64,000 nucleotides of DNA from a virus. Its lineage: Duplodnaviria; Heunggongvirae; Uroviricota; Caudoviricetes. The stretch lies in the IMG/VR virus record IMGVR_UViG_3300020577_007233, positions 61,593 to 125,592 of that record; one strand, 5' to 3'. The translations under genes and the position numbers were made by a program. Numbering within the stretch: the stretch's first letter is position 1; every line of letters starts with the position of its first letter. Under the pieces are notes generated by a model. The model saw only the letters and a list, made by a program, of their open reading frames with translations. It had not been told where the DNA came from and did no database searches. Shown piece after piece: positions 1 to 64,000 of the stretch.

Positions 1-1
1 G

Positions 2-3000
2 AGAAATAGTCAAGTCATTCAAGTTAATCTTGAATGAATCGGTTACAAACTCAAGAGGCTGTTCGCCTGTATCTTCGTTTCTTACCCCTGGAATTGCTCC
101 GCCAAGAACATGAATCTCTGAGGTATCGGCAGTAGCAAACGCGAAAGGAGCAACTCTCTCGTAAAGAGTTAAGTCAACTCCACTAAACGCTTCGCTATAC
201 GACCAAGTTCCTGAATCGAAATCGTAAACAAGTATTCTGTCGTTGACAGCATCAATAGAACCCTTTTGTCCTATCTTCCTAATTCCACCTATAATGTAAG
301 CCTTGCCGTATATAACAACACAAGTTCCGAGAGCAACACCATATGTATTCTGATCGAAAGTTGGCATCACCCCAACGTTTTCCCATGCATCTGTTTCCGT
401 GTTGTATCTTTCTATTGAGTCTGTTATGGTTAGGTTAGACCCATCAGCAACTATTCCGCCGAAGACGTAAATGTAAATGCCATCTTGGGCTGCCATATGA
501 TAGAACCTAGGAACGGACATGGCTTCCATTGTCGTCCAAGTATCTGATTCGACATCATATCTTTCGTTGTAACCAAGAATAGATTTACCATCAAGCCCAC
601 CGATTGCATAAAGCTGTTCGCCGTATGGATTGAAAGTCCAGCTAAGAGTTAGGCAACCTCTTGGGTGACTCATTGGAGTCTTAGTTTCCCAAGTGTTGCT
701 GAACGTATCGTATATATCAAGAGAACCGCTAAAGACGTTGCTTATTTCGCCTTCTGGCTTTTCTTCTGTTGTGTCCTCTTTTGGCTGCGAAGGGTCGTAC
801 TTTATGGTTACGCAACAAGTCATGCTGCGCTCTACATCTCCTCGTTTATCATACTTTGTTTCTGCCTGAACCTGAGCTTCAAAAGCGCTTTCTGGTCCAA
901 ACGCAGCAACAAAGAATGAAGCAAAACTTCTTACTGGCCCAGTTGGATTAAGTATGCTATCGTTGACCTTTTCTGTGTATACGGTATCGCTAAGCAATAT
1001 GATCTTTTCTGGATTCTTACCAGCAATAGTCAAGAAAACAGGAGTACCGTTTGGTACTGGCTTTTGCTTAAAAGTTACCTCAACAACAAACTCATGTACA
1101 GATACGCCATCGCAAAGAACTTTCTCTACACTACTACCATTCCTTCTGATATCAACAACTAATATATCAAGAGGCTCTTTTAGCTCAACAGTTGTTGGAG
1201 GAACTCCACCTTTGATATCTCCTCCGCCTCTTAGATATCTCGTTTCTCCATTGAAGTTAATAGAGGTAGAGCCATTGATGACAAGCAAATCTTTCTTCTT
1301 TGCTGCGCCTGGAGGAATGTCTATGCAAGAACAAATGTTACCAGCTTGGTTGTTATCATCGTCGCCTCCGCTTGTTGATTTTGGTCTTCCTACAAACTTG
1401 TTGATTCTAAGATAAAATGAAGTGCTGTTTCCTGTTTGCGCAAGAGGAACTTGAGCAAATCCTATTTGCTCATTTGCTTGCGTTACTACATATTCTTCCA
1501 AATCTTCATCATATGTAGTAACCAAATCGTCTCCGTAAAGGATTTCGAAGTCAGATCCAGATTCAACATCAATGATTTGCCCATTATCCAAAACGAATAT
1601 TGGTTTTCCTGCGTTATTGGCGCATTCTCTAAAGCACTCAGCAAGGACTCCTCCTGTTATATTTGGATCATGATAAACCGTAACAGGCAAAAGCTGATAA
1701 CCGTCAGCATATAGAGTATTGACATACTGAGGAGTAGTCATTAGGAAACGAGAACCAAAGCCAAGACCCGCAAAGTTAGGCGGATAGATTAGGGCAGGCC
1801 TTTCTTCAAATGCACTTAAACCATCGTAAACAACAGATGCTTTGATTGCATAAAGCTCTGGCAAATAGATGATATTACCTGGACATGGAACGTAAAGTTC
1901 CCATGAAACACCGCATGCTGGGCCAAAGAAGATTCTTCTTGCCGTTCCGTTTCTTGTGTATGAGAAAACGCCCGGTCCTGCGGGAACGTTGTCTGTAGAA
2001 TAAAACGGACGGTCCTTAGCGTTGCGACCTTTTCTTAATGTCCAACGAACAACCTGCTGTCCTTCAACAGGAATTTTCCTAGGACGCTCAGTATCAGGAC
2101 TGTCAGGGTCTATCATATAAACCCTTGCTTGTTGCTCGGCAACGTCAATACAGTTAGAATCAGGTGGTTCTATTGTCGTTTCAACCCTAAGAATACTGTC
2201 GAATACAATGTACATCTTCTTACGAGCGTAATATCCATTGTATCCCGCTTTACCAAAAAGCATAACAGCTTGAGGAGAATGAGGTGATCTCAACGGTATA
2301 TCTGCATATGAAACTTGCTTAGTTGTTCCATCGGTTAGCGTCTGTAGGCCAGTCCTAAGAGGAATAGAAGTTGCTGGCGGCTGCACCGCTCGACTTCTTC
2401 TATCAGAGAAACCAGGAACGAAAGGCCGTCTTTCAGAAGAACCCCCAAGCCCCTGCGAACAAGGGTTAGAGTCTGAATCGTCATCCGGATCGCATTGAGG
2501 GTCTGAGGCCTCATATACGGCAACATTACAGTCTGAACCAAAGGGCAATGATTGACCCCTATAGGTTACAACTATACGAGCCATAAAAGGTCTTTGTCTT
2601 CTTATCCAACAACCATCAAAGCTCTTGAACTTATCTGGGTCAAAAAGAAGGCCTCCGCTTGATATAAACGACTGATCATCAAGAGGAACCGTTTGCTTGC
2701 AGAGTATCTTGACTGAATCGCCGCCCGCAGACTGAGGCCCAACAGGATCTGAAGAAGAAGTTCCTGCTGATCTTCTTCTCTTTGACTTTCTCTTAACGCC
2801 AGACTGCGTTGTAATCGTACCAAAATTGGCAGAGTTATCTCCTATGTTGATAAGCTCCATCGCAAATGGATTGAGCATCTCAATGTGTATAGGAAGAGAA
2901 GTAAATTCAAAAACATTTACGCTTGGGTTCTCTCTGTCTGGTATTGTGTATGAAACTGTTATATTAGAAGACAACGAGTTAATTGATGAAAGAACATCCA

Positions 3001-6000
3001 AATCAGATGTCATCCTAAAGACGCCTCGCAAGAAACCGTTACCAATAGATGTTGAGGAAAGAATATAACAGTCCTTGGCGTCAGGAGTCGCAGTTGTTCT
3101 GTCTATGGTTTCTCCGAAAACGTTCTCTGCAAGCTGAGCAGAACCAACTGTAGAATCAGCAGAGAACTTGATATTGCTGGCGTCAGCTATAGGCGCTCCA
3201 AACTCATCCGTTATTTGAGCGTACAATGCAATTCTCTGATCAAACCACGCTTGTATATCTTTCTGAAACTTTACAGGAGCATCCCAAGCAAGGCTTATAG
3301 CGTTCTCGTTTACAACTTCATATCTTAACTGCTTAACTTCCAAAAGAGGAATATTTGTTTCGTCCGCAGTTTCAAGAGGAACACTAGATACAAAAACAGG
3401 AGCCGACAGGTTTCCGTATCTATCGGCGGCCACAATCGCATAGTAGTTGACTATCTCGTTTTCGAGATTTCTGTCAACAAATCCTGTGTCGGACGAGGAA
3501 CCACTGAATACCAACAACGCAGTAGAATCAACGCCGGCCTCGGTGGTGATTATAGGATAACCACGATCAGACCAGTATACAAGAACTTGCTCTGTGACAC
3601 CATCATTTATAGCATCCCAAGTTATGTAGTTCTTATGATTTCCTGGCTGAACAGTTGCGTTTTGCACTCGGTTAATAAAAGGAGTTGAAACCGCAGCAGT
3701 TCTGCTCTCTGTTGTAGCAAAGCTTGGAATTTCAACAGACAATATTGGAGAGTCAGAGGATAGGCTATAATTTCCTATTGAATTTCTTGAATAGATTCGG
3801 AAATGGTAGTTTCTACCATGAACATAATCAAATGGCAAAGTAACGATATGTTCGCCAACTGATGCTGCTTCGCTATAAACCAAATCTCCATCTATTTCGC
3901 TTGAGGGTTTTTCGCCAAAACCTTCAAAAACCAAAACAGGTTCTCCAGCGGTTCCGTTGCTATTAGTTGGAGTTTGATAAGAAAAATTACCAACACCTTC
4001 GGCTTGTTTTCTAATTATGGAAACACTTCCGCCAGAATAGTTAAAATCAGAAGGAACCATATACTTCAAAACAACGATTCTATCACCGTTATCAGTTACT
4101 TTTTCATCGGCAGTCAAAGGAACCGCAGACATCATAGAAATGTAGCTTGCAGAACGTATTGTCTTGTGTATACTGACTTCTGTGATTTTACCAAAGAACG
4201 AGGAAGTCTTTCCTCCTATGTAAACGTTCATTGGTTCTTGGCTGTAGTAGCCCAAAGTAGTTATACTGCCAGTACCAGCAACAGTGCCATTAACGTAGAA
4301 CCTTACAGAAAAAGTATCAACATCGACAGTAACAGCGACATGATTCCATTGATTTGCTATCAATGTTCCAGAAGAAGAAGCGGTCGTAAGGTCATCCATG
4401 CTGAAGAAAAGAGTACCATCCGTGTTCGTTCCGAACTTGAACGTCATCTTATCTTGGTCAGATGTTTCTCTTGACAGAAATACCCTTTTCTCCGCAAAAT
4501 TGAACGGATAGACCCAAGCCATAAACGTATATTTCGTTTGTATGAGCTTATAGTCAGAGTTATATCCATAGATATTGGAAGACCCATTCAGTCTTATGCC
4601 ACTTACGCCGCTAGGAACATCTGACGAGTTCAACCATGTTATTTCATTGTTTGACGAAAGACGAACAGGACTATCACTAAAGTCATAGGCGCTGTCGCCT
4701 GTTGATTCGTTTAGATGCCAAAGACCAATAACATCAGCATCTCTCTTTACGCCAGATCCTGTCATTACTCTATATGTAAAGCCTCCGACTCCATGAGGAA
4801 CGATCTTGAGTCTAGGTACGGCTGTTAGAAATCGTCCATTGCTAAAGACACCATCGCCATTGAAAGTATAGGCTGCATAGAAATACTCTTGACCTTCTAT
4901 TAGATTATCGTTGTAAGCTCTTTCAACAAAACCTTCGGTTACTATTTCGCCATCAAGGGGGCCAGTAGGATAAGAACCAATCTTTCTAATAATTCTTACG
5001 CCAGCATATCCGCTTTCTTGATCAGCAAAATAGCTTGAAGCAACTTCGGATGTATCGCTTGTATTTACTGCATCGCTTTCAACAACAGCAAAAAAGTTGA
5101 TCTTTATCGGCGTAGAACCAAGGCTTATGAGGTTGTATTTGACTTCTCCAGGATAGGTTGCTTCAAGGCGGTCAACCATTCTTTGAGTCATTATGTGGCG
5201 AAGGCCTTCGCTGTCATTCCATGTCAAAGAACCGCTCTGATCCATAACAACGGAAACAAGCTTATCTGGAAGACTTAGTTCAACCTTATTTGTTTCGCTA
5301 TCTATATCAACGATCTTTGTTTGAACAAAAACAGGCTCAAGCTCATTAGAGTCAAACTTGTGAATTGCTTTTACTGCAAGAGCAGAAGCAGGAACAATAA
5401 TCTTGCATGCATTTTCATCCAACGCATCCCTATAAGAATAGGCTCTAATAGCATATCTCTTGTCACAATCTAGGTTCCAAGTTCTAGTCGCTTCGCTGAA
5501 AGTAAGACTGCATAACGAGGTATAGGGGTCAAAAGACGAATCTTCGCTAGAGTAGTCCCACATCAAATACGCTTCATCAGTCGTTCCCGAAGCAAATAGG
5601 GCAACAGCATAATTACCATCAAACGTTATAGACGAAACGCCCGTTAGAGGCGTAATTTCAAATCCGTACCAATTATCATCTACAATTTCTTCTATAGATG
5701 TTTTGTAAACATATACAGGAACGATATTACCTGGTAAAGTATTATCATCTACTTCATACATCTTCATATGAATAGTTATGAAAGACTGAGAATATTCAAA
5801 ACTCGAAGGCAAAGAGCCTTGAGTTAGGTGAACAGAATCAAGATACACATTCTCTGTCTGAGGTGTTATAGATAGGTTGAAACTTCTTGTGTCTTGAATA
5901 ACAACATCAGCAGAAACCCAGGCCCATGACGTTCCTATATATGTTGTATGAGTTGATACAACATTGCCGTTTACAGACAGAGAAAAGGTAAAACTAGAAA

Positions 6001-6298
6001 TGCTAGAGGCTTTAACTCTCAAATATAAAGTGTACTTGCCATATTTGCTGGCAACAATAGGATATGTCAATACAGGCCAATTGTAATCACCTGTTCCTCT
6101 TTTGGGCAAAACAACCATGTATCCGTTACCGTAGTATCCGGTTACTGAATTGTCAAAAATGATATTTGGATTGCCTTGCTCCAAAGAGGAAAAATTGGCA
6201 ACATCAAACGTTGTACCATTATCCGTTACGCTTATTTCAGAGAGGGAAGTCCCAATCTTACGAAGGAAAACAGACACTTTAGTAATGTTAGTGTTCAT
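2..6298 (-). CDS. Giant multidomain virion/tail-tip protein, 3'-truncated by the window edge (>2,099 aa): N-terminal beta-sandwich, vWA-like DxSxS motif, FN3-like, LamG and Kelch repeats
   Basis: Manual translation from ATG at 6298 (MNTNITKVSVFLRKIG...) stays open to position 2. It is absent from the ORF track because it has no stop. Motifs: VSVVMDQSGSLTWND (~5215-5260); LamG GLWHLNESTG...YTFMAWVYP...NQWNHVAVTVD...FYVNG (~4140-4740); Kelch LYAIGG/YIYVFGG/AYIIGG with RYD..SDTW (~1-730). Confidence 0.85.
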   Translation of the reverse strand, partial: MNTNITKVSVFLRKIGTSLSEISVTDNGTTFDVANFSSLEQGNPNIIFDNSVTGYYGNGYMVVLPKRGTGDYNWPVLTYPIVASKYGKYTLYLRVKASSISSFTFSLSVNGNVVSTHTTYIGTSWAWVSADVVIQDTRSFNLSITPQTENVYLDSVHLTQGSLPSSFEYSQSFITIHMKMYEVDDNTLPGNIVPVYVYKTSIEEIVDDNWYGFEITPLTGVSSITFDGNYAVALFASGTTDEAYLMWDYSSEDSSFDPYTSLCSLTFSEATRTWNLDCDKRYAIRAYSYRDALDENACKIIVPASALAVKAIHKFDSNELEPVFVQTKIVDIDSETNKVELSLPDKLVSVVMDQSGSLTWNDSEGLRHIMTQRMVDRLEATYPGEVKYNLISLGSTPIKINFFAVVESDAVNTSDTSEVASSYFADQESGYAGVRIIRKIGSYPTGPLDGEIVTEGFVERAYNDNLIEGQEYFYAAYTFNGDGVFSNGRFLTAVPRLKIVPHGVGGFTYRVMTGSGVKRDADVIGLWHLNESTGDSAYDFSDSPVRLSSNNEITWLNSSDVPSGVSGIRLNGSSNIYGYNSDYKLIQTKYTFMAWVYPFNFAEKRVFLSRETSDQDKMTFKFGTNTDGTLFFSMDDLTTASSSGTLIANQWNHVAVTVDVDTFSVRFYVNGTVAGTGSITTLGYYSQEPMNVYIGGKTSSFFGKITEVSIHKTIRSASYISMMSAVPLTADEKVTDNGDRIVVLKYMVPSDFNYSGGSVSIIRKQAEGVGNFSYQTPTNSNGTAGEPVLVFEGFGEKPSSEIDGDLVYSEAASVGEHIVTLPFDYVHGRNYHFRIYSRNSIGNYSLSSDSPILSVEIPSFATTESRTAAVSTPFINRVQNATVQPGNHKNYITWDAINDGVTEQVLVYWSDRGYPIITTEAGVDSTALLVFSGSSSDTGFVDRNLENEIVNYYAIVAADRYGNLSAPVFVSSVPLETADETNIPLLEVKQLRYEVVNENAISLAWDAPVKFQKDIQAWFDQRIALYAQITDEFGAPIADASNIKFSADSTVGSAQLAENVFGETIDRTTATPDAKDCYILSSTSIGNGFLRGVFRMTSDLDVLSSINSLSSNITVSYTIPDRENPSVNVFEFTSLPIHIEMLNPFAMELINIGDNSANFGTITTQSGVKRKSKRRRSAGTSSSDPVGPQSAGGDSVKILCKQTVPLDDQSFISSGGLLFDPDKFKSFDGCWIRRQRPFMARIVVTYRGQSLPFGSDCNVAVYEASDPQCDPDDDSDSNPCSQGLGGSSERRPFVPGFSDRRSRAVQPPATSIPLRTGLQTLTDGTTKQVSYADIPLRSPHSPQAVMLFGKAGYNGYYARKKMYIVFDSILRVETTIEPPDSNCIDVAEQQARVYMIDPDSPDTERPRKIPVEGQQVVRWTLRKGRNAKDRPFYSTDNVPAGPGVFSYTRNGTARRIFFGPACGVSWELYVPCPGNIIYLPELYAIKASVVYDGLSAFEERPALIYPPNFAGLGFGSRFLMTTPQYVNTLYADGYQLLPVTVYHDPNITGGVLAECFRECANNAGKPIFVLDNGQIIDVESGSDFEILYGDDLVTTYDEDLEEYVVTQANEQIGFAQVPLAQTGNSTSFYLRINKFVGRPKSTSGGDDDNNQAGNICSCIDIPPGAAKKKDLLVINGSTSINFNGETRYLRGGGDIKGGVPPTTVELKEPLDILVVDIRRNGSSVEKVLCDGVSVHEFVVEVTFKQKPVPNGTPVFLTIAGKNPEKIILLSDTVYTEKVNDSILNPTGPVRSFASFFVAAFGPESAFEAQVQAETKYDKRGDVERSMTCCVTIKYDPSQPKEDTTEEKPEGEISNVFSGSLDIYDTFSNTWETKTPMSHPRGCLTLSWTFNPYGEQLYAIGGLDGKSILGYNERYDVESDTWTTMEAMSVPRFYHMAAQDGIYIYVFGGIVADGSNLTITDSIERYNTETDAWENVGVMPTFDQNTYGVALGTCVVIYGKAYIIGGIRKIGQKGSIDAVNDRILVYDFDSGTWSYSEAFSGVDLTLYERVAPFAFATADTSEIHVLGGAIPGVRNEDTGEQPLEFVTDSFKINLNDLTIS

Positions 6299-6326
6299 GA
6301 AATACAAAGACCCCAATCGGCTATAC

Positions 6327-9300
6327 TTATCTTATCGGGTATCCAGTCGCAAGTTTCCTTATTGATTCTTCGGAAACGATTCTGTATTGGTTGTACCCAA
6401 AAAGCCATATGTCGTCTCCCAAAACCAAAACCTTATGAATGCTGGTAAGCTTAGAATCAGTATGAACAACGAAATCATCGGTATAAACGAGATATCGTCC
6501 ATCTGAAAGCCCGATTACAGCCTTTGTGAAGTCAGAATCAATGTCGTTTACCGAGATCTCAGAAGATCTCTGTGCGTCAGCAAATACATCAAGGAGTTGC
6601 AAGGATAGATTCTTCGTGTAGAACGTTCCGCCGTCTTGGAACAATCCCTTTGTCGTTGCAAAAAGAATCTGAGAACGATGCTTCTGTATCTTGTTTACAA
6701 TCTTGTCATTCACAATTCCTACCCTAGTCCAGTTAAAACCGTCTGTAGAGTAATAGCTTTCGCCTAAATCAGAAACCGCCAATACAACATCTGGTGATGC
6801 CATTATATTTACGGTACTGTTTGTTGATACAACTTTTTCCCAAGACAATGAGCCTATCTTTCTTGCATAAATTCCATCTTCCGCTCCAATTACGAGGTTG
6901 CTTCCAAAAACAGAAGCCATACTGTAAAGTTTCTTAGGCAAACCTGTTGCGGTATCCGCAACAACCTCTCCTGCGGAAATATCGTAGAAATAGAGCTTGG
7001 CTTCGTCAAGAATGTATATGACATCCTTGTATCTTCTTATGCTCTTTATGAGCAAAGTTCGATCAGAATCAATAGCAAGTTTGGTTATGTCCTTCGTCAC
7101 AGTATTTATGAGAAGTACGCCTCCAAGTCCACCAACCCAAACCGTCCCAAGTTCAGGAACTGATAAAACACAGTTTGCATATGGTAAGCTAAGGTTAGTG
7201 GTTCCGTGGTCAAAGGATAGGTCATAATCAACAGTAGATTTGGTCTTGTCATACCAGTTACTATTGCATGGGACTATACACTTTGCTTGAAACAGAGGCG
7301 CTGTAGAATCAATAAGACCCGGCGTAACTCTCTCTAAACCAATACCTCCGCTGAGAATGTTAGAATGATGAACTTGACTCAAATGAGATGGCATACCAGA
7401 ATTTATCCACTCAAAAGTATCTTCCAAAACCCAATGAGGCATGCCTACATTCTTAATCGCAGAATCAACAATACTTAGTTCTATCTTGTTGTATTTTCCT
7501 ATTGCTTTCGAAAGCTCAAGAGTACCATCTATTGAATTTGCAATTGCAATAACATTGTATCCTGAATAGTCTTCAGGGAAAAGATCTCCAACAGCGCCTG
7601 ACGGAGTGTTCTTGTATCTTGAAACACCAAATCCAGGAATCTGGTCTCGTTGAGTTTTACCTCCAAGAGAAGTTATTCTGATATTACCAAACTTAGCTAA
7701 AAATGTTTCATTCTCTTCGCCGGTAACAGGACCGCCACCGCTGCCGCCCGGACCACCACCATTACCAGTAGTTCCTTGAAGAGGATCTGGTGGATCTACG
7801 TCTACATTATATGCGGCAATTCTTCCAGCTATAAATCTAGTTGCTGGATACCAATATTGCTCCATATGACCAAGGCTTGCTACAGCATCGTTATGCGTTG
7901 TAATAACATCCCACCATATAACGCCATGACCCCCCATGAGGTAAATGCTCTTATACAAAAACTCGGAGAAATTGGGATTAAGATATCTCGCATCCGCTCT
8001 AAGGTGTCTATCCCACAAAAACGGAACAAACTCCTTATGACCTGCTCTTCTTGCAACATCAAGGCAGTTTCTTATTGATAAGATATGAAACATTCTTGAT
8101 TGAATAGGGTCCATAGCTCGTCTTTCTGTTGTGTTATACAGAAATGGCGAATCATAATCAACAACTGGATCCCAAAGGTACAAAGAATGAGCCATATATT
8201 CAAACAGCCCTACCCAGTTATGCCAATAGGAATTTTCAAGCTCCCTATATGGGTCTTCAATATCAGGATTAGTTGTTCCAAAGTTCTGTCCATGAATAGC
8301 CCAGTTACCAATCTGAGGGACAGAGCCATATAGTCCTATCTTGCCTATTCCAGGCCTTAGTCCCCTAATCGTAGCGATAATCTGAGACATCCAATAGACC
8401 CATCTTTCAGTCCATTGCGTTTGTAGGTAAACATCTTGCTCTGCAACGGTTTTGCCAGTTGACCATCCAGGATTAACTTGATCTTGAACCCAAATCCACC
8501 AGTTTCTAGCCGTTCTTGGAGCTAAACCAGAAGCGGGAGACGATCTAATCAAAGCTGTTTGTTGTCTTGCTGTATAGAACTCAAGACCATCACCAATGCC
8601 AATTCCAATAGCGCTAGTAGAGCTTCCGTCTCTATAAAGAGCAGGCTCCCAATTCATCCAAAATTCTCCAGTATAGCCCTCTGGAATAAGCTTTGGCTGA
8701 TTATTGTTGTTTACTCCCGTAATGTTGTTAATAAGAGTTTGTTTTGCTAGAGATAGTTTACTTTCTTGATATAGCCAGAGAAGCGCATCGCCTGATTTTG
8801 AAGTTATGTCACCTGAACCTCCCATGCAAGGAATCCAACTATGACCAACATTCCAATCATAAAATCCTGGAAACTGGTAGTAACCAAGCATGTTTGGATT
8901 TACTTCGCTAGGTACGTTTTGTGAATAGTAGTTATGCATGTCCCTAGATGTACATATCTTCCTACCGCCTAGTAGGGGATCTCCGGTATTGCAAATAGTT
9001 CCTGCGCCGATCACGCTTGTGTATGTATTGAAGTTCTCTTTCCAACTTATTTTTTGAGGCAGAAGACATTCTTTCCTAACAATCCTGCCTATAGTTACAG
9101 CAACAGCCTGATGGTCAAGTTCTATCTTTTGAGCGTAACTATCATAAGCGCTTTCTGTTGAAATAGAAGTTCCATAATCAGCATACCAACTATTAATTGG
9201 CATATAAACCCAAGGGTCAAGACCCGTAAGAAGCATGTCAAGAAACCAGTCTCTACCTCCCTTAGAATAGTCTGCTGTCAAAAATTCAGACCTATCATAA

Positions 9301-9389
9301 TAAGCCGGAACAACATAATTATATGAATCATTATCTATACGATGACTATGCGGCTCGCCATCCTCCAACATAAGATTCAAGCAATTCAT
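6327..9389 (-). CDS. Putative tail-associated depolymerase: GH56 (hyaluronidase)-like barrel, Gly-rich linker and C-terminal beta-propeller; start uncertain
   Basis: 1020-aa ORF. GEFWMNWEP, IIATIRGLRPG..IGLYG, YMAHSLYL, LDVARRA, YLNP...IYLMGGHGVIWW follow the GH56 motif order. Asp-box YYSTDGFNW lies in the C-terminal part. Confidence 0.65.
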   Translation of the reverse strand: MNCLNLMLEDGEPHSHRIDNDSYNYVVPAYYDRSEFLTADYSKGGRDWFLDMLLTGLDPWVYMPINSWYADYGTSISTESAYDSYAQKIELDHQAVAVTIGRIVRKECLLPQKISWKENFNTYTSVIGAGTICNTGDPLLGGRKICTSRDMHNYYSQNVPSEVNPNMLGYYQFPGFYDWNVGHSWIPCMGGSGDITSKSGDALLWLYQESKLSLAKQTLINNITGVNNNNQPKLIPEGYTGEFWMNWEPALYRDGSSTSAIGIGIGDGLEFYTARQQTALIRSSPASGLAPRTARNWWIWVQDQVNPGWSTGKTVAEQDVYLQTQWTERWVYWMSQIIATIRGLRPGIGKIGLYGSVPQIGNWAIHGQNFGTTNPDIEDPYRELENSYWHNWVGLFEYMAHSLYLWDPVVDYDSPFLYNTTERRAMDPIQSRMFHILSIRNCLDVARRAGHKEFVPFLWDRHLRADARYLNPNFSEFLYKSIYLMGGHGVIWWDVITTHNDAVASLGHMEQYWYPATRFIAGRIAAYNVDVDPPDPLQGTTGNGGGPGGSGGGPVTGEENETFLAKFGNIRITSLGGKTQRDQIPGFGVSRYKNTPSGAVGDLFPEDYSGYNVIAIANSIDGTLELSKAIGKYNKIELSIVDSAIKNVGMPHWVLEDTFEWINSGMPSHLSQVHHSNILSGGIGLERVTPGLIDSTAPLFQAKCIVPCNSNWYDKTKSTVDYDLSFDHGTTNLSLPYANCVLSVPELGTVWVGGLGGVLLINTVTKDITKLAIDSDRTLLIKSIRRYKDVIYILDEAKLYFYDISAGEVVADTATGLPKKLYSMASVFGSNLVIGAEDGIYARKIGSLSWEKVVSTNSTVNIMASPDVVLAVSDLGESYYSTDGFNWTRVGIVNDKIVNKIQKHRSQILFATTKGLFQDGGTFYTKNLSLQLLDVFADAQRSSEISVNDIDSDFTKAVIGLSDGRYLVYTDDFVVHTDSKLTSIHKVLVLGDDIWLFGYNQYRIVSEESIRKLATGYPIR

Positions 9390-10740
9390 CGCTTATTGGT
9401 TGAGGAAGATCAAAAAGAGCCAAACCACTAACGCTTCTTAGGCCGCCTTCAATAAAGTTATCAGTTTCAAACTGCTGATGAAGAGGATTGGTTTGATCGA
9501 AAGCAACAGCAGCATCAGAATATGTTCCAAGATTAACCTTAGCAAGAGTATTGTTTGCCGCAAAAAACACTCTTAGTTCATTTTCTTTTTCCCACTCTTT
9601 GATTTCTGCAAGCGTGTTACGAAGGTTCAAAGGAAGATTAGTGAAGAATGCTGGATTACTGCCTTGATCTGCATTACCCCATCCAGCAGGATTAAGAACA
9701 AGAACAGCCTGATATCCATAGGCTTTTAGCGCTGTAACATCAGCTATACCGTCAAGCAATTCACCCCAACCGCTAACGGTCTGTGGATTAACATACTGCT
9801 GTCCAGGAAGAGGCAACCTTCCTTCAAGACTCTTTTTGTCTTGAGTGCTGAAAAGAAAGTATCGTCTTGGATTGTCTCTTGCCGAAAAATAAGCTCTAGG
9901 CGCACCCGCTCCTGCAAGCTCAACTCCGTAAACCCTTCCACTTACCCTAGGGCCTACATTATAGTCGCCATGATTATTCCAATACCAAACAAAGTAAGGT
10001 TCATACGAACGAAGCGCAGCTATCTTTCTGTAAGCTTTTGATTGATAGAAAGCGTTCTGCGTGCTTGTGTAGTAATCTTCATACCTAAGCCATATTTTCC
10101 ACGTTCTTGTTTCACCAGGCTCAATCTTGTCAAGAATACCCTTTCCTGGTATATTGACATTTCCTTCCATTCTAAAGTAGGCCTTAAGAGAGACAGGATC
10201 AAAATCAACATAGATCCTAAAAGGATAGTTGTAGTTCGTAGATACCGACATCATTTGGCATCCATAAGTAGGAACGCTTGGAGTGGAATTTTCTATAGTA
10301 AAACAGGGAGCAAACCAGTTAACGCCATAAATAGCATTAGGGTCACCAAACTTATCTGTCGCCGGATTACTAGGAACTGGATAAGTGTTAGAAACAGGTC
10401 TCATTCCGTAAGAGTCGTGACTCATGTAGTTTACAGAATGTCTCAACAAAGAACTTCCGCCAGCCCCTGTCCAAGACGGATGATACATACCAGAAACCAT
10501 TCTGACAAATGGAGCAGATTGTTGTAACTGAGAAACATTCTTAACCGTAACGGTTATATTAATGCCTCTCCATTCTTTCAATTCTTTTGTAACTGTTACA
10601 TTCCATGTTGACGGGTTATTGCTAATGGGAGTTCCATTGGCTGCGTCTTTAACTATGGTTTCTGTGTAATCATTAGGGTCAAGCCAAATAAGTGCTTGGT
10701 TATTAGGGTTTCCGCCCTCTCTAGGTGTAAATAGCCCCAT
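9346..10740 (-). CDS. Virion-associated protein (beta-sandwich plus possible start of a glycoside-hydrolase-like barrel); possibly the 5' half of a split gene
   Basis: 464-aa ORF rich in Tyr/Trp/Asn. It overlaps the next ORF by 44 nt and is the only gene here that ends in TAG. Confidence 0.7.
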   Translation of the reverse strand: MGLFTPREGGNPNNQALIWLDPNDYTETIVKDAANGTPISNNPSTWNVTVTKELKEWRGINITVTVKNVSQLQQSAPFVRMVSGMYHPSWTGAGGSSLLRHSVNYMSHDSYGMRPVSNTYPVPSNPATDKFGDPNAIYGVNWFAPCFTIENSTPSVPTYGCQMMSVSTNYNYPFRIYVDFDPVSLKAYFRMEGNVNIPGKGILDKIEPGETRTWKIWLRYEDYYTSTQNAFYQSKAYRKIAALRSYEPYFVWYWNNHGDYNVGPRVSGRVYGVELAGAGAPRAYFSARDNPRRYFLFSTQDKKSLEGRLPLPGQQYVNPQTVSGWGELLDGIADVTALKAYGYQAVLVLNPAGWGNADQGSNPAFFTNLPLNLRNTLAEIKEWEKENELRVFFAANNTLAKVNLGTYSDAAVAFDQTNPLHQQFETDNFIEGGLRSVSGLALFDLPQPISDELLESYVGGWRAA

Positions 10741-10743
10741 ATC

Positions 10744-13700
10744 TTATCCTCCGGGTCCAAAGCCATTCAGACCCCCAAATAGTCCATCGGAATTATCGAA
10801 GTTAGAATTGTCTGAAGACCCAGAAGATCCTGATGAATCGTTAGAACCTGACGATTGATTAGAACCGCTATCTGTAGAACCATTAGACAACTCATCTTCG
10901 TCGGTTCCTCCGCCCTGAGAACCCAGATCGCCTAGACCACCTATAAGCTCGTTAGGCAATATGCCATCAGAAGTAAGCTCACTTCCAAAATGACCAATAA
11001 CGGAGGACTGAGAGTTATCTGTATCGTCTGACCACGTTTTGTAGGAACCAAAATCGCTTATCTTTGTGGCAGTTGTATTTGTGGATGGAGTTAGCAGAAG
11101 AACTCTAAACTCAGGGACTTGAAAAGCAGTTGTAGTTGTTACGCCCTGATCATTTGTTGTTTCGATTATTCTCGCAGTTGGGTACAACTGAGAAAGGAAT
11201 CTTTCAATAGCATACAAGGTTTTTGTTACTCGGTCCTTTGTAAAGCCTTTTAGTTTTGTAATTTGACCATCAGCATTTCGTTCAACCTCTAAGAGCGAAG
11301 TTCTAGCTGTTTCAAACTTTTCAGCAGCAGTATCCGCTCCTGCTTTGTGAGCATTCCGATCATTGTATTCTGGCAAAACAAGTTCGCTTATTTCTTGAGC
11401 AGGCCTTTCGGACAAACTCATAGAGTTTAGCTTTACGCCATCAATAAACAAAGAAACAGCGGACAGATAATTCGTATCAGCCCATCCTCCGTTCTTGGCT
11501 TTGAACTTCTTATACTGATTAGCTATAGTTACAACAGAACCAAGCTTTTGCTTAACATCAAAGCAAACAAACTTTCTCAGTCTATCTGTGTTGGTTGTAA
11601 ACCTATATCCTATCGTCTGTGCCTCTCCATTGACATATACAGTAGGAATGATGTTGTGCTTGAATTCGGAATGAAGAGACAATTTCCCAGGACGTTCAGA
11701 TATAAACAATCGTTCTTCAGAACCAACAAAAAGCTTATTATCAATGACGTTCAAAGATGTTGCAGGAAGGATAGAAGAGTTAACTCTTAGTTGAGCAAAT
11801 GCTGGCTCAAAAGCAACAGTTCGATCAGTATAAATGTCACTAAGGCTTGACGTTGCAAGCAACCCGTTGTCGGTGGAAATATAGATCCTGTCATTCCATA
11901 TGACAAGCTTTCTTGCTTTAGAAGCATTTTCCATTACGCCTATTCTTTCAAAGACATACTCAGATGGTTTTCTTCTCCATAGCATGAAATCAGTAATAGC
12001 GTAAATGTAACCATTTTTCTGCGCGAAAGCATAAATCGGCCTTTGTTCCGTAAACTCGCTACTAAAAGTCCACAGTATTCCGTTGTTATAGCTTTCAAAT
12101 ATGCCTAATTCGTTGCTAACAATTATTCGTTGTCTAGGCTCATCAAAAAGCATGGCATAGGCTTCAGTGCTGCGAGGACCAAAGATAGGAGTTTGCTGAA
12201 AGAAGAATGACCCCTGGCCAATATTTCTTCTTAGCTTGTAAACTCCCAAGTCTGTACTACAGAAAACGTTACCGTCCTCATCTTGAACAATATCTCTTAT
12301 GATCTTTGCGTTTTCGACACCAGAAATCTCCGTCCAAATACTAAAACCACCAGCATCTCCGCCTCGACCAAACAATGCCCCTCTATTTGAACCTGCAAAG
12401 TAAGTCTCATATCTACTTGAGTAGAAGAACTTAGTAACAGGAGTTATCGTTTCAAATCTTCTGTCCCAAGATACTCCAAAATCCTCGCTCGTATAGATAC
12501 CGTCACTTGTTGCAGCAACAAGAATGTCCAAATCACCAGCCGTTTGAATAATCTCGTAAAACACAACGGCATCGCCTATTGTTTCTTCGCCGTCTTCAGG
12601 AGCATATCTATAGCCACTATCAACGCTTATGGTTGAAATCTGTACAGGCTCAAGCTTCTCTTTAATTCTTCCGTCATGATTGACTTCAGGAATCTGAACT
12701 TTCTCAAACACTCCAACAGCAACCTGCTGAGCGCTTGCTCCCTCAAACCTATTTCTGGGAAGGATATTCTGAGTTTCCTCAAGACTGTTGAACTCAACAG
12801 TAACCGTTGGAGGAGAATCAAAAGCAAAGGTTAGGTTATCTTCTATTTCGAAACCCGTAGCTGCAAGCTGCGATTCAAAAGTCAATTCACCGCTATCTTT
12901 GTTAAGAGCATAAAGGAGACCAAAAGAAGAAGCATCTTCTCCGTTCAAGAAAACAGAATAAACAGTAGTTCCTGAAATATCAGTTTCGGTTGTGTAGGTT
13001 TGATAGTCTGTAGAAGTCCAATCGGAAACGGTAAGCTTGTCGTCCAGATTGATTCTTCTGTCGTTATTGTCATCTATCCATTCGTGCTTATGAACAGCTA
13101 TTCTAGCTATAGTTTCTTCTCTAACTGGATCTTCAAGCAAGCTGATGTTTCGAACGCCTGTCAAGTCAATACTTGTTGAACCGTTTTTAGTAACAACCTT
13201 ACCAAGGAAAACGGCACTTGTAACAGCGATATTGCTTTCTGTAACAAAAAGATCTGCTTCGTTTCTGAACTTACGAACCATGTAATAGACTTTGCCTGTT
13301 TGCTTAAGAACAGAATAATCTACATAGTATGTAATAGAAGGAGCAACAGTAGCAACAAGACTGAACGAATACTTATTGCCAACGGAACGATAGATTTCAT
13401 ATCCATCAAACTGTCCGCCTGTCGGAATCCATGTAAGCTGAACGTTTGAACCAGCAACAACAGTCTCAAGCGAACCAGGAGAGTTTAGAGTTGACATAGA
13501 AAGGGGCTTGAGAGTAGTTAGTGTGTAGTTTATGTACCTATCATCTCTAGGATTTAGAGACTCTTGATCGTACAAATCAACTGTTGTAACAAAGTAAACA
13601 TATGACGTTTCGTTTTCTACCTCATAATCAGTGTATGAAAAAGTAGAAGCAGAAACTGTTTCAAGAAGTTCAAAACCATTCGTATCCAAGGTCGCCAAGT

Positions 13701-15429
13701 CAAGAGAACGATAAATCCTATAAGCCTTAACCGATTCGGTTGCCGCCGCACTCCAGGTTATCGTATTCTGCTTGTCTCCTGCAAAGCCAATTTGTTGCTG
13801 AGGAGGAGGTGGTCTCGTTACCCCTCCTACATCGCCGGTTTCATAACTTATGGTTCTATTTTCGCTTTCGTTTCCAAACTCATCAACACAGCCAACGGAA
13901 AACGTATATCTACTGTTTGGTAGCGAATAGGAGGGATCAAGGGAAAAGATTGTTGAACGACCAACGTTTAATTCGGAAACTAATGATGTTTCTGACAAGT
14001 CAGACAAATCGGTTCGAGTAATAGAAATGCGATTGTACAAGAAAATAGACGGAGAGTTTTCCCATCTGAAAACTAGCGTCTTATCAGATCTGTCAGTTAT
14101 TGACAAAGACTGAGGAGAATCAGGAGCTATAAAGTTCTTTGTGTAATGTCGGATTCTTTTGCCAGCACTCTTCAGTCCGTTTGTATCTATGTTTCTAATA
14201 GTTATGTAGTAGGTTGTTCTGTTTTCAAGAGATTTGTAATATGTTTGACCGCCTCTTGTATAAGGGAAAACCTCAATCGATCTAGTTGTATAGCCAGCAA
14301 GAGTTGGAATCCAGTTGGATGTTATTACTGTTCCGTCATTACGATATTCTTCAAGAAGAATTTCCGAGGAACCGTCAAATGCGGAATACGGATCTATGTC
14401 TGAAGCCCAGCTTAACGTTATACCGTTGGTTGAGTTTCCTGAAGTTACTTCGTAATCAATGACGGTTATTTGCAAAACATCTGGCGGGCCACCAGTATCG
14501 ACAGGGAAAGCAAGCCTTGTAATACCATCAGATTCAACATCTCTAACTGAAACAGACTTAAGAACAACAAGGTATCTTTGCTCGTTAGTCAAATCCCCAA
14601 TAGTCATATCAACAGATGAGCTATCAACTTCAACAGTAAAAGTGCTTCCTGTTGCAACTCTTTCTTCGTTTACAGGCGTAACATACGCTCTATACGTTGC
14701 TATATTGCCATATGGAGCGGAGTTCCATATAAGATGAACTGCATTTTTTGTATTTACAATCCTGACCGAACCAGGATCTGCTGGAACGCTTAAATCTTTA
14801 TCCGTTACAACAACAAGAGAAGATGAAAACGAACTGGCGTTTTCGCTAAGGTCATACGCCTTAACTTTGTAGTAATAGATCGTATTCTCTTCTAATTCAA
14901 CATCTGTATATGTTGCTTCTGTTGTTTCTTCTACAAGAGAATAGGCTATATTGTCAAGACTCTTATATACTTCATATCTTGCAAAATCTATGTCTGCATT
15001 CTGAGTCCAGGTAAAAGTTACAGAATCAGTTGACTTTACAGATATAGATAGTCCAATTGGAGCAGAAGGAGCGGTAGTGTCAGAATATTGAACATGAGAA
15101 ATATCTGAAAATGCGCTTATCTGTCCGATTACACCAGGCCTCAGTCTCATCCATGCGTACACTGTGCTATTGTCAAGCAAGGACTTGGAATAATCTCCAA
15201 ACGTTCTTGCTATGTATCTTTCTATCATACCCCATCCGCTTGAAACAGAAAGAGTAAACGGAGAAGGAGAGGATAAGTCCCATCCCTGAATAACACCAGG
15301 TCCAACCAACTCAGATATGAACGCCATATGAGAGTCAATAGCAGTAAACCTTCTTCTGTCAACGGAAGCGGAATAAACGTCTCCCGTAATGAAGGCTTCT
15401 AAACCAAAATGTGGGGTTCTAACAGGCAT
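10744..15429 (-). CDS. Large tail fibre/baseplate-attached protein with multiple FN3 domains and a BNR beta-propeller
   Basis: 1561 aa. FN3 signatures (TFTWTQN...YEVYKS...YTDVELEENTIYYYKVKAYD), Asp-boxes (TSEDFGVSW, ESYNNGILW), a Ser/Gly/Asp low-complexity tail, and an N-terminus paralogous to 38764..42306. Confidence 0.75.
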   Translation of the reverse strand: MPVRTPHFGLEAFITGDVYSASVDRRRFTAIDSHMAFISELVGPGVIQGWDLSSPSPFTLSVSSGWGMIERYIARTFGDYSKSLLDNSTVYAWMRLRPGVIGQISAFSDISHVQYSDTTAPSAPIGLSISVKSTDSVTFTWTQNADIDFARYEVYKSLDNIAYSLVEETTEATYTDVELEENTIYYYKVKAYDLSENASSFSSSLVVVTDKDLSVPADPGSVRIVNTKNAVHLIWNSAPYGNIATYRAYVTPVNEERVATGSTFTVEVDSSSVDMTIGDLTNEQRYLVVLKSVSVRDVESDGITRLAFPVDTGGPPDVLQITVIDYEVTSGNSTNGITLSWASDIDPYSAFDGSSEILLEEYRNDGTVITSNWIPTLAGYTTRSIEVFPYTRGGQTYYKSLENRTTYYITIRNIDTNGLKSAGKRIRHYTKNFIAPDSPQSLSITDRSDKTLVFRWENSPSIFLYNRISITRTDLSDLSETSLVSELNVGRSTIFSLDPSYSLPNSRYTFSVGCVDEFGNESENRTISYETGDVGGVTRPPPPQQQIGFAGDKQNTITWSAAATESVKAYRIYRSLDLATLDTNGFELLETVSASTFSYTDYEVENETSYVYFVTTVDLYDQESLNPRDDRYINYTLTTLKPLSMSTLNSPGSLETVVAGSNVQLTWIPTGGQFDGYEIYRSVGNKYSFSLVATVAPSITYYVDYSVLKQTGKVYYMVRKFRNEADLFVTESNIAVTSAVFLGKVVTKNGSTSIDLTGVRNISLLEDPVREETIARIAVHKHEWIDDNNDRRINLDDKLTVSDWTSTDYQTYTTETDISGTTVYSVFLNGEDASSFGLLYALNKDSGELTFESQLAATGFEIEDNLTFAFDSPPTVTVEFNSLEETQNILPRNRFEGASAQQVAVGVFEKVQIPEVNHDGRIKEKLEPVQISTISVDSGYRYAPEDGEETIGDAVVFYEIIQTAGDLDILVAATSDGIYTSEDFGVSWDRRFETITPVTKFFYSSRYETYFAGSNRGALFGRGGDAGGFSIWTEISGVENAKIIRDIVQDEDGNVFCSTDLGVYKLRRNIGQGSFFFQQTPIFGPRSTEAYAMLFDEPRQRIIVSNELGIFESYNNGILWTFSSEFTEQRPIYAFAQKNGYIYAITDFMLWRRKPSEYVFERIGVMENASKARKLVIWNDRIYISTDNGLLATSSLSDIYTDRTVAFEPAFAQLRVNSSILPATSLNVIDNKLFVGSEERLFISERPGKLSLHSEFKHNIIPTVYVNGEAQTIGYRFTTNTDRLRKFVCFDVKQKLGSVVTIANQYKKFKAKNGGWADTNYLSAVSLFIDGVKLNSMSLSERPAQEISELVLPEYNDRNAHKAGADTAAEKFETARTSLLEVERNADGQITKLKGFTKDRVTKTLYAIERFLSQLYPTARIIETTNDQGVTTTTAFQVPEFRVLLLTPSTNTTATKISDFGSYKTWSDDTDNSQSSVIGHFGSELTSDGILPNELIGGLGDLGSQGGGTDEDELSNGSTDSGSNQSSGSNDSSGSSGSSDNSNFDNSDGLFGGLNGFGPGG

Positions 15430-15430
15430 G

Positions 15431-18400
15431 TTATATGTGAACTCTCATACTGACGAACTCATTGTTCTCAAGCTCAAACATGATTGAGAAATTCTTGACA
15501 ATCGGAACGTCTGAGTAAGAGCCGCAATAAACTTGCGATGCAAGATCATTAGCCTTGAAAGTAAACGAGTTACTGTTGTTCTCAAAAGTCTCGCCATTGT
15601 ATACGTCTATCGACAGATAATACGTCTTATTGGCGTCTATGTTAGAGGTACTTGGAGTATAGTTGACACTTATTGTTTCTCCTGGATCGGTCGTAAAACC
15701 TTCTACAGGAATGTCAGCTTCATTTACAAGCCAATTGGTAAGATCGTTACCACTAAAGGCGGTATACTTCAAATCAGTTCTTTCTGGATCGTTATAGAAT
15801 CGTACCCTGAAATGCAATGTTTCAATGTTTGGACTTGTGTTCATAAAATCAAAAGATATAGTATCAACATAAGTTGTTCCGCAAGACTCTATAAAAGCAT
15901 GGTCTTCAGAAACTGTCGAATTTCCAAGCTCGCTTACAGCCTCAATCTTAACATAGTAATAGGTACTACACTTGAGCGTTGTTGTTCCAACAGGAGTAAA
16001 CGATAGTTGCTTTGTTTGACCTGGACCAAAGACTTCTCCGCCTGTTGAGAATATATCTCCATCAGAGCTAAAGCCAATATGGGAAACAGAACTGCTAGCG
16101 CTGTAAACCAAGGTTGTTAGTCCTGGATCTTCATAAAAGCTGACATTGAAGTTGTAAGTTCTCTCAGAAGCGTCTGAGTTTTCAAAGTTCCATTCAACCG
16201 CATTGAAGAACAAAGGCGACCCATAAGGACTGTATTCGCCTGGAATTTCACCAGATGCTTCCGCTCTTGTTGGAGTTATGAATCTTATTCCAACCCTCAT
16301 GCCGCTACCAATCTGTCCGTCTTCTGTAGTAAAGATACGGTTTTCGTCAACAATCTGATACTCAGCAAAATCTGTTGAGTTATTCGTGTTTATACCAAAA
16401 ACGATATCAGCAGCAACGGGTAGAATCTTCGTTGAAGTTACTATACCGCTCTTGATTCTGCTTGGCAGAGCAAAGTTTGTTGTAAAGAAATGAGTAGAGT
16501 CGCTAGAAATACTCCTAATAACAACATTTCTCAAAGAGGGGCTTAGTCCTCTTACTCTGCTCTTCATAACAACTCTGAACTGAATAAACTGTCCCGACAA
16601 GAACGAAATGTCTGCATTTTGTTCCTTAGCATCAACAGAGAATGTAAATTCCTTATCTAAGATTTCATCTTTTGTGGCCCCAGTTCTAACGTAAATAGTC
16701 ACGCTAGTGTTGTCTGGAACTGTTGCATCCCAAGAAATTTTGTCCCAAGATACAAGATTGTTTGTTCCATTGAAGAATTCGCTGTAATATTCGCCAGTTT
16801 CTTCTTCAACCAAATCGCCAGAATAGAATCTGTCGTTACCTTCTCTGAGCGATGTTGTATTGCCGGTTTCGTCAACCTTGAGAATCCTGTTGCGGTTAAT
16901 AAATGCCGCGAGATCAGAAATGCTGATTTCGTCAAACAAATTAGCGTCAAGCTGTGTCTGAGACACATCTGTAAAGAGCTTAGTTTCGTTACCAGCCCTG
17001 TCAATAAGCTTAAGGTATACCTTTTTGACGTTTTCTACCCTTCCTATCTTGTAAATATAGGAATCAGAAATGAACCATATCAAACCATCTTCGCCCTCAA
17101 CAACGTCCTTTATGGCTTCTCTGTGGGTATATTTGGCAGTCCAAACGTTATCAAGGTAATAGAGTGTATTGCCAATAGCGGCGTACAGTACGCCTCCAAT
17201 GTTTTTCATGGAGTAAACGGCAGATGGAACCGTCTTGAACGAATGAATAAATGGAGAGTTTGGAACCTTGGACCTCTTTACTTGCCCGCTAGAACCAAAA
17301 CCTGCAAATATATAACCTTGACCGTTAACGGTTGCTTTGCCTATACTTGTAACATTTCTATCAGCATTGACATCAACAATTTGCTGAGTATTATTCTTTG
17401 TGTCAAGTTTGTAAATTCTACCTTCGTATCCGGTTGCAGCATAAAGTTCCCTGTCAGACTCAACAAGACTATATATTGCGCCGCTTACGTTGCGGAATAC
17501 TTCAGTTGTTGAAGTTCCGTCAAAACTATACAGGGCACCATAACTGCCTCCACCGCCACCAATATACAAAACCTCATCGAAAACAACTGCGCAGTAGGCG
17601 TGAGTGTTCGAGGGTAGAGTTCTCAGAAGTTCAAACTTCATTGTCCCGGTATTCAAAACCCATATCTTACCGCTTCCGTTAGGGCTTCCAGTACCAGCGT
17701 AGACTTTGCCTTGATATTCAATCAAGAACTCAACAGATGCGCTTGGGTTTGCTATACCACCAACAGTATCAAGAGTATCAATCTTATCCCATGCCTGCGT
17801 AATACCGTTGTATTTGTAGACATTCGCTGGACTTGAAGTGCCTGCCATAATAACAGGATCTCCGCCAACTGGATGATAGTTCAAAAGTCTATTTCCGCTA
17901 CCACTTGTAAATGTGTATTGTCTGCTAACGCTGTCCAGAATGTCGCCTATGTTATGCAAAAGGAATCTTGTAAAAACAATAGGCTCTAAAGGAGTTTCTC
18001 CGTCGCTAGTAAAGTTGGTGAAGTTCGAAACAATCATCTTATCAATACCAGACGTTGCATCGAATACGCCTTCTGTATCAGATTCAAGAGGAGAAACATT
18101 GACTTCGAAAACGGTTCTGTCTCTTCTTGCTCCAAGAGTTATTTTGCCTGTAGGAGGGGTGCGATCCAGTATGATTCTGTCAAACGGGAGATCTGTTGTT
18201 TGATCATTAATCTGAACCGTATTTACATCTCCGCCTGTCATCGCGTAAACGCTACCACCAGAAGAAATAAGCTTTTCAAGCCTTGTAGCTTTGTTGCCTA
18301 TAGCTATCTGTTGAGCCTTATTCTGCTTGAAATCTCCAAACTTCTCAACATCAAAACGTACATTGATGCTAACAATGTCAGTTTCAAAAAGAGGATAGCT

Positions 18401-21400
18401 AAAGCGTATAAGCTTCTTTTCTGGAGAAAATGAGTAGCCTCTTGTTAGCTTATTTCCATTAAGTGATACTTCAAATACTGCGTTTGAAGGAATCTCTCTA
18501 TCATCAATACCAACGACTCTAAATGTTTGTAGATCATCATTTTTCTTGTGAGCAACAGGACTTAGAGTAAAGTCTTGACTAGAGAATTTTGTTGTCTCTG
18601 TCTTTTCTGTAGTAAATGACTCTTCGATAAAAGTAATCTGAAACACATTGTAAGTTGAAGCAATCCAAAGAATGTTTGGATCTTTCCATATAACAGAACG
18701 GGCATTTACGAAAATTGGAACATTTACGTCTCCAACACCTACTTGATTAATGGATGCAGGAGGAGCATTTGTGTTATCAAAGTTCAAAGGAAGAACGCTT
18801 ATACCAACCATCTTGTTGACACCAGAAGTGGTTGCTATATACCTAATGGCCGTATTTCTAATTGCAATATCATTGATTCTGTTCGAGTTCAATCCGTTAG
18901 CTGTCGTGAATACGCTGACTCCGTTGCTGTCGTAACGAATAAGACCCTTATCAGAACCAATCCAAGCAACATCACCAGCATCAGTTCTTACAACATTCAG
19001 CGTGTTTGATGGTAAACCGTTTTCGGTAGTGAAATGCTGAACCTCAGAAGCAACGATATCTATTGAACGGTTAGTCTGATTTACATTTTCCTTTGTTACA
19101 AGAATCTTGTTATATGTGTTGACAAGGTTGACAACATACAAACCATTATTTGTGCATACGAAAAGATTGTCAAGATTGTCAACTTCTATAGCGTTTGCCT
19201 CTGAAGCTCCAAAATTCAACTTGAAAAAGTACGAATGGTCAGCACTTGCGTAAACGCCCTGAGACGTAGCAAGATACATATTAGACTTCTTATCAAAGGA
19301 TATACCGTTGACCGTAAGTTCTTTTACGTTTGAACTATCCGAGTCAACAACATAAGCCTTCTTAGTTGTCTTGTTATAGAAAATGAGACCATTTTCTGTT
19401 CCAAGCCATGCGTCTCCTCGATTATTTGTTGCAGTAGAAAGAACCTGCTTGTTGGGAATATTGGTTGTAGCAGAAGAAACAAGTCCTATCTTGAATGGAT
19501 TTACGGCATCAGAAAGGTAGTATTTTAGACTTCCAACAACAAGCCTTGTTGAAAGATTATCAGAGAAGTCTCCGAAACGAAGTTCCTTTCTATTCAAAGA
19601 ACCATCCAATCTCAAGTCAAGATCGACGGTAACATCAAACATTGGAACCATTGTCTTGCTTGAGAAATCAATAACCCTTGCTTGCGTGAACAAATCCCGA
19701 TTAGGAATGTTCTCGTTAGCAGGTGAAACTTCCGAACTCTCAAACAGAATATGCAAATAACTACTAAACTTACGAGATATCGTTGGTCTGTAGCATTGTC
19801 TTGGAAGGCCAAAATCAAACTCTACGTCAAAGCTTGTAGTATAGCCAGCAGGTGGAAACTGATTACTGCTAATCCACTTCTGATTGTAAGCATCCCATTT
19901 GATTGCATATACGCCAGGACTCTTGAAGCTAACATCGCTTTCTCTAGCAGAGTATGGGTCATAAGGAGAAGCAATCTTTTCCTGTTGTTTCTCGAATACA
20001 ACGAATATATCTCCCGTAGAAGTGTTAAGACCGCAACGAGGGTGAGTGGAATCAAAATCTCCGCTCGTAAGTTGCATTACAGGTTTAGCAAAAACAAGTC
20101 TTGAGTTTATGAAACGACCAAACAACTGGTAGTTATAGTCAACAACGTCATTCCATACAACAGCAACTTGACCCTTCAAGTCAACAACAAGGTCCGAGTT
20201 ATCAGCCTTAGAGAAAAACAGACCGGAGACAGAGAAATCGCTTCCGCCCTGACCGCTTGATACCCAGTTCTTAGATCCATCATCGTAGGCTGCCATCTTA
20301 ATAGAAGACGATCCATTGCGATTGAAAGATGTCCAAGAAACATACAGTTTAGTATTGTTTGCTATGAGAGCGGGTCTCTTTGCTCCAACAGGATCTGCTG
20401 TTATTTGAATGTCCGTCCCGCCGAAAATAGCGCTTTCCCACTGTCCATTAGATGCACTTCTGCGACAATAGAAAATTTGAGGATGACCATTTCTGTAGTC
20501 TTCCCAAACAACGTGTACATTGTCCTTAACGTCTATTGCCACCTTTGGAGCAAAAGAATCATAAAGGTTGGATGTAAGAAGGAAAGGATCAGACCATGAA
20601 GTTCCATTGCCATAAACAACAGATATGTCAGTGTAATCGCCTCTTGTTGTTTCATAAACGACATATATACCGCCAGCAGAGTCAACGGCTATGCACGGAT
20701 TTGAAGAGCTAAAAGCGTCTGACACTATAAGCTCTGGTTCTCCCCATCCTTCGCTTGACGTAAACTTGTTGTAGTAAATTTGTCTACGACTCAATCCCAA
20801 ACCATCATCATGCCATGCTGCATGCATTACACCAAATCTGTCTGTAAATACAGATGGACGACCTGCGTTACCCTGATTCGTGCCAGAAGTTCTGGTTGTT
20901 GTTTCTGCTATAAGTTGATATGATTGGTCTGTGCTTTTCTTACCAAAGAGTTTCAGTTTCGTCTTCTTGCCCATTAAGCGATACTGAGTCATTGAGGTTG
21001 TGTCGTATACAAAAGACTGCTCAGTTCCTTCGAAAACAACCTCTTGAGGCAAGAACCAAAGATTTTCTGAACAAAGACCGTCATTAACGTAAAGCCCAAC
21101 TCCCTTGGGTTTTCCGACAGTAGACGGGGTATCGCTGTCTTCAACTTCGTCAACCCTGAAATCAAAATCAACAGTCCAGCCCTTTTCGTTGTCAACCCTA
21201 TCAAACCAAGGAGTTCCTTTCTTTCTATGGGCGTAAAACCACTTACCAGTTGACAGTGTTCCGTAAGGACTTGGGTTGTAAGTGTCTATGATCTGATAAT
21301 CTCCGTAGAGATTGTATTCAGGGAACAGTGATGTTTGAGGAAGAGTTGTAAGCCTGCTAGCAACCTGAGAACCCACACCGTTAAGAGCAACAACATCGTA

Positions 21401-23695
21401 GAACAAAGAGAAGAAATAGTTAATAGAAGAAGTCAAGGACTTCAGTTCAATCACAAGTTCATCTATTGTTTTGCCGACCAAAGAGGTTGAATAAACTTCT
21501 GTTGAAGTTCCTGCAAGGAATATCTTCAACTCACTACTTTCTGTTATTTGAACATCAAAGCTATAGCTAAAGATAGAATCATAAAGAGATAGAAAACTAA
21601 GCGCCTGAACGTTAGCCGTTACAAGTGCTGATTCGGAAGACAAAAGCGTTGTTCTGTTAGATATGGTTGTATCTATAACAAGGCCTTCTTGTATGTAACT
21701 AACAGCGGTAAATGGCGTTGTCTTTACGAGTTCCCAAAAATTGATCTTAGGATCGAATCCGGCAATAAATGTAGAATCACTATCATACTTTGGTATGAAA
21801 TAGCTATCAAAATAGCTAGCGCCTTTGGAGTGAGCAATATACAAGATACTCTCGTCAGGAGAAAGAGTTAGGCCGTTAACTTTGAGATCGAAAACATCTA
21901 CGCTTTCAGTAGAAGCAAGAACGGGCTTCTCTGTTTCTATAATCTTGTAGGTTTCGCCGCTCTCAGCCGCATTTAGAGGGTTTGAAGCAACAAGAACATT
22001 GCCTTCATGTTCTGTTATATCAGAAATAGAAGACCCTGTAAAGTCAATAAATCGTTCTAAGTGAATGCTTGAATATACAGAAGAACCAGGTTCATAATAC
22101 CCGTCTATGTTATATGCTATTCTCTTGAAATAGCCTGTAACTTCAGAACCGGCACTAGACCCAACTTCAATAAATCTATCACTTGAAAACTCGTTAAACA
22201 AATCTGAACCGTCAAGAATAAGCGAATTTTCTGCGTAAACCTTGATTGTGTTTTTCTTACCAACAATTATGATATTTCTTGGTTTTGTCAAGTCCAGGTC
22301 GAAAGACAAAACAGAACTTGCTCCGAGAAGAAGCTGAGCCTTGTTTGTGTAGAAACGAATTTCAGCGAATCGCTGTCCATCTCCCAGTGAGATTCTTTGA
22401 TATCCTTCTTCGCCAATAACGCTTACGGCAAGTTCAATAGTCCATCCTGTTTCATTGGAAACATCTCTTTCCCAAAGATTGCCAGCGACCCTAAAGCGGC
22501 TTGTTTCGTAGTGTTCAAACAAATCGTTCGTATCACTAGAAGCAACGGATATGTAATAATCAACACCCCTTCTAACAAGGTTATCTGGTATTGTAAACTT
22601 GAAATCATAGCTCTCAATAATAGTAGAAAAGACGTTCGAGGCTCCTGGCGCTGTTCCAAGCCTCAACGAAGCAAATCTCGCAGATCTATCAAACGGCTGA
22701 ATAACATCCCACTCTATTGTTGGATTTACGCTATTTACGCCAAGATTTTCAACAAGACCATCAACCCTAAGATTGATAGCCCTAAATCCTGCGTCTTGTA
22801 TAGTAACCGTATTAGAAGCAACAATGTCGCCGGAAAAGATTCCGTCACTAGGTGTGACAGTAAAGTATACTTCATCATTAGGCTTGAAAGCAAGTCGAAC
22901 AAATCTTTGATCGTCAGCCTCAGAAATAACATTACCATTGATGTACCACCTAATAAGGCTCTTGTCCTTAAGAAGCAGTTTACCAGAATCCGAATCATTA
23001 ACAACATAGTTTGCTTCAAGTATATCGTTTACGTTTGGATTGATAGGTAGAATCTGAAGGCTATCAATAACTGGCGGCTTCTTAGAAACAACTACTGCGG
23101 AAGCAAATACTGTTGGACCTTTTTCCATCCCGTCATCAGGAGTTGCTTCTGCATACCAGGTGTCACCAAACCTAACGTATTCGCTTGATATCTTTTGGTA
23201 GTTATCAAACTGACTGTAATGTATTCCGTTCCTGAACCATTTTGTCTTGATAACAGAAACTTCCGTTGTGTTACCAAGCTTAAGTTCGAGATCATTTCCT
23301 TCTGAAGGCTCGTCAGGAGATATTTTGGCAGAAGTCAAAAAGGGAAGACGGTTAATGTTGAATGAGAACTTTACCCAATCGCTTTCCTCATTGGTTGTGT
23401 CTTTTACTCTTATTTGTCCATAGAAAATCTCGCCTCTTTGAACGAACTTAGGCTTGAATCTCCAATACTGGGATCGGTCTCTAGCGTATGGTTGACGAAC
23501 AACATCAGATGCAAAAGAAGAAGAACCCCAGTTGATGGCATGCTTGGCTATTCTAATTTCATAGGAAAGCTGCTTAATGGCAGGAGTCGTTGTGGCTATT
23601 TCCCAGTTAATGGAAATGATATCAAGAGGAACTGTTATTACACTTCCTCCAACTTCTTGATTGTTGACACTAACCTTTGTTATCGTAATTGCCAT
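15431..23695 (-). CDS. Giant virion adhesin-like protein (Ig-like domains, lectin-like sandwiches, several beta-propellers)
   Basis: 2754 aa. Repeated propeller blades (HVVWEDYRNG, TTENGLPSN...WIGSDKGLIRYD, LYAATGYEGRIYK) and two C-terminal 'HFRVxFYxD' domains shared with 30469..37680. Confidence 0.75.
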   Translation of the reverse strand: MAITITKVSVNNQEVGGSVITVPLDIISINWEIATTTPAIKQLSYEIRIAKHAINWGSSSFASDVVRQPYARDRSQYWRFKPKFVQRGEIFYGQIRVKDTTNEESDWVKFSFNINRLPFLTSAKISPDEPSEGNDLELKLGNTTEVSVIKTKWFRNGIHYSQFDNYQKISSEYVRFGDTWYAEATPDDGMEKGPTVFASAVVVSKKPPVIDSLQILPINPNVNDILEANYVVNDSDSGKLLLKDKSLIRWYINGNVISEADDQRFVRLAFKPNDEVYFTVTPSDGIFSGDIVASNTVTIQDAGFRAINLRVDGLVENLGVNSVNPTIEWDVIQPFDRSARFASLRLGTAPGASNVFSTIIESYDFKFTIPDNLVRRGVDYYISVASSDTNDLFEHYETSRFRVAGNLWERDVSNETGWTIELAVSVIGEEGYQRISLGDGQRFAEIRFYTNKAQLLLGASSVLSFDLDLTKPRNIIIVGKKNTIKVYAENSLILDGSDLFNEFSSDRFIEVGSSAGSEVTGYFKRIAYNIDGYYEPGSSVYSSIHLERFIDFTGSSISDITEHEGNVLVASNPLNAAESGETYKIIETEKPVLASTESVDVFDLKVNGLTLSPDESILYIAHSKGASYFDSYFIPKYDSDSTFIAGFDPKINFWELVKTTPFTAVSYIQEGLVIDTTISNRTTLLSSESALVTANVQALSFLSLYDSIFSYSFDVQITESSELKIFLAGTSTEVYSTSLVGKTIDELVIELKSLTSSINYFFSLFYDVVALNGVGSQVASRLTTLPQTSLFPEYNLYGDYQIIDTYNPSPYGTLSTGKWFYAHRKKGTPWFDRVDNEKGWTVDFDFRVDEVEDSDTPSTVGKPKGVGLYVNDGLCSENLWFLPQEVVFEGTEQSFVYDTTSMTQYRLMGKKTKLKLFGKKSTDQSYQLIAETTTRTSGTNQGNAGRPSVFTDRFGVMHAAWHDDGLGLSRRQIYYNKFTSSEGWGEPELIVSDAFSSSNPCIAVDSAGGIYVVYETTRGDYTDISVVYGNGTSWSDPFLLTSNLYDSFAPKVAIDVKDNVHVVWEDYRNGHPQIFYCRRSASNGQWESAIFGGTDIQITADPVGAKRPALIANNTKLYVSWTSFNRNGSSSIKMAAYDDGSKNWVSSGQGGSDFSVSGLFFSKADNSDLVVDLKGQVAVVWNDVVDYNYQLFGRFINSRLVFAKPVMQLTSGDFDSTHPRCGLNTSTGDIFVVFEKQQEKIASPYDPYSARESDVSFKSPGVYAIKWDAYNQKWISSNQFPPAGYTTSFDVEFDFGLPRQCYRPTISRKFSSYLHILFESSEVSPANENIPNRDLFTQARVIDFSSKTMVPMFDVTVDLDLRLDGSLNRKELRFGDFSDNLSTRLVVGSLKYYLSDAVNPFKIGLVSSATTNIPNKQVLSTATNNRGDAWLGTENGLIFYNKTTKKAYVVDSDSSNVKELTVNGISFDKKSNMYLATSQGVYASADHSYFFKLNFGASEANAIEVDNLDNLFVCTNNGLYVVNLVNTYNKILVTKENVNQTNRSIDIVASEVQHFTTENGLPSNTLNVVRTDAGDVAWIGSDKGLIRYDSNGVSVFTTANGLNSNRINDIAIRNTAIRYIATTSGVNKMVGISVLPLNFDNTNAPPASINQVGVGDVNVPIFVNARSVIWKDPNILWIASTYNVFQITFIEESFTTEKTETTKFSSQDFTLSPVAHKKNDDLQTFRVVGIDDREIPSNAVFEVSLNGNKLTRGYSFSPEKKLIRFSYPLFETDIVSINVRFDVEKFGDFKQNKAQQIAIGNKATRLEKLISSGGSVYAMTGGDVNTVQINDQTTDLPFDRIILDRTPPTGKITLGARRDRTVFEVNVSPLESDTEGVFDATSGIDKMIVSNFTNFTSDGETPLEPIVFTRFLLHNIGDILDSVSRQYTFTSGSGNRLLNYHPVGGDPVIMAGTSSPANVYKYNGITQAWDKIDTLDTVGGIANPSASVEFLIEYQGKVYAGTGSPNGSGKIWVLNTGTMKFELLRTLPSNTHAYCAVVFDEVLYIGGGGGSYGALYSFDGTSTTEVFRNVSGAIYSLVESDRELYAATGYEGRIYKLDTKNNTQQIVDVNADRNVTSIGKATVNGQGYIFAGFGSSGQVKRSKVPNSPFIHSFKTVPSAVYSMKNIGGVLYAAIGNTLYYLDNVWTAKYTHREAIKDVVEGEDGLIWFISDSYIYKIGRVENVKKVYLKLIDRAGNETKLFTDVSQTQLDANLFDEISISDLAAFINRNRILKVDETGNTTSLREGNDRFYSGDLVEEETGEYYSEFFNGTNNLVSWDKISWDATVPDNTSVTIYVRTGATKDEILDKEFTFSVDAKEQNADISFLSGQFIQFRVVMKSRVRGLSPSLRNVVIRSISSDSTHFFTTNFALPSRIKSGIVTSTKILPVAADIVFGINTNNSTDFAEYQIVDENRIFTTEDGQIGSGMRVGIRFITPTRAEASGEIPGEYSPYGSPLFFNAVEWNFENSDASERTYNFNVSFYEDPGLTTLVYSASSSVSHIGFSSDGDIFSTGGEVFGPGQTKQLSFTPVGTTTLKCSTYYYVKIEAVSELGNSTVSEDHAFIESCGTTYVDTISFDFMNTSPNIETLHFRVRFYNDPERTDLKYTAFSGNDLTNWLVNEADIPVEGFTTDPGETISVNYTPSTSNIDANKTYYLSIDVYNGETFENNSNSFTFKANDLASQVYCGSYSDVPIVKNFSIMFELENNEFVSMRVHI

Positions 23696-23699
23696 TTAT

Positions 23700-24767
23700 T
23701 CATATCCTAACCGAGGCCTTAAAAAGCTTCAGGGCACCATTCTCTACGCTAACAATAGAGTCGGCATCAAAGATGTTTTTCTTTACGAACTTGATTTCGT
23801 CTTGGCTGGCAAAATCCCTTCTGACTTGCCACATCGTCCTATCCCCCTTGAACAGAACTCCATCGTTACGTCCGGCATAGAAATTCTTGCCGTTACTTAG
23901 CACTGACGTAACCCCAAGCGATGTTGGGTCATCGAATGCGAAACAATTACTTACAATACCTTGATAGAAAAGAGATTGTTCAACAATAGCTTCTGCCCCA
24001 ACGTTAATGATCTTTGCGATAGTCTTTCCGTCAACAGTATACTTACCTGAAAATACTACTTCATCTAAAAGGCCTGCATTGTTTCTAAGAAGAGAACTAT
24101 AACCAATTGCAGAGTTGTTAATGTGGAAATATACAGACGAGTTATCATTTAGATTCTCTGGAATAGAAAGACCATCCTCAGAAAAAAGCCTTACAGCTTT
24201 GCCGTCAATAAACACGTTCAGCTTTCTAGACGGTCCATAATAAGAAATCCAAAAATGATGAAACTTACCGCTTAAGTAAGCCTCAGTCTCAACCACAACA
24301 TCCGTTCCGTCAGAAGAGCGAAGATAAATCTTCAAAACGTTCAACCCATCTTCTCTGCATTCTTCGTAAAAAGCAAACGTACCATCTGTTGCTGTAACAA
24401 AGCCAGTGGAACTTGAATAAGAAAAGTTAGACTTGTCAAACAGCGACATACGATAATAAACAGAAGTGTTAGTCAGCGGATTGACTGTTGGTGAAATCCA
24501 AAAAGGCCTAAGCCAAAAACCAAAAGAAAACTCATCCGTCTTGGATAACAAAAGAGGGAGAAAAAGAGAAGCTTTAGGTCTCATTCTAAGACCATTACCG
24601 TAAACTGATTTTTCAGGAAAAGAGTATTGCTCACCCGAAGATTGAAGAAGCTGATCGCTAAGCTCTTCTCTGAATGGGCTTGATTCAAACTTCATCAAGA
24701 ACTTGGCATTGCTTATCAAAGATCTTGAATAGTCTGCTTTGGCTATGTTTAGGTCAATCGTTTCCAT
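23700..24767 (-). CDS. LamG/concanavalin-like lectin domain virion protein
   Basis: 355 aa; FSFGFWLRP, GKFHHFWISY, VFIDGK, GLLDEVVF match LamG-3 motifs. Confidence 0.75.
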   Translation of the reverse strand: METIDLNIAKADYSRSLISNAKFLMKFESSPFREELSDQLLQSSGEQYSFPEKSVYGNGLRMRPKASLFLPLLLSKTDEFSFGFWLRPFWISPTVNPLTNTSVYYRMSLFDKSNFSYSSSTGFVTATDGTFAFYEECREDGLNVLKIYLRSSDGTDVVVETEAYLSGKFHHFWISYYGPSRKLNVFIDGKAVRLFSEDGLSIPENLNDNSSVYFHINNSAIGYSSLLRNNAGLLDEVVFSGKYTVDGKTIAKIINVGAEAIVEQSLFYQGIVSNCFAFDDPTSLGVTSVLSNGKNFYAGRNDGVLFKGDRTMWQVRRDFASQDEIKFVKKNIFDADSIVSVENGALKLFKASVRI

Positions 24768-24768
24768 A

Positions 24769-26187
24769 TTAGACTTTGCTATATTTTACACTAAGAGAGA
24801 ACCTGTTATTAGGGAATTCGTCATTTGACTCTGCAATACTTCTTTCGATCCAAACATAAACAACTTCATTTGGTCTTAAATCGCTACCACTAAGCCTATT
24901 GCCTCCAACGTTTATCGAAACTGCACTTTCCTCGTTTGTAACATCGTAAAAGGCCGAAACTCTCGAACCTGAAGGAGCTTTTGTGCCTGATTTTGTTCTT
25001 TGACTTGGAGCGGTGTCTATGTAGAAAGAATCTCCAACGCCTATTGTATAAGGTAGTCTTTGATCAAGTTCAATCGTGCCGCTAGTTGGGTTGTAAGATT
25101 TGACAATTCTTACTTGACCAATATTCTGACCACTTGTAAAGACAAGAGGGGCTGAAACAAAATGAGACGAGTCAAACTCGCCAACCAAATCTGTAACAGT
25201 AAATGCCGTTATACCGCTCGTCGATGCGGTTCCTGCAAAATAATCGCTCAACGGAGCTTCTATAGCAAGACGTATCCTTGATAGGTTATTTCTACTGTTA
25301 ACATTGAAAAATACCTTCATATTTTTGGCGACATCACTTGTGTTAATGTTTTTGATCGCAACGCATCTGTATTGTTTTCGATCCGGGCCAAAGTTAGTAT
25401 CAAAGAAATCATTCTTAAGTATCTCTCTAACAATAGAATTCTTCGGATGCATTCTAAGCGGAGTGTCAAAAGAGTTTCTTTCGGAAATATATGCTATGTT
25501 ACCGACCCATTTGCCAACTTTCATGATCTCATCATTTATTTGAACATATTCAGACTTCTGTAGATCTACCAACGAGAACCTAGGACTCAAAGATTGAGGA
25601 TTAATGTAGATAACACTGTCATATATAGACATAGTATCAGACAATAGCAATCCGTCATGTATTTCGCTTAGGCTTACATACCCCCCAAGCGATTGAACGA
25701 GATTATTTTGTACAGCAACTGGTTCAGCAGACGTAAGAATGAATCTGATATCTTGATCTAACGAAGAAAATACCGAGTTAACATCAATGTTTGTTGAATT
25801 GAAATAGGCCCACTTGCCTGAGATGTCAACAAATGCGGTATCACTTAGTATGAGGGTTGAAGTAAACCCCGCTGAGTTAATAACATCAGCAGATACATCA
25901 GGATAAGTATTGAGTAAAGTTACTAGATCGTCAATCGTTTGACCAACAAGGGGAATCTGTATAACAGTTGACTCTACTCCACTCTCGTCCTTGAATACAA
26001 CAGCAAAAATCTTTACGTCATTAGCTGTCAAGATACAGGCTTTAGCTGATGTAAATAGCGTTATTGATGTTTCGCTCTTTACGAATTGTACCCTAAAGAC
26101 AGAAAGACTGTCACCAACATATGATGGAACAGTCTCTGAGGTCAAGTTGTAAGTGCCTGAAAATTCTGGCTTGTCAAGAACGCTCAT
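24769..26187 (-). CDS. Putative tail-tip structural protein
   Basis: 472 aa, beta-rich. QSLGGYVS...FFD...QYRCVAIKN...DLRPNEVVYVWIER resembles a phage structural family. ATGA-coupled to the upstream gene. Confidence 0.6.
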   Translation of the reverse strand: MSVLDKPEFSGTYNLTSETVPSYVGDSLSVFRVQFVKSETSITLFTSAKACILTANDVKIFAVVFKDESGVESTVIQIPLVGQTIDDLVTLLNTYPDVSADVINSAGFTSTLILSDTAFVDISGKWAYFNSTNIDVNSVFSSLDQDIRFILTSAEPVAVQNNLVQSLGGYVSLSEIHDGLLLSDTMSIYDSVIYINPQSLSPRFSLVDLQKSEYVQINDEIMKVGKWVGNIAYISERNSFDTPLRMHPKNSIVREILKNDFFDTNFGPDRKQYRCVAIKNINTSDVAKNMKVFFNVNSRNNLSRIRLAIEAPLSDYFAGTASTSGITAFTVTDLVGEFDSSHFVSAPLVFTSGQNIGQVRIVKSYNPTSGTIELDQRLPYTIGVGDSFYIDTAPSQRTKSGTKAPSGSRVSAFYDVTNEESAVSINVGGNRLSGSDLRPNEVVYVWIERSIAESNDEFPNNRFSLSVKYSKV

Positions 26188-27749
26188 ACTTGTACCTCTG
26201 TAAAGGTGTCTCCGTCATATACGAACAACTTTTTTGCGTTTCTGGGTACAATATACAACAACGAGTTGTCTGAATAAAGTCGCATGAACTGGAAGCTGAA
26301 TGAACGAACAAAGCTAAGAGTTGACTCATCGTAAGAGTAAAGATTCCCGTTCTTGCAGCCCAAGAAAAGCTTGTTTTCATACTGATACATCGTCGTTATT
26401 TCAGAGTCAACTTCGCTCAAGCTAAAAGCTTCTTCCAAAACAAAGCCCGTCCATCTATATACCAATGCGGTTGAATCCGATGTCTTGACTGAAATGTAAA
26501 GAGTATCACCAAAGAAGGTAATACAGTTTATCTGTTCATTGACGTAGGTAATAAATGAGTTGATTGGATTAAGTCTATAGATGGCTGGCTGTTCTCCATT
26601 TTTAGCAAGCCAAACAACGTTCATACCTTTTTGAACAGCAATATCCGAAACGTCTTCATTATTTACATCGAACAAGACTCTAAACGATTTTGTTGCTTGA
26701 GACGTTCTGTTAGCTCCGTAGTCTTGAAATTTAACCTTGAGCGTTTTTACTCCGTCATCTTCGGTAAGCTTCCAAAACTTAACGTTTGCAAAAGACTCTG
26801 GCGCGCCAACAATATCAGTATCCGCTGATTCAATGAACTGCATTGAGTGAACTCCTGTAATCTCATCGTAAGAATAAAGACGTACCGAAACGTTCTCGTC
26901 CCTTGTAAACTGATCTGCGTTATTTATCTGTACATATCCTGTTGGTGGTTTAGTATCAATCAAGAAAAAGCCTTCCTGTATGATAGAAACATCTCGTATG
27001 TTTACTTCTTCTGACTTATTGCCATCATCGTCAGCTAAATAAACAGTAATAACGTAATCGTCAGATGGAGGAATAAGAGTAGTATCCCACACTAAAGGAC
27101 CGCTTCCTACGGGGATTTTTTGAGCCACCGGAGTAAATGGAACAGAAGCCTTTACGGAACTGAAGTAGATGTAATACTTTGCTCTTTGCGCAAAACTATT
27201 CAAAACAGACGTATCATCAAAAACGAATTTGATGCTTGTTCCATACCTCTGTCCAGGAACAGGAGAAAGTACCGCTGGCGTAACAGGTAATGACTTGAGA
27301 ACTGTAAAAGACGCCGCAGAAACAGAAAGATCGCTTCTTTCGCCTCTACTATTTACCGCCCTAACTCCAACCCTAACATTGTTACTTTTGACGCTATTGC
27401 CAACTCTCCATAGATACTTACCAACTCCTGTTGGCACGGAAGCAATCATCTTCCAATCAGGCTCCGTCATATAGTCATAGTTCTCTGTAAAGTAAACCTC
27501 ATACCATACTTCAAGATTATCCGCAGAAGGAGGCTTGGGTTCTTTCCAGGATATTTCGATTTCCCTTGTCAGTATATTCTCTCCGCCATTTGGATAGACA
27601 AGAGTTGGTCTATTTATGGCGTTTTGAGGGCCAGAGGTTAAAAGAGTTGGAATTGTTGGTTGCGTAGGCGGAGTTACAATTCGCCAATCAAAAAAGAGAT
27701 TGAATTCATCAGGGATGGACCAGCTATATGAAACAGAAACTGAACTCAT
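26184..27749 (-). CDS. Virion protein with FN3/Ig-like domains and a C-terminal beta-propeller
   Basis: 521 aa; LVYPNGGE..EISW, VRVGVRAVNSRGERS, DTKPPTGYVQINN, LFLGCKNGNLYSYD. Confidence 0.7.
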   Translation of the reverse strand: MSSVSVSYSWSIPDEFNLFFDWRIVTPPTQPTIPTLLTSGPQNAINRPTLVYPNGGENILTREIEISWKEPKPPSADNLEVWYEVYFTENYDYMTEPDWKMIASVPTGVGKYLWRVGNSVKSNNVRVGVRAVNSRGERSDLSVSAASFTVLKSLPVTPAVLSPVPGQRYGTSIKFVFDDTSVLNSFAQRAKYYIYFSSVKASVPFTPVAQKIPVGSGPLVWDTTLIPPSDDYVITVYLADDDGNKSEEVNIRDVSIIQEGFFLIDTKPPTGYVQINNADQFTRDENVSVRLYSYDEITGVHSMQFIESADTDIVGAPESFANVKFWKLTEDDGVKTLKVKFQDYGANRTSQATKSFRVLFDVNNEDVSDIAVQKGMNVVWLAKNGEQPAIYRLNPINSFITYVNEQINCITFFGDTLYISVKTSDSTALVYRWTGFVLEEAFSLSEVDSEITTMYQYENKLFLGCKNGNLYSYDESTLSFVRSFSFQFMRLYSDNSLLYIVPRNAKKLFVYDGDTFTEVQV

Positions 27750-29317
27750 GATGGAACGCTTCCTTCGCTATAGTTGATCGTGAAAATTCCGTCCTTCAAA
27801 CCAACAGTTAGCGTATCAAACAACACAGTAACAACTAAGGAGTTGGAACCATTTGGGGCCAAGGCAAACGGAAGAGAATAAGTTCCAACAATAGAAAGAT
27901 CTTCGCTCGCTGTCAAAGAATCAATCATTAGGTTCTTATATACTCCGTCGTTCCTTAATGTATACGATTTAGTGTAAGACTTACCCTTGTCAATAGAGCC
28001 AACATCAAAATCTTCACCATCAATAAGTTCGCTGTTGTCTGAAGAAAATGTCAAACTCGTATGCGGTAAAACAGAATATGTTAGAGTAAAAACAAACGGA
28101 TTATTTAGGGAATCGTTAGAAGAAACGCTAACTGTAATTGACTTGTTGCCCAAAGTAGAAGTAATAGTGCTTAGATTCAAAGTTGCATAATTCGATGCTG
28201 ATATACTAGCTCCTGCAACAAGGGTTGTACCTGCGCCTACCGTTGCATCTCCAGAAACTGTTACACCATTGATAGTAAGAGCAGTTTGCCCCTGATTATA
28301 GAACAAAATACTCACTGTTCTTGCTATTTCAAGAGGAGCAGAAGCTATTGCAAACGATTTGTTTTTGATTATTTGCGTTGATCCATAAAAAGGAACAATC
28401 ACAGGGGGATTGACTTCGTTCGGAGCGTCAACCTTGAAACTCATATACAAGAAAAATGTAGCGGCGTTTACTGCGTTACTAGATATTTTCAATCTTTGCG
28501 CGTCAAAAGCACCTTGAGCGGTGGTGTCTAGCGTTACTATTAGCTCTTCTTTTTTAGTTGGAGATATAGACGTAGGAAACGAAGCAAAACTTATTTCCTT
28601 TATGCCAGCATCCGAAATTTCTATGCTGTCAATAACTAAATCATCTGAACCGTTGTTCTCTATGAAAAAAGATACCTGAGTTGATTCGTTCTGCACAAAA
28701 GAACCCAAATCAACAGAAACTGAGTCTTCAACTGGACTGTCGTTGTAGGTTACTGTTATAGTTGGACCAGAAACTTCAGCAACCTCTATAACTTGAAGTA
28801 TCTCGTAAACATAGATCTTCTGCGAGACAACCATATTCGAAGCGCTGAAATTAAATCTTGCAAAGAGAGAGGTCGCTGCCAGCAATTCGCTTCTAGAAGG
28901 AACTCCGGTGGTTAGGTCAAAAGTAATTTCCGCTGTCTTGAAACCAGAATCAGAAGGCGAATATGTTGATGTCTTGTATTTTGGCACAAGAGTTTGTACT
29001 GAACTGTCTAGAGCCAAAGAAAGATGTGCAGAAATTGAACCATTTGTATTTGGAGATTCAATTTTGAACCTAATGTAATAGGTAATACTATTGACTTCAT
29101 AGTTCTCGTATAAGTTCAAGAAAGTAGTTCTGTCTGAGTCTTCAAACTTACATACAAATAAGTCTGTTGTGTAATTCTTATCAGGAGATGAGACGTAAGA
29201 AAACTTGACGTTAGTTGGATTAGCGCCTACAATCTGTGCTTGATCTATCCAAACACCACCACCACCCGCCGAAATAGATGACGGTTGTAATAGATAGTTT
29301 TCTAGAATTGTTGCCAT
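27746..29317 (-). CDS. Ig-like (choice-of-anchor D/ASH-type) repeat protein
   Basis: 523 aa. Three repeats of D.GS...F.I.N.G...L.I..I......FDT...G.K...ISSND..NPF. Confidence 0.75.
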   Translation of the reverse strand: MATILENYLLQPSSISAGGGGVWIDQAQIVGANPTNVKFSYVSSPDKNYTTDLFVCKFEDSDRTTFLNLYENYEVNSITYYIRFKIESPNTNGSISAHLSLALDSSVQTLVPKYKTSTYSPSDSGFKTAEITFDLTTGVPSRSELLAATSLFARFNFSASNMVVSQKIYVYEILQVIEVAEVSGPTITVTYNDSPVEDSVSVDLGSFVQNESTQVSFFIENNGSDDLVIDSIEISDAGIKEISFASFPTSISPTKKEELIVTLDTTAQGAFDAQRLKISSNAVNAATFFLYMSFKVDAPNEVNPPVIVPFYGSTQIIKNKSFAIASAPLEIARTVSILFYNQGQTALTINGVTVSGDATVGAGTTLVAGASISASNYATLNLSTITSTLGNKSITVSVSSNDSLNNPFVFTLTYSVLPHTSLTFSSDNSELIDGEDFDVGSIDKGKSYTKSYTLRNDGVYKNLMIDSLTASEDLSIVGTYSLPFALAPNGSNSLVVTVLFDTLTVGLKDGIFTINYSEGSVPS

Positions 29318-29326
29318 TACTTATCC

Positions 29327-30445
29327 TTAAGCTGAAACTTCCCACTGTATTCTGAGCGATGCGTTTTTTCTACCAAGAGTAGCCGAACCAAATCTTGCAA
29401 CAAACTCAACAATGTTTCTTTCATTAGGTTGCAAGACATAAGGAAGAGATGGAACTCCTATCAAAGACACTTCCCCATCAGAAGATATGCTCAAAAGCCT
29501 AATACCATAAGAAATGCCTCTGTTGCTTACGCTTATATTTCTGTTTATGATGGTTCGCTTGTTAAAAGACCCAAGATTAACCGTTTCATCTTCTGCAACC
29601 TCTTCAGAAGACTCTTGAACAATTAAATCAAAAGCCTTGGCAACTGTATATGTGATGGTAAAAATAAACGGGTTTTCATCAGAGTCATTAGAAGTTATAG
29701 TAACAATTACGGACTTGTTTCCAAGATCTGCTGTATCCAGTCTAATAGCAAAAGATGTTGATGCGTTAAATCCCAAGGTTACGCTACTGGAAGCTGTAGG
29801 GTCAGTGGTAAGCAATTCATTACCTGTAATCAAGGTAAGATCTATGCCGTTTTGAGAAATGATCAAGTTAGGAGTTGCATAGTTGAAAATGCTGAATGAT
29901 ATATCAGTAATGCCTTCTTTAGGATAAGAACCCAAAGAAACAACAGAGTCATTTTGGACTTGAGAACCATTATATACAACAGCAATATCGGGAACCAAAG
30001 TAGAGGGAGACGTTACTGTAAAGAAAAAGGTATGATTATGCTTGGGAGTAGAATCATCACTTGATAGAACTGAGACTTCAAAACTCTTATTACCGACTAC
30101 TGTAGTGTCAAACTTAACTGTAAATGATATACCACTAGAACCTTGAACTATATTCAAAGCTCCTGAGCTAGAGGGGTTTGAGTTTATTACAGCAGAACCG
30201 CCAGTCTCGATACTAATACCGTTTTGAGGTATAGTTAATACGCTACCAGTATCTCCTACGTTTTTGACGTAAAGAGTAATAGATGTGTCTGTATTCTGAA
30301 CAAATGAGCCAACAGAATGAAAGCCTCCATCTGTAAGAATTTCTCCGCTTGCAGAGTTAAGTCTTACCTCTATTCGAGGAAACAATGGATTATCTGGCTC
30401 AATTGGCCCCTCTACTGACTGATTTGGTGGATCTGTTATTGGCAT
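29327..30445 (-). CDS. Ig-like (choice-of-anchor D/ASH-type) repeat protein, paralog of the downstream gene
   Basis: 372 aa with three repeats of the same motif (KFDTTVVGNKS, RLDTADLGNKS...ITSNDSDENPF). SD GGGGGAG lies upstream. Confidence 0.75.
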   Translation of the reverse strand: MPITDPPNQSVEGPIEPDNPLFPRIEVRLNSASGEILTDGGFHSVGSFVQNTDTSITLYVKNVGDTGSVLTIPQNGISIETGGSAVINSNPSSSGALNIVQGSSGISFTVKFDTTVVGNKSFEVSVLSSDDSTPKHNHTFFFTVTSPSTLVPDIAVVYNGSQVQNDSVVSLGSYPKEGITDISFSIFNYATPNLIISQNGIDLTLITGNELLTTDPTASSSVTLGFNASTSFAIRLDTADLGNKSVIVTITSNDSDENPFIFTITYTVAKAFDLIVQESSEEVAEDETVNLGSFNKRTIINRNISVSNRGISYGIRLLSISSDGEVSLIGVPSLPYVLQPNERNIVEFVARFGSATLGRKNASLRIQWEVSA

Positions 30446-30468
30446 TCAATCTCCCCCTTTACACTAAC

Positions 30469-33400
30469 TTAGCCGCCGCTATTTTCCGATGTACCGCCTC
30501 CATTACCTCCATTACCTCCATTACCTCCATTACCTCCATTACCTCCATTACCTCCATTACCTCCATTACCTCCATTACCCGAACCATTATCACCTGAGCT
30601 AGTTGTTTTTCCAACAGGCCCCGGACCTGCCCCAATCCATACAGGAGAATTATCGGAAATTGAAGATGCTCCGAACTTCTTAACCTTGTAGTAGTTTGGA
30701 TTTCCAAACGAACCTTTTGTATCGTCAGCCGTGTACTGATCTCTGAATAAAGTAAAATCATTGAAAACCGAAACTTGCTGATCAAGTGTTCTTGTTGTTT
30801 CAAGTGCTTCTGCTCTTTGTGAAAGTTCCGAGAAAGAAACCTTCTTGCATTGGCCAGGAACGTCAACAACAATAATAGCAAGACCATCAACGTTTACAAC
30901 ACCATCATCCGCTTCAACAGTAAATGAGCCTCTATAGATGCCGTCTGATATTCTTTCGAGAGGCAAAGATAGTTGATCGTTAATTCCTTGCTGATAAACA
31001 CTCATTGTTACAGGATCAAGATAGTTGAACCTTGAAACAGTTTGAAGCTTTTCAATAAGCGTTATCTTTCTCTTGTCCTTAAACTCGATTCTTGCATAAA
31101 TAGTTGATACTTGCGAAGGCGTTTCCTTTATCGAGGTTAGATTTGTGTCATCAATGACTGTTTCGGTTTTGTATTCGCTTACAACCATGTAGTTCTTGTA
31201 TTTAGGAACAGGCTGCGTGAAATCACTATCAAAGTACAAATCAACTTTGTACTCAAGATTATCATAGATAGCCATGAAGTCTACACAGAACGTACTTGTT
31301 TTGCCAAAGAATGTCAAAACCTCACAACAAACCCTCTTAAGTCCGTTTCCAGGAGAAGCAACCCAAGGAGCAACGAAAACGTCTCTCTGGGTAAAGTACC
31401 CTCTAAAGAAGTCCCTTTCTTGTTCAGTAGATGCTTTGTCTGTTTGTGTTTGAACCGGAAGGTTTGGACCTATTGGGAGCCACTCAGACCATTCTTCATC
31501 GTTTTCATTTCTCAAACGATATGCGTAAGTTCCAGGAACGCCTATGATGTTAAACTCAAGAAAACAGTCATTAACAACAGGAACGGGTTTACGCAAATCG
31601 AGGTATGTAGAAAAGGCGACATATTTTTCCGAAACTCTTATCTTTTGATACTGTTCGGTCGTTCTTTCGGGATCGCCTCCCATAACAAAGAATGTCGAAT
31701 CCGTCTCATCAGTAAACATGCATGGTAAAACAAGATCGGTGTTCTGAGCCGTAAACTTACATCCCAAAGAACAAGTCTGAGAATAGATCTTAGAACCATC
31801 ATGCATAGCAAGGTTCAAATTTTGGAAAGGATCTACAAAGATAGAAACATTGTAAAGAACCAATCCGCTTGTACTAAAGTTTGTAACTCTACGGTCATAC
31901 CCACCTTGTCCAGAACAAATAAACTCATCTGTTTCTGAGTTATACATACCCATAAAACAATCAGGAGACAAAGGCAACTGATTGCTTTGTATTCTTGAGT
32001 ACCTTAAGTCTCTCCAAACAATATAGAACAAATCAAAACTCGTTGTTGCAACCCTAGGAGATAGGCATTGATTATCCGTAAGAGATATTCTGTAGTCCTC
32101 AAAGCCTTGTCCGCTACAAATCCAAGTTAGAGAATCGGTTTCTTTATTCCATGTTTCCGACTTTGTTTCGCTACAAGGACAGGTAAAAGAGAACTCGTTT
32201 TCAACAAAGAAAACTCCATCTCTATAACTTTCAACTACAGCATGATATGTAGCGCCGCAAAGAAGAGGCTGTCTTACTATTGAGCTTGAAAATGTGTGCG
32301 AGTTCTGAGATTCGTACAACTCAAAAGGAACAACTTCAGGTGTATAAACCGCATTTATTGACTGTCCTGGTTCAACAACAAGACCGCTTACAGGGAAAAC
32401 GGAAGATCCAGAGATCCAGTTAAGAGTATCGCTTCTTGTAAACGAAGACATTATTGAATGAGTCTTTTCGGCATCAGCATAGAAAGTTACTCTAAAATGA
32501 ACAGTCTTATTTAGGCTTGTATTATTGACAAACTTGCAACTAATATCGCATCGTTCGCTCTGCTTTGTTGGGCAGTAATAAACGAACTCAGTTTGATCGA
32601 CAATCTCTGCATTATCAGCAAGAACGACTCTAACTTCGTCCATAGAGGGATTTACAAATGATGTTATGGTCAAAGTCTTTCTGTCTGAAGATATTCGTAT
32701 TGTATCAAACGACTCTAGGCCTATTACGCTGAAGTTTGGATATGTAACTCCTGGAGCAGCAAAATAGTTATTGCCAGCGACCACACCGGCAGCCGTTGGG
32801 AAAATAGCAATGATCGGAGAAGTAAACTTAATAACCGAAGTAACAGAACCGCTTGTCCCAATAGGATCAAAGTGCAAAAGAACAGTCTTTATCTTGTCGC
32901 CTTTTTCGAATCCAGGAAGCTCCTTAAGGGGTGAATCAAAAGTCAACCCAGTAAACAACCCAGAGTTTGAGTTTATGTAGCTGGCCGTTTGAGGTGATGT
33001 TGCAACAGGAGCAAGATCATCAAACTCGACCATAGCCCTAAACAAGGAATCCTCAGTTCTGCTAATACCCAAATTCAACCCATTATACGGTTGAAGCATT
33101 TTGATGTTTACAGAATTGCTAAAATCAACAGGAATGGAATTGACTTCGAATTCAACAACAATGTAGACAACCTTACCTGAAATATCATCATCATACGATG
33201 GCAAATAGCTAATGTTATAAACAGTAGAAGCTGTTGCAGTTAGACCGTTATATTCCAACTGTTCATCATTTACCTTCCACCCGTCTATGCTTGTCTTAGA
33301 TGATATTGTCTTCAGCGGTATGGTTCTTTCTCTGTCTTCGTAAAACAAAAGATTGAAATGATATAAGTCTGATGTGGGCGCAGTGAATGAAAACTCTATG

Positions 33401-36400
33401 GCGCAATTTAGTTGCGACATCGGATCAAGATTAGGATCAAGGTATGGGTCTATAGCCTTATTCCAGTTATAGATAAACTCATCAACCTCATCTTGTTTGC
33501 AATTATCAAGAAGCTTATTATCAACAGCCTTAGAAAGAGCGGCATAGATTTGGTTTTGTCCATTTCTGTTGTCTTGCCATGCGATAAGTCTTCTACCCTT
33601 ACAATCAACGGCTATGCATGGATTTACACTTACGCTCTCAGAATTTGTAATGCGAATGTCATGTCTAAATGGTTCATTTCTACTTCTGAAACCAGAATAG
33701 TAAATGTCCCAGAATTGGTTACGGTTGGACTGCCAAGCCAAGTGAACTTTATCTATCTTGTCCAAAATGATATCTGGAACCTTGTTTTGATAATCAAGCG
33801 AAACAGTAACAGGAAGCTGCGTAAAATCGTCAACAGCATTTAGGCTGTAATTGAGTTCAAACTCATCTTGATCAACCATCAATGATTCAGCCGTAGTAAA
33901 CGAATGTAGTTCGTCATTAAGGTCGTCTTCTGAAATAACGATTATCTTATCTATCTGCGGACCATATTGTATGTCTTTAACTGTTCCAAACTGCGTAGAT
34001 GAGTTTTCAAACTTCAAGGCCGTTGAAGAAGAAATAGCTGTAAAGGACATGGTTCTTGTTTTCCAGTTTGGTCTTTCAAGAGCGGCACCAGTACGAGTAT
34101 TTATTGAAAAATTGGCAATAGTTGGACCGGCAGTTACTTTGACCTTCTTAGTAATAGATGTTCCTTGAAGATAGCTGTCAACATGATTAGATATATCAAA
34201 GAAAACATAATAAGTCTTACCCGGAACCGTTGTAATCGTTGTTGTAACGTATCCCTTGAGTATAGACAAGCCAGACTGCAACCCTGTTAGTTCCATCCAG
34301 CTAGAAACAGTGCTATCAGCGCTTATGCTTCTTCTGTAAACAGAACCGTAACCAACAGTCCAGTCAGTAACACCCTGATAACCGTCAAACATTTCCGTAG
34401 CATCTGCATAAGGAAGAACGGTTTCTTCAAAGCCTCCATTTTCAAGAATGTTTACAACCTTATCTATAACGACCATTTCGCTTGTATCTCTATCAAAGCT
34501 CGAAATAGTGTAATAGTCTGAATTGAATGACATAGAATGCGAACCAATATCAATATCAGCAAAGACCTGCTTGAAAGAGTTGTTTTCAAACATATTGCCC
34601 TTGAAAGGGGTAGATTCGTCAATAACGATACCTTGTCCCGGAGGCATTCCAAGCCCAATATCAAACTGCCTATACTGATCGCTAAAATCTGCCAAAAAGC
34701 TTGTAGCAAAAACCGGAGAATCATCAACGGTTACAATAATGTCGCCACTGAAACGGTAATCATCTTCAGATGACTGTCTTTCTCTTCTTGCAACATTAGC
34801 AACCTCATCAGAGCCGTTTTTAGCATAGTGAACGGCAACCTTGACTTGTCTCGGATCGTTAAAATCAATGTATCCAGACAAGAAACGAGTTATCTTATAG
34901 TTCTTCTTTGCGATTTCGCCTGAAGATGTGTTTTCGCTAGTTGAAACAAGAAGAGCAAGTTTGTACTTGCCAGTATTGATCTCGTAATTGATCTCGTTAT
35001 TGAAGCCTTCGCACTCTTGGCTAGACACTCCGAGTCTTTCGCAATACTGAGTAAATGATTCAAAGTTCTTTGCCTTAAATCTAATCTTCTCAGGTATCAT
35101 AGCGAGCATGAAATGCTTTATGTTTGACGGCTGAGAAAGCTTGATATCAGTATCAAAATCCGCATAAACACCAGTTCCCCTGTGAGGAACATCAGAAACC
35201 TCTAGCCCACCAGCAATGAGGGTCATATCATTCGGATTAAGCTTGTAAGAACCACATATTGGTATGAGGTTCTCATAAAACGGTTCGTAGAAATCAATTG
35301 TATAGAAATTGCCGTCTTTTTCGTATTTATAGTCCCCAACAGGATTAAATTCCGCTTTCCATTCGTCATACTTAGTTTGTATGTCAGCTTCTTCTAGAAC
35401 GCCATCTTCTGGCGAAGGCATCCAAAACTCAAAAGAAATCTGGTAGCTCAAATGACCAAAGTTCCAAGAAATATCATTACCAAATTCATCTTTAGAAAGA
35501 GAGAAAAAGGCCATCGCAGCGTCTTCGGAAGGATTGCCCTCAACGGCAACATACTTGCGGTCGTATACAGAAGCTCTGCCATCGCCCTGAAGAATACGAG
35601 TCCAATCATCCTGAATAGATGTAGTTGGATCTGAAACCTGCAAAAGATTAGCGCCCGTACCTTGGCTTATGCTCTTGTCTAAGACTGACATAAGAACAGC
35701 ATTTGATATCGATCTAGAAGATTGGCCCAAAACGGAATAGTAAACCTGAGTTGGACCCATTCTGTCCGACTCCCAAACAAGATGCAAATTGCCTACACTA
35801 TCGCACTTAAGCTTAGCATTTTTGTTTTCGCTGCCGCTTGTAAGTTGCTTCCATCGTAAGTTTTCTACCTCTTCTCCGATTCTAAAAGAGAAGAAGAACA
35901 ATTGGTAAACTCCATTAACAGGAGCCTGGCAAACAACATAGGCAAACTCTGCGGTATCCGTTTTCTTTGTAGCAATAACGGGATAAACGCTTGGAACTTC
36001 TCGATTGTAGATATCGTATATGTATGGCAAAGGACTTACGCCAACAAGATCTGTTGCGGTAAGTTCAGTATTTTTGTCAACCACAACAAACTGCTGACAG
36101 TAATAATTTTCAGTTATTGTTGGACCTATATCGTTATTGAAACCTGAAGGAACTTCAAATCTAATTATCTTGTTTTCAGTATCCCTAGAAACAATAGTAT
36201 GAGACTGATAACCGACTCTTGGGAATAAAAAGACTATAGTATTACCACTATCTGCTAGAGCCTTATCTTCTGTAAGTAGTTCTAGGGTTTTGTTGCTCTT
36301 GAGTTGAACATCAAGAGTTCCATTTCCAATAAGAACGGCAGATCGCATGCTAAATCTTGTTGCTGACTTAACTTCTATGTATGTGCCTTGATCTACGGCT

Positions 36401-37680
36401 ACGATATTATGTTCAACAGCGCTGTCGCTATTGTTGATAAGAGCAACAAATGCGGAAACGACTTCAGCAACAGTCCCCTGTAAGGATGTATACTGTATTT
36501 CAAAAAGTGTACTGTCGTCAATCCTGAAAGTCAAACTATACTTATCATCAACAGAAACATCACTTGGAGTCGCTGTATGATAAAACGCCGGCGGCTTAAG
36601 TATGGTGCCGTTTCTAACAGGATTGCCGCTGTACTTCAAAGAACTAGGTATGTTTGCAACAAAGACTCTGCTCGCCAAGTTGGGAGCAGGTGTCTCTTCG
36701 TTTGCAAAAGTTTCTTGAGAGGCAAAAACAACAAGTCCTGCACCGTTATGAAGAGAAGCAGAATCTGTAGAATTGTAAATACGACACATAGCATCATCTG
36801 CTGTCCCTGGATAGATTTGCTTTGGTTCGGTACAGAAACCAACTTTAGAGCTATGATAAGCTGAACTTTCGTCATCGGCATCAAATACAGAAAGCGGACC
36901 AACAACGGGACCGTCAAGGCAAAAATCATCAAGCTTCTGCAAAGTAAGGCCTTCTCCGGGAGTCGGATCGAGAATGGCACACTCTGGAGCTTCAGGATTG
37001 TTTGTCGCCTGCAATGCTTTCATATTCTCTGGAACAAAGTGAACAAAGACGCCAGAATCATATGCTTCTTTGTAATCGTCTTGAGATTTATAGTAGGTTA
37101 CATGAAACTTTTGCAAAGCATTTGAAGAAGCAAGAGAACCGCCAAGAATATCAATAGCCCTGAAAGAAAATGTACCTTCGCCCGAGAAGTTGGTCTTTAT
37201 GACAAATCTTTTACTGTTGATGGACACATGCAGATTAGAATTAGGTTCAGAGTTAACTTTGATGGTTGCTTTTTGTTGCAAACCAACAAAAGGAGGATAG
37301 ACCGAAACCTTATCGCCAGAAGTCTTTTTGGTTGAGTTTTCAATCTGGAAAGAGAATGCCGCAATATCAGAAAGCCTCCAAGAATCGGATTCTGTCTGCT
37401 CTTCGATATTTGCATAAATAGAAGCAACGCTAATGTTGTCAACTTCATGGATTGATAGATCAATCTTTCCTGAAACAGACTCTGTATTAGAAACAGAAAG
37501 ACGGTCGCCAACAAAGGTTCCTTTTTCTGAGGAAACTACTTTTGCGGCTCTTTGGAGGGATGCATTCTCGAAGAATATGCGATACTTCTTTGAGGAGTCA
37601 AGCCCAGAAATAACAAAGGCTATATCCTTTGTTTGTGACGCAATAGCGCTGAACGGTTGCAACTTTAGTTTAACAGACAC
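30469..37680 (-). CDS. Giant virion adhesin-like protein with a DUF642-like carbohydrate-binding domain, propeller blades and a C-terminal (NGG)9 tract
   Basis: 2403 aa. NILENGGFEE...TTVPGKTYYVFFD...WKTRTMSFTA...YGPQIDKI (~33940-34460); HLVWESDR/HLAWQSNR blades; Cys-rich. Confidence 0.75.
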   Translation of the reverse strand: MSVKLKLQPFSAIASQTKDIAFVISGLDSSKKYRIFFENASLQRAAKVVSSEKGTFVGDRLSVSNTESVSGKIDLSIHEVDNISVASIYANIEEQTESDSWRLSDIAAFSFQIENSTKKTSGDKVSVYPPFVGLQQKATIKVNSEPNSNLHVSINSKRFVIKTNFSGEGTFSFRAIDILGGSLASSNALQKFHVTYYKSQDDYKEAYDSGVFVHFVPENMKALQATNNPEAPECAILDPTPGEGLTLQKLDDFCLDGPVVGPLSVFDADDESSAYHSSKVGFCTEPKQIYPGTADDAMCRIYNSTDSASLHNGAGLVVFASQETFANEETPAPNLASRVFVANIPSSLKYSGNPVRNGTILKPPAFYHTATPSDVSVDDKYSLTFRIDDSTLFEIQYTSLQGTVAEVVSAFVALINNSDSAVEHNIVAVDQGTYIEVKSATRFSMRSAVLIGNGTLDVQLKSNKTLELLTEDKALADSGNTIVFLFPRVGYQSHTIVSRDTENKIIRFEVPSGFNNDIGPTITENYYCQQFVVVDKNTELTATDLVGVSPLPYIYDIYNREVPSVYPVIATKKTDTAEFAYVVCQAPVNGVYQLFFFSFRIGEEVENLRWKQLTSGSENKNAKLKCDSVGNLHLVWESDRMGPTQVYYSVLGQSSRSISNAVLMSVLDKSISQGTGANLLQVSDPTTSIQDDWTRILQGDGRASVYDRKYVAVEGNPSEDAAMAFFSLSKDEFGNDISWNFGHLSYQISFEFWMPSPEDGVLEEADIQTKYDEWKAEFNPVGDYKYEKDGNFYTIDFYEPFYENLIPICGSYKLNPNDMTLIAGGLEVSDVPHRGTGVYADFDTDIKLSQPSNIKHFMLAMIPEKIRFKAKNFESFTQYCERLGVSSQECEGFNNEINYEINTGKYKLALLVSTSENTSSGEIAKKNYKITRFLSGYIDFNDPRQVKVAVHYAKNGSDEVANVARRERQSSEDDYRFSGDIIVTVDDSPVFATSFLADFSDQYRQFDIGLGMPPGQGIVIDESTPFKGNMFENNSFKQVFADIDIGSHSMSFNSDYYTISSFDRDTSEMVVIDKVVNILENGGFEETVLPYADATEMFDGYQGVTDWTVGYGSVYRRSISADSTVSSWMELTGLQSGLSILKGYVTTTITTVPGKTYYVFFDISNHVDSYLQGTSITKKVKVTAGPTIANFSINTRTGAALERPNWKTRTMSFTAISSSTALKFENSSTQFGTVKDIQYGPQIDKIIVISEDDLNDELHSFTTAESLMVDQDEFELNYSLNAVDDFTQLPVTVSLDYQNKVPDIILDKIDKVHLAWQSNRNQFWDIYYSGFRSRNEPFRHDIRITNSESVSVNPCIAVDCKGRRLIAWQDNRNGQNQIYAALSKAVDNKLLDNCKQDEVDEFIYNWNKAIDPYLDPNLDPMSQLNCAIEFSFTAPTSDLYHFNLLFYEDRERTIPLKTISSKTSIDGWKVNDEQLEYNGLTATASTVYNISYLPSYDDDISGKVVYIVVEFEVNSIPVDFSNSVNIKMLQPYNGLNLGISRTEDSLFRAMVEFDDLAPVATSPQTASYINSNSGLFTGLTFDSPLKELPGFEKGDKIKTVLLHFDPIGTSGSVTSVIKFTSPIIAIFPTAAGVVAGNNYFAAPGVTYPNFSVIGLESFDTIRISSDRKTLTITSFVNPSMDEVRVVLADNAEIVDQTEFVYYCPTKQSERCDISCKFVNNTSLNKTVHFRVTFYADAEKTHSIMSSFTRSDTLNWISGSSVFPVSGLVVEPGQSINAVYTPEVVPFELYESQNSHTFSSSIVRQPLLCGATYHAVVESYRDGVFFVENEFSFTCPCSETKSETWNKETDSLTWICSGQGFEDYRISLTDNQCLSPRVATTSFDLFYIVWRDLRYSRIQSNQLPLSPDCFMGMYNSETDEFICSGQGGYDRRVTNFSTSGLVLYNVSIFVDPFQNLNLAMHDGSKIYSQTCSLGCKFTAQNTDLVLPCMFTDETDSTFFVMGGDPERTTEQYQKIRVSEKYVAFSTYLDLRKPVPVVNDCFLEFNIIGVPGTYAYRLRNENDEEWSEWLPIGPNLPVQTQTDKASTEQERDFFRGYFTQRDVFVAPWVASPGNGLKRVCCEVLTFFGKTSTFCVDFMAIYDNLEYKVDLYFDSDFTQPVPKYKNYMVVSEYKTETVIDDTNLTSIKETPSQVSTIYARIEFKDKRKITLIEKLQTVSRFNYLDPVTMSVYQQGINDQLSLPLERISDGIYRGSFTVEADDGVVNVDGLAIIVVDVPGQCKKVSFSELSQRAEALETTRTLDQQVSVFNDFTLFRDQYTADDTKGSFGNPNYYKVKKFGASSISDNSPVWIGAGPGPVGKTTSSGDNGSGNGGNGGNGGNGGNGGNGGNGGNGGNGGGTSENSGG
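30497..30577. repeat. Perfect 9-bp tandem repeat (CCTCCATTA)x9, encoding (Asn-Gly-Gly)9
   Basis: Counted directly: nine identical units starting at 30497, 30506 ... 30569. Confidence 0.97.
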
Positions 37681-38767
37681 TGTACACGCTCTCCATTACT
37701 TTATCAAACTTGTCCACAGCCGCTGAATATGAAAAGTTTTCTTGGACATATGCATAGGCTTTATCGGCTTTGGCTCTTGCTTCCTCATTATTCGAGAAAA
37801 CGGCCCTCATTGCCTCTTGTATTGAGTTAATTGTTAGTCTAGGCCACTTCTTATTGGCAAACTGAGAAATCTGGTCCATGTTCGAGTGCATCAAAAACCC
37901 AGAAGGCTCAATAAGAGTGCATCTCTCAGTTGAAGCGTAATCCTGGCACCCAGAAAAATTGGTAACAATTACAGGAACCTTTACACTCATACATTGCAAT
38001 GCCGGTAGCCCAAATCCTTCACCCAAACTCGGCATAATCAAACAATCTGCTGATTTATAGAAAGACGGCATGTACTCGTCATTGAATACCCGCTTCTCAA
38101 AAACAACAGCAGGATAAGCCTTCTTAAGGTCTAATTCGGCTCTTATCTTCTCTATTTCCTTAGATGCCAAATCAGTCTTGTCAGTCTTTATCAAAAGTTG
38201 AACATTATCAGATTGACTGAACTCCCTAAAGTATGCCTCAATCAACTGAGGCCATCCCTTTCTTTTCTTCCATGAACCAAAGAATAGGAACGTGAACTTA
38301 TTGTGTTTTGTAAGAGGGATTACATTTTCGTTCCAAACAGAAATATCAACACAATGAGGGACATAGAAAATAGGCCTTTTGACGCCAGAATGAGCAAAAA
38401 CCTTATAGTTGAAATCTGATGGACATATAACTCCGTCAAGCCTATTCAGTAAGGTTATCCACTGAGAGGGCGGATCGTAAGTCTCAAAAGTAGCAAAACC
38501 AATAGCTCTATCAGTCCTTGGAAGCCTCATCTGCATCGGAGGTATACAGTGATAGATCTGCACCGCTTTCTGATTGGGAGTTTTCTTGATAAGGGGTTCT
38601 ATTTTCGCGTAAGAAGATTTAGATAGAAAATTCTTAGACGGAGACCCATTGAGGCAAACAACTCTTATGTCATATCTCTTTGTTTCCAAAAGAGCAGAAA
38701 TAAGATCATAAGCTGCCTGTCCGTATCCTGTTTCGTTGACAAATGCTATGTACTCAAGAGGAATCAT
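37670..38767 (-). CDS. Glycosyltransferase, GT-B fold, GT4 family
   Basis: 365 aa; TGYG N-terminal loop, FLFFGSWKKRKG, YKSADCLIMPSLGEGFGLPALQCMS...PVIVTNFSG. Confidence 0.92.
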   Translation of the reverse strand: MIPLEYIAFVNETGYGQAAYDLISALLETKRYDIRVVCLNGSPSKNFLSKSSYAKIEPLIKKTPNQKAVQIYHCIPPMQMRLPRTDRAIGFATFETYDPPSQWITLLNRLDGVICPSDFNYKVFAHSGVKRPIFYVPHCVDISVWNENVIPLTKHNKFTFLFFGSWKKRKGWPQLIEAYFREFSQSDNVQLLIKTDKTDLASKEIEKIRAELDLKKAYPAVVFEKRVFNDEYMPSFYKSADCLIMPSLGEGFGLPALQCMSVKVPVIVTNFSGCQDYASTERCTLIEPSGFLMHSNMDQISQFANKKWPRLTINSIQEAMRAVFSNNEEARAKADKAYAYVQENFSYSAAVDKFDKVMESVYSVC

Positions 38768-41700
38768 GTGCTAACTATAACATCGCCGCTGAACTTGGCT
38801 CTAACGTCGTTGATCTTACTGAACAACCCACCGCTTATCTGCCAGACGATGTTTCCGTCAGCGTCCACCTTGATTACTCTACCCGCATTCCCGATAAACG
38901 ATGTTTCAGCAATGACCACATTACTGTTTTCGTCTAAAACAGCATCAGATGGATAGGAATTATCCGAAGCATCGTATGTAAATGTAACAGACTTGTCTCT
39001 CCTGTTGAGAACGATAGTCTTGCCTCTGTAATTTGTAAGCTTACGAATAGCTTGTTCCTCATAAGTTTCGTTACCTTCTCCGCCTTCAGGCGCAGGCAAT
39101 GGATCTGAGTCCAAAACCAATCCACTCACAAGAATTTTTTCCGAGTCAATCTCGTATACAGAACCAAGAGTGAAATCGGAAAATACCAAGCCGCTATAAC
39201 TAAACTTCACTTCTTCATTATCAACATCTATTTGAACCAAAGAAGGGGCTTCGCTAGTTGTTGGATTACCCGTTCCGCTATCAGCAGCAACAATAGTCAA
39301 TATGACCGTATTCGTTGTTGTTGCGATTGTCTGTCCCGTAGCTGTTTCTATGTAAACGGCTGTAAACAAAAGTTGCCACGTTCTAATCTGACTGTCTGTT
39401 GGTGAGTTCAAATGAACAGTTGCAACATTACCAGGCGAAGGAGCTTCAAAGGTAAAGATATCTTGTATTTCTGCTGGTACGTTTCTTTCCCAACGAAGTT
39501 CAAAGCCGTCTCCAGGTGGATCAACAGTTACTGTAAAATTTGTACTCTCTCCAACTTTCAATGTTATGCTTGTTGTATCTCCATTACCTGCATCCTCTTC
39601 TTCAATAGTCGAGTTACAAACCATCCACTCGCCATTAGCCATAACATTCGCAAAAACTGGCCTCTTAACATCATTCATGTAAACAAAGTCACCAAGGAAA
39701 ACAAGGAGACCTTTGTTGGATATCAACCTTCTTGCGCTATCAGGAAAATCGAATGGAGTTGGCAAAAAACCACTTAGCAAGTCAACATATACATCAAAAT
39801 TTGGGTCTTGGAGTTGCTCAACTTTATCATTAGTCAATCGAACCTCAAGAAGCTTTGCTGTCTTGCCGTTATCTAGTATTTCATCTTCAGTTCCAAGCAA
39901 TATGCTTGCGGAACCAATCCACAGTCTAACCTTAGAAATTTCAATCTTGGTTGAATCAATCTCTTGACTAAAAGCAATACTCAGCACGCCAGTTCGAGTG
40001 TTATAGACTGCGGAAAGCGGATAGAAGTAGGCTGTGTCAGTAACATGATGCCCTCCTAGTCCTTTTACAAACTCACCTCTAGGATTGGTCTCAATGATTC
40101 TGTCATTAACCGTATCAGCTATGATGAAATTACGATTAGCAAGCCTATAAACAGAGAATGGCTTATTGAAGCCTGGTGAAAAGCTAGCATCAGCTATATT
40201 GACAGCTTGCTGCGGAGACAATAGCGTTCTAAACAAAAGCCCTCTAAAGCCGTATACGGCTGCACCATCAGGATCGTTCTCGTTGACTCCGTTCTGATAG
40301 ATGTAGTACAAGTCGCCTACAGAGATAGGCTCTTCAATAGTAATCTTGGAAACAGCAGTGTTATATTCGTCAGCAGACTGTTTCTCGTTGGTATAAGAAC
40401 CTCTATCCCATTCTTCAGCAGTTGAAATCGTAAAGCCTGTAATCTCAGAATCAACGACTAATTGAAGTTCAATGCTACTCAACGAAGGTGTTTTGGTTCT
40501 GTCTGTATTCGAAACCAACACAGCTTCAATCTCTGCATCAGTTCCGTACAGAGAGAAAACATCTCCTGACTTGATATTAGGAGTAAAAACTGCTCTGTTT
40601 AGAAGCGATGTTGAGTTTGCAACCCTAACTCTTATACGAACATCACAACCTTCCGGTATAGAGGCTTCATAGTTGATGGCGCTAAAAACAACAGGAACAC
40701 CGCTAGAGTATCTAAAACGAATCAAGCCGCTTGGAGGAAAGAGACTTTGATTGCGGATGAAGATATTATCAATCCAGAACTCATGCTTCGTTATAGTATC
40801 ATCTGTATAGAAAACAATCTCTTGGATGTCGTCTCTTGTTTCATTAGAAATATCAAAGACACGCCTCTCAAAAGCATTGAAATCAGGATCTACATTGTCT
40901 GTTATTTCGTCTTGTCCCAAAACCAAATACGACTGAGACTGTTTTGCGTTTTCTCCGGTGCCGCTTACAAAGTACATATAAACAGCGCCATGAGCTATAG
41001 TAAGGCTCTTTACGTCGAGAATAAGCTCATCAAAAAGACTCCAATCCCTATTCTGAGAAACAGCCCTTTTGTAGATGATTCTAGATTCTCTTTCTGTTTG
41101 AAACTTACCGCTGTAAAAGCCTTGAGTTTTCAGAGAAGAGCTATCTTCAGAAACAACTCCTATTTTATCTGTTGTTATTTGAACCTGTGTTGTAAATCCC
41201 GGTATAGCAACGCCTGCTCTCGGAACTTGCTCAAAATCCTCAACTTGAGTGGAGCTAGAGCTACCTCTTGTAAGAGAAACGGTGTCTCTTGCTATGGTAA
41301 CATTTTGTCTATCTGTTGCGCTGAAAAATGCAGCATTGGTGTTCCAATAGATTGAGGTTATGGAACCATCCTGAACTGGCTTGCCAGAAATACAATGGGT
41401 TGACAAATCTATATTAGAAGTAGAAGCATCAAAGTCAATAGCTGTGTCAGGCGTTATGCCTGGATAGCAAACAAGAAGGTTTGGAAAATCAACAAGTTCG
41501 CTTAGGTTGAGGTTATTTGTGCTAGCTATGTAGTGCTGAGCCGTTATGAGCTTCATTGTATTGACAGCAGCAACCTCTCCGAGAAGTTGTCTATTGCCAG
41601 AGTTTATTAGTTTCGTAAACGAATCAAGAGCCGCATGAGTAAGAAGCCCAGTATTAGCTAAATCATTATGATCAAGTTGAGGTATTCTTTCGGGAGACAA

Positions 41701-42306
41701 CCTTCCGCTACTTACCTTTGCGGCGTCAAAATCTTGAACCCTTGCGCCTGGCAACTGGTTTCTAGTTTCAGTTTGCAAATCAATCTTACTTGGGGAACCT
41801 CTGTGCTTGTGTTTAGCAACTTCATCTTTAATGAACTCTAGGAAGCTAATCTCTTGTCTAAAGCCTGTATCTATTTCTGTAATGCCAGTTTCGCCTGTTG
41901 TAACTCTAGCAAGCCTAATTGCATTTACAGTTGGAAGAGTCCTGCTCCAAACAAAATCAACATCTCTTGTTCGAATTGTTCCACCAGAAAGAACTGCGTA
42001 AATATAGAATGTTTCATTAGGAGGAAGTTCATCAATCCCGCCAGCAGAATCTGTTTGAGTAGCAAGCCCTGCAATAATACCGATGCCTGGGCCTATGTCA
42101 ACAGCAATAGCATTACTGCCAAAGTTATTCCTTTCGGTAATCTCCCAACCTTGAATAACGCCATCGCCAAAAACGACATACAAGCCGTAAAGCTGTTTAT
42201 CAATGGTTAAGAAACGGTCAATCTCTCTTTGGACATTGATACCGTCGCCAAGATCATCACCAAAAGTGAAGTAGCTTAAACCGTAAAATGGAGTAATTCC
42301 AGCCAT
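38764..42306 (-). CDS. Tail fibre/baseplate-attached protein with C-terminal NHL/propeller-like blades
   Basis: 1180 aa. Fibre-type motif DAAKVSSGRLSPERIP, blades IIADTVNDRIIE and GRVIKVDADGNIVWQ, and an N-terminus paralogous to 10744..15429. Confidence 0.7.
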   Translation of the reverse strand: MAGITPFYGLSYFTFGDDLGDGINVQREIDRFLTIDKQLYGLYVVFGDGVIQGWEITERNNFGSNAIAVDIGPGIGIIAGLATQTDSAGGIDELPPNETFYIYAVLSGGTIRTRDVDFVWSRTLPTVNAIRLARVTTGETGITEIDTGFRQEISFLEFIKDEVAKHKHRGSPSKIDLQTETRNQLPGARVQDFDAAKVSSGRLSPERIPQLDHNDLANTGLLTHAALDSFTKLINSGNRQLLGEVAAVNTMKLITAQHYIASTNNLNLSELVDFPNLLVCYPGITPDTAIDFDASTSNIDLSTHCISGKPVQDGSITSIYWNTNAAFFSATDRQNVTIARDTVSLTRGSSSSTQVEDFEQVPRAGVAIPGFTTQVQITTDKIGVVSEDSSSLKTQGFYSGKFQTERESRIIYKRAVSQNRDWSLFDELILDVKSLTIAHGAVYMYFVSGTGENAKQSQSYLVLGQDEITDNVDPDFNAFERRVFDISNETRDDIQEIVFYTDDTITKHEFWIDNIFIRNQSLFPPSGLIRFRYSSGVPVVFSAINYEASIPEGCDVRIRVRVANSTSLLNRAVFTPNIKSGDVFSLYGTDAEIEAVLVSNTDRTKTPSLSSIELQLVVDSEITGFTISTAEEWDRGSYTNEKQSADEYNTAVSKITIEEPISVGDLYYIYQNGVNENDPDGAAVYGFRGLLFRTLLSPQQAVNIADASFSPGFNKPFSVYRLANRNFIIADTVNDRIIETNPRGEFVKGLGGHHVTDTAYFYPLSAVYNTRTGVLSIAFSQEIDSTKIEISKVRLWIGSASILLGTEDEILDNGKTAKLLEVRLTNDKVEQLQDPNFDVYVDLLSGFLPTPFDFPDSARRLISNKGLLVFLGDFVYMNDVKRPVFANVMANGEWMVCNSTIEEEDAGNGDTTSITLKVGESTNFTVTVDPPGDGFELRWERNVPAEIQDIFTFEAPSPGNVATVHLNSPTDSQIRTWQLLFTAVYIETATGQTIATTTNTVILTIVAADSGTGNPTTSEAPSLVQIDVDNEEVKFSYSGLVFSDFTLGSVYEIDSEKILVSGLVLDSDPLPAPEGGEGNETYEEQAIRKLTNYRGKTIVLNRRDKSVTFTYDASDNSYPSDAVLDENSNVVIAETSFIGNAGRVIKVDADGNIVWQISGGLFSKINDVRAKFSGDVIVST

Positions 42307-42311
42307 TTATA

Positions 42312-42515
42312 TTATGCTCCGACCTTCCCGCCTCTAGTAACACCAACAACCATTACGCCTTCAGCCGCCGTGTTTCTGGAAAGCTGATACATACCCATAC
42401 CTCTATAACCCTGTCGGCTATTTCGAATAGCCAAAAAGTTCTCAGAAGAACTACGGTCTTTCTTGATTTCATCTCGCATTTTAGACCAAATAGCTGATAC
42501 ATTATTCTTTGACAT
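42312..42515 (-). CDS. Small hypothetical protein (probably tail-tip associated)
   Basis: 67 aa. It fills the gap between two large genes with 1-nt and 5-nt spacing. Confidence 0.7.
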   Translation of the reverse strand: MSKNNVSAIWSKMRDEIKKDRSSSENFLAIRNSRQGYRGMGMYQLSRNTAAEGVMVVGVTRGGKVGA

Positions 42516-42516
42516 A

Positions 42517-45500
42517 TTATGCTCCTGTTGTAGATCCGCTTATTGAACCATCGAGACCCAAACCGATCTCGTTTGTATTGCCCCAGTGAACGTCTTGTCT
42601 TGGGAAGAGCCACAGACACTCAAAGTCTTGGAACCATGTTCCCCTCGAAGCATCAACTTCGCTTTTTACGGACGTTATTACCAATGGTTGCTTCTCTCTT
42701 GAACCCAACGGTTGAAACGTAATAACATCAAGGGCTTTGATATCATTTCTTCCAATAGCTCGGAAAGAAACCTTTATTGGAGGAATGAACATTCTAGTAT
42801 AATTCTTGACGACCCATTTAACTGTATCCTCGCTGCCAAAAATACCATCCATCTGCAAGAAAGCCTTACGATAACCCAAGAATCCAGGACTATCTGGATC
42901 TGTCAAAGAAGCATAGTTCGTATGTCCTGCAACGAAAATTTCTCCGTTTGGCGAAGTAGAAATAACCTTGATTTCGTTTACGACATCTTGTACTACTCTT
43001 TCTACCTTATAGTCTCCAATGATTTGTCTATTTAATGTAGCGCATCCTGCTGAAACGCTTAGTTGCTTAGGAGTTGCAAAGAAATCTACCTTACTTAGTT
43101 GCGCCCAATCTTGTATAGTCCAATTGGTTTGAGAACCACTCTGTCCTCCCCAAATCTCTTGGTCATACGGAAGAGGATTGAAGTGAAAAACGCCAAGTCT
43201 ATCAAAAAAGGCTACTTTATTAGAAAGAAGAGCCATCTTCTCTATGGCGTCCCAATAAGAGCTTCCATCAGTAAATCTCAAAAACGGAGATTGAAGAGTG
43301 TCATAAGAACCTGGCAATGCGTATTCTCTGTTGTAAATCTTGTCGCCGTTGAAATGAAATGTATACCAACCTCCCTTTGATTCACTATTTGCAAGAACGC
43401 TTATCAAAGATCCTGGTTCTAAAGACGAATTGTTATCCTCTCCATCTCTAAGGCCAGCGAGTCTCAATATATCTCTAACAGCATTTACATCTCTCATTCT
43501 ATCAAAAAATGGAGAGTTCAAGAAGAACTGGTCTCTAAGAATCTTGGAGTAATCAACCACCTTGCAATCAAGTGTTTTCTTGTTTGTTTCCGTAGTTATT
43601 ACCCCTCCTTGACAGAAGCCGGTAAACACAACTCTATCTTTAGGATCAGTTGGTGTTGGCATAATACCATTTTCCCACCAAAGACTTATTTGTAAGTAGA
43701 AAGCTTTGTCAACCAGTGAGTACAAATAATTAGACTGATTGTTACGGAATTTCATTCCATCGCTAATAAGGAAAGAAATAGAACCGCTATGTTCAAGTTT
43801 TTGCCAATCGGTTTCAGACCACTCATCACTGAATGACAAGACATGCTGACTAACATCAACAGGAGCCTTTTGGAAGATACAACCCTTTGGCGGAACATAC
43901 ATCCTAAACAGATACAGAATAGGAGTAACACAATTCTGTAAAGCCCAATCACTACCACCGTCTATAGCAGGAAAAAGATAGCCACCCGGAAGGGCGCTAA
44001 TAACAACCTGCATTAGTTTGCTATTTTGAGCCTTAGAACCCTGATCTGTGGTGCATTCAGAAGCATTGATTTGTAGAATTGATTCTTTGATACCTTTTTC
44101 ATAAGCCTTATTGTTCTTCATCATATCAGGAGCTTTACCCCGAGTACGAGTCAGCCAATACTGATTATCAATTGCATATGTGGTTACAGGCTTTACCTTA
44201 CCACTTGTATCTTTTGGTTTAATAGCAATTTCTTTGTATACACCAGCTTCATTAGTGTACTGTGGCTTGTTGAGATTAACGGAAACTTCAGGATTTAAGC
44301 TTTTACCCTTATCTCTCCACAGGAACTGTATTTCATCAGCAGAAACAGGCCCCTGAACAGAAAATGGCTGAGGTAGCATATATTCGTTCAACTCACCATA
44401 GATAACAGGAGCAAAACTAAAGCCACACTTTCTATTGCCTCCCATAAGGGCAATTTGTCCAAAAGGAATTAACATCTGAACTGCTTTGTATACAACTTGA
44501 CTTTCACTAATCGGAATAGATACATCTTGAGATATGGGAGTTGCTGATTCGTCTATGTCTTTACGAGAAACAACCCAGGGTTGATTCTCAAAACCCGAAA
44601 ACGTAACTACGATATTGCCGCCATGCTGTCTTACCATAACTCTTAGTTTTTCGTTTCTATTTAGAAGAGTTGCGGAAGACGCTCCATCATAAGTAGATAG
44701 TTTACGAATAGTTGGATTCTTACCAACTGAGGCTGTAATAACTTCCTTCAAAGGAGTCTCGCTACTATCGGTTCTAGAACCCTGACCAGAACTCGCTTCT
44801 TCTTCGGTTTTGCATTTTGGTATATCATCTGATGAATTACTTCGAGCGGGAGGTTCAGAGGCGGCGGAGCCGGAAGCTGAAGTATCTTCTTCCACTCGAC
44901 AGGTAAGAGTGGCGACCTTGCCGACATGACAAAAAATAGGGTATGAGTTTTCAGCAATAATGATCCAATAGTTATGATTTGGATCTCCGACTCCAAGCTC
45001 AATCATATAGTAGACTTGCCTACTAAAATCAAAGACCTTTTTGGTTGCATCAATAATCTCTTGATTACGCTTCTTGTCAAGAAGACCATCTCCGTTTAGA
45101 GCGCCGCAAACAGCGGCCTCTTCCTTGGAGAAAACATCCAAGAACTTAAACTTATCAAGCATTCTAAACTTAACATCCTTAGAGCCTATGTTTGTGCTTG
45201 CAGGAGCTTTGGTAGAAAATTCAACAACGAAGTCTTCGCCCTGGAAAATAGGAGTTCTTTTAAGCATTCGCCAATGCATTCCAGGATTAATTGAACGATA
45301 GGTATTTGTAGAAACTTGAAAAGAGCTTTCAACCCCATTGTCTTTCATCATTTTTATTGGATCATCTGGCGAAAATATGCCCTTAGTAATAGGAACGAGA
45401 ACGGAGTTCTTTTTCAATTGAGCAACACTTGTGAGAATATCACCGTCTTGAGTGCTTTGACTTACTACTCCAAGCGATTGACCTACATTATCAACAATGT

Positions 45501-46068
45501 ACTCCCATTTGGTACAAAAAGATTTCTTGACCTTTTCCGTAGCAACAGCTATCTTTTGAACAGAATCATATTCTGACGGCAAAAGATTTGTGTCACAATA
45601 TAGACTTGCATCAGCAATCCATGTTTGGTGAGTTCCAATAGCGCTTGATGTTGCTTCGCCATTTTTTACAACAAGCATATCTGAAGCAATATTATTTGTC
45701 AATCCCAAATACTCAAGCAAGGTAATAGGAATGATATCATCCCAGTTGAAAGGGTTAATTGTTCTCAGTATTGATCTAAATGCTTGCTTAGCTGGATCTT
45801 GAATTTCCTCTTCGGCGTCCTTCTTGATAAAGGAAACAAAATTGTGAATATAGAAACTAGGCAAAGGTCTAAGGTAAGCGCCATCAAGTCCAGGAATTGT
45901 AAGAAGCCTATTCTTTAGAGGTTGAGGAGCGTATTGCATTGTCTCTGGCGAGAAAATGAAAGCTTGGTCCTGATTAACTCTTTCGAAAATAGGACAATTA
46001 GCCCAAAGTACGCACTTGAACTTTAGGGTGCCGGGTTTACCTGGGGATGCTGTAAGGCTATCTGCCAT
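42517..46068 (-). CDS. Putative baseplate hub / tail-tip protein
   Basis: 1183 aa, second gene after the tape measure. The C-terminal half has a hub-like pattern (DVSQHVLSFS, VVFTGF, DCKVVDYSKIL, SYWDAIEKMA...FFDRLGVFHF, VVNEIKV, ALDVITF, VITSVKSEVD). Confidence 0.6.
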   Translation of the reverse strand: MADSLTASPGKPGTLKFKCVLWANCPIFERVNQDQAFIFSPETMQYAPQPLKNRLLTIPGLDGAYLRPLPSFYIHNFVSFIKKDAEEEIQDPAKQAFRSILRTINPFNWDDIIPITLLEYLGLTNNIASDMLVVKNGEATSSAIGTHQTWIADASLYCDTNLLPSEYDSVQKIAVATEKVKKSFCTKWEYIVDNVGQSLGVVSQSTQDGDILTSVAQLKKNSVLVPITKGIFSPDDPIKMMKDNGVESSFQVSTNTYRSINPGMHWRMLKRTPIFQGEDFVVEFSTKAPASTNIGSKDVKFRMLDKFKFLDVFSKEEAAVCGALNGDGLLDKKRNQEIIDATKKVFDFSRQVYYMIELGVGDPNHNYWIIIAENSYPIFCHVGKVATLTCRVEEDTSASGSAASEPPARSNSSDDIPKCKTEEEASSGQGSRTDSSETPLKEVITASVGKNPTIRKLSTYDGASSATLLNRNEKLRVMVRQHGGNIVVTFSGFENQPWVVSRKDIDESATPISQDVSIPISESQVVYKAVQMLIPFGQIALMGGNRKCGFSFAPVIYGELNEYMLPQPFSVQGPVSADEIQFLWRDKGKSLNPEVSVNLNKPQYTNEAGVYKEIAIKPKDTSGKVKPVTTYAIDNQYWLTRTRGKAPDMMKNNKAYEKGIKESILQINASECTTDQGSKAQNSKLMQVVISALPGGYLFPAIDGGSDWALQNCVTPILYLFRMYVPPKGCIFQKAPVDVSQHVLSFSDEWSETDWQKLEHSGSISFLISDGMKFRNNQSNYLYSLVDKAFYLQISLWWENGIMPTPTDPKDRVVFTGFCQGGVITTETNKKTLDCKVVDYSKILRDQFFLNSPFFDRMRDVNAVRDILRLAGLRDGEDNNSSLEPGSLISVLANSESKGGWYTFHFNGDKIYNREYALPGSYDTLQSPFLRFTDGSSYWDAIEKMALLSNKVAFFDRLGVFHFNPLPYDQEIWGGQSGSQTNWTIQDWAQLSKVDFFATPKQLSVSAGCATLNRQIIGDYKVERVVQDVVNEIKVISTSPNGEIFVAGHTNYASLTDPDSPGFLGYRKAFLQMDGIFGSEDTVKWVVKNYTRMFIPPIKVSFRAIGRNDIKALDVITFQPLGSREKQPLVITSVKSEVDASRGTWFQDFECLWLFPRQDVHWGNTNEIGLGLDGSISGSTTGA

Positions 46069-49000
46069 TAGTTAGGGTTTCCATAATTGATGTCTAGGAT
46101 GGGGCTTTCTGGATAGGAAAATGCCCTGAAATTGCCAGATGCGTCTTTATAGAAGAATCTAAGAAAGCCGCTCGCTGTCGAATACCCAAGAGAGGCGACT
46201 TCGGAAATAGAAAAGCCTTCACCGAAGGCGTCAATATCCTTGTACGGGAATATTACAGGAGTTTCCTTGTTTTGTAGAGCAGTCTTAAGTTCAGGAGTAA
46301 TTGCTCCTAAAACAAAAACTGGCTTTGAGATGCCTGTATCAGGATTCATTACATCAACAACATTTTTAGCCGTTACAATAGAAGTTTCTGAGTCAAACTT
46401 TCTCATAAACAACATACCCTCTACCTGATAAGTCATATAACTCACATCGGAGTTGTAATCCAAAACAACTCCTAAGATATTTGCTGACTTCAACTCCTGA
46501 AGATTACTGTTCTTGTGAATCAGCATTCCGCCATCTATAAAGTCAAACCAAGAAGAACCCCCATCAGAGCTTCCTCTACAGTAGAATCTTCCATTAGCAA
46601 CAAACATAACCTTCAACTGACCCGTTCTGTCTCGATAAACAAAATAGTCAACTTCAGGAAATCCGTCTTCATAGTTCTTTTCGTCTCCCGAAAGCAGTAT
46701 TCTATAGTCATCTCTGCCAGCTTTTCTAATTTCAACATTTGTCGCAAATTGAGACTTAAGATAATCACCAGAAACATTACCAACAACAACGTTATTGGGC
46801 GAAGTTCTCATAGAAATGCCAGATTGAGAAAAATGATACAAGCCATAATTGGGCAAAGTCTTTTCGTTCAAAAGATTTGGTCGTTTGTATGCCAAAAAAG
46901 CATCTGCATACTCAAACAAAGAGCAATCAACAACCTTGTGCATTAGGGTATCGTTTAGGACAAAGAACAAATCAACCCTGTTTGAAAACTTATCAGCAAC
47001 AACATAAGGAGAGCTAACTGTTTCTCCAACAACCGTTCTAACTATACCCTTGTAGTCATACCATGTACCGCCCTTATCAGGAGAAAGCAAACAAGATATC
47101 TCCTTGTCTGATTTTTCTTGAAGACCGGGCATTGCCCCGTCATCAAAAGGTCCAGTCAAATGAGAACCGTCCGCCGAAGCTCCATTTGTAGTTGTGTCTC
47201 CTTCTCCGCCCTTTTCGTCCTCATAAAAGACAAGCCAGTTACCGCTAGCATCAAAACAAGTGCTTAGTATGCTTGTTGATATCTTGTACTTCTGATATTC
47301 TGTCTCTTCAATAGATTCCGCCTCAATGTAAAGAATCTGCATGTCTTTCAAAACATCACCATCAATGAACCAGTTTTCAAGGTTGATGTATCTGGTATCT
47401 AAGCATATAATTCTAGGCAAAGCAACATACTTCCCTTGATACGGAACCGCAATGTTATCAATAATGGTTTTGGAACCAGAAAACACAAAAGATATTAGTC
47501 TTTCATTATTCTCCAAGAATGCCTCAGAGGTAGGAATGTATTGTATCGTTACCTTACGAAGCCTTCTGTTGGGTATTCCTGTAACATTTATTCTTCCTGT
47601 ACTTTCGACTTGTGTAAATTGCAGTCTATCTGTTTTTACAATAGAGGTTGGCACTTTATTCATCAAAACTAAGGCGTTCTCCGTTGTTATCTCTGTTCCT
47701 TTGAAGTATCCTGGCTGATCGCCTAGTATCTTGTCGTATCCGCCATATTTGACCGAATTCTCGGTAGTTGAGTCGTCAAGAGCCGCAAGGCTATGTCCTG
47801 TCGAGTCAGGGTCGCTTCTGCTAAGATTTTCAAACTCTGAAGCAAGAATGCCATCCTCAAAGATTCGGTAGTTAGTTGTGCCGTTTGCGGAATCAGGATA
47901 AACTAGGCAACCGAAGTAGTTTTTGGGATCGGTTGTTACGGAGTAGTTCTCTCCCGAAAAAGACTTTGTACCAACCCAAACTGCTCCGTCTCCTCTGAGA
48001 GGATTTTCTGCCTGAAATTTCTCTATATAGATTCTGCCTTTTTGACTTATCTTGTCCAAAAATGTTGGAGTCCTAAGTATCATGTCAGCATGAATGGTTC
48101 CTTTTGTACAAAAACCAAAATCATAAGTAAACGTAATATTGCAAGTAAACAAGCTTGCCGATCCCTGCATTGGAACAGTTGAGAACTTGGCACTTGTCAA
48201 GTCATAGTCTTTTCTGCCTGGAGTCTGGTTCTTGATAAAATCAAGATTGGGAAAACCAACACCAGTGTTCTCTATATCTTTGTTGTAGATTGTACACTTA
48301 GAAATAGCATTAGCAAATCGTTTTTCATAGCCAAACTTTTCATTATCATATAGAACGCAATTCACGTGATCGCTTATGTCAAACCAAAAATCATCAAAAA
48401 GAACATCGTTAGCTTCAGTAACAAGCAACTGACCGCTACCATCAAAAGCTGAACCAGCAGATTGTTGAAGTTCTTCCAAAAGAGCATCAAACCAACCTTG
48501 ATCACGAATAGAAGAGCGAGGAATCAACAAAACAGGCTGCGAATTATTCCTAAAGTCAAGAGACAAAATGCCTCTTGAATCAGCAAAATAGCATCCCTTA
48601 ATGAAAGGATTTCTGTTGGCCTTTTCTAGTTTGCTTTCTATTAGCCTCTGACACTCCATGTCGGTAAGAAGTATTTGTCTGCGAAGTCTTGCGGTTTGAT
48701 TGGCTTTTTCAGTATTCGACAATTCAGTATTGTTCTGAACCTCGCTTATTTGCTTCAGTATGCTCTCGTCATTCCTGATATCAGCCAAAGAACTTCTTTG
48801 TTCTGGATTGATTCGAACCTTGAATTTGAACTTTCTAAAGTTCCATCCCTTAACTAAATCCAACGGAGGAAGCTGATAGGCGCTTTGATCTGGAAATAAG
48901 AAAAAGTTGGTTATGTTCTCTGTCGCATGCCTAAAGATCGGATTTATTGCAGCAGCATAAGATATGTAAACCTTGTCTCCTACCTTGAGATTTTCAGCAG

Positions 49001-49919
49001 GAGAACCTTCTTCTGTTTGTTCTTTGAGATTGAAACGAAGAACCTTATCCGTCAAATCATCTGTACTTCCGTTCCAAAAGCAGTGACCATCAGCCCTGTC
49101 GTATTCATTATCTGCTCTATAACGATTTTTTCTCTCGTCTCTTACAATCTCTACAAATAGATTTTCTTTGTCAGAGTATTTGTAGTTAGTAAACTCACCT
49201 TTTATCTGTCCAGACGAATCCTGGGGCCAACCCCTAATGCCTCTGTTTGAATTACCAAGATTTTCAAGCTCGTTGAGTTCTGATATTCCAAGAAGAACTC
49301 TCATATCACTATCAGTAAGCTGGCTAGGGGCAACTCTTTTTCCAAGCATTGCTTCAACTTGATCAGCAGGAGTTGCTCTTGCTCTTGCTATTTGCTCTTC
49401 AGTCAAAGGAGTTGTTGGGGTAACAAAGTTTATGGCCTTTCTTGTTACACCAAGCACGCCAATAATATAGTCTGGAAGCGTTATAGTGCCAGAAGAAATA
49501 TGCTCTTGCGTAAGAATAATCTCTCTGTTGAGCCTTGTTTCTGCATCGCAAACATGGAAAACCCACCTAGCCTTTGTTCTCTCTGAGTCGCCCGCCAAAG
49601 AACAAGCAATAGCACCGCCAATAGCAGCGCCAGCACCTCCGCCTAAAAAGCCAAGAGCCTCAAAAGCTCCCCTTCCAAGGTCTCCTAAATTTGTTCCTGT
49701 GATTCTTGAGTTAACGCTAAACCAAAACTCGGCATACAATCTATCTGCCGGCAATAGGCGTATCGTCTCTCTTTCAGAGATTAGTTGCCCTCCCTGATTG
49801 CGAGTACGAGGCCTTGCTGTTGTCCCTACTTGCGGTATATAGCCATTTGGAATAAGGTCTATGTTATCATAAGCAAGAACACTGCTAGGCAACAGGTTTC
49901 CTAGACAAATATTAGGCAT
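46068..49919 (-). CDS. Large tail-tip protein with C-terminal BNR/Asp-box repeats
   Basis: 1283 aa immediately after the tape measure; SPDKGGTW and SSDGGSSW Asp-boxes; N-terminal Gly-rich hydrophobic segment. Confidence 0.6.
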   Translation of the reverse strand: MPNICLGNLLPSSVLAYDNIDLIPNGYIPQVGTTARPRTRNQGGQLISERETIRLLPADRLYAEFWFSVNSRITGTNLGDLGRGAFEALGFLGGGAGAAIGGAIACSLAGDSERTKARWVFHVCDAETRLNREIILTQEHISSGTITLPDYIIGVLGVTRKAINFVTPTTPLTEEQIARARATPADQVEAMLGKRVAPSQLTDSDMRVLLGISELNELENLGNSNRGIRGWPQDSSGQIKGEFTNYKYSDKENLFVEIVRDERKNRYRADNEYDRADGHCFWNGSTDDLTDKVLRFNLKEQTEEGSPAENLKVGDKVYISYAAAINPIFRHATENITNFFLFPDQSAYQLPPLDLVKGWNFRKFKFKVRINPEQRSSLADIRNDESILKQISEVQNNTELSNTEKANQTARLRRQILLTDMECQRLIESKLEKANRNPFIKGCYFADSRGILSLDFRNNSQPVLLIPRSSIRDQGWFDALLEELQQSAGSAFDGSGQLLVTEANDVLFDDFWFDISDHVNCVLYDNEKFGYEKRFANAISKCTIYNKDIENTGVGFPNLDFIKNQTPGRKDYDLTSAKFSTVPMQGSASLFTCNITFTYDFGFCTKGTIHADMILRTPTFLDKISQKGRIYIEKFQAENPLRGDGAVWVGTKSFSGENYSVTTDPKNYFGCLVYPDSANGTTNYRIFEDGILASEFENLSRSDPDSTGHSLAALDDSTTENSVKYGGYDKILGDQPGYFKGTEITTENALVLMNKVPTSIVKTDRLQFTQVESTGRINVTGIPNRRLRKVTIQYIPTSEAFLENNERLISFVFSGSKTIIDNIAVPYQGKYVALPRIICLDTRYINLENWFIDGDVLKDMQILYIEAESIEETEYQKYKISTSILSTCFDASGNWLVFYEDEKGGEGDTTTNGASADGSHLTGPFDDGAMPGLQEKSDKEISCLLSPDKGGTWYDYKGIVRTVVGETVSSPYVVADKFSNRVDLFFVLNDTLMHKVVDCSLFEYADAFLAYKRPNLLNEKTLPNYGLYHFSQSGISMRTSPNNVVVGNVSGDYLKSQFATNVEIRKAGRDDYRILLSGDEKNYEDGFPEVDYFVYRDRTGQLKVMFVANGRFYCRGSSDGGSSWFDFIDGGMLIHKNSNLQELKSANILGVVLDYNSDVSYMTYQVEGMLFMRKFDSETSIVTAKNVVDVMNPDTGISKPVFVLGAITPELKTALQNKETPVIFPYKDIDAFGEGFSISEVASLGYSTASGFLRFFYKDASGNFRAFSYPESPILDINYGNPN

Positions 49920-49924
49920 ACTGT

Positions 49925-52675
49925 TTACTTGTCCTTAATTCGCTTCAGAGTTTCGGTTACAATCTCTGATCCAATCTTGGAGAAAGCGTCAACAAATGAT
50001 CTTTTGATTTCATCAAGATCCTTTTCGGTTATGATCATCTTTGGAGAACTGGAACCCTTGTCATCAAACGCTTTCTTTACTCCCTCTGCTATGGCAGAAG
50101 TTACTTCGGCGGTTCCTTGCGGTCCTATACCAAAAGCAGCAGCGGCAGGAGACATTTGAGAACCCTTTTCTGCTTGATATTTCATCATTGCATTGACGGT
50201 ATCCTGAACCATGCTCTTTGGATTAATACCATAAGTAGAAAGAACGTCTTGTTCCCACGCACCAGCATTACCTTCTCTAAAACCGCCAGGAGTCCAAGAT
50301 GCAGACTCAGTTCTTCCTCCTGTTGTCCCGCCCATTCTAAGAGCTTTCAGTTTATCAGGTCTTGAGAAGGCAAGATTACCAAGTCTGCTATTTTGATCTA
50401 TAACTATCCTCGTAAATACACCAGCGCCGGTGGTCATTGCATTAATGGCGCTAATCCAACCTTCTCTCATAGACTTTGTTACTTCAGCCTGCTTCTGAAC
50501 AGTAGCAGTTTGCTTCTGTCTAATTTCAAGAATGTTCTTGTCAGCTTCATACATTTGCCTACGCGCTCTGTCAGCTTCGTCTTGAGTCTTTGCTTCGCTA
50601 AGAGCTTGCTCTGCGACCGCTTTCTGCTGCTGAGCGTTGCTTTCTTGTTGCTTAAGAAGAGAAAGTTCCACACTGAGTTGGTCAACAAGAGCTTTTCTTG
50701 CTCCAACCTGAGCCTTCAAACCCAAACCTGCACTATCTTGCAATGCAATATTAGCTTCTTGAAGACTTATGGCTCTTTGAAGCTGTTCTTCTTGTGCCTT
50801 GTTTGCGAATGTAATTGAATTCGCATTTTCTACTCTCTTTTCAAGGAGACCGTTAAGCTCTGCCTGTACGTCTCTGGTTTGAGCCGCAATTCTCGCTTGG
50901 CTTACAGGATCTGATTCAGAAGAAGCTTCTTGTTGTAATAAAGCAAGACGTTGCTTAAGTACAGCCTCCTGTTTATCAAGTTCTTGATTGTTTGCTCCAA
51001 CAGCAGCGCCTAAACCTGCTATGTTACCACTCTTGCCCAAAAGAATTACTTGACTAGACAAAAGTTTGTTTGAAGACTCAAGCCATTTTTGCTGCCTTGA
51101 AAGAGTGATATCATTTCTTTCTAACTGATAACCAATATCAGCTTCAAAGGTTTTTGTTTTTTCTATCTCTCCGTTAAGGTATTTTCTCTTCTCTTCTTGT
51201 TCTTCAAGTTGCTTATTAACATCTTTTTCTTGCTCAAGAACAGCTTTCAACTCAGCCTGAGCAGCCTTCATTGCATTCATTGTTTCTTCGCTTGCAATTC
51301 CTTGGCTTCTAAAGAGACCAGTAAAACCTCCAAGGCTTTCGGTTTTTTCTTGGTCAGCCTTATAGCCTAGGGCAGCTATGGTTGATTTCAGTTTCATCTT
51401 TCTGTCAGTTTCTTGAGCAGCCCTAGCAAAAGCGGCATTTGCTTTGCTTCCCATGTCATTAGCATCACCATAAAGCCCTATGCCAAATTTTTGAGCAGCG
51501 TAGTCTCCTGCTTCAAATCCGCCGATAGCAGCGCCAGCAATAAGAGCGCCCGAACCAACGCCAGCAGCAATACCGCCAGCACTACCAAAGCTAGCGGCAC
51601 CTCCCATTGCGTTGATAGCACCAGCACCAGCGGAAAGGCCTCTTCCTCCAAGGCCTAAAGCACCTCTGCCAAGGGACGCTCCGCCTCTGATTAATTTACC
51701 TCCGCCCAAATATTTAAGATCAGCAAGAGCATCAAGAGCGTTAAGCCCTCCAGAAAGAAAGCCTCCCAAACCTGACATAATGCCTTGTATTTGACTAAAT
51801 CTATGAACTATAGGTTCGAGAGCGGCATTAACTTTTTCAAGCCCGCCTGCCCATTTTACGGTATCATCTATGATCTCAAGAGTTGTGTCGCCTGATTTCT
51901 TGAGACCAGATTCAACTCCCATCTGCAAGCCTCTAATAGTGTTTGCTGGGCCTTGCAAGGCATCAAGAGCATTTTGTTCAGAAGCTGATCTGTTTTGACC
52001 TTGAGCGGCTTCTAAAAATTTCTTGTAAGTATCGTAGTCTATTTCTCTGCCCGCTAACATTGCGGCAGCAGATTTTCTTGCTCCCTCAAAGTTACCAGAA
52101 GCAAGCATTGCCTGAAGTTCTGGGTTCTTCTTTGTTACACCCTCAAGCGCTTGCCTGAATTCGTTCATGGCGTCTATATTGTTACCAACAGTTCTTCTTA
52201 GACCCTGCAAATAACCATCAAGCTTAGCAGGATTCGTCATGTTGAAAGATGTTTCCAACGACGAAGAAAGCTTCATAGCGTCTTGATAGCTAAGATTATA
52301 GGTCTTGCGAAGTTTTTCTATTCTATCCGTATACTGAGCAACAGTCATTCCATGCTTCTGCATTTGAGCAAAAGTCTGTACAAAGCTGTCTCTGTACTTC
52401 ATGGAAATATCTAGGCCAGCCTTAAGGGATATGTTGGATGCGCTGATAAATCCGGTAAAGCTATTCATAGCAGAACCGAGCGTTCCAATCACTCTGTTGA
52501 CATTACCAAGACCCTTTTCAAAGGCCGCAATCCTCTCTGAATTCTTCCTAAAAGCTCCCTCAATCTTGTCTAAAGACTCAACAAGTTCTTGCGCACGCTC
52601 AGCGCCGCACTGAACCACAAGGTGAGCGTAGATTGTTTTTTGATTTGCGGGTAATTGGTTTGGATCGAAAGCCAT
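49925..52675 (-). CDS. Tail tape measure protein
   Basis: 916 aa, helical and rich in Ala/Gln/Glu, with a central Gly/Ala hydrophobic segment and long coiled coil. It lies downstream of the tail tube and frameshifted chaperone. Confidence 0.8.
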   Translation of the reverse strand: MAFDPNQLPANQKTIYAHLVVQCGAERAQELVESLDKIEGAFRKNSERIAAFEKGLGNVNRVIGTLGSAMNSFTGFISASNISLKAGLDISMKYRDSFVQTFAQMQKHGMTVAQYTDRIEKLRKTYNLSYQDAMKLSSSLETSFNMTNPAKLDGYLQGLRRTVGNNIDAMNEFRQALEGVTKKNPELQAMLASGNFEGARKSAAAMLAGREIDYDTYKKFLEAAQGQNRSASEQNALDALQGPANTIRGLQMGVESGLKKSGDTTLEIIDDTVKWAGGLEKVNAALEPIVHRFSQIQGIMSGLGGFLSGGLNALDALADLKYLGGGKLIRGGASLGRGALGLGGRGLSAGAGAINAMGGAASFGSAGGIAAGVGSGALIAGAAIGGFEAGDYAAQKFGIGLYGDANDMGSKANAAFARAAQETDRKMKLKSTIAALGYKADQEKTESLGGFTGLFRSQGIASEETMNAMKAAQAELKAVLEQEKDVNKQLEEQEEKRKYLNGEIEKTKTFEADIGYQLERNDITLSRQQKWLESSNKLLSSQVILLGKSGNIAGLGAAVGANNQELDKQEAVLKQRLALLQQEASSESDPVSQARIAAQTRDVQAELNGLLEKRVENANSITFANKAQEEQLQRAISLQEANIALQDSAGLGLKAQVGARKALVDQLSVELSLLKQQESNAQQQKAVAEQALSEAKTQDEADRARRQMYEADKNILEIRQKQTATVQKQAEVTKSMREGWISAINAMTTGAGVFTRIVIDQNSRLGNLAFSRPDKLKALRMGGTTGGRTESASWTPGGFREGNAGAWEQDVLSTYGINPKSMVQDTVNAMMKYQAEKGSQMSPAAAAFGIGPQGTAEVTSAIAEGVKKAFDDKGSSSPKMIITEKDLDEIKRSFVDAFSKIGSEIVTETLKRIKDK

Positions 52676-52703
52676 GTTAATTTATCGTCCTGTATTGTAG
52701 AAC

Positions 52704-52732
52704 AATACAAAGAAAAAACTGCCAATCCTTGA
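52704..52732 (-). promoter_or_regulatory. Candidate phage late promoter TCAAGGA-N15-TTGTATT (copy 1, upstream of tape measure)
   Basis: The same two 7-mers with the same 15-nt spacing recur at 56178..56206. Both copies are intergenic and precede structural genes. Confidence 0.6.
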
Positions 52733-52746
52733 TGGATCAGCAGTTT
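52709..52746 (-). terminator. Rho-independent terminator after the membrane-protein gene
   Basis: Minus strand ACTGCTGATCC-ATCAA-GGATTGGCAGT (11-bp stem with two G-U pairs) followed by TTTTTCTTT. Confidence 0.75.
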
Positions 52747-52775
52747 CAATAAATCAACTACTTCCGAGGATTGTC

Positions 52776-53348
52776 TTATCTAAGAAACTTTACAAGAGCG
52801 TTGTAGGCGAAAGAAGACTCTTCTTCCATCTTCTTTTGCTTCGCAGCAGCCTCTTCCCTTTCCTTCCTGTATCCTTCAAGCTGAGACTCGTAAGGCTTGC
52901 CGTCATTGGCGGCTTCCCAGTCAAACTTCAGCCTAGCTTCAGGACCAGTAGGATTCTGTCGAGCGCCCTCAATAATCGTAAGAACTGACTTTTCAACATC
53001 TGATATTTGCTCAACCCGAGTCATTGAGGTAAATTCTCTCTTAGGCAGTTGACCGGCAAGAGGAATGCTCATAAACGCTGCAAGGTAGATTGGAATGGGC
53101 ATGAAGAAAATCATAAACCCGACCTTTAGAGTGTTGGGCAAGAAAGCCATGAAAAAGAAGCAGAACGTAACGATAAGAATGGGAATCATTGAAAAACCGA
53201 AAGCTCCAACGGTAATTGCGTCCATAAAGGAGCCTCCATTGGAGAGAGCGGTAAAAAAACCCTTTACGGCTGCAATCGCAAGAAGAAGAGCAAACAAACC
53301 AAGCTCAAATCCAAAAACCTTCGCAAGGAAACGATTAAAGCTATTCAT
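52776..53348 (-). CDS. Membrane protein (about 3 N-terminal transmembrane helices) inserted between chaperones and tape measure
   Basis: 190 aa; strongly hydrophobic residues ~10-100, charged C-terminal half; has its own SD and terminator. Confidence 0.8.
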   Translation of the reverse strand: MNSFNRFLAKVFGFELGLFALLLAIAAVKGFFTALSNGGSFMDAITVGAFGFSMIPILIVTFCFFFMAFLPNTLKVGFMIFFMPIPIYLAAFMSIPLAGQLPKREFTSMTRVEQISDVEKSVLTIIEGARQNPTGPEARLKFDWEAANDGKPYESQLEGYRKEREEAAAKQKKMEEESSFAYNALVKFLR

Positions 53349-53352
53349 GGAA

Positions 53353-53400
53353 AGACTCCAAAAGTTGACTTCTACCCTATGGAAGTATTTTGGAAAGTCT
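53353..53400 (-). promoter_or_regulatory. Hairpin sequestering the SD of the membrane-protein gene
   Basis: Minus strand AGAC-TT-TCCAAAA...TTTTGGA-GTCT with inner ACTTC/GAAGT. The GGAG SD lies in the 3' arm. Confidence 0.5.
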
Positions 53401-53434
53401 AGCCCTGGATCTGCAATTTTGAAGCCAAAACGAT

Positions 53435-53842
53435 TTACGAGTTGAAAATTTGACTTTCCAGGTCTTCAACAATGCATCTTGCAATGTTTGGGTCTAACCA
53501 GCCTACATTTTCAGGAGAAGCAGGAATTGGGTTTCCATCGCCATCCTTGAAATCCCAAGATTTGATGAGTTTGGAGAACCTTCCAAACGAAACCGCACCT
53601 GTGGATATTTGCATTCCGCCTTCTATGGAAAACTGTACACCAGAATCCATCAATTCAATAGAGTCTTTGTAGTTCGGAAGTCTAAAAACTAGATTATACG
53701 ATTGAACGCCATCTGTTTTTTCGTCAATGTTTTCTGGTTTGTTTTTCTGGTTGTTTTTTGTCCAGAATCCTGAACCATTTTCACCGGAATACACAAAAAG
53801 CGTAACTGTGATTTCTGCATTTCTATCAACAAATATCTTCAT
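53435..53842 (-). CDS. Tail assembly chaperone-like protein (paralog of 54069..54512)
   Basis: 135 aa; LIKSWDFKDGDGNPIPASPENVGWLDPNIA aligns with CLKDWDVVDENNSPVPVNQDTIGALPPIIA. Confidence 0.7.
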   Translation of the reverse strand: MKIFVDRNAEITVTLFVYSGENGSGFWTKNNQKNKPENIDEKTDGVQSYNLVFRLPNYKDSIELMDSGVQFSIEGGMQISTGAVSFGRFSKLIKSWDFKDGDGNPIPASPENVGWLDPNIARCIVEDLESQIFNS

Positions 53843-54081
53843 GTCAAACTCCTTACCGCTCCAAGACCTGCTAGTGCTTCTGTTTGTTTCTGCATCATCT
53901 TTGTCTTTATGAAGCAGATCAAAAACTGCTCCTTGAAGTCTCTTAGGCTGAGGCCTCTGACATATTCAAGGGTCCATCCGTTTACTGATGCAAGCAAATG
54001 CTCTTTGACCGAATCGTGCAGTTCCTCTTCAGCCACCTCTTTGCTACTGAAGAGGTTTGCCGCATCAGTTATGATTTTTTT
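53839..54081 (-). CDS. Frameshift extension (GT/T part) of the tail assembly chaperone
   Basis: The -1 frame from the A7 slippery run reads KKIITDAANLFSSKEVAEEELHDSVKEHLLASVNGWTLEYVRGLSLRDF..., in frame with track ORF 53839..54036. GWTLEYVRGL is typical of chaperone extensions. Confidence 0.75.
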   Translation of the reverse strand, partial: KKIITDAANLFSSKEVAEEELHDSVKEHLLASVNGWTLEYVRGLSLRDFKEQFLICFIKTKMMQKQTEALAGLGAVRSLT

Positions 54082-54512
54082 CTTTCGTCATCCTCAATAG
54101 CAAGGCTCTTGTCGTATCTATCAAGAAGCGCTGATGCAATAATCGGAGGAAGCGCGCCAATGGTATCTTGATTCACTGGAACCGGAGAGTTGTTTTCATC
54201 AACAACATCCCAATCTTTTAAGCAAGACTTGAAGACGTTTTCTTGATATTTAGACCAATCAACCCTATTTGTTCCATCAGCAGGATTGTAAAACGTTGAA
54301 GACCTCATGATATGACTATTGGTTTTCCATTTCGGAACGGCCCATTTCGTCACAAGTGTATCAACATCTTTGTCTCCTTTAGCAAGGAGACTTTTTCCTT
54401 CGTCCTCTTCAAGAATTTTATACTGTCGGATGCCATACTTGTTTGTTTTGACTTTGTAATACAACGTTAGAGTAATCAGTTCATCAGTGTTTGAAATCAG
54501 TTGCTTCGCCAT
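54069..54512 (-). CDS. Tail assembly chaperone (G-type), 147 aa
   Basis: Follows the tail tube. Start reassigned to ATG 54512 (MAKQLIS) because of AGGAG at 54519-54523. Contains the KDWDVVDENNSPVPV motif. Confidence 0.8.
   Translation of the reverse strand: MAKQLISNTDELITLTLYYKVKTNKYGIRQYKILEEDEGKSLLAKGDKDVDTLVTKWAVPKWKTNSHIMRSSTFYNPADGTNRVDWSKYQENVFKSCLKDWDVVDENNSPVPVNQDTIGALPPIIASALLDRYDKSLAIEDDERKKS
54075..54081 (-). other. Programmed -1 ribosomal frameshift site (A AAA AAA)
   Basis: Minus strand GAA AGA AAA AAA TCA TAA at the chaperone 3' end; the heptamer is in the correct phase and the -1 frame is open. Confidence 0.8.
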
Positions 54513-54533
54513 GAAATTCTCCTGAGCAGAATG

Positions 54534-54563
54534 AAGACAAAGCCCTTTGCGCATGCAAAAGGC
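54534..54563 (-). terminator. Probable intrinsic terminator/attenuator after the tail tube gene
   Basis: Minus strand GCCTTTTGC-ATGC-GCAAAGGGC followed by TTTGTCTT. Confidence 0.6.
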
Positions 54564-54615
54564 ATCTGCCTAAAAGCCTATCGTCATTTTGATGTAATAA
54601 GGAAAAGCGACCGAG

Positions 54616-55671
54616 TTACGTCAAAGGACGGAAATAACCAGGAGCGGTCGGTCCACCAAACGTGGTCGAACTGTCAACGCTAACATTACAAGTACCAAGT
54701 TCAATAGCTTCGTAGTCGTTTTCGCAGTCACCAAGCGCCCTAAATGGAACTCTTGTTTCGATTATGTCGTTGCTGATAGCAACTTCTTCGATCTGGAAGA
54801 TAACACCCCACAAAGCAGTTGCCCAATACGGTACGGTTGAACTACCAAGAGTATACCCAAACTGAATCTTGGTTTGGGACGTAAAGCGACTCTGGTTGTT
54901 ATAGATGAATTCGTGGAACTGTTTATTTGCAAAGCCCATCAAAGCCATACTACCTTCAATTACTCTCTTACGAGCGGTAATATCTTGAGGAACAAGTTTA
55001 CCGTTCAAGGTATAGAAACGATCAGCATTGTTGTTAAGCGTTACTTCGAATGAACGAATATACGAACCAGGAACAACAATACTTTCTTCTCTAACAAAGA
55101 CGTTGATACGGAAATCGTTCCATGTAACAATACGAGCAGGAGACAAGAAAGTTGGCGATCTTTCGCTTGTTAGAGGCTCTCTAACGTTGTCAGTAACGTT
55201 TGCTCCTCCGATAACACCGAATCCAATGTTAACCTCAGCACCTTGAGTGACGTTTATTCTCATTGTATTGATAATGCAGTTTGGATATCTATATGCAGTA
55301 TTGTCTGTATAACGAACATCTACGTTGAACTGATTTACCAATCTACCTACTTGATCTCTTTTTGCCGCAATATTCCAAAGACGATTTGCTAAGTTTGTAT
55401 CGCAAGTAGCAGTCGCTTCTCCGCAATCCTTGCCGGTTCCGTTATTGATACCTTCGTGAACAAGAGGAAATTCACAGTTACCATCAACCATACGAGGACC
55501 GATTTGGTAAAGAGTATTGTCAATGCGGCCATCAACAACGTCTGGATATGAAATATCTTGCTTTGCTCGGATGTCGCAAGACTTAGCTCTTACAAAGATT
55601 TCTTGTCCGATAGATCCGCCGCTGAATCTAACAGAACCAACAAATCCCATTTGCGCTGTTGGTATAGGCAT
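54616..55671 (-). CDS. Major tail (tube) protein
   Basis: 351 aa, beta-rich, with two similar halves (IGPRMVDGNCEFPL; IRSFEVTLNNN...DITARKRVIEGSMAL). Strong SD, position just before the chaperone, followed by a terminator. Confidence 0.75.
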   Translation of the reverse strand: MPIPTAQMGFVGSVRFSGGSIGQEIFVRAKSCDIRAKQDISYPDVVDGRIDNTLYQIGPRMVDGNCEFPLVHEGINNGTGKDCGEATATCDTNLANRLWNIAAKRDQVGRLVNQFNVDVRYTDNTAYRYPNCIINTMRINVTQGAEVNIGFGVIGGANVTDNVREPLTSERSPTFLSPARIVTWNDFRINVFVREESIVVPGSYIRSFEVTLNNNADRFYTLNGKLVPQDITARKRVIEGSMALMGFANKQFHEFIYNNQSRFTSQTKIQFGYTLGSSTVPYWATALWGVIFQIEEVAISNDIIETRVPFRALGDCENDYEAIELGTCNVSVDSSTTFGGPTAPGYFRPLT

Positions 55672-55710
55672 TATCAGTTACTCCTAGTCATAAAAACCAA
55701 AACTCTTAAG

Positions 55711-56145
55711 TTAGCAAGCTGGAATTGCCGTACCATCTGCAAAATTATGATCCGCAGGAGGGTCTGAGATTCTGCCAAGACAGATCAAAGTTCCCGTGTT
55801 TTTGCAGAGTTCGGCCCAGCCCATAGGTACTTGAATGTTTTCGTCGATCAAATACTCATTAACGTCTGTAATATCTTGGCCTGCTCTATTAACAACGTGA
55901 TTGTTGATTGCTCGAACAGCGCCAAGGTATGTCGATGGCGAACGATAAATGTCCGCATTGATTCGGTAGCTTGTCCAATATTCATTGATCAAGTCAATGG
56001 TTGGGTAAAACTGTGTAGACAAGACAATCCTGTATACTGCATCGTACAGATAGTCAACTGAGCCAATATTGCTAGCTCTAGCGTTTGCGTAGTATGTCGC
56101 AATCGCCAGATAATCCGTCCCACTGATTACGTTGTTAGACGCCAT
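55711..56145 (-). CDS. Hypothetical protein (likely virion component)
   Basis: 144 aa with strong SD GAGGAG; first gene after candidate promoter copy 2. Confidence 0.75.
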   Translation of the reverse strand: MASNNVISGTDYLAIATYYANARASNIGSVDYLYDAVYRIVLSTQFYPTIDLINEYWTSYRINADIYRSPSTYLGAVRAINNHVVNRAGQDITDVNEYLIDENIQVPMGWAELCKNTGTLICLGRISDPPADHNFADGTAIPAC

Positions 56146-56177
56146 GTTTGTTGACTCCTCTTTCTAAACTTAGTCCA

Positions 56178-56206
56178 AATACAAGTTCATACTTCATATT
56201 CCTTGA
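56178..56206 (-). promoter_or_regulatory. Candidate phage late promoter TCAAGGA-N15-TTGTATT (copy 2), overlapping the hairpin at 56189..56219
   Basis: Minus strand ATACTTCATGTTC-TCAAG-GAATATGAAGTAT then GAAC TTGTATT. Boxes and spacing match 52704..52732. Confidence 0.6.
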
Positions 56207-56269
56207 GAACATGAAGTATCCTCTTTTTTTCAAGGGCCTCCAATAAACTCCTTCTTGGAGGGTGAAAAA

Positions 56270-57430
56270 TTAGACTACATCTAGAGCGAGGATTTGTTTG
56301 GTAAATCTGACTTCCTCAACCATCTTTGAAAGACTGTCAAGAAAAGCCTTTTCTGAATACCTAGATGCGACTTCTATAGCCGCCTCAGATGCCTGTTGTA
56401 AAAGGGTTTTATTGCTCATAATTTGAGACAATAGGACTGAAAGCTCATTGGAGGAAACAATTGCGAATTCTTCCTCGTTCTGTCCTATGAATATATTGTA
56501 CGGCACAGTAAAGCGTAGTCCTTCTGGCATCTCCGAAATTATTTCACCAACCCTTCCGTATGAAGGACCAACAGGTATACAGCCGCAAGCCATGCCTTCA
56601 AGTAGGGAAAGAGCAGTAGCTGACTTTATCGAACAATCAACTATAATTGCTGATTTGTTATATATTTCCGCAAGCTTAAAGTCTGGAATTCCATCCTTGA
56701 CAGAACAATAATCTTCTGTATATGACAGGTTGACTGCCTTATACTTCTGTTTTAGTATGTCTATGTTGTAATCTCCTGGATCATAGAGATTTGTGTGAAG
56801 ATAGGAATTAAAGGGCCTTTCTGCTACCGCCATAACAAATGCTGAAAGATTACTTGCCTGAGCGTTTCGTGCCGAACAAAGAACTCCCGCCTTTTCTTTG
56901 TTTTCGTAGTTGAATATTTGATGATTTGGGCCGTATGGTACAAATTTAGCGTTAGCATTGGCAAAGGAAGAAATCTCCTTCAAGGAAAATTCATTCGTAG
57001 TTATAACCTGGTCTGCGTATTCAAAAGCATCCTTATTGACGCTTGGAATGCCATTGCAATCTATTGTGTAGATAGCAAGCCACTTAAACAAGGTTGGATA
57101 CATAGCTTTGATCGCATAGATAAAGTTGGTATCCTTGTGATCTCCAATAGTTATTACCAAATCAGGCTGAACCGCTTTCATAAGTTCGTAGATATAGGGA
57201 GAAGCCTCGTCTGTCTTGGGGGTAAATGGATAAAGAAAACAAACATGCTTACTCGCATCAGTATAAGCATGAACTCCTTCATCTGAAGGCATGAAATAAC
57301 CCTCGTCATGATGCCAAACAGCAGAAGAAACAGTATGACCGTCTTGGACAAGTCTTTTAAGTATGCCTGCATTTATCTTGCCGTTTCGAACAAGAAGATA
57401 GGGTGACGCTCCAATAGTTAGGATCTTCAT
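56270..57430 (-). CDS. Glycosyltransferase, GT-B fold, GT4-like (degenerate EX7E motif)
   Basis: 386 aa; MKILTIG, QPDLVITIGD, AEIYNKSAIIV...ALSLLEGMACGCIPV, ASRYS. Confidence 0.85.
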   Translation of the reverse strand: MKILTIGASPYLLVRNGKINAGILKRLVQDGHTVSSAVWHHDEGYFMPSDEGVHAYTDASKHVCFLYPFTPKTDEASPYIYELMKAVQPDLVITIGDHKDTNFIYAIKAMYPTLFKWLAIYTIDCNGIPSVNKDAFEYADQVITTNEFSLKEISSFANANAKFVPYGPNHQIFNYENKEKAGVLCSARNAQASNLSAFVMAVAERPFNSYLHTNLYDPGDYNIDILKQKYKAVNLSYTEDYCSVKDGIPDFKLAEIYNKSAIIVDCSIKSATALSLLEGMACGCIPVGPSYGRVGEIISEMPEGLRFTVPYNIFIGQNEEEFAIVSSNELSVLLSQIMSNKTLLQQASEAAIEVASRYSEKAFLDSLSKMVEEVRFTKQILALDVV

Positions 57431-57433
57431 CTA

Positions 57434-57898
57434 TTACTCCATAAACAGGTACAACGGATTCTTCATGCTAAGCATGGTTATGTTGTATATTTCGTCAATT
57501 TGGGACTGAGAGAACAAAGAACAGCAATCAACAATGACAGCCTCATAATCAGAAACGCCCAAAAGCCTTGTTAGAGACTTGGGTGAACACAAAATAACCT
57601 TGTCTTTTAGATGAGGATGCTGACTCAGAAACAAGTTGCCCATTTGCACGTTGTAGGTAACAAGAACAACCTTACTAAATCTGTCTTCTATGACTTTCGC
57701 AATGGCCGAAGTGTGTCCAGATCTTCTGCAAGAACACAGCTTGACTGTCGAGAACTCTTTAGCTCTTGACATCGCTGAAAAGCCTCCAAGCTCTTCAGAA
57801 AGAAGCCTCTGACTTTCTTGAACCATGTCAATCAAAGTAAGCAAGCAACCGTACAGTTTGCCGCCATTACGGGAACCAAAACTAATCATACTGTTCAT
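57434..57898 (-). CDS. Small degenerate P-loop NTPase-like protein
   Basis: 154 aa; CRRSGHTSAI (Walker A-like with K>H) and AVIVD (Walker B-like). Confidence 0.55.
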   Translation of the reverse strand: MNSMISFGSRNGGKLYGCLLTLIDMVQESQRLLSEELGGFSAMSRAKEFSTVKLCSCRRSGHTSAIAKVIEDRFSKVVLVTYNVQMGNLFLSQHPHLKDKVILCSPKSLTRLLGVSDYEAVIVDCCSLFSQSQIDEIYNITMLSMKNPLYLFME

Positions 57899-57904
57899 AG
57901 GAAC

Positions 57905-57943
57905 ATCTCCTTTTACATAGCCTTACGGGGCCGTTAAGGAGAT
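57905..57943 (-). promoter_or_regulatory. SD-sequestering inverted repeat with a competing alternative hairpin
   Basis: ATCTCCTT pairs with AAGGAGAT (the SD of 57898). CCTTA-A-CGG/CCG-TAAGG can form instead. Confidence 0.5.
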
Positions 57944-57954
57944 TATCGGCATTC

Positions 57955-58860
57955 TCATGTAAGCTGAGGATCAGACCATCCATGACGAGTCTGAATTTCT
58001 TGTTCTTCTGCGAACCAATCTATACTAGCCGCATGAAGAAGACTTCCCTTGTATTTGAAGCCATAGTTGATTTCGCTAGGCCAAGAGTTGTAAACAAATC
58101 TTGTCAAGCGAATGATTTTCGTCTGATCGCTTGTTAGGTAATCATAGTAAGGATTAGGCCATACTTGAAGCGTTGTAGAATCAGGGATAGCAGCAACTCG
58201 AAGCTCTTCTGCTTGGTAAAGATTCTCTATGATGATTTTGTCCTCGCAAGCGAATCTCGAAGAATCTGAAACCTTGATAAATTCGTCGCCGCCTTCAACG
58301 TCCGCAATAGTGCTTACAACATCATAAGGACCAATCAAGGGAAAGATGTTTTTCTTCAATCCAAGCTGAATGATATTTGCAACCTGCATAACCATTCTGT
58401 AAGAAGCTTCATGGTTATCATTGTCTGCATAAACAACTATCTGAGCCTTGTATCTTTCTTTCGTTGTGCCAAGAGTAAACCATTCAGAACTTCTTCCTTG
58501 TCCAAGAATAGTGATAGCAGGATAACGGGGTATTACATCAGGCTCTCCAATGTATATGGCTTGAATAAACTGACCGTCGTAAGTCTTGGTCAACATGGCA
58601 TTTGCAGAAACTTTCCATCCCGTAATAACTCTTACAGGTGATTCGAGAACAACAGTTCTCTCATCTGGTATTTCGCTTATCCTAAGACCAGGCTCTCCGT
58701 TTGTTCCATCATGAAGAGCAACCTCATCTCCGACTCTAAACCTTTTCGAAGATGTCACAGAGATAGTGGTCGCTCCGTACGCGGCATCAGCGGTTAGTGT
58801 GGTTGTTGTATTAACCCACCTATAAATCGTTCTTCGTAGGCTTTCGAGAAATTCTATCAT
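57955..58860 (-). CDS. Putative tail terminator/completion protein with two inserted beta-domains
   Basis: 301 aa. Core IYIGEPDVIPRYPAITI...SEWFTLG...YKAQIVVY...YGFKYKGSLLHAASIDWFAEE; neck position between adaptor and tail tube. Confidence 0.6.
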   Translation of the reverse strand: MIEFLESLRRTIYRWVNTTTTLTADAAYGATTISVTSSKRFRVGDEVALHDGTNGEPGLRISEIPDERTVVLESPVRVITGWKVSANAMLTKTYDGQFIQAIYIGEPDVIPRYPAITILGQGRSSEWFTLGTTKERYKAQIVVYADNDNHEASYRMVMQVANIIQLGLKKNIFPLIGPYDVVSTIADVEGGDEFIKVSDSSRFACEDKIIIENLYQAEELRVAAIPDSTTLQVWPNPYYDYLTSDQTKIIRLTRFVYNSWPSEINYGFKYKGSLLHAASIDWFAEEQEIQTRHGWSDPQLT

Positions 58861-59144
58861 TGGTTTTTATTATTGTATTCCGTAGCAACCCTGTCAAGAC
58901 TTTTGTAAATCATGTCTTTGACAAACTCAAAGGCAAAGTTTTCTAATTCATCTTCGGCAGCTTCGTGGGTCTTCAAGAAATTCTCATATGCTGCCCTTTG
59001 TTTTGCTTCATCAGTCGTTTCACTAATAACTGAACGTAAAGGGAAGGTGGCATTATGAACTTCTTGTCCGTCAAGATTCCGAAATTGATTAGTAAGGTCT
59101 TTTATCAATTCGAATGCTACCTCTTTTTCTATCTCTTTACTCAT
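58857..59144 (-). CDS. Hypothetical acidic helical protein
   Basis: 95 aa; ATGA overlaps on both sides and GGAGG upstream. Confidence 0.75.
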   Translation of the reverse strand: MSKEIEKEVAFELIKDLTNQFRNLDGQEVHNATFPLRSVISETTDEAKQRAAYENFLKTHEAAEDELENFAFEFVKDMIYKSLDRVATEYNNKNQ

Positions 59145-59869
59145 GCGTCCCCTCCTTCAATCTTGATGTTGAAATCCTTATCCAAAGGAGGCAAACCATA
59201 TCTATCCCTAAGCGTTGGGTTGAAGAAACGATTACCAATACGCTTTTGTCCGTGCAAAATGGTTATACCATTGATAATGGCATTCAAATCAGAAACAGCC
59301 CACTTTCTCAAAGTCTTACCGTAATCAGACATGCCAGGATTAGCTTGAGCAGCAAAGTATTTGTCATAGATATTCGCTGCTGCAAGGCGAGCGCAAGTAA
59401 GGCTTACCGTTGGAGGGAACTTAACCCTTATGACCCTTGTTGTTTCGACATGATAAATACCAATCAAAGGATCCTGAAGTTCAACGTCTGTAGCATTGAC
59501 CACTTCAGAAACAGTATGTCGCTCTTCCGTTAAATCTGTTATGAACACAAGACTGTCTCCTGGATTTAGGAGAACAGCCTTGCTGAACTGAACCGTATCG
59601 TTGTAGGTGTCTATGTCAGAAAGAAGAGTAAGCTCTAGGTCGGCCTTCTCGCAAAGAGGGATGACATAAAGCTCGCTCAGTGCTGCATCTATTTGTTCGC
59701 CTGCCCAAGTAATGTATTGCAAAACAGTGTCATCTGAAATGACGTTATTATCTTTGCTCTTACCAAATCTCCACAAAGGAACGGGCTGTCCGTTGACAAC
59801 GGTATTTGTTGCAGACGTTAAAGCCTGGGCAAGGATGTCATAGACCTGTTGAGTTGTAGTATAGCCCAT
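59141..59869 (-). CDS. Head-tail adaptor, Mu gp36/DUF1320-like, with an inserted beta-domain
   Basis: 242 aa; MGYTT..QV, ITWAGEQIDAALSELYVIPL, PPTVSLTCARLAAANIY, AVSDLNAIINGITIL. Confidence 0.75.
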   Translation of the reverse strand: MGYTTTQQVYDILAQALTSATNTVVNGQPVPLWRFGKSKDNNVISDDTVLQYITWAGEQIDAALSELYVIPLCEKADLELTLLSDIDTYNDTVQFSKAVLLNPGDSLVFITDLTEERHTVSEVVNATDVELQDPLIGIYHVETTRVIRVKFPPTVSLTCARLAAANIYDKYFAAQANPGMSDYGKTLRKWAVSDLNAIINGITILHGQKRIGNRFFNPTLRDRYGLPPLDKDFNIKIEGGDA

Positions 59870-59879
59870 TTAAGCTCCA

Positions 59880-60935
59880 TTATGTTAGGATTTTATCTAA
59901 CGCATCTGATGCCTCTTTCTTCTGCGTAAGGATTGCCTGAGTAAGCAAACCTTCTACTACGGCGTTGCGAGGACTCTTTGCGTGCTTCACTTCCTTAATT
60001 TGGAATGGCAACTGCAATCCCTTTACTATCTTCTCAAGTTTCTCGCAAAATCCCTTTGGCATACTTGTACCACCAGCAATAACAATGTCCAGAGGCTGGT
60101 TGAACTGGCTCTTGACTTCTTGAAACTTCTTTCCGAAGTTCTTGAAAACATACTCAATCATAGAATCGTAATATGCATTTAGTGCAAAAATTACGTCATC
60201 ATTGTCGTCAAGATTATTGAAGTCGAGCTTCTTTTCTTTGGCGGAAATAATCTGAGAAATAGCTACGCCAGTTTGCTCGCAAACTTGCTTATCAACCCAA
60301 TCACCGCTTCGGGCAACAGACATGCCAATAACAGGCAAGCCCTTGTAAGCCAAAAGACAGTTTACCCTACCAGCGCCAAAGCTTACACCAATACCCGAAT
60401 AAGGAACAACCGTTCCATCTTCTTCAATAATGGTTGGTCTTTCGCTTAGAACAACTGCGTGAGCTTCTTCAAGAATCTTAACTTTCCAGCCAAGTCGAGT
60501 AAAGAGAGCGGTCAAACGGTTTCTATGAAAGGTTGAATCAGCAGAACCATCAATCGAATCAGAGCTTACGCAAGTGCAAACCCAAGAGTTCGAATCGGGA
60601 GCCTGCCCGATAGAGGCCTTGATGATTTCGGCAAGAACAACAAGCTTCTTGTCTTCGTTCTTATTCAAAACGCCGTCAGCCATTGGACGACGTACTTCAA
60701 CCTTGCCAGGAAAAATATTGGCAACTTTAATACAATCATCACCAACAACGTAATAGTTGTCTCCATCACGGATGTACTGCCAGTTGTTTGACTTCAAAGC
60801 TTCCTCTACGTCATCCGTTTTGGGAAGCTCAACAAACGCATTTCTTGTATTCTTGACAACAACTTGTCCGTTTACCAACTCTGCGACCTGGAAAAACATT
60901 GTTCCTGGGTCAACTCCGATTACTCTGCTTGCCAT
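59880..60935 (-). CDS. Actin-like ATPase (MreB/ParM/MamK superfamily; resembles the volactin family)
   Basis: 351 aa. Phosphate-1 IGVDPGT, RRPMADGVL, connect-1 LEEAHAVV, phosphate-2 GIGVSFGAGRVN, ARSGDWVD, adenosine IVIAGGTS, connect-2 PRNAVVEG. SD AAGGAG. Confidence 0.9.
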   Translation of the reverse strand: MASRVIGVDPGTMFFQVAELVNGQVVVKNTRNAFVELPKTDDVEEALKSNNWQYIRDGDNYYVVGDDCIKVANIFPGKVEVRRPMADGVLNKNEDKKLVVLAEIIKASIGQAPDSNSWVCTCVSSDSIDGSADSTFHRNRLTALFTRLGWKVKILEEAHAVVLSERPTIIEEDGTVVPYSGIGVSFGAGRVNCLLAYKGLPVIGMSVARSGDWVDKQVCEQTGVAISQIISAKEKKLDFNNLDDNDDVIFALNAYYDSMIEYVFKNFGKKFQEVKSQFNQPLDIVIAGGTSMPKGFCEKLEKIVKGLQLPFQIKEVKHAKSPRNAVVEGLLTQAILTQKKEASDALDKILT

Positions 60936-60950
60936 TTTTGTTCTCCTTTT

Positions 60951-61538
60951 TTACAGCAAACCTTCTAATTCTTGGGTGTTCTTCATTACATCACTACTAT
61001 CGGTTCTTTGCTCTTCTTGCCTTACGCTAGTTTCCGCCTTGTTGGTCAATCGGTTCAATGTCCTTTTGTGGATATCCACAGTTCTTGGATCGTCCGATTC
61101 TTCTGTATTAGACGGCTGTGTGGTCTTATTTTGACCTGCTTGAGAGGCTATACCCTGCAAGGCTGCAAGGGCTTGATTCAGCAAGTTAACGTCAACCTGC
61201 GGCTGAGTAGATACTCTCTCTTCGAGTCTTCTAGTTAGTTTTTCTTCAAGCTGCTTTACAGCGTCCACAACATCTGAAGGGCTAACTTCAGTCTTTGCTC
61301 CTGGAACGTTTTCTGGAACATAATCTGAACGCTTTATCTGAAAAGCGCCGCTGCCATCATCTTTGAAGATGCATTTCAGAGCATTGTTTCTCAAACATCT
61401 CTTAAGAAGAGATGACTGATCAATGTAGAATCTAGAAGAAACCATATCCAAGTCAATTTGATCGTTAGGAGCAAGATTGACTCTCAACTCAGGGATGGAT
61501 ACTTCTGTTTTTGAGATATTCTTGACTATGTACATCAC
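60951..61538 (-). CDS. Hypothetical protein with a central coiled coil and charged tail
   Basis: 195 aa; VDAVKQLEEKLTRRLEE coiled coil; lies directly upstream of the actin-like gene. Confidence 0.8.
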   Translation of the reverse strand: MMYIVKNISKTEVSIPELRVNLAPNDQIDLDMVSSRFYIDQSSLLKRCLRNNALKCIFKDDGSGAFQIKRSDYVPENVPGAKTEVSPSDVVDAVKQLEEKLTRRLEERVSTQPQVDVNLLNQALAALQGIASQAGQNKTTQPSNTEESDDPRTVDIHKRTLNRLTNKAETSVRQEEQRTDSSDVMKNTQELEGLL

Positions 61539-61741
61539 ATTCTCCTCGTCCTAGGATAGGGAGAAGCAAGAGGTTTTGACAAATCCATAAGGTTCATTGT
61601 TTTGCACGATTGACAAAGCCAATAAACTTTGCTCTCCGCAAAATTGAACTCGATGGTTGGGTTATGCTGGTGATTTCTACAACTCGCACAAACCGCTACA
61701 ATCTTAGATTCTTCTGTTTTCTTCTCTTTAGCTTCTTCCAT
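61535..61741 (-). CDS. Small zinc-ribbon protein
   Basis: 68 aa; CASC...CQSC. Confidence 0.75.
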   Translation of the reverse strand: MEEAKEKKTEESKIVAVCASCRNHQHNPTIEFNFAESKVYWLCQSCKTMNLMDLSKPLASPYPRTRRM

Positions 61742-63998
61742 ACTCTATTTTCGCAACAATGTCGTCTATCATACTTGTATCGACATTAAACTGCGCCATT
61801 CTTTGTCTCAAAACAAGAAGCTGGTTCAGTCTCTTCTGAGAAGCTATCTTGCGAAGAAGGTAATGCTTAGAAGCGGCTGCTAGCGTCATCGTCTTGTCTC
61901 TGGCGTCAAGAACATCAGCAAACAATAGAGCTTCAGCCAATGGCGGCTTATCCCAAAGAGCCTTACCAACAGCAGGTTTCTCAAGAAGGGTTTCTACAAT
62001 CCCTTGTATGTTGCCCTTGTCTTTGGTTGCAAGAGTTTTCTGAAGAACGCCGTTTCGGTGGGCGGCGTAAAGCTTGGGATAGAATTTCTGAGCAATCTGA
62101 GAATACCTTCTCTGAGGCATGTCTTCTATAGCTCCCATTATGTTTGAAGGGTCAGTAATGCCAATGCTCGACAAGAACTCATTTCTGTTTGCAAAACCAT
62201 GTTGCTGCAAAAACTGCGGATTGTCAGATGTCTGAGAAATATGCTTACCCAAAAACTCCTTAAGAGCTTCTAGCGGTCTAAACTCTTCAACATAGTATCT
62301 ACCGTATTCAGTGTTATAGAACTGCTCAACAATAGCAGTCTTGTCTGAATTCTTTGCCTTGGTAAAGTCTGCCTTAGATTTGATGTTGTTTATTCCTGCT
62401 GCGTTTGCAAGAGAAGCAACGTACTGATCTGTTATTGTTGGATATGCTGGATCTGACAAAACCTTTCTAAGTTCACTCTTAGGTGAATAGATGAGCTTAA
62501 GCGTATCCTTGACTCCCGCAAAGATATCTGAAATCTCTTTAGGAGACATATGCTCAATCTCTTGTTCTGGGGTCTGAATAACGCCTCTTCTTGAAAGTTC
62601 AGTCAAGTAGTTGATCTTGTCCTCAAACGAACCTCTATTGTTCTGTGCTAGCAAAGAACCAACAACAGCACTAAACTTGTCAAAACCAATAATGTCAAGG
62701 AACGAAATGAGAGTATCGCCGCCGTACTTAGATACAAGGTCCGGGTCAACAAGCAAATCTTTCAGTCCCGTAAGCTTACTCTTGGATCTCAAAGAAAGAG
62801 CATTTGCGGTGTTATCTCTGGCTGAACCCTCGTCGCCCTTTTGGAAAACTCCGACATTACCCTTGAAGTCAACCTTGCCAACAATGGCCTGATATACCAA
62901 TGAAGGGTCATTAACGGGTGTTCCGTCTTTGTTGACAACAAGTTGATCGTCTATCGCCATCTGAACAGCCGCCTGAACGTCTTCGGAATCTTCTGCGCTC
63001 CAACCAAAATCTCTCCAGTGATCTTGTTTGAAAAGAGTATCCCAATCCTGATTGAGAATGCTTATAGACCTAGCATCTGTAAGATTCTTGCCGGTTCTGT
63101 GCGCAGTTTCAACAACATGGTTCACAGAGTCGCTGCAAGATCTTTGGACTCTAGCCCACAACAATGACTTCTCCAAAATGTTCAGCTTGAGTTCTTTACC
63201 ACCTGGAGCGTCGTTAGGAGTTGCTTGATAAGTGTCGCCCATCTTTTCTAGCAAATCACTAATGAAACCATTGATCTTGTTCCAGTTGGTTTCTAGACTT
63301 GTAAGAGTAGAAGAATCAACATCAGAGCCTTTCTCAACGGGCGGACCTTCATTACGAAGGCCGTTTTCGTTGAAGATTTCTTCTGGCAATGGAAGTCTGA
63401 AATCTGTAGCAAACTGTCTATCTGGGCGAATGGAAAGATCGTTACCACCAGAAAGGCCGTCAGCCGCTGGATCTGATTCCTGCATTACATTTGGTGGGTT
63501 CTTTCTCTTTCCGTACTTTCTAATCTCTCCAAGAACCCAGTTGAAAAACTTCTCATGCATAGGAGAAGCCTTGTCTGTCATATAACCAATCAAAGCGTCC
63601 TTCAATAACTCTGCATGGTTTTGCAGAACACCCATAGGCTCGCTTCTATAGCTACCAGCGCCCCTGGCAAGCATTTCAACTTCTTCTGGTTGTGCGTTTT
63701 CACCAAGAATATGAGCAGTCGTATTGACCATATCCTTCTCGTTAAAGAAGGCCAAGAACAAGTCCTTGTTCTTTATGTCTGCTTGGAAAAGCTCTTCCTT
63801 CAAGAACGCAAAAGGATCAATAGGAGGCTCTTCATTTGCATCCATTACGGAGTCAAAATTATCATCTCCGTAATCGTCATCATAGTCGTTTCCGTAGTTG
63901 GGCTTCTTTTTACGCTTGCCACTTAAACTTTCTGAAGCGCTCTTTTCGTTTAGAAGCTGCGTGTATCTTCTAATGACCTTTTTCTTATCTTCAGGTGT
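61728..63998 (-). CDS. Large acidic helical hypothetical protein, 5'-truncated by the window edge (>756 aa)
   Basis: The frame upstream of the track ATG (63845) stays open to the edge (TPEDKKKVIRRYTQLL...DDNFDSV-M), so the true start probably lies outside the window. Confidence 0.8.
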   Translation of the reverse strand, partial: TPEDKKKVIRRYTQLLNEKSASESLSGKRKKKPNYGNDYDDDYGDDNFDSVMDANEEPPIDPFAFLKEELFQADIKNKDLFLAFFNEKDMVNTTAHILGENAQPEEVEMLARGAGSYRSEPMGVLQNHAELLKDALIGYMTDKASPMHEKFFNWVLGEIRKYGKRKNPPNVMQESDPAADGLSGGNDLSIRPDRQFATDFRLPLPEEIFNENGLRNEGPPVEKGSDVDSSTLTSLETNWNKINGFISDLLEKMGDTYQATPNDAPGGKELKLNILEKSLLWARVQRSCSDSVNHVVETAHRTGKNLTDARSISILNQDWDTLFKQDHWRDFGWSAEDSEDVQAAVQMAIDDQLVVNKDGTPVNDPSLVYQAIVGKVDFKGNVGVFQKGDEGSARDNTANALSLRSKSKLTGLKDLLVDPDLVSKYGGDTLISFLDIIGFDKFSAVVGSLLAQNNRGSFEDKINYLTELSRRGVIQTPEQEIEHMSPKEISDIFAGVKDTLKLIYSPKSELRKVLSDPAYPTITDQYVASLANAAGINNIKSKADFTKAKNSDKTAIVEQFYNTEYGRYYVEEFRPLEALKEFLGKHISQTSDNPQFLQQHGFANRNEFLSSIGITDPSNIMGAIEDMPQRRYSQIAQKFYPKLYAAHRNGVLQKTLATKDKGNIQGIVETLLEKPAVGKALWDKPPLAEALLFADVLDARDKTMTLAAASKHYLLRKIASQKRLNQLLVLRQRMAQFNVDTSMIDDIVAKIEYGRS

Positions 63999-64000
63999 AG

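What the first reader, a model, noticed from the sequence alone, without database searches (positions are those of the whole stretch)
7850..8900. GH56 hyaluronidase-like domain in a phage tail protein, with the catalytic DWE changed to NWE
Seen: PEGYTGEFWMNWEP...WMSQIIATIRGLRPGIGKIGLYG...YMAHSLYL...LDVARRA...VPFLWDR...YLNP...IYLMGGHGVIWW. Knowledge: this follows the order of GH56 motifs (GLAVIDWE, ETL..G..LRP..WGYY, ALYPSIYL, EA.RVA, GA.GVV.W). GH56 is best known from animals, whereas characterised phage hyaluronidases are unrelated lyases. The acid Glu is kept but the assisting Asp is Asn. Inference: a new kind of phage depolymerase or glycan-binding receptor domain for an N-acetylhexosamine-containing capsule.
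Basis: partly seen in the sequence, partly recalled or inferred. Interest (0 to 1): 0.7.

Follow-up and report, generated by a model that had tools for sequence, protein, structure and literature searches.

The report
Hyaluronidase-like domain in a huge phage
A very large freshwater bacteriophage carries, inside a roughly 1,480-residue appendage protein, a distant relative of the animal and venom hyaluronidase enzyme family, a type of sugar-cutting domain I found reported for no phage, with one of its two catalytic residues permanently swapped.

Summary
Every quoted peptide lies in ORF 6327..9389 (-), 1020 aa.

The GH56 reading holds, but only at profile and fold level.
- Pfam's GH56 hit is below cut-off and in the wrong register. 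PDB sequence searches find nothing.
- A 14-row family alignment matches six genuine planctomycete GH56 proteins by hhalign: probability 95.6%, E 1.2e-8, 302 columns.
- Controls are clean: reversed and shuffled alignments give E >= 0.053, and GH18 gives E 0.32.
- N246-W247-E248 falls exactly on the GH56 D-[FY]-E motif.
- Both AlphaFold models are only partly confident, yet both rank GH56 structures first with two aligners.
- Across 12 full-length members, Asn is invariant and Glu is kept in 10.

The family is tiny and seen only on large phage contigs.

In relatives the gene is one 1463-1490-aa protein. The window lacks 23 bases that other samples have, which splits it.

The most likely function is a virion-borne endo-beta-N-acetylhexosaminidase using an Asn/Glu pair as GH85 does. 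A binding-only role is the main rival. It is a new variant of a known kind, of moderately high interest.

The parts
6327..9389 (-). ORF of 1020 aa (P0001). It is the C-terminal 2/3 of the appendage protein and holds the GH56-like domain, a Gly-rich linker, a middle region and a C-terminal propeller-like region.
   Evidence: Relatives P0004-P0010 align over its whole length.
9346..10740 (-). ORF of 464 aa (P0002). It is the N-terminal third of the same protein. In all 7 full-length database relatives it is fused to the next ORF as one protein of 1461-1490 aa.
9313..9347 (-). Site where the window lacks 23 bases relative to contigs of other public runs. The deficit shifts the frame and splits the gene. 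Since 23 = 2 mod 3, restoring the bases would carry the upstream frame into the downstream one.
   Evidence: contigs of X1 (record 3) and X2 (record 5) bridge the site with 23 extra bases. X4 and X7 contigs break at 9313/9347 with loose ends. Searches show relatives reading ...GGWRAAFPSVSMASGHRIEND... across it.
7773..8993 (-). GH56-like (beta/alpha)-barrel domain, P0001 residues 133-539.
   Evidence: hhalign against bacterial GH56: probability 95.6%, E 1.2e-8. Foldseek and VIA rank GH56 first. Model 2 has pLDDT 61.6 and pTM 0.67. Domain residues 40-225 are confident and 227-407 are poor.
8646..8654 (-). Codons of N246-W247-E248, aligned on the D-[FY]-E catalytic motif of GH56. They sit at the C-terminal end of predicted strand 110-115 (domain numbering).
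   Evidence: Of 12 full-length members, Asn is in 12, Glu in 10, Asp in 1 and Ser in 1.
8178..8180 (-). Codon of Y404 (domain Y272), aligned on the invariant Tyr of the GH56 'PS/R-I-Y' motif.
   Evidence: Tyr in 12 of 13 rows, Asn in P0010
7911..7913 (-). Codon of W493 (domain W361), aligned on the invariant Trp of the GH56 'G-x-I-x-W' motif.
   Evidence: Trp in 10 of 12, Phe in 1, Ser in 1
7716..7772 (-). Gly-rich linker (TTGNGGGPGGSGGGPVTGE) after the domain. Its length and composition vary among relatives.
6330..7715 (-). Conserved middle region plus a C-terminal beta-propeller-like region. It has one Asp-box-like motif, S-T-D-G-F-N-W (window 6729..6749). This is probably the glycan- or receptor-binding end.
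   Evidence: Weak Pfam SGL (E 0.019) and WD40-like hits, 4 of 7 and 3 of 7 members, all below cut-off. Invariant Y879, T882, G884 and W887. The motif name is recalled.

Best explanation
The domain at P0001 residues 133-539 is a remote homologue of GH56 hyaluronidases, a (beta/alpha)-barrel endo-beta-N-acetylhexosaminidase fold. It is embedded in a ~1,480-residue multi-domain virion appendage protein of a very large freshwater phage. I propose that it is an active depolymerase that cuts a beta-linked N-acetylhexosamine-containing surface polysaccharide of the host (capsule, slime or another glycosaminoglycan-like layer) so that the phage can reach the cell surface. The proposed mechanism is retaining and substrate-assisted. 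Glu248 is the general acid/base. The substrate's own 2-acetamido group is the nucleophile. The invariant Asn246 takes the place of the GH56 Asp in orienting and polarising that acetamido group, as the conserved Asn does in GH85 enzymes. Tyr404 and Trp493 would line the acetamido pocket. The C-terminal propeller-like part would bind the glycan or a receptor. What is shown: homology to GH56, the residue correspondences and their conservation. What is inferred: catalytic competence, the Asn role, the substrate class, and virion or tail location.
For: (1) hhalign of the family profile A3 against six bona fide planctomycete GH56 proteins (A4, all above Pfam's cut-off) gives probability 95.6%, E 1.2e-8, score 69.3 and 302 aligned columns. 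Reversed profiles score 16.9 and 22.2, and 20 column shuffles score 12.4-20.8. A GH18 profile scores 16.9 with E 0.32. Both GH56 subgroups match separately, with E 3e-5 and 2.2e-6. (2) Fold. With model 2, Foldseek against 350,542 PDB chains puts GH56 at ranks 1-4; 2pe4_A has E 6e-3 and probability 0.99. VIA against 48,161 chains puts GH56 at ranks 1-2: 2atm_A has Z 7.2 with 236 aligned at rmsd 5.2, 9jub_A has Z 6.8 with 249 aligned, and the next hit has Z 5.8. All six GH56 entries take ranks 1-6 with Z 6.7-7.2. Model 1 gives the same order. (3) Of 50 invariant bacterial-GH56 columns aligned, 23 keep the same majority residue. These include Glu (10/12), Arg-Pro of 'LRP', Tyr404 (12/13), Trp389 (13/13) and the G-x-x-G-x-I-x-W motif. 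(4) One lineage, P0010, has lost Glu, Tyr404 and Trp493 together. That is the pattern of a decayed active site, and it implies joint selection on these residues in the other members. (5) There is a precedent for an Asn/Glu pair in substrate-assisted catalysis: GH85 (PMC10570127, passages seen). GH56 is substrate-assisted (PMC12254123, passage). (6) Context. The gene lies in a same-strand block with a tail tube protein (PF18906 E 1.3e-11, phrog_290 E 8.3e-12). The block also holds giant proteins carrying FN3, Ig-like, LamG, Kelch and DUF642 modules. (7) Language-model features put 7 of 30 nearest Atlas clusters in GH56-annotated clusters at score 0.91. This is a lead only, because the recognition value is below the tool's benchmark.
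Against: The assisting Asp is Asn in 12 of 12 members. In GH56 itself, Asp-to-Asn mutants are strongly impaired; this is recalled and not seen in a call. The Tyr aligned with the invariant GH56 Tyr of 'WGFY' is variable (Tyr 6, Phe 5, Cys 2, Leu 1). One member has Asp in place of Glu. No HMM search reaches significance: Pfam gives 14.5 bits against a cut-off of 23.2, in 1 of 7 members, and out of register. PDB sequence searches find no GH56 at E <= 10. The window sequence alone against A4 gives E 0.057. The second half of the barrel is modelled at pLDDT < 50. All Z scores are below 8, which the tool calls middling. I could not inspect coordinates, so the position of Glu248 in a groove rests on alignment and strand position only. 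In this record the gene is split by a frameshift. No activity, substrate, host or virion data exist.
Confidence: 0.55

Rival explanations
1. The domain is a GH56-derived pseudo-enzyme. It would be a catalytically dead, lectin-like module that binds a HexNAc-containing glycan as a receptor-recognition domain without cutting it, as chitinase-like lectins do within GH18.
For: The assisting Asp is replaced by Asn in 12 of 12 members. One groove Tyr is not conserved (Tyr 6, Phe 5, Cys 2, Leu 1). Conservation of groove residues is equally expected for a binding site. The protein carries further putative binding modules, namely the propeller-like C-terminus.
Against: The general acid/base Glu is retained in 10 of 12 members and is Asp in one more, across sequences only 36-75% identical to the window. 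Binding-only derivatives usually lose that residue (general knowledge, recalled). GH85 shows that Asn/Glu is a working pair (PMC10570127). P0010 shows what real decay looks like in this family.
Confidence: 0.25
2. The domain is active, but its substrate is the cell wall or a biofilm polymer and not a capsule. It could be a virion-associated peptidoglycan endo-beta-N-acetylglucosaminidase, or a poly-beta-1,6-GlcNAc (PNAG) hydrolase.
For: GH56 chemistry is cleavage after a beta-linked HexNAc, a linkage type that peptidoglycan also has. After GH56, the best structural matches are PgaB/BpsB PNAG-hydrolase domains: Z 5.8 at ranks 7-8 and Z 5.3. The peptidoglycan hydrolase Cwp19 appears at Z 3.6.
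Against: The profile match is to GH56, and no profile comparison to GH153 or Cwp19-like families was run. The structural scores for these are 1-1.4 Z units below GH56. The position inside a giant fibre-like protein with lectin-type modules fits surface-glycan depolymerases better (inference).
Confidence: 0.12
3. The resemblance to GH56 is not homology. The domain would be an unrelated TIM-barrel (or not a barrel at all) that shares short motifs by chance.
For: There is no significant HMM or PDB sequence hit. The models are only partly confident. Z is below 8 and Foldseek E is at best 6e-3.
Against: hhalign gives E 1.2e-8 over 302 columns, with 22 null controls at E >= 0.053 and a GH18 control at E 0.32. 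GH56 ranks first in all five structure searches against the PDB. Catalytic and pocket residues coincide.
Confidence: 0.05

Closest known systems
GH56 hyaluronidases: bee venom Hya 1FCQ/2J88, wasp Ves v 2 2ATM, human HYAL1 2PE4, human PH-20 9JUB, and the rare bacterial (Planctomycetota) GH56 proteins of loci L133-L138
   Same: They share the barrel fold (top structural matches) and a colinear profile alignment over 302 columns. The catalytic Glu, the 'LRP' motif, the Tyr of the P-S/R-I-Y motif and the Trp of the G-x-I-x-W motif fall in equivalent columns.
   Different: The Asp of D-x-E is Asn in all 12 members. An insertion of about 40 residues follows the N-x-E strand. Identity in the profile alignment is only about 15%. 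The domain falls below Pfam's cut-off and is far more distant from GH56 than the two bacterial GH56 subgroups are from each other (E 1e-18). It sits in a ~1,480-aa phage appendage protein, whereas the known members are small secreted enzymes. No activity is known.
GH85 endo-beta-N-acetylglucosaminidases (Endo-A and Endo-D type)
   Same: They are (beta/alpha)-barrel, substrate-assisted retaining enzymes. A conserved Asn, not Asp, assists the acetamido group, with a Glu acid/base (PMC10570127, passages seen). The N-x-E spacing is recalled.
   Different: No sequence or fold match was seen here: there was no Pfam PF03644 hit and no GH85 entry among the 50 rows shown. This is a mechanistic analogy only. 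No profile comparison could be made, because 0 of 201 genomes searched held a GH85.
PL16 phage hyaluronate lyases (HylP, HylP1-3 of streptococcal prophages)
   Same: They are phage tail-borne enzymes that open a HexNAc-uronic acid capsule, the role proposed here (PMC11669647).
   Different: They are triple-stranded beta-helix lyases that act by beta-elimination. They are unrelated in fold and chemistry, and nothing here matches them.
PgaB/BpsB C-terminal domain (PNAG glycoside hydrolase)
   Same: It is the second-best structural match after GH56: Z 5.8 with 214 aligned. It is a barrel hydrolase acting on a bacterial HexNAc polymer.
   Different: Its Z is lower, and no sequence-level test was made.

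Membership tests
GH56 (Pfam PF01630 Glyco_hydro_56) | Sequence match to the family model above the curated cut-off | tested here: not met
   The hit scores 14.5 bits against a cut-off of 23.2, with E 0.017. It covers residues 166-212 against profile positions 173-219, which is out of register with the structural and profile alignment. Only 1 of 7 members hits. The six-frame search of the phage's own record gives 16.1 bits.
GH56 (Pfam PF01630 Glyco_hydro_56) | Homology detectable by profile-profile comparison to bona fide members | tested here: met
   hhalign A3 against A4: probability 95.6%, E 1.2e-8, 302 columns. Null controls give E >= 0.053. The GH18 control gives E 0.32.
GH56 (Pfam PF01630 Glyco_hydro_56) | GH56-type (beta/alpha) barrel fold | tested here: met
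   GH56 entries take ranks 1-6 with Z 6.7-7.2 and 226-249 residues aligned. Foldseek gives 2pe4_A probability 0.99 and E 6e-3. Caveat: model pLDDT is 61.6, and domain residues 227-407 are below 50.
GH56 (Pfam PF01630 Glyco_hydro_56) | Catalytic acid/base Glu of the D-x-E motif | tested here: met
   E248 aligns with the invariant Glu of six bacterial GH56 proteins. In the family it is Glu in 10 of 12, Asp in 1 and Ser in 1. The bee Glu113 and HYAL1 Glu131 roles come from PMC11315327.
GH56 (Pfam PF01630 Glyco_hydro_56) | Assisting Asp two residues before the Glu | tested here: not met
   It is Asn in 12 of 12 full-length members.
GH56 (Pfam PF01630 Glyco_hydro_56) | Conserved aromatic pocket residues (Tyr of P-S-I-Y, Trp of G-x-I-x-W, Tyr of W-G-F-Y) | tested here: inconclusive
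   Tyr404 is kept in 12 of 13 rows and Trp493 in 10 of 12. The third Tyr is variable: Tyr 6, Phe 5, Cys 2, Leu 1. Their roles in GH56 are recalled.
GH56 (Pfam PF01630 Glyco_hydro_56) | Endo-beta-N-acetylhexosaminidase activity on hyaluronan or chondroitin | not testable with these tools
   This needs an enzyme assay.
GH85 | Sequence or fold membership (PF03644) | tested here: inconclusive
   There was no Pfam hit at E <= 1. No GH85 entry appears among the rows listed. No GH85 profile could be built, because 0 of 201 genomes held one.
GH85 | Asn plus Glu catalytic pair for substrate-assisted catalysis | tested here: met
   N-x-E is conserved in 10 of 12 members. This is a resemblance of mechanism and not of descent.
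PL16 phage hyaluronate lyase | Triple-stranded beta-helix lyase fold and sequence family | tested here: not met
   No such Pfam or PDB sequence hit was found. The predicted secondary structure alternates strand and helix, and the top folds are barrels.

The most novel reading that the evidence does not exclude
This small family would be the founding set of a new glycoside hydrolase family, sister to GH56. It would have independently replaced the assisting Asp by Asn, arriving at the GH85-type Asn/Glu solution. It would also be the first hyaluronidase-type hydrolase, as opposed to lyase, used by viruses. Phages of about 0.25-0.5 Mb would use it to cut a glycosaminoglycan-like, possibly sulfated, surface polymer of their freshwater hosts. 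Planctomycetota-like bacteria that themselves own rare GH56 genes are one candidate host group.
Probability: 0.3. Interest if true: 0.72.

Novelty: new variant of a known kind. Interest (0 to 1): 0.6.

Why it matters
Known phage enzymes against hyaluronan-type capsules are beta-helix lyases. A GH56-type hydrolase barrel on a phage appendage would add a new class of depolymerase. It would also extend a family thought of as animal and venom into viruses. The invariant Asn-for-Asp swap gives a natural test of how flexible substrate-assisted catalysis is in this fold, with GH85 as the only comparable precedent cited here. Because the family occurs only in very large, uncultured phages, its substrate could also give a first biochemical clue to what their hosts' surfaces are made of. 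A new endo-acting HexNAc-glycan hydrolase may have use as a reagent.

Tried and rejected
- **Pfam GH56 hit.** The weak hit (residues 166-212 against profile 173-219) is rejected as support. It is below cut-off, present in 1 of 7 members, and out of register.
- **Other sequence libraries for P0001/P0002.** PHROGs: no family. PDB sequence searches with the protein and with profile A2: no GH56 at E <= 10, only chance-level hits. tblastn against 50,697 phage records: no match.
- **Deep profile search.** The search of 1.84 billion representatives found only the family itself, 6 hits, so no bridge sequences exist there.
- **Window sequence alone against A4.** Probability 1%, E 0.057. The homology is visible only with profiles.
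- **BFVD viral structure library.** Best E 0.12 at probability 0.20, with nothing at E <= 0.001.
- **GH85 control profile.** PF03644 was found in 0 of 201 Planctomycetota genomes searched, so no GH85 comparison was made.
- **Neighbouring large ORFs.** 49925..52675, 46068..49919 and 61728..63845 against PDB sequences gave no hits at E <= 0.01.
- **Expression.** No RNA holder is listed.
- **Earlier notes.** None exist for this genome.
- **Paralogues.** The phage's own record has no second copy.
- **Programmed frameshift at 9346-9389.** Considered and set aside. Relatives are fused in frame, and other samples carry 23 more bases at the site.
- **Atlas leads for the upstream domain.** GH66 scored 0.89, with GH123_N and GH36/31 lower. 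All are below the tool's 0.9 line and are kept as a lead only.
- **Not used.** Complex prediction was not used.
Full report
**The observation**

The finding lies on the minus strand, in ORF 6327..9389 of 1020 aa (P0001). The N-W-E triplet is residues 246-248 (window 8646..8654). I place the whole domain at residues 133-539 (window 7773-8993), between an invariant Cys-rich start and a Gly-rich linker.

**The gene as a whole**

The database search returned the window's own product and six relatives of 1463-1490 aa. A seventh full-length relative of 1461 aa (P0010) came from the exhaustive profile search.
- In all seven, the upstream ORF 9346..10740 (464 aa, P0002) and P0001 are one protein.
- In the window the two frames overlap by 44 bases. 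About eight codons present in relatives (…GGWRAA-FPSVSMAS-GHRIEND…) are missing.
- I laid contigs of four public runs from three studies on the site. Both contigs that bridge it (X1 record 3, X2 record 5) carry 23 extra bases. X4 and X7 contigs break at 9313/9347 with loose ends. None of the four shows the window's version.
- 23 is 2 mod 3, which carries the upstream frame (codon starts 0 mod 3) into the downstream one (2 mod 3).

So the natural gene is almost certainly a single ORF of about 1,480 codons. The split in this record is either a minority variant or an assembly artefact.

**Where it comes from**

- The window is part of a 256,820-base virus record that CheckV estimates to be 51% complete.
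- Relatives lie on viral or metagenome contigs of 28 to 506 kb: 8 loci in IMG/VR and 3 in metagenomes.
- Run labels are riverine metagenome and activated sludge.
- The whole window is one same-strand block. It holds a tail tube protein (PF18906 E 1.3e-11; phrog_290 'minor tail protein' E 8.3e-12), two GT4 glycosyltransferases, and giant ORFs with FN3, Ig-like, LamG, Kelch and DUF642 modules.

'Phage' is therefore shown. 'Tail or appendage protein' is inferred from context.

**Ordinary sequence searches do not see GH56**

- Pfam gives PF01630 at 14.5 bits against a cut-off of 23.2, with E 0.017. The hit is in 1 of 7 members and covers residues 166-212 against profile positions 173-219. That register disagrees with every later alignment, so I discard it.
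- PHROGs, PDB sequences (single sequence and profile) and 50,697 phage records give nothing.
- A profile search of 1.84 billion representative proteins finds six proteins, all from this family.

The family is therefore very small and isolated.

**Structure**

Two AlphaFold2 models were made.
- Model 1, from 7 sequences, has pLDDT 52.7.
- Model 2, from 14 rows, has pLDDT 61.6 and pTM 0.67.
- In both, domain residues about 40-225 are confident and the rest is poor.
- The secondary structure alternates strand and helix. N-W-E sits at the end of strand 110-115.

Despite the weak models, GH56 structures come first in every PDB search.
- Foldseek, model 1: ranks 1-6, E 0.08-0.45.
- Foldseek, model 2: ranks 1-4, with 2pe4_A at E 6e-3 and probability 0.99.
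- VIA against 48,161 representative chains, model 1: 9jub_A Z 7.3 and 2atm_A Z 6.3, next 4.6.
- VIA against the same chains, model 2: 2atm_A Z 7.2 (236 aligned, rmsd 5.2) and 9jub_A Z 6.8 (249 aligned), next 5.8.
- In the second look, all six GH56 entries hold ranks 1-6 with Z 6.7-7.2, followed by PgaB at 5.8.

These Z values are what the tool calls middling, so on their own they show a glycosidase-type barrel with GH56 as the nearest family. The viral structure library has no comparable protein (best E 0.12).

**The decisive sequence test**

I needed real GH56 sequences obtained from a tool. The Atlas pointed to GH56-annotated bacterial clusters: 7 of 30 nearest clusters, score 0.91, a lead only. 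I therefore reached Planctomycetota genomes through a 16S probe match and searched 401 of them with PF01630. Six have a match above the cut-off, with E 3.9e-48 to 3.1e-21. Their alignment A4 shows D-F-E or D-Y-E.

The phage alignment A3 has 12 full-length rows plus 2 fragments. I left out the following.
- L001, L003, L005, L007, L009 and L010, as near-duplicates of included rows.
- L008, which has 12 stops in the match.
- P0013, a fragment outside the motifs.
- P0003, the window's own product.

Results of hhalign with A3:

| Comparison | Probability | E-value | Score |
|---|---|---|---|
| A3 vs A4 (302 columns, Q17-366 vs T33-373) | 95.6% | 1.2e-8 | 69.3 |
| A3 vs reversed A4 | 0.2% | 0.27 | 16.9 |
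| Reversed A3 vs A4 | 1.0% | 0.053 | 22.2 |
| A3 vs 20 column shuffles of A4 | 0.1-0.7% | >= 0.082 | 12.4-20.8 |
| A3 vs GH18 profile (5 planctomycete proteins) | 0.2% | 0.32 | 16.9 |
| A3 vs GH56 subgroup L133 alone | 73.3% | 3e-5 | 43.2 |
| A3 vs GH56 subgroup L134-138 | 89.2% | 2.2e-6 | 53.2 |
| The two GH56 subgroups vs each other | 99.1% | 1e-18 | 132.5 |
| Window sequence alone vs A4 | 1.0% | 0.057 | 21.6 |

The relationship is real, specific to GH56, and remote.

**Residues**

In the hhalign alignment, N246-W247-E248 falls on D-[FY]-E. Of 50 invariant columns of A4 that are aligned, 23 have the same majority residue in the phage family.

| GH56 invariant | Phage residue | Conservation in the phage family |
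|---|---|---|
| Asp of D-x-E | N246 | Asn 12/12 |
| Glu of D-x-E | E248 | Glu 10, Asp 1 (P0005), Ser 1 (P0010) |
| Arg-Pro of 'LRP' | R345, P346 | Arg 11/14, Pro 13/14 |
| Tyr of W-G-F-Y | Y354 | Tyr 6, Phe 5, Cys 2, Leu 1 |
| Trp | W389 | 13/13 |
| Tyr of P-S/R-I-Y | Y404 | 12/13 |
| Trp of G-x-x-G-x-I-x-W | W493 | Trp 10, Phe 1, Ser 1 |

P0010 alone has lost Glu248, Tyr404 and Trp493, and also W300. It looks like a decayed copy. This suggests that in the other lineages these residues are held together by selection.

**Mechanism proposed**

GH56 enzymes are retaining and substrate-assisted (PMC12254123, one passage seen). The catalytic pair is Asp111/Glu113 in bee venom hyaluronidase and Asp129/Glu131 in HYAL1 (PMC11315327, passages seen). 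GH85 enzymes use a conserved Asn, in its imidic tautomer, in place of the carboxylate that stabilises the oxazolinium intermediate (PMC10570127, legend and passages seen).

An invariant Asn two residues before a conserved Glu is therefore compatible with activity. I propose an endo-beta-N-acetylhexosaminidase acting on a host surface glycan. The main rival is a binding-only pseudo-enzyme. A cell-wall or PNAG substrate is a further possibility. None of these can be separated without an assay.

**What is known**

A review states that mammalian and venom hyaluronidases are GH56 and that phage hyaluronidases are PL16 beta-helix lyases (PMC11669647, passages seen). I searched the paper library three times, and none of the searches returned a paper on a phage or viral GH56.
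- 'GH56 + bacterial + phage': 5 papers. I read the GH56 passages in PMC11669647, PMC13662595 and the bioRxiv preprint 10.64898/2026.07.27.740809. In PMC12254123 I searched other terms only, and PMC13059328 I saw only as a listing.
- 'Glyco_hydro_56': 12 papers, listing only, all on animals or venoms by title.
- 'GH56 + depolymerase': 2 papers, both reviews.

Supplements were not consulted. That agrees with my 6 of 401.

**Verdict**

By current criteria the domain is not a GH56 member: it is below the Pfam cut-off and the Asp is absent. It is a remote, phage-specific sister of that family with an Asn/Glu pair. I class it as a new variant of a known kind and give it an interest of 0.6.

Noticed in passing
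window 9313..9347 (between ORFs 9346..10740 and 6327..9389, minus strand): The appendage gene is split by a frameshift in this record. Contigs from two other studies carry 23 more bases here, which would make one ~1,480-codon ORF as in all seven full-length relatives.
   Followed up: yes
window 59880..60935 (-): A 351-aa ORF matches Pfam Volactin (PF25216) end to end, with E 1.5e-60 and 205.8 bits, plus a weak MreB hit. This is an actin-family protein inside the structural gene block of a huge phage.
   Followed up: no
window 37670..38767 (-) and 56270..57430 (-): Two GT4-type glycosyltransferases sit among virion and appendage genes (PF13692 E 2e-17; phrog_2170 E 4.7e-37; the second is weaker). 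They may glycosylate virion proteins.
   Followed up: no
window 2..6316, 10744..15429, 15431..23695, 30469..37680 (all -): Four giant ORFs of more than 2105, 1561, 2754 and 2403 aa flank the gene. They carry LamG plus Kelch propeller, FN3, Rha78A-type Ig and DUF642 modules respectively. This looks like an array of very large adhesin- or fibre-like proteins.
   Followed up: partly
P0004 residues 235-592 (= window ~9000..10040 across the split): The domain upstream of the GH56-like one may also be glycosidase-like. The nearest Atlas clusters are GH66 dextranase at 0.89, then DUF6259, GH123_N and GH36/31. All are below the tool's 0.9 line and the domain was not folded.
   Followed up: partly
protein P0010 (1461 aa, relative): One lineage has N-L-S in place of N-x-E. 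It has also lost the aligned Tyr404, Trp493 and W300, so it appears to be an inactivated copy of the domain in an otherwise intact protein.
   Followed up: partly
L008:3001-3963: The relative on a 187-kb viral contig has 12 stops inside the matched stretch and yields fragment proteins (P0011-P0013 are of this type). It is either a decayed gene or an error-rich assembly.
   Followed up: no
loci L133-L138 (Planctomycetota genomes G242, G072, G347, G193, G159, G045): Genuine GH56 (PF01630) genes above cut-off occur in 6 of 401 Planctomycetota genomes searched. They form two subgroups with D-F-E and D-Y-E motifs, and the loci have 60-68% G+C against about 40% in the phage.
   Followed up: partly

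Follow-up and report, generated by a model that had tools for sequence, protein, structure and literature searches.

The phage-built cytoskeletons described so far are the tubulin PhuZ of nucleus-forming jumbo phages and the ParM-like AlpC of a prophage. In Chimalliviridae jumbo phages, PhuZ filaments are responsible for positioning the phage nucleus and for capsid transport, and PhuZ transcripts are among the early phiKZ transcripts (PMC13282480). AlpC, an actin of the Corynebacterium prophage CGP3, works with the DNA-binding adaptor AlpA in the transport and replication of viral DNA (PMC4446434, PMC5539076). In the archaeon Haloferax volcanii, the actin volactin (VolA) forms dynamic polymers in vivo and has a role in a cell-shape transition (Schiller et al. 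2024, PMC10869688). The literature searched that mentions volactin does not mention phages, a review of jumbo-phage biology from 2026 does not name any phage actin (PMC13282480), and matches to "actin" in the phage metagenome literature were all to "Actinobacteria" or "actinophage".

We investigated an actin-like gene in a stretch of 64,000 nucleotides (the window) from the 257-kb record of an uncultured phage of the ~500-kb class, with a GC content of 40%. The features of the locus are collected in Table 1.

Table 1. Genes of the actin locus and the portal gene of the same record; coordinates are those of the window, except for the portal.
Feature	Coordinates	Strand	Evidence or remark
Tail tube protein, 351 aa	54616..55671	-	PF18906 Phage_tube_2, E 1.3e-11; phrog_290, E 8e-12
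Neck-region protein, 301 aa	57955..58860	-	Follows the adaptor and the 95-aa ORF
ORF, 95 aa	58857-59144		Between the adaptor and the 301-aa gene
Probable head-tail adaptor, 242 aa, inserted beta-barrel domain	59141..59869	-	phrog_195, VIA structure matches
Volactin-family actin-fold ATPase, 351 aa	59880..60935	-	PF25216, AF2 model, Foldseek, tree
Partner protein, 194 aa	60951..61535	-	Homologue alignment; conserved upstream of actin; candidate adaptor/regulator
Zn-ribbon protein, 68 aa	61535..61741	-	CxxC...CxxC, basic PRTRR C-terminus
ORF, 1034 aa (3' part in window)	61728..64000, running on to 64832 in window numbering	-	No family match
Portal	G000:C1:159098-161416		PHROG scan of the record

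The actin matched PF25216 (Volactin) with an E value of 1.5e-60 and 205.8 bits compared to a cut-off of 35, over profile positions 3-321 of 321, and a six-frame search of the whole 257-kb record returned this one match only (205.5 bits). Alignment of 75 family members revealed conservation of phosphate-1 (D8-x-G10-T11), RRPM (R82, P83), E156 in the region of the catalytic Glu, phosphate-2 (G180..G186-x-G188), R-S-GDW-V-D and the adenosine motif AGGTS (G287, G288). The AF2 model was of high confidence (pLDDT 96.4, pTM 0.93), and its best Foldseek matches were MreB, MamK, BeeR and actin filaments (E 1e-16 to 1e-11), with TM-scores to the solved MamK, BeeR and MreB structures of only 0.6-0.7. When PDB sequences were searched with the family profile, the nearest were MamK (1e-14), BeeR (1e-9), MreB (2e-8) and FtsA; no kinase was retrieved at E 0.01 or better. 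The intact actin-fold ATPase that the first-pass annotation had read from these motifs is thus borne out by the family match, the fold and the conservation.

MamK, BeeR and MreB share the actin fold, are the closest solved structures and are all filament formers; however, the phage protein fell far below the cut-offs of the MreB families (PF06723, 19.4 bits versus 27; NCBIfam MreB, 15.3 versus 293), with 17-18% identity to MreB, and of MamK (NCBIfam NF040964, 23.2 bits versus 400). ParM/StbA gave no Pfam match at E<=0.01, and no ParM chain was among the profile-to-PDB matches at E<=0.01. Moreover, genomes with volactin-like genes carry a separate bona fide MreB as well. The 351-aa protein is a member of the volactin family and not an MreB, ParM or MamK. 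The earlier preference for volactin over MreB and ParM was confirmed by the Pfam scores as well as by phylogeny.

In a maximum-likelihood tree of 117 rows, five of them MreB, the volactin family was split from four MreB outgroup rows with an SH-aLRT of 100; the fifth MreB row (L116), on a long branch of 2.5, fell on the volactin-family side. The window actin belonged to a clade of huge phages within the volactin family (support 100, starred). This clade nested beside Planctomycetota (likewise 100, starred), in a bacterial/phage subclade and not with archaeal volactin. The nearness to haloarchaeal volactin claimed at first pass therefore holds for the family but not for the branch. The phage actin has in common with the Haloferax protein the full-length PF25216 match, the SFGAG motif with its Ser, RRPM, R-x-GDW-ID, AGGTS and a clade apart from MreB. 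Unlike it, the phage protein branches with the Planctomycetota subclade, is only ~32% identical to the Haloferax orthologues, and is encoded beside neck genes with a dedicated upstream partner, a gene that was not detected beside archaeal volactin genes. Cluster look-ups for ten distant members of the family returned neither names nor organisms.

By analogy with Haloferax volactin, we infer that the phage protein binds ATP and assembles into dynamic filaments. Where MreB has an Asp in phosphate-2 (DIGGGTT), the family has Ser (SFGAG) throughout, in Haloferax too; this counts against filament formation, but the founding member polymerises with this Ser. The huge phages of this clade probably build their own actin filaments. 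Another reading, to which we give very little credence, is that the protein is a non-filamentous ASKHA ATPase acting as an assembly chaperone or forming part of the virion or neck itself. An Hsp70 homologue is a built-in component of closterovirus virions, which provides an analogy. Viral Hsp70 homologues were found among the BFVD fold matches, and the position of the actin gene immediately ahead of that for the adaptor, together with its strong Shine-Dalgarno site, would fit such a role. The protein, however, has the size of a nucleotide-binding domain only and lacks a substrate-binding domain; its nearest relatives by profile and fold are the filament formers named above and not Hsp70, and the same gene pair is found in cells without any virion genes.

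We then considered the genomic setting. The actin gene lies at the head-tail junction of a long morphogenesis block in which all genes are co-oriented; within the late region, this locus corresponds to the neck/tail end. Its stop codon is located 10 nt ahead of the 242-aa ORF, a gap of 15 nt containing an AAGGAG Shine-Dalgarno site separates it from the partner gene, and the partner and Zn-ribbon genes overlap as TGATG (stop/start); the tight spacing and co-orientation described earlier were thus confirmed. The actin, partner and Zn-ribbon genes are translationally coupled. The label of head-tail adaptor for the 242-aa protein is only moderately supported. A match to phrog_195 (head-tail adaptor, E 0.005) favours it, and over residues 1-213 the AF2 model matched the podophage portal-tail adaptor chains 9k09_d, 8jov_G, 9d83_B, 8ck1_E and 9lc0_H with VIA Z 8.3-9.2, values near the noise level of the tool, from a model with a pLDDT of 69. 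The label given at first pass therefore stands as a probable one, qualified by the low confidence of the model.

Further along, the 301-aa protein is kept in 14-16 loci at a median identity of 54% and has no family (Pfam, PHROG) or PDB match; PDB sequence and profile searches with the 430-aa, 242-aa and 301-aa neighbours returned nothing usable. The tail tube gene marks the downstream tail module. Apart from the adaptor and the tube, the nearest neighbours have no known function. On the other side, the 1034-aa ORF and the Zn-ribbon gene share 14 nt. The ORF shows little conservation, with a mean column identity of 26% and lengths of 754-1185 aa among relatives. A portal identity for this ORF was ruled out, since it has no Pfam, PHROG or NCBIfam match, is poorly conserved, and the portal is encoded elsewhere.

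When 43 further ORFs of the record were scanned against PHROG, a major head protein of the HK97 type (phrog_2522, E 1e-59), a portal, a protease and TerL were identified; these four genes lie 27-55 kb upstream of the actin block. The suggestion of a virion assembly operon is thus right about a conserved, co-oriented morphogenesis block, but places the actin at its neck/tail end, far from the capsid, portal and terminase genes. PhoH, a non-structural gene, is found two genes upstream, just beyond the 1034-aa ORF, so that "virion operon" is a statement of position only. An idea that the actin gene encodes the major capsid protein had arisen from the gene order (large ORF, small acidic protein, actin, adaptor). 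It was ruled out by the normal HK97-type head protein elsewhere in the record; Pfam Phage_capsid and Gp23 gave no match, even in complete relatives. A scan for sigma-70 promoters gave a count at or below the shuffled expectation, and terminators were in modest excess (17 found versus 10.4 +/- 3.4 expected). The boundaries of transcription units could therefore not be drawn.

The partner protein is built of a conserved N-terminal domain of ~65 aa, a variable helical linker and a nearly invariant C-terminal tail ending in N..ELEGLL. It had no Pfam, PHROG or NCBIfam match, and ESM Atlas look-ups with it and with the 1034-aa ORF returned unnamed viral clusters or nothing. Its gene is upstream of actin in 18/18 phage loci, directly or with a homing-endonuclease gene in between. 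In 17 Planctomycetota loci, one of them clearly cellular in context, the partner HMM also matched the ORF immediately ahead of volactin (E 4e-11 to 1e-4). The proposal of a 195-aa filament adaptor is therefore upheld as regards a genuine, dedicated partner, whereas its length is probably to be corrected: comparison with aligned homologues points to the ATG at 61535 as the start, which gives 194 aa. A predicted complex of the actin with this partner scored an ipSAE of 0.13 and 0.08 compared to a mark of 0.32, which speaks neither for nor against binding.

The Planctomycetota loci (L025-L043, L050) resemble the phage locus in that a partner of ~200 aa precedes actin and is co-oriented with it, at a distance of 12-87 nt in most listed loci, with a homologous partner N-domain and a similar C-tail; they represent the nearest named cellular clade. 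They differ in having no phage structural neighbours and no Zn-ribbon gene, with ExbD, a TPR protein and a histidine kinase nearby instead. The Zn-ribbon protein, with four invariant Cys in the alignment, is present in 14 phage loci, and its gene is absent beside cellular volactins. Judged from these gene neighbourhoods, the conserved unit is the pair of partner and actin, the Zn ribbon being phage-specific, and not the three-gene system first proposed. The module is common to phages and Planctomycetota, and transfer may have gone either way.

The same gene order around actin, the synteny on which the first-pass annotation had made its reading depend, is kept in 18 IMG/VR huge-phage loci and one ENA locus. 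The relatives form a widespread clade of ~0.46-0.55 Mb phages. Median identities were 75% for actin, 63% for the adaptor (kept in 18/18 loci) and 55% for the tube, making actin the best conserved of the block, and its conservation nearly equals that of the capsid protein. Near-complete relatives chosen by capsid protein alone, four of them new compared to the actin-based search, carried the actin in 8/9 cases. In some relatives the R|SGDW motif is interrupted by an intein, or homing-endonuclease genes lie where partner and actin adjoin. Inteins and homing endonucleases are typical of conserved phage genes. By sequence comparison, the actin is a near-core, single-copy feature of this clade, under strong purifying conservation. 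Two further huge phages (LR745208.1, LR756511.1) encode ~30%-identical volactins without detectably homologous neighbours; linkage to neck genes is thus a trait of this clade and not of phage volactins generally.

The kinship with Planctomycetota raises the question of host take-over, in which the phage copy mimics or replaces a Planctomycetota-type volactin and its partner, reshaping or enlarging the cell for large virions with no transport of virion parts. The only characterised volactin acts in a cell-shape transition (PMC10869688), and a module nesting with Planctomycetota, with the same pair in a cellular context, looks acquired from a host. However, the phage actin is near-core, the best conserved of the neck block and fixed beside the adaptor gene. 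Host-like auxiliary genes tend to be patchily distributed and to lie in variable regions. The identity to the Planctomycetota proteins is only 33-36%, and the GC content of the phage is low compared to most Planctomycetota. We consider this explanation unlikely.

Positioning of DNA in the manner of ParMRC or AlpAC, with the partner and/or the Zn ribbon binding phage DNA and actin moving or anchoring replicating or packaging genomes, has a phage precedent in AlpC and AlpA of CGP3 (PMC4446434, PMC5539076). As in that system, a phage-encoded actin-like protein stands beside a small candidate adaptor, here with an N-domain and a C-tail, and the tail of the Zn ribbon is basic. Unlike AlpC/AlpA and ParMRC, the locus has no ParM/StbA Pfam match at E<0.01, and iterated repeats resembling a centromere are absent between ~1.4 kb downstream and ~5.7 kb upstream of the actin gene. 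The repeats in window positions 58500-64000 and in positions 1-5200 of the related locus L002 lay within coding sequence and had just two copies each, attributable to chance; a centromere may nevertheless lie elsewhere in the genome. Moreover, the candidate adaptor gene is upstream of actin and not downstream, the neighbours are neck and tail genes and not replication genes, and the cellular homologues are chromosomal, without plasmid context. AlpC belongs to a temperate prophage, whereas here structural genes surround the actin in a phage of ~0.5 Mb, and genes for integration or maintenance were not identified nearby. Taken together, DNA positioning appears quite improbable.

The explanation that we favour, and regard as reasonably probable, is a phage-borne two-gene actin module, with a Zn ribbon in front, forming filaments that spatially organise late infection. 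The module would be transcribed late, with the neck and tail genes; the N-domain and C-terminal tail of the partner would regulate the filament or attach it to a site or a cargo; and the filaments might, for example, position or transport proheads, tails or the sites of packaging within a large host cell. PhuZ, also a cytoskeletal NTPase encoded by a very large phage, provides the functional model for this role. It differs in its tubulin fold (Pfam Tubulin had no match in 4 complete relatives) and in its early transcripts, the actin gene here lying among neck and tail genes. Only tentatively would we go further and see in the filaments and their adaptor a late cytoskeleton uniting heads, tails or packaging sites, an actin-based counterpart of the PhuZ spindle built on a module shared with Planctomycetota.

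New here is the volactin family, characterised in one haloarchaeon only, as a near-core conserved phage gene with a dedicated partner. Both proteins are small, and their expression and assay are possible without phage culture. If the protein polymerises, it would provide a tractable two-protein volactin system with a candidate regulator that was not detected beside the archaeal genes, and the search for the host would be pointed to Planctomycetota or to bacteria sharing the module. The largest phages would then have more than one way of organising the infected cell.

Volactin identity had been proposed for the actin-like gene in the first-pass annotation, in preference to MreB or ParM, together with an intact actin-fold ATPase, and both proposals were borne out. 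The 351-aa product was assigned to the Pfam family PF25216 Volactin (E = 1.5e-60, 205.8 bits, profile positions 3 to 321 of 321). Pfam scored the protein at 19.4 bits for MreB and 15 bits for Actin, each under its cutoff, and NCBIfam likewise gave sub-cutoff scores for MamK (23 bits versus a cutoff of 400) and MreB (15 versus 293); no ParM family was among the Pfam matches, and PHROGs contained no family for this protein. An AlphaFold2 model built with a 75-row alignment (pLDDT 96.4, pTM 0.93) gave MreB, MamK and BeeR as top Foldseek matches (E = 1e-16 to 1e-13, TM score 0.6 to 0.7), followed by eukaryotic actins. A single-sequence search against solved structures returned nothing for the protein (best, MamK at E = 0.35); a family-profile search recovered MamK (1e-14), BeeR (1e-9), MreB (2e-8) and also FtsA, indicating that the nearest solved relatives of volactin all form filaments. 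No solved structure of the volactin family itself was found in these searches. The nucleotide-binding motifs are kept throughout the family. Since the phosphate-2 Asp of MreB is replaced by Ser (SFGAG) in every volactin aligned, Haloferax included, this Ser is a family trait and no phage defect. Identity of the window actin was 32% to Haloferax orthologues, 33 to 36% to Planctomycetota sequences and 17 to 18% to MreB.

A library-wide phmmer search (E ≤ 1e-3) yielded 804 representatives. Of 528 relatives confirmed by a genome scan, 80 loci were kept, mostly from Planctomycetota MAGs, Halobacteria (Haloferax, Haloarcula), Archaeoglobaceae, Thermoplasmatota, Omnitrophota and others. We then placed the protein, a check suggested at first pass, in a maximum-likelihood tree of 117 rows with MreB from five of the same volactin-bearing genomes as the outgroup. 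Four MreB rows were cleanly split from the volactin family (SH-aLRT 100), and the fifth, a long branch, was placed on the volactin-family side. The window protein fell on that side, apart from the four MreB rows, within a 7-row huge-phage clade (support 100) nested in a 36-row clade (100) that also contained Planctomycetota sequences; archaeal volactins formed a separate clade. About 30%-identical volactin genes of the GenBank huge phages LR745208.1 and LR756511.1 were placed elsewhere, on different branches, and their neighbors had no detectable homology to the window's block. Both are published genomes (485 and 595 kb) and are unannotated.

Almost every gene of the window, which spans bases 61593-125592 of a 256,820-bp IMG/VR virus record, lies on the minus strand. 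The record was rated 51% complete by CheckV; relatives bearing direct terminal repeats measure 461 to 499 kb. A homologue search with the actin gave 596 matches, the best 120 of which were at least 60% identical and all carried PF25216, many of them on contigs of 170 to 467 kb. Synteny, also suggested as a check, was kept from PhoH through the large ORF, Zn ribbon, partner, actin and probable adaptor (242-aa ORF) to the tube in 18 IMG/VR loci and 1 ENA locus. Median identity across these loci was highest for the actin (75%), followed by the 430-aa upstream gene (65%), adaptor (63%), tube (55%) and partner (48%). When relatives were picked via the capsid protein, independently of the actin, exactly one volactin gene was present in 8 of the 9 records at least 90% complete, 4 of the 8 being new relative to the actin-based search; the sole volactin-less record is 138 kb long with inverted terminal repeats. 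This record (IMGVR_UViG_3300037067_022526, 137,762 bp), rated 100% complete owing to those repeats, has a 73%-identical capsid protein and a quarter of its relatives' size, and is probably an assembly artefact or fragment.

The 430-aa protein, always upstream of PhoH in the block, is strongly conserved (mean column identity, 63%), its C-terminal LPGGRSRWF motif being invariant, and had no match in family or PDB searches. The GT4-like glycosyltransferase, assigned from weak Pfam matches, is conserved in 12 relatives, where it too lies amid neck and tail genes, and may glycosylate virion proteins.

Genes of the actin block in coding-strand order (window numbering), the 430-aa upstream gene, and head genes (G000:C1, numbering of the whole record)
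Feature	Coordinates	Strand	Remarks
1034-aa ORF	61728-64832 (runs past the window)	-	no match in family searches; poorly conserved; PhoH just upstream
68-aa Zn ribbon	61535-61741	-	14-nt overlap with 1034-aa ORF
194-aa partner	60951-61535	-	TGATG stop/start overlap with Zn ribbon
Volactin gene, 351 aa	59880-60935	-	gap after partner contains AAGGAG site
242-aa ORF	59141-59869	-	10-nt gap after actin
95-aa and 301-aa ORFs, then more small ORFs	downstream of 242-aa ORF	-	
Glycosyltransferase	56270-57430	-	
Tail tube protein	54616-55671	-	4.2 kb downstream of actin; PF18906, E 1e-11
430-aa protein (relative L002)	L002:5185-6477 (66593-67885)	-	
Protease, 276 aa	G000:C1:144948-145778	-	
Major head protein, 299 aa	G000:C1:149092-149991	-	phrog_2522, E 1e-59
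Portal, 772 aa	G000:C1:159098-161416	-	PHROG scan
TerL, 1004 aa	G000:C1:175214-178228	-	PHROG scan
2008-aa ORF	within G000:C1:144948-178228	-	head module

In its alignment, the partner opens with a conserved N-domain of about 65 residues and closes with a C-terminal tail that hardly varies; the helical linker between the two is variable. An HMM of the partner, applied to ORFs beside cellular volactin genes, matched the ORF immediately upstream of volactin in 17 Planctomycetota loci (E = 4e-11 to 1e-4), and phage and Planctomycetota partners align in the N-domain and in overall architecture. HMMs of the Zn ribbon, adaptor, 301-aa gene and 430-aa gene had no match at those loci. At one of them the surroundings are those of a normal cellular chromosome, with genes for ExbD, a TPR protein and a histidine kinase. 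Partner matches at loci where those four HMMs had none thus indicate a conserved two-gene unit of partner and actin, which, judged from gene content, is independent of the phage structural genes.

Only a 15-nt gap separates partner from actin in the window itself. A free-standing LAGLIDADG gene lies between them in three relatives (L007:9184-9996, L010:9187-10008 and L019:9286-10005) and an HNH gene in another (L020:8684-9595). The volactin of some relatives carries an intein, inserted at AAR-(C...HN)-CGDWID; in P0121, P0123 and P0124 (56 to 60% identical) it is about 350 aa long, with Intein_splicing and LAGLIDADG_3 domains. The insertion site, equivalent to about window 60309-60311, falls exactly within the conserved R-SGDW motif, with the +1 residue changed to Cys. 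Three metagenomic proteins of about 730 aa (P0131, P0166 and P0183) seem to consist of two volactin domains fused in tandem as a single polypeptide.

Because the actin occupies the position expected of a capsid gene, head genes were sought. Two Pfam capsid models had no match. When 43 other ORFs were scanned with PHROGs, the head genes were recovered, and three of them (major head protein, portal and TerL) were placed on the record. The head module lies outside the window, 23 to 55 kb upstream of the actin. From the capsid gene down to the actin the distance is about 27 kb, so the actin belongs to the neck/tail end of a single long block of co-oriented genes. The 242-aa ORF product had a weak phrog_195 match, and residues 1 to 213 of its model (pLDDT 69) aligned with many portal-tail adaptor chains (Z 8 to 9), with an inserted beta-barrel. 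A head-tail adaptor is a plausible identity for this product. For its barrel (residues ~72 to 150), alignments at Z 8 to 10 and rmsd 2 to 2.5 Å were obtained to tailspike domains, to that of a tail tube and to the P22 coat I-domain. The first-pass annotation had suggested a possible three-gene system in a virion assembly operon, with the actin 10 nt upstream of a head-tail adaptor gene. The spacing, the co-orientation and the pairing of partner with actin held; the Zn ribbon did not accompany the pair in Planctomycetota, and the head genes proved distant.

A ParMRC/AlpAC-type system (PMC4446434, PMC5539076) was considered as an alternative for the module. A repeat search of its flanks found no centromere-like repeats, a difference from those systems that argues against this alternative. 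Pfam Tubulin had no match in four complete relatives. Within the searchable literature, which excludes most subscription journals, volactin papers make no mention of phages and further searches found no phage actin of the volactin kind; a 2026 jumbo-phage review (PMC13282480) names no phage actin. By analogy with volactin (PMC10869688) and its nearest solved relatives, the phage volactin would polymerise ATP-dependently. The partner may link or regulate the filament, and the module would be co-expressed late, together with the neck and tail genes. In Chimalliviridae, PhuZ is responsible for placing the phage nucleus and for transporting capsids (PMC13282480); with PhuZ as a functional model, the volactin filament may organise late infection in space.
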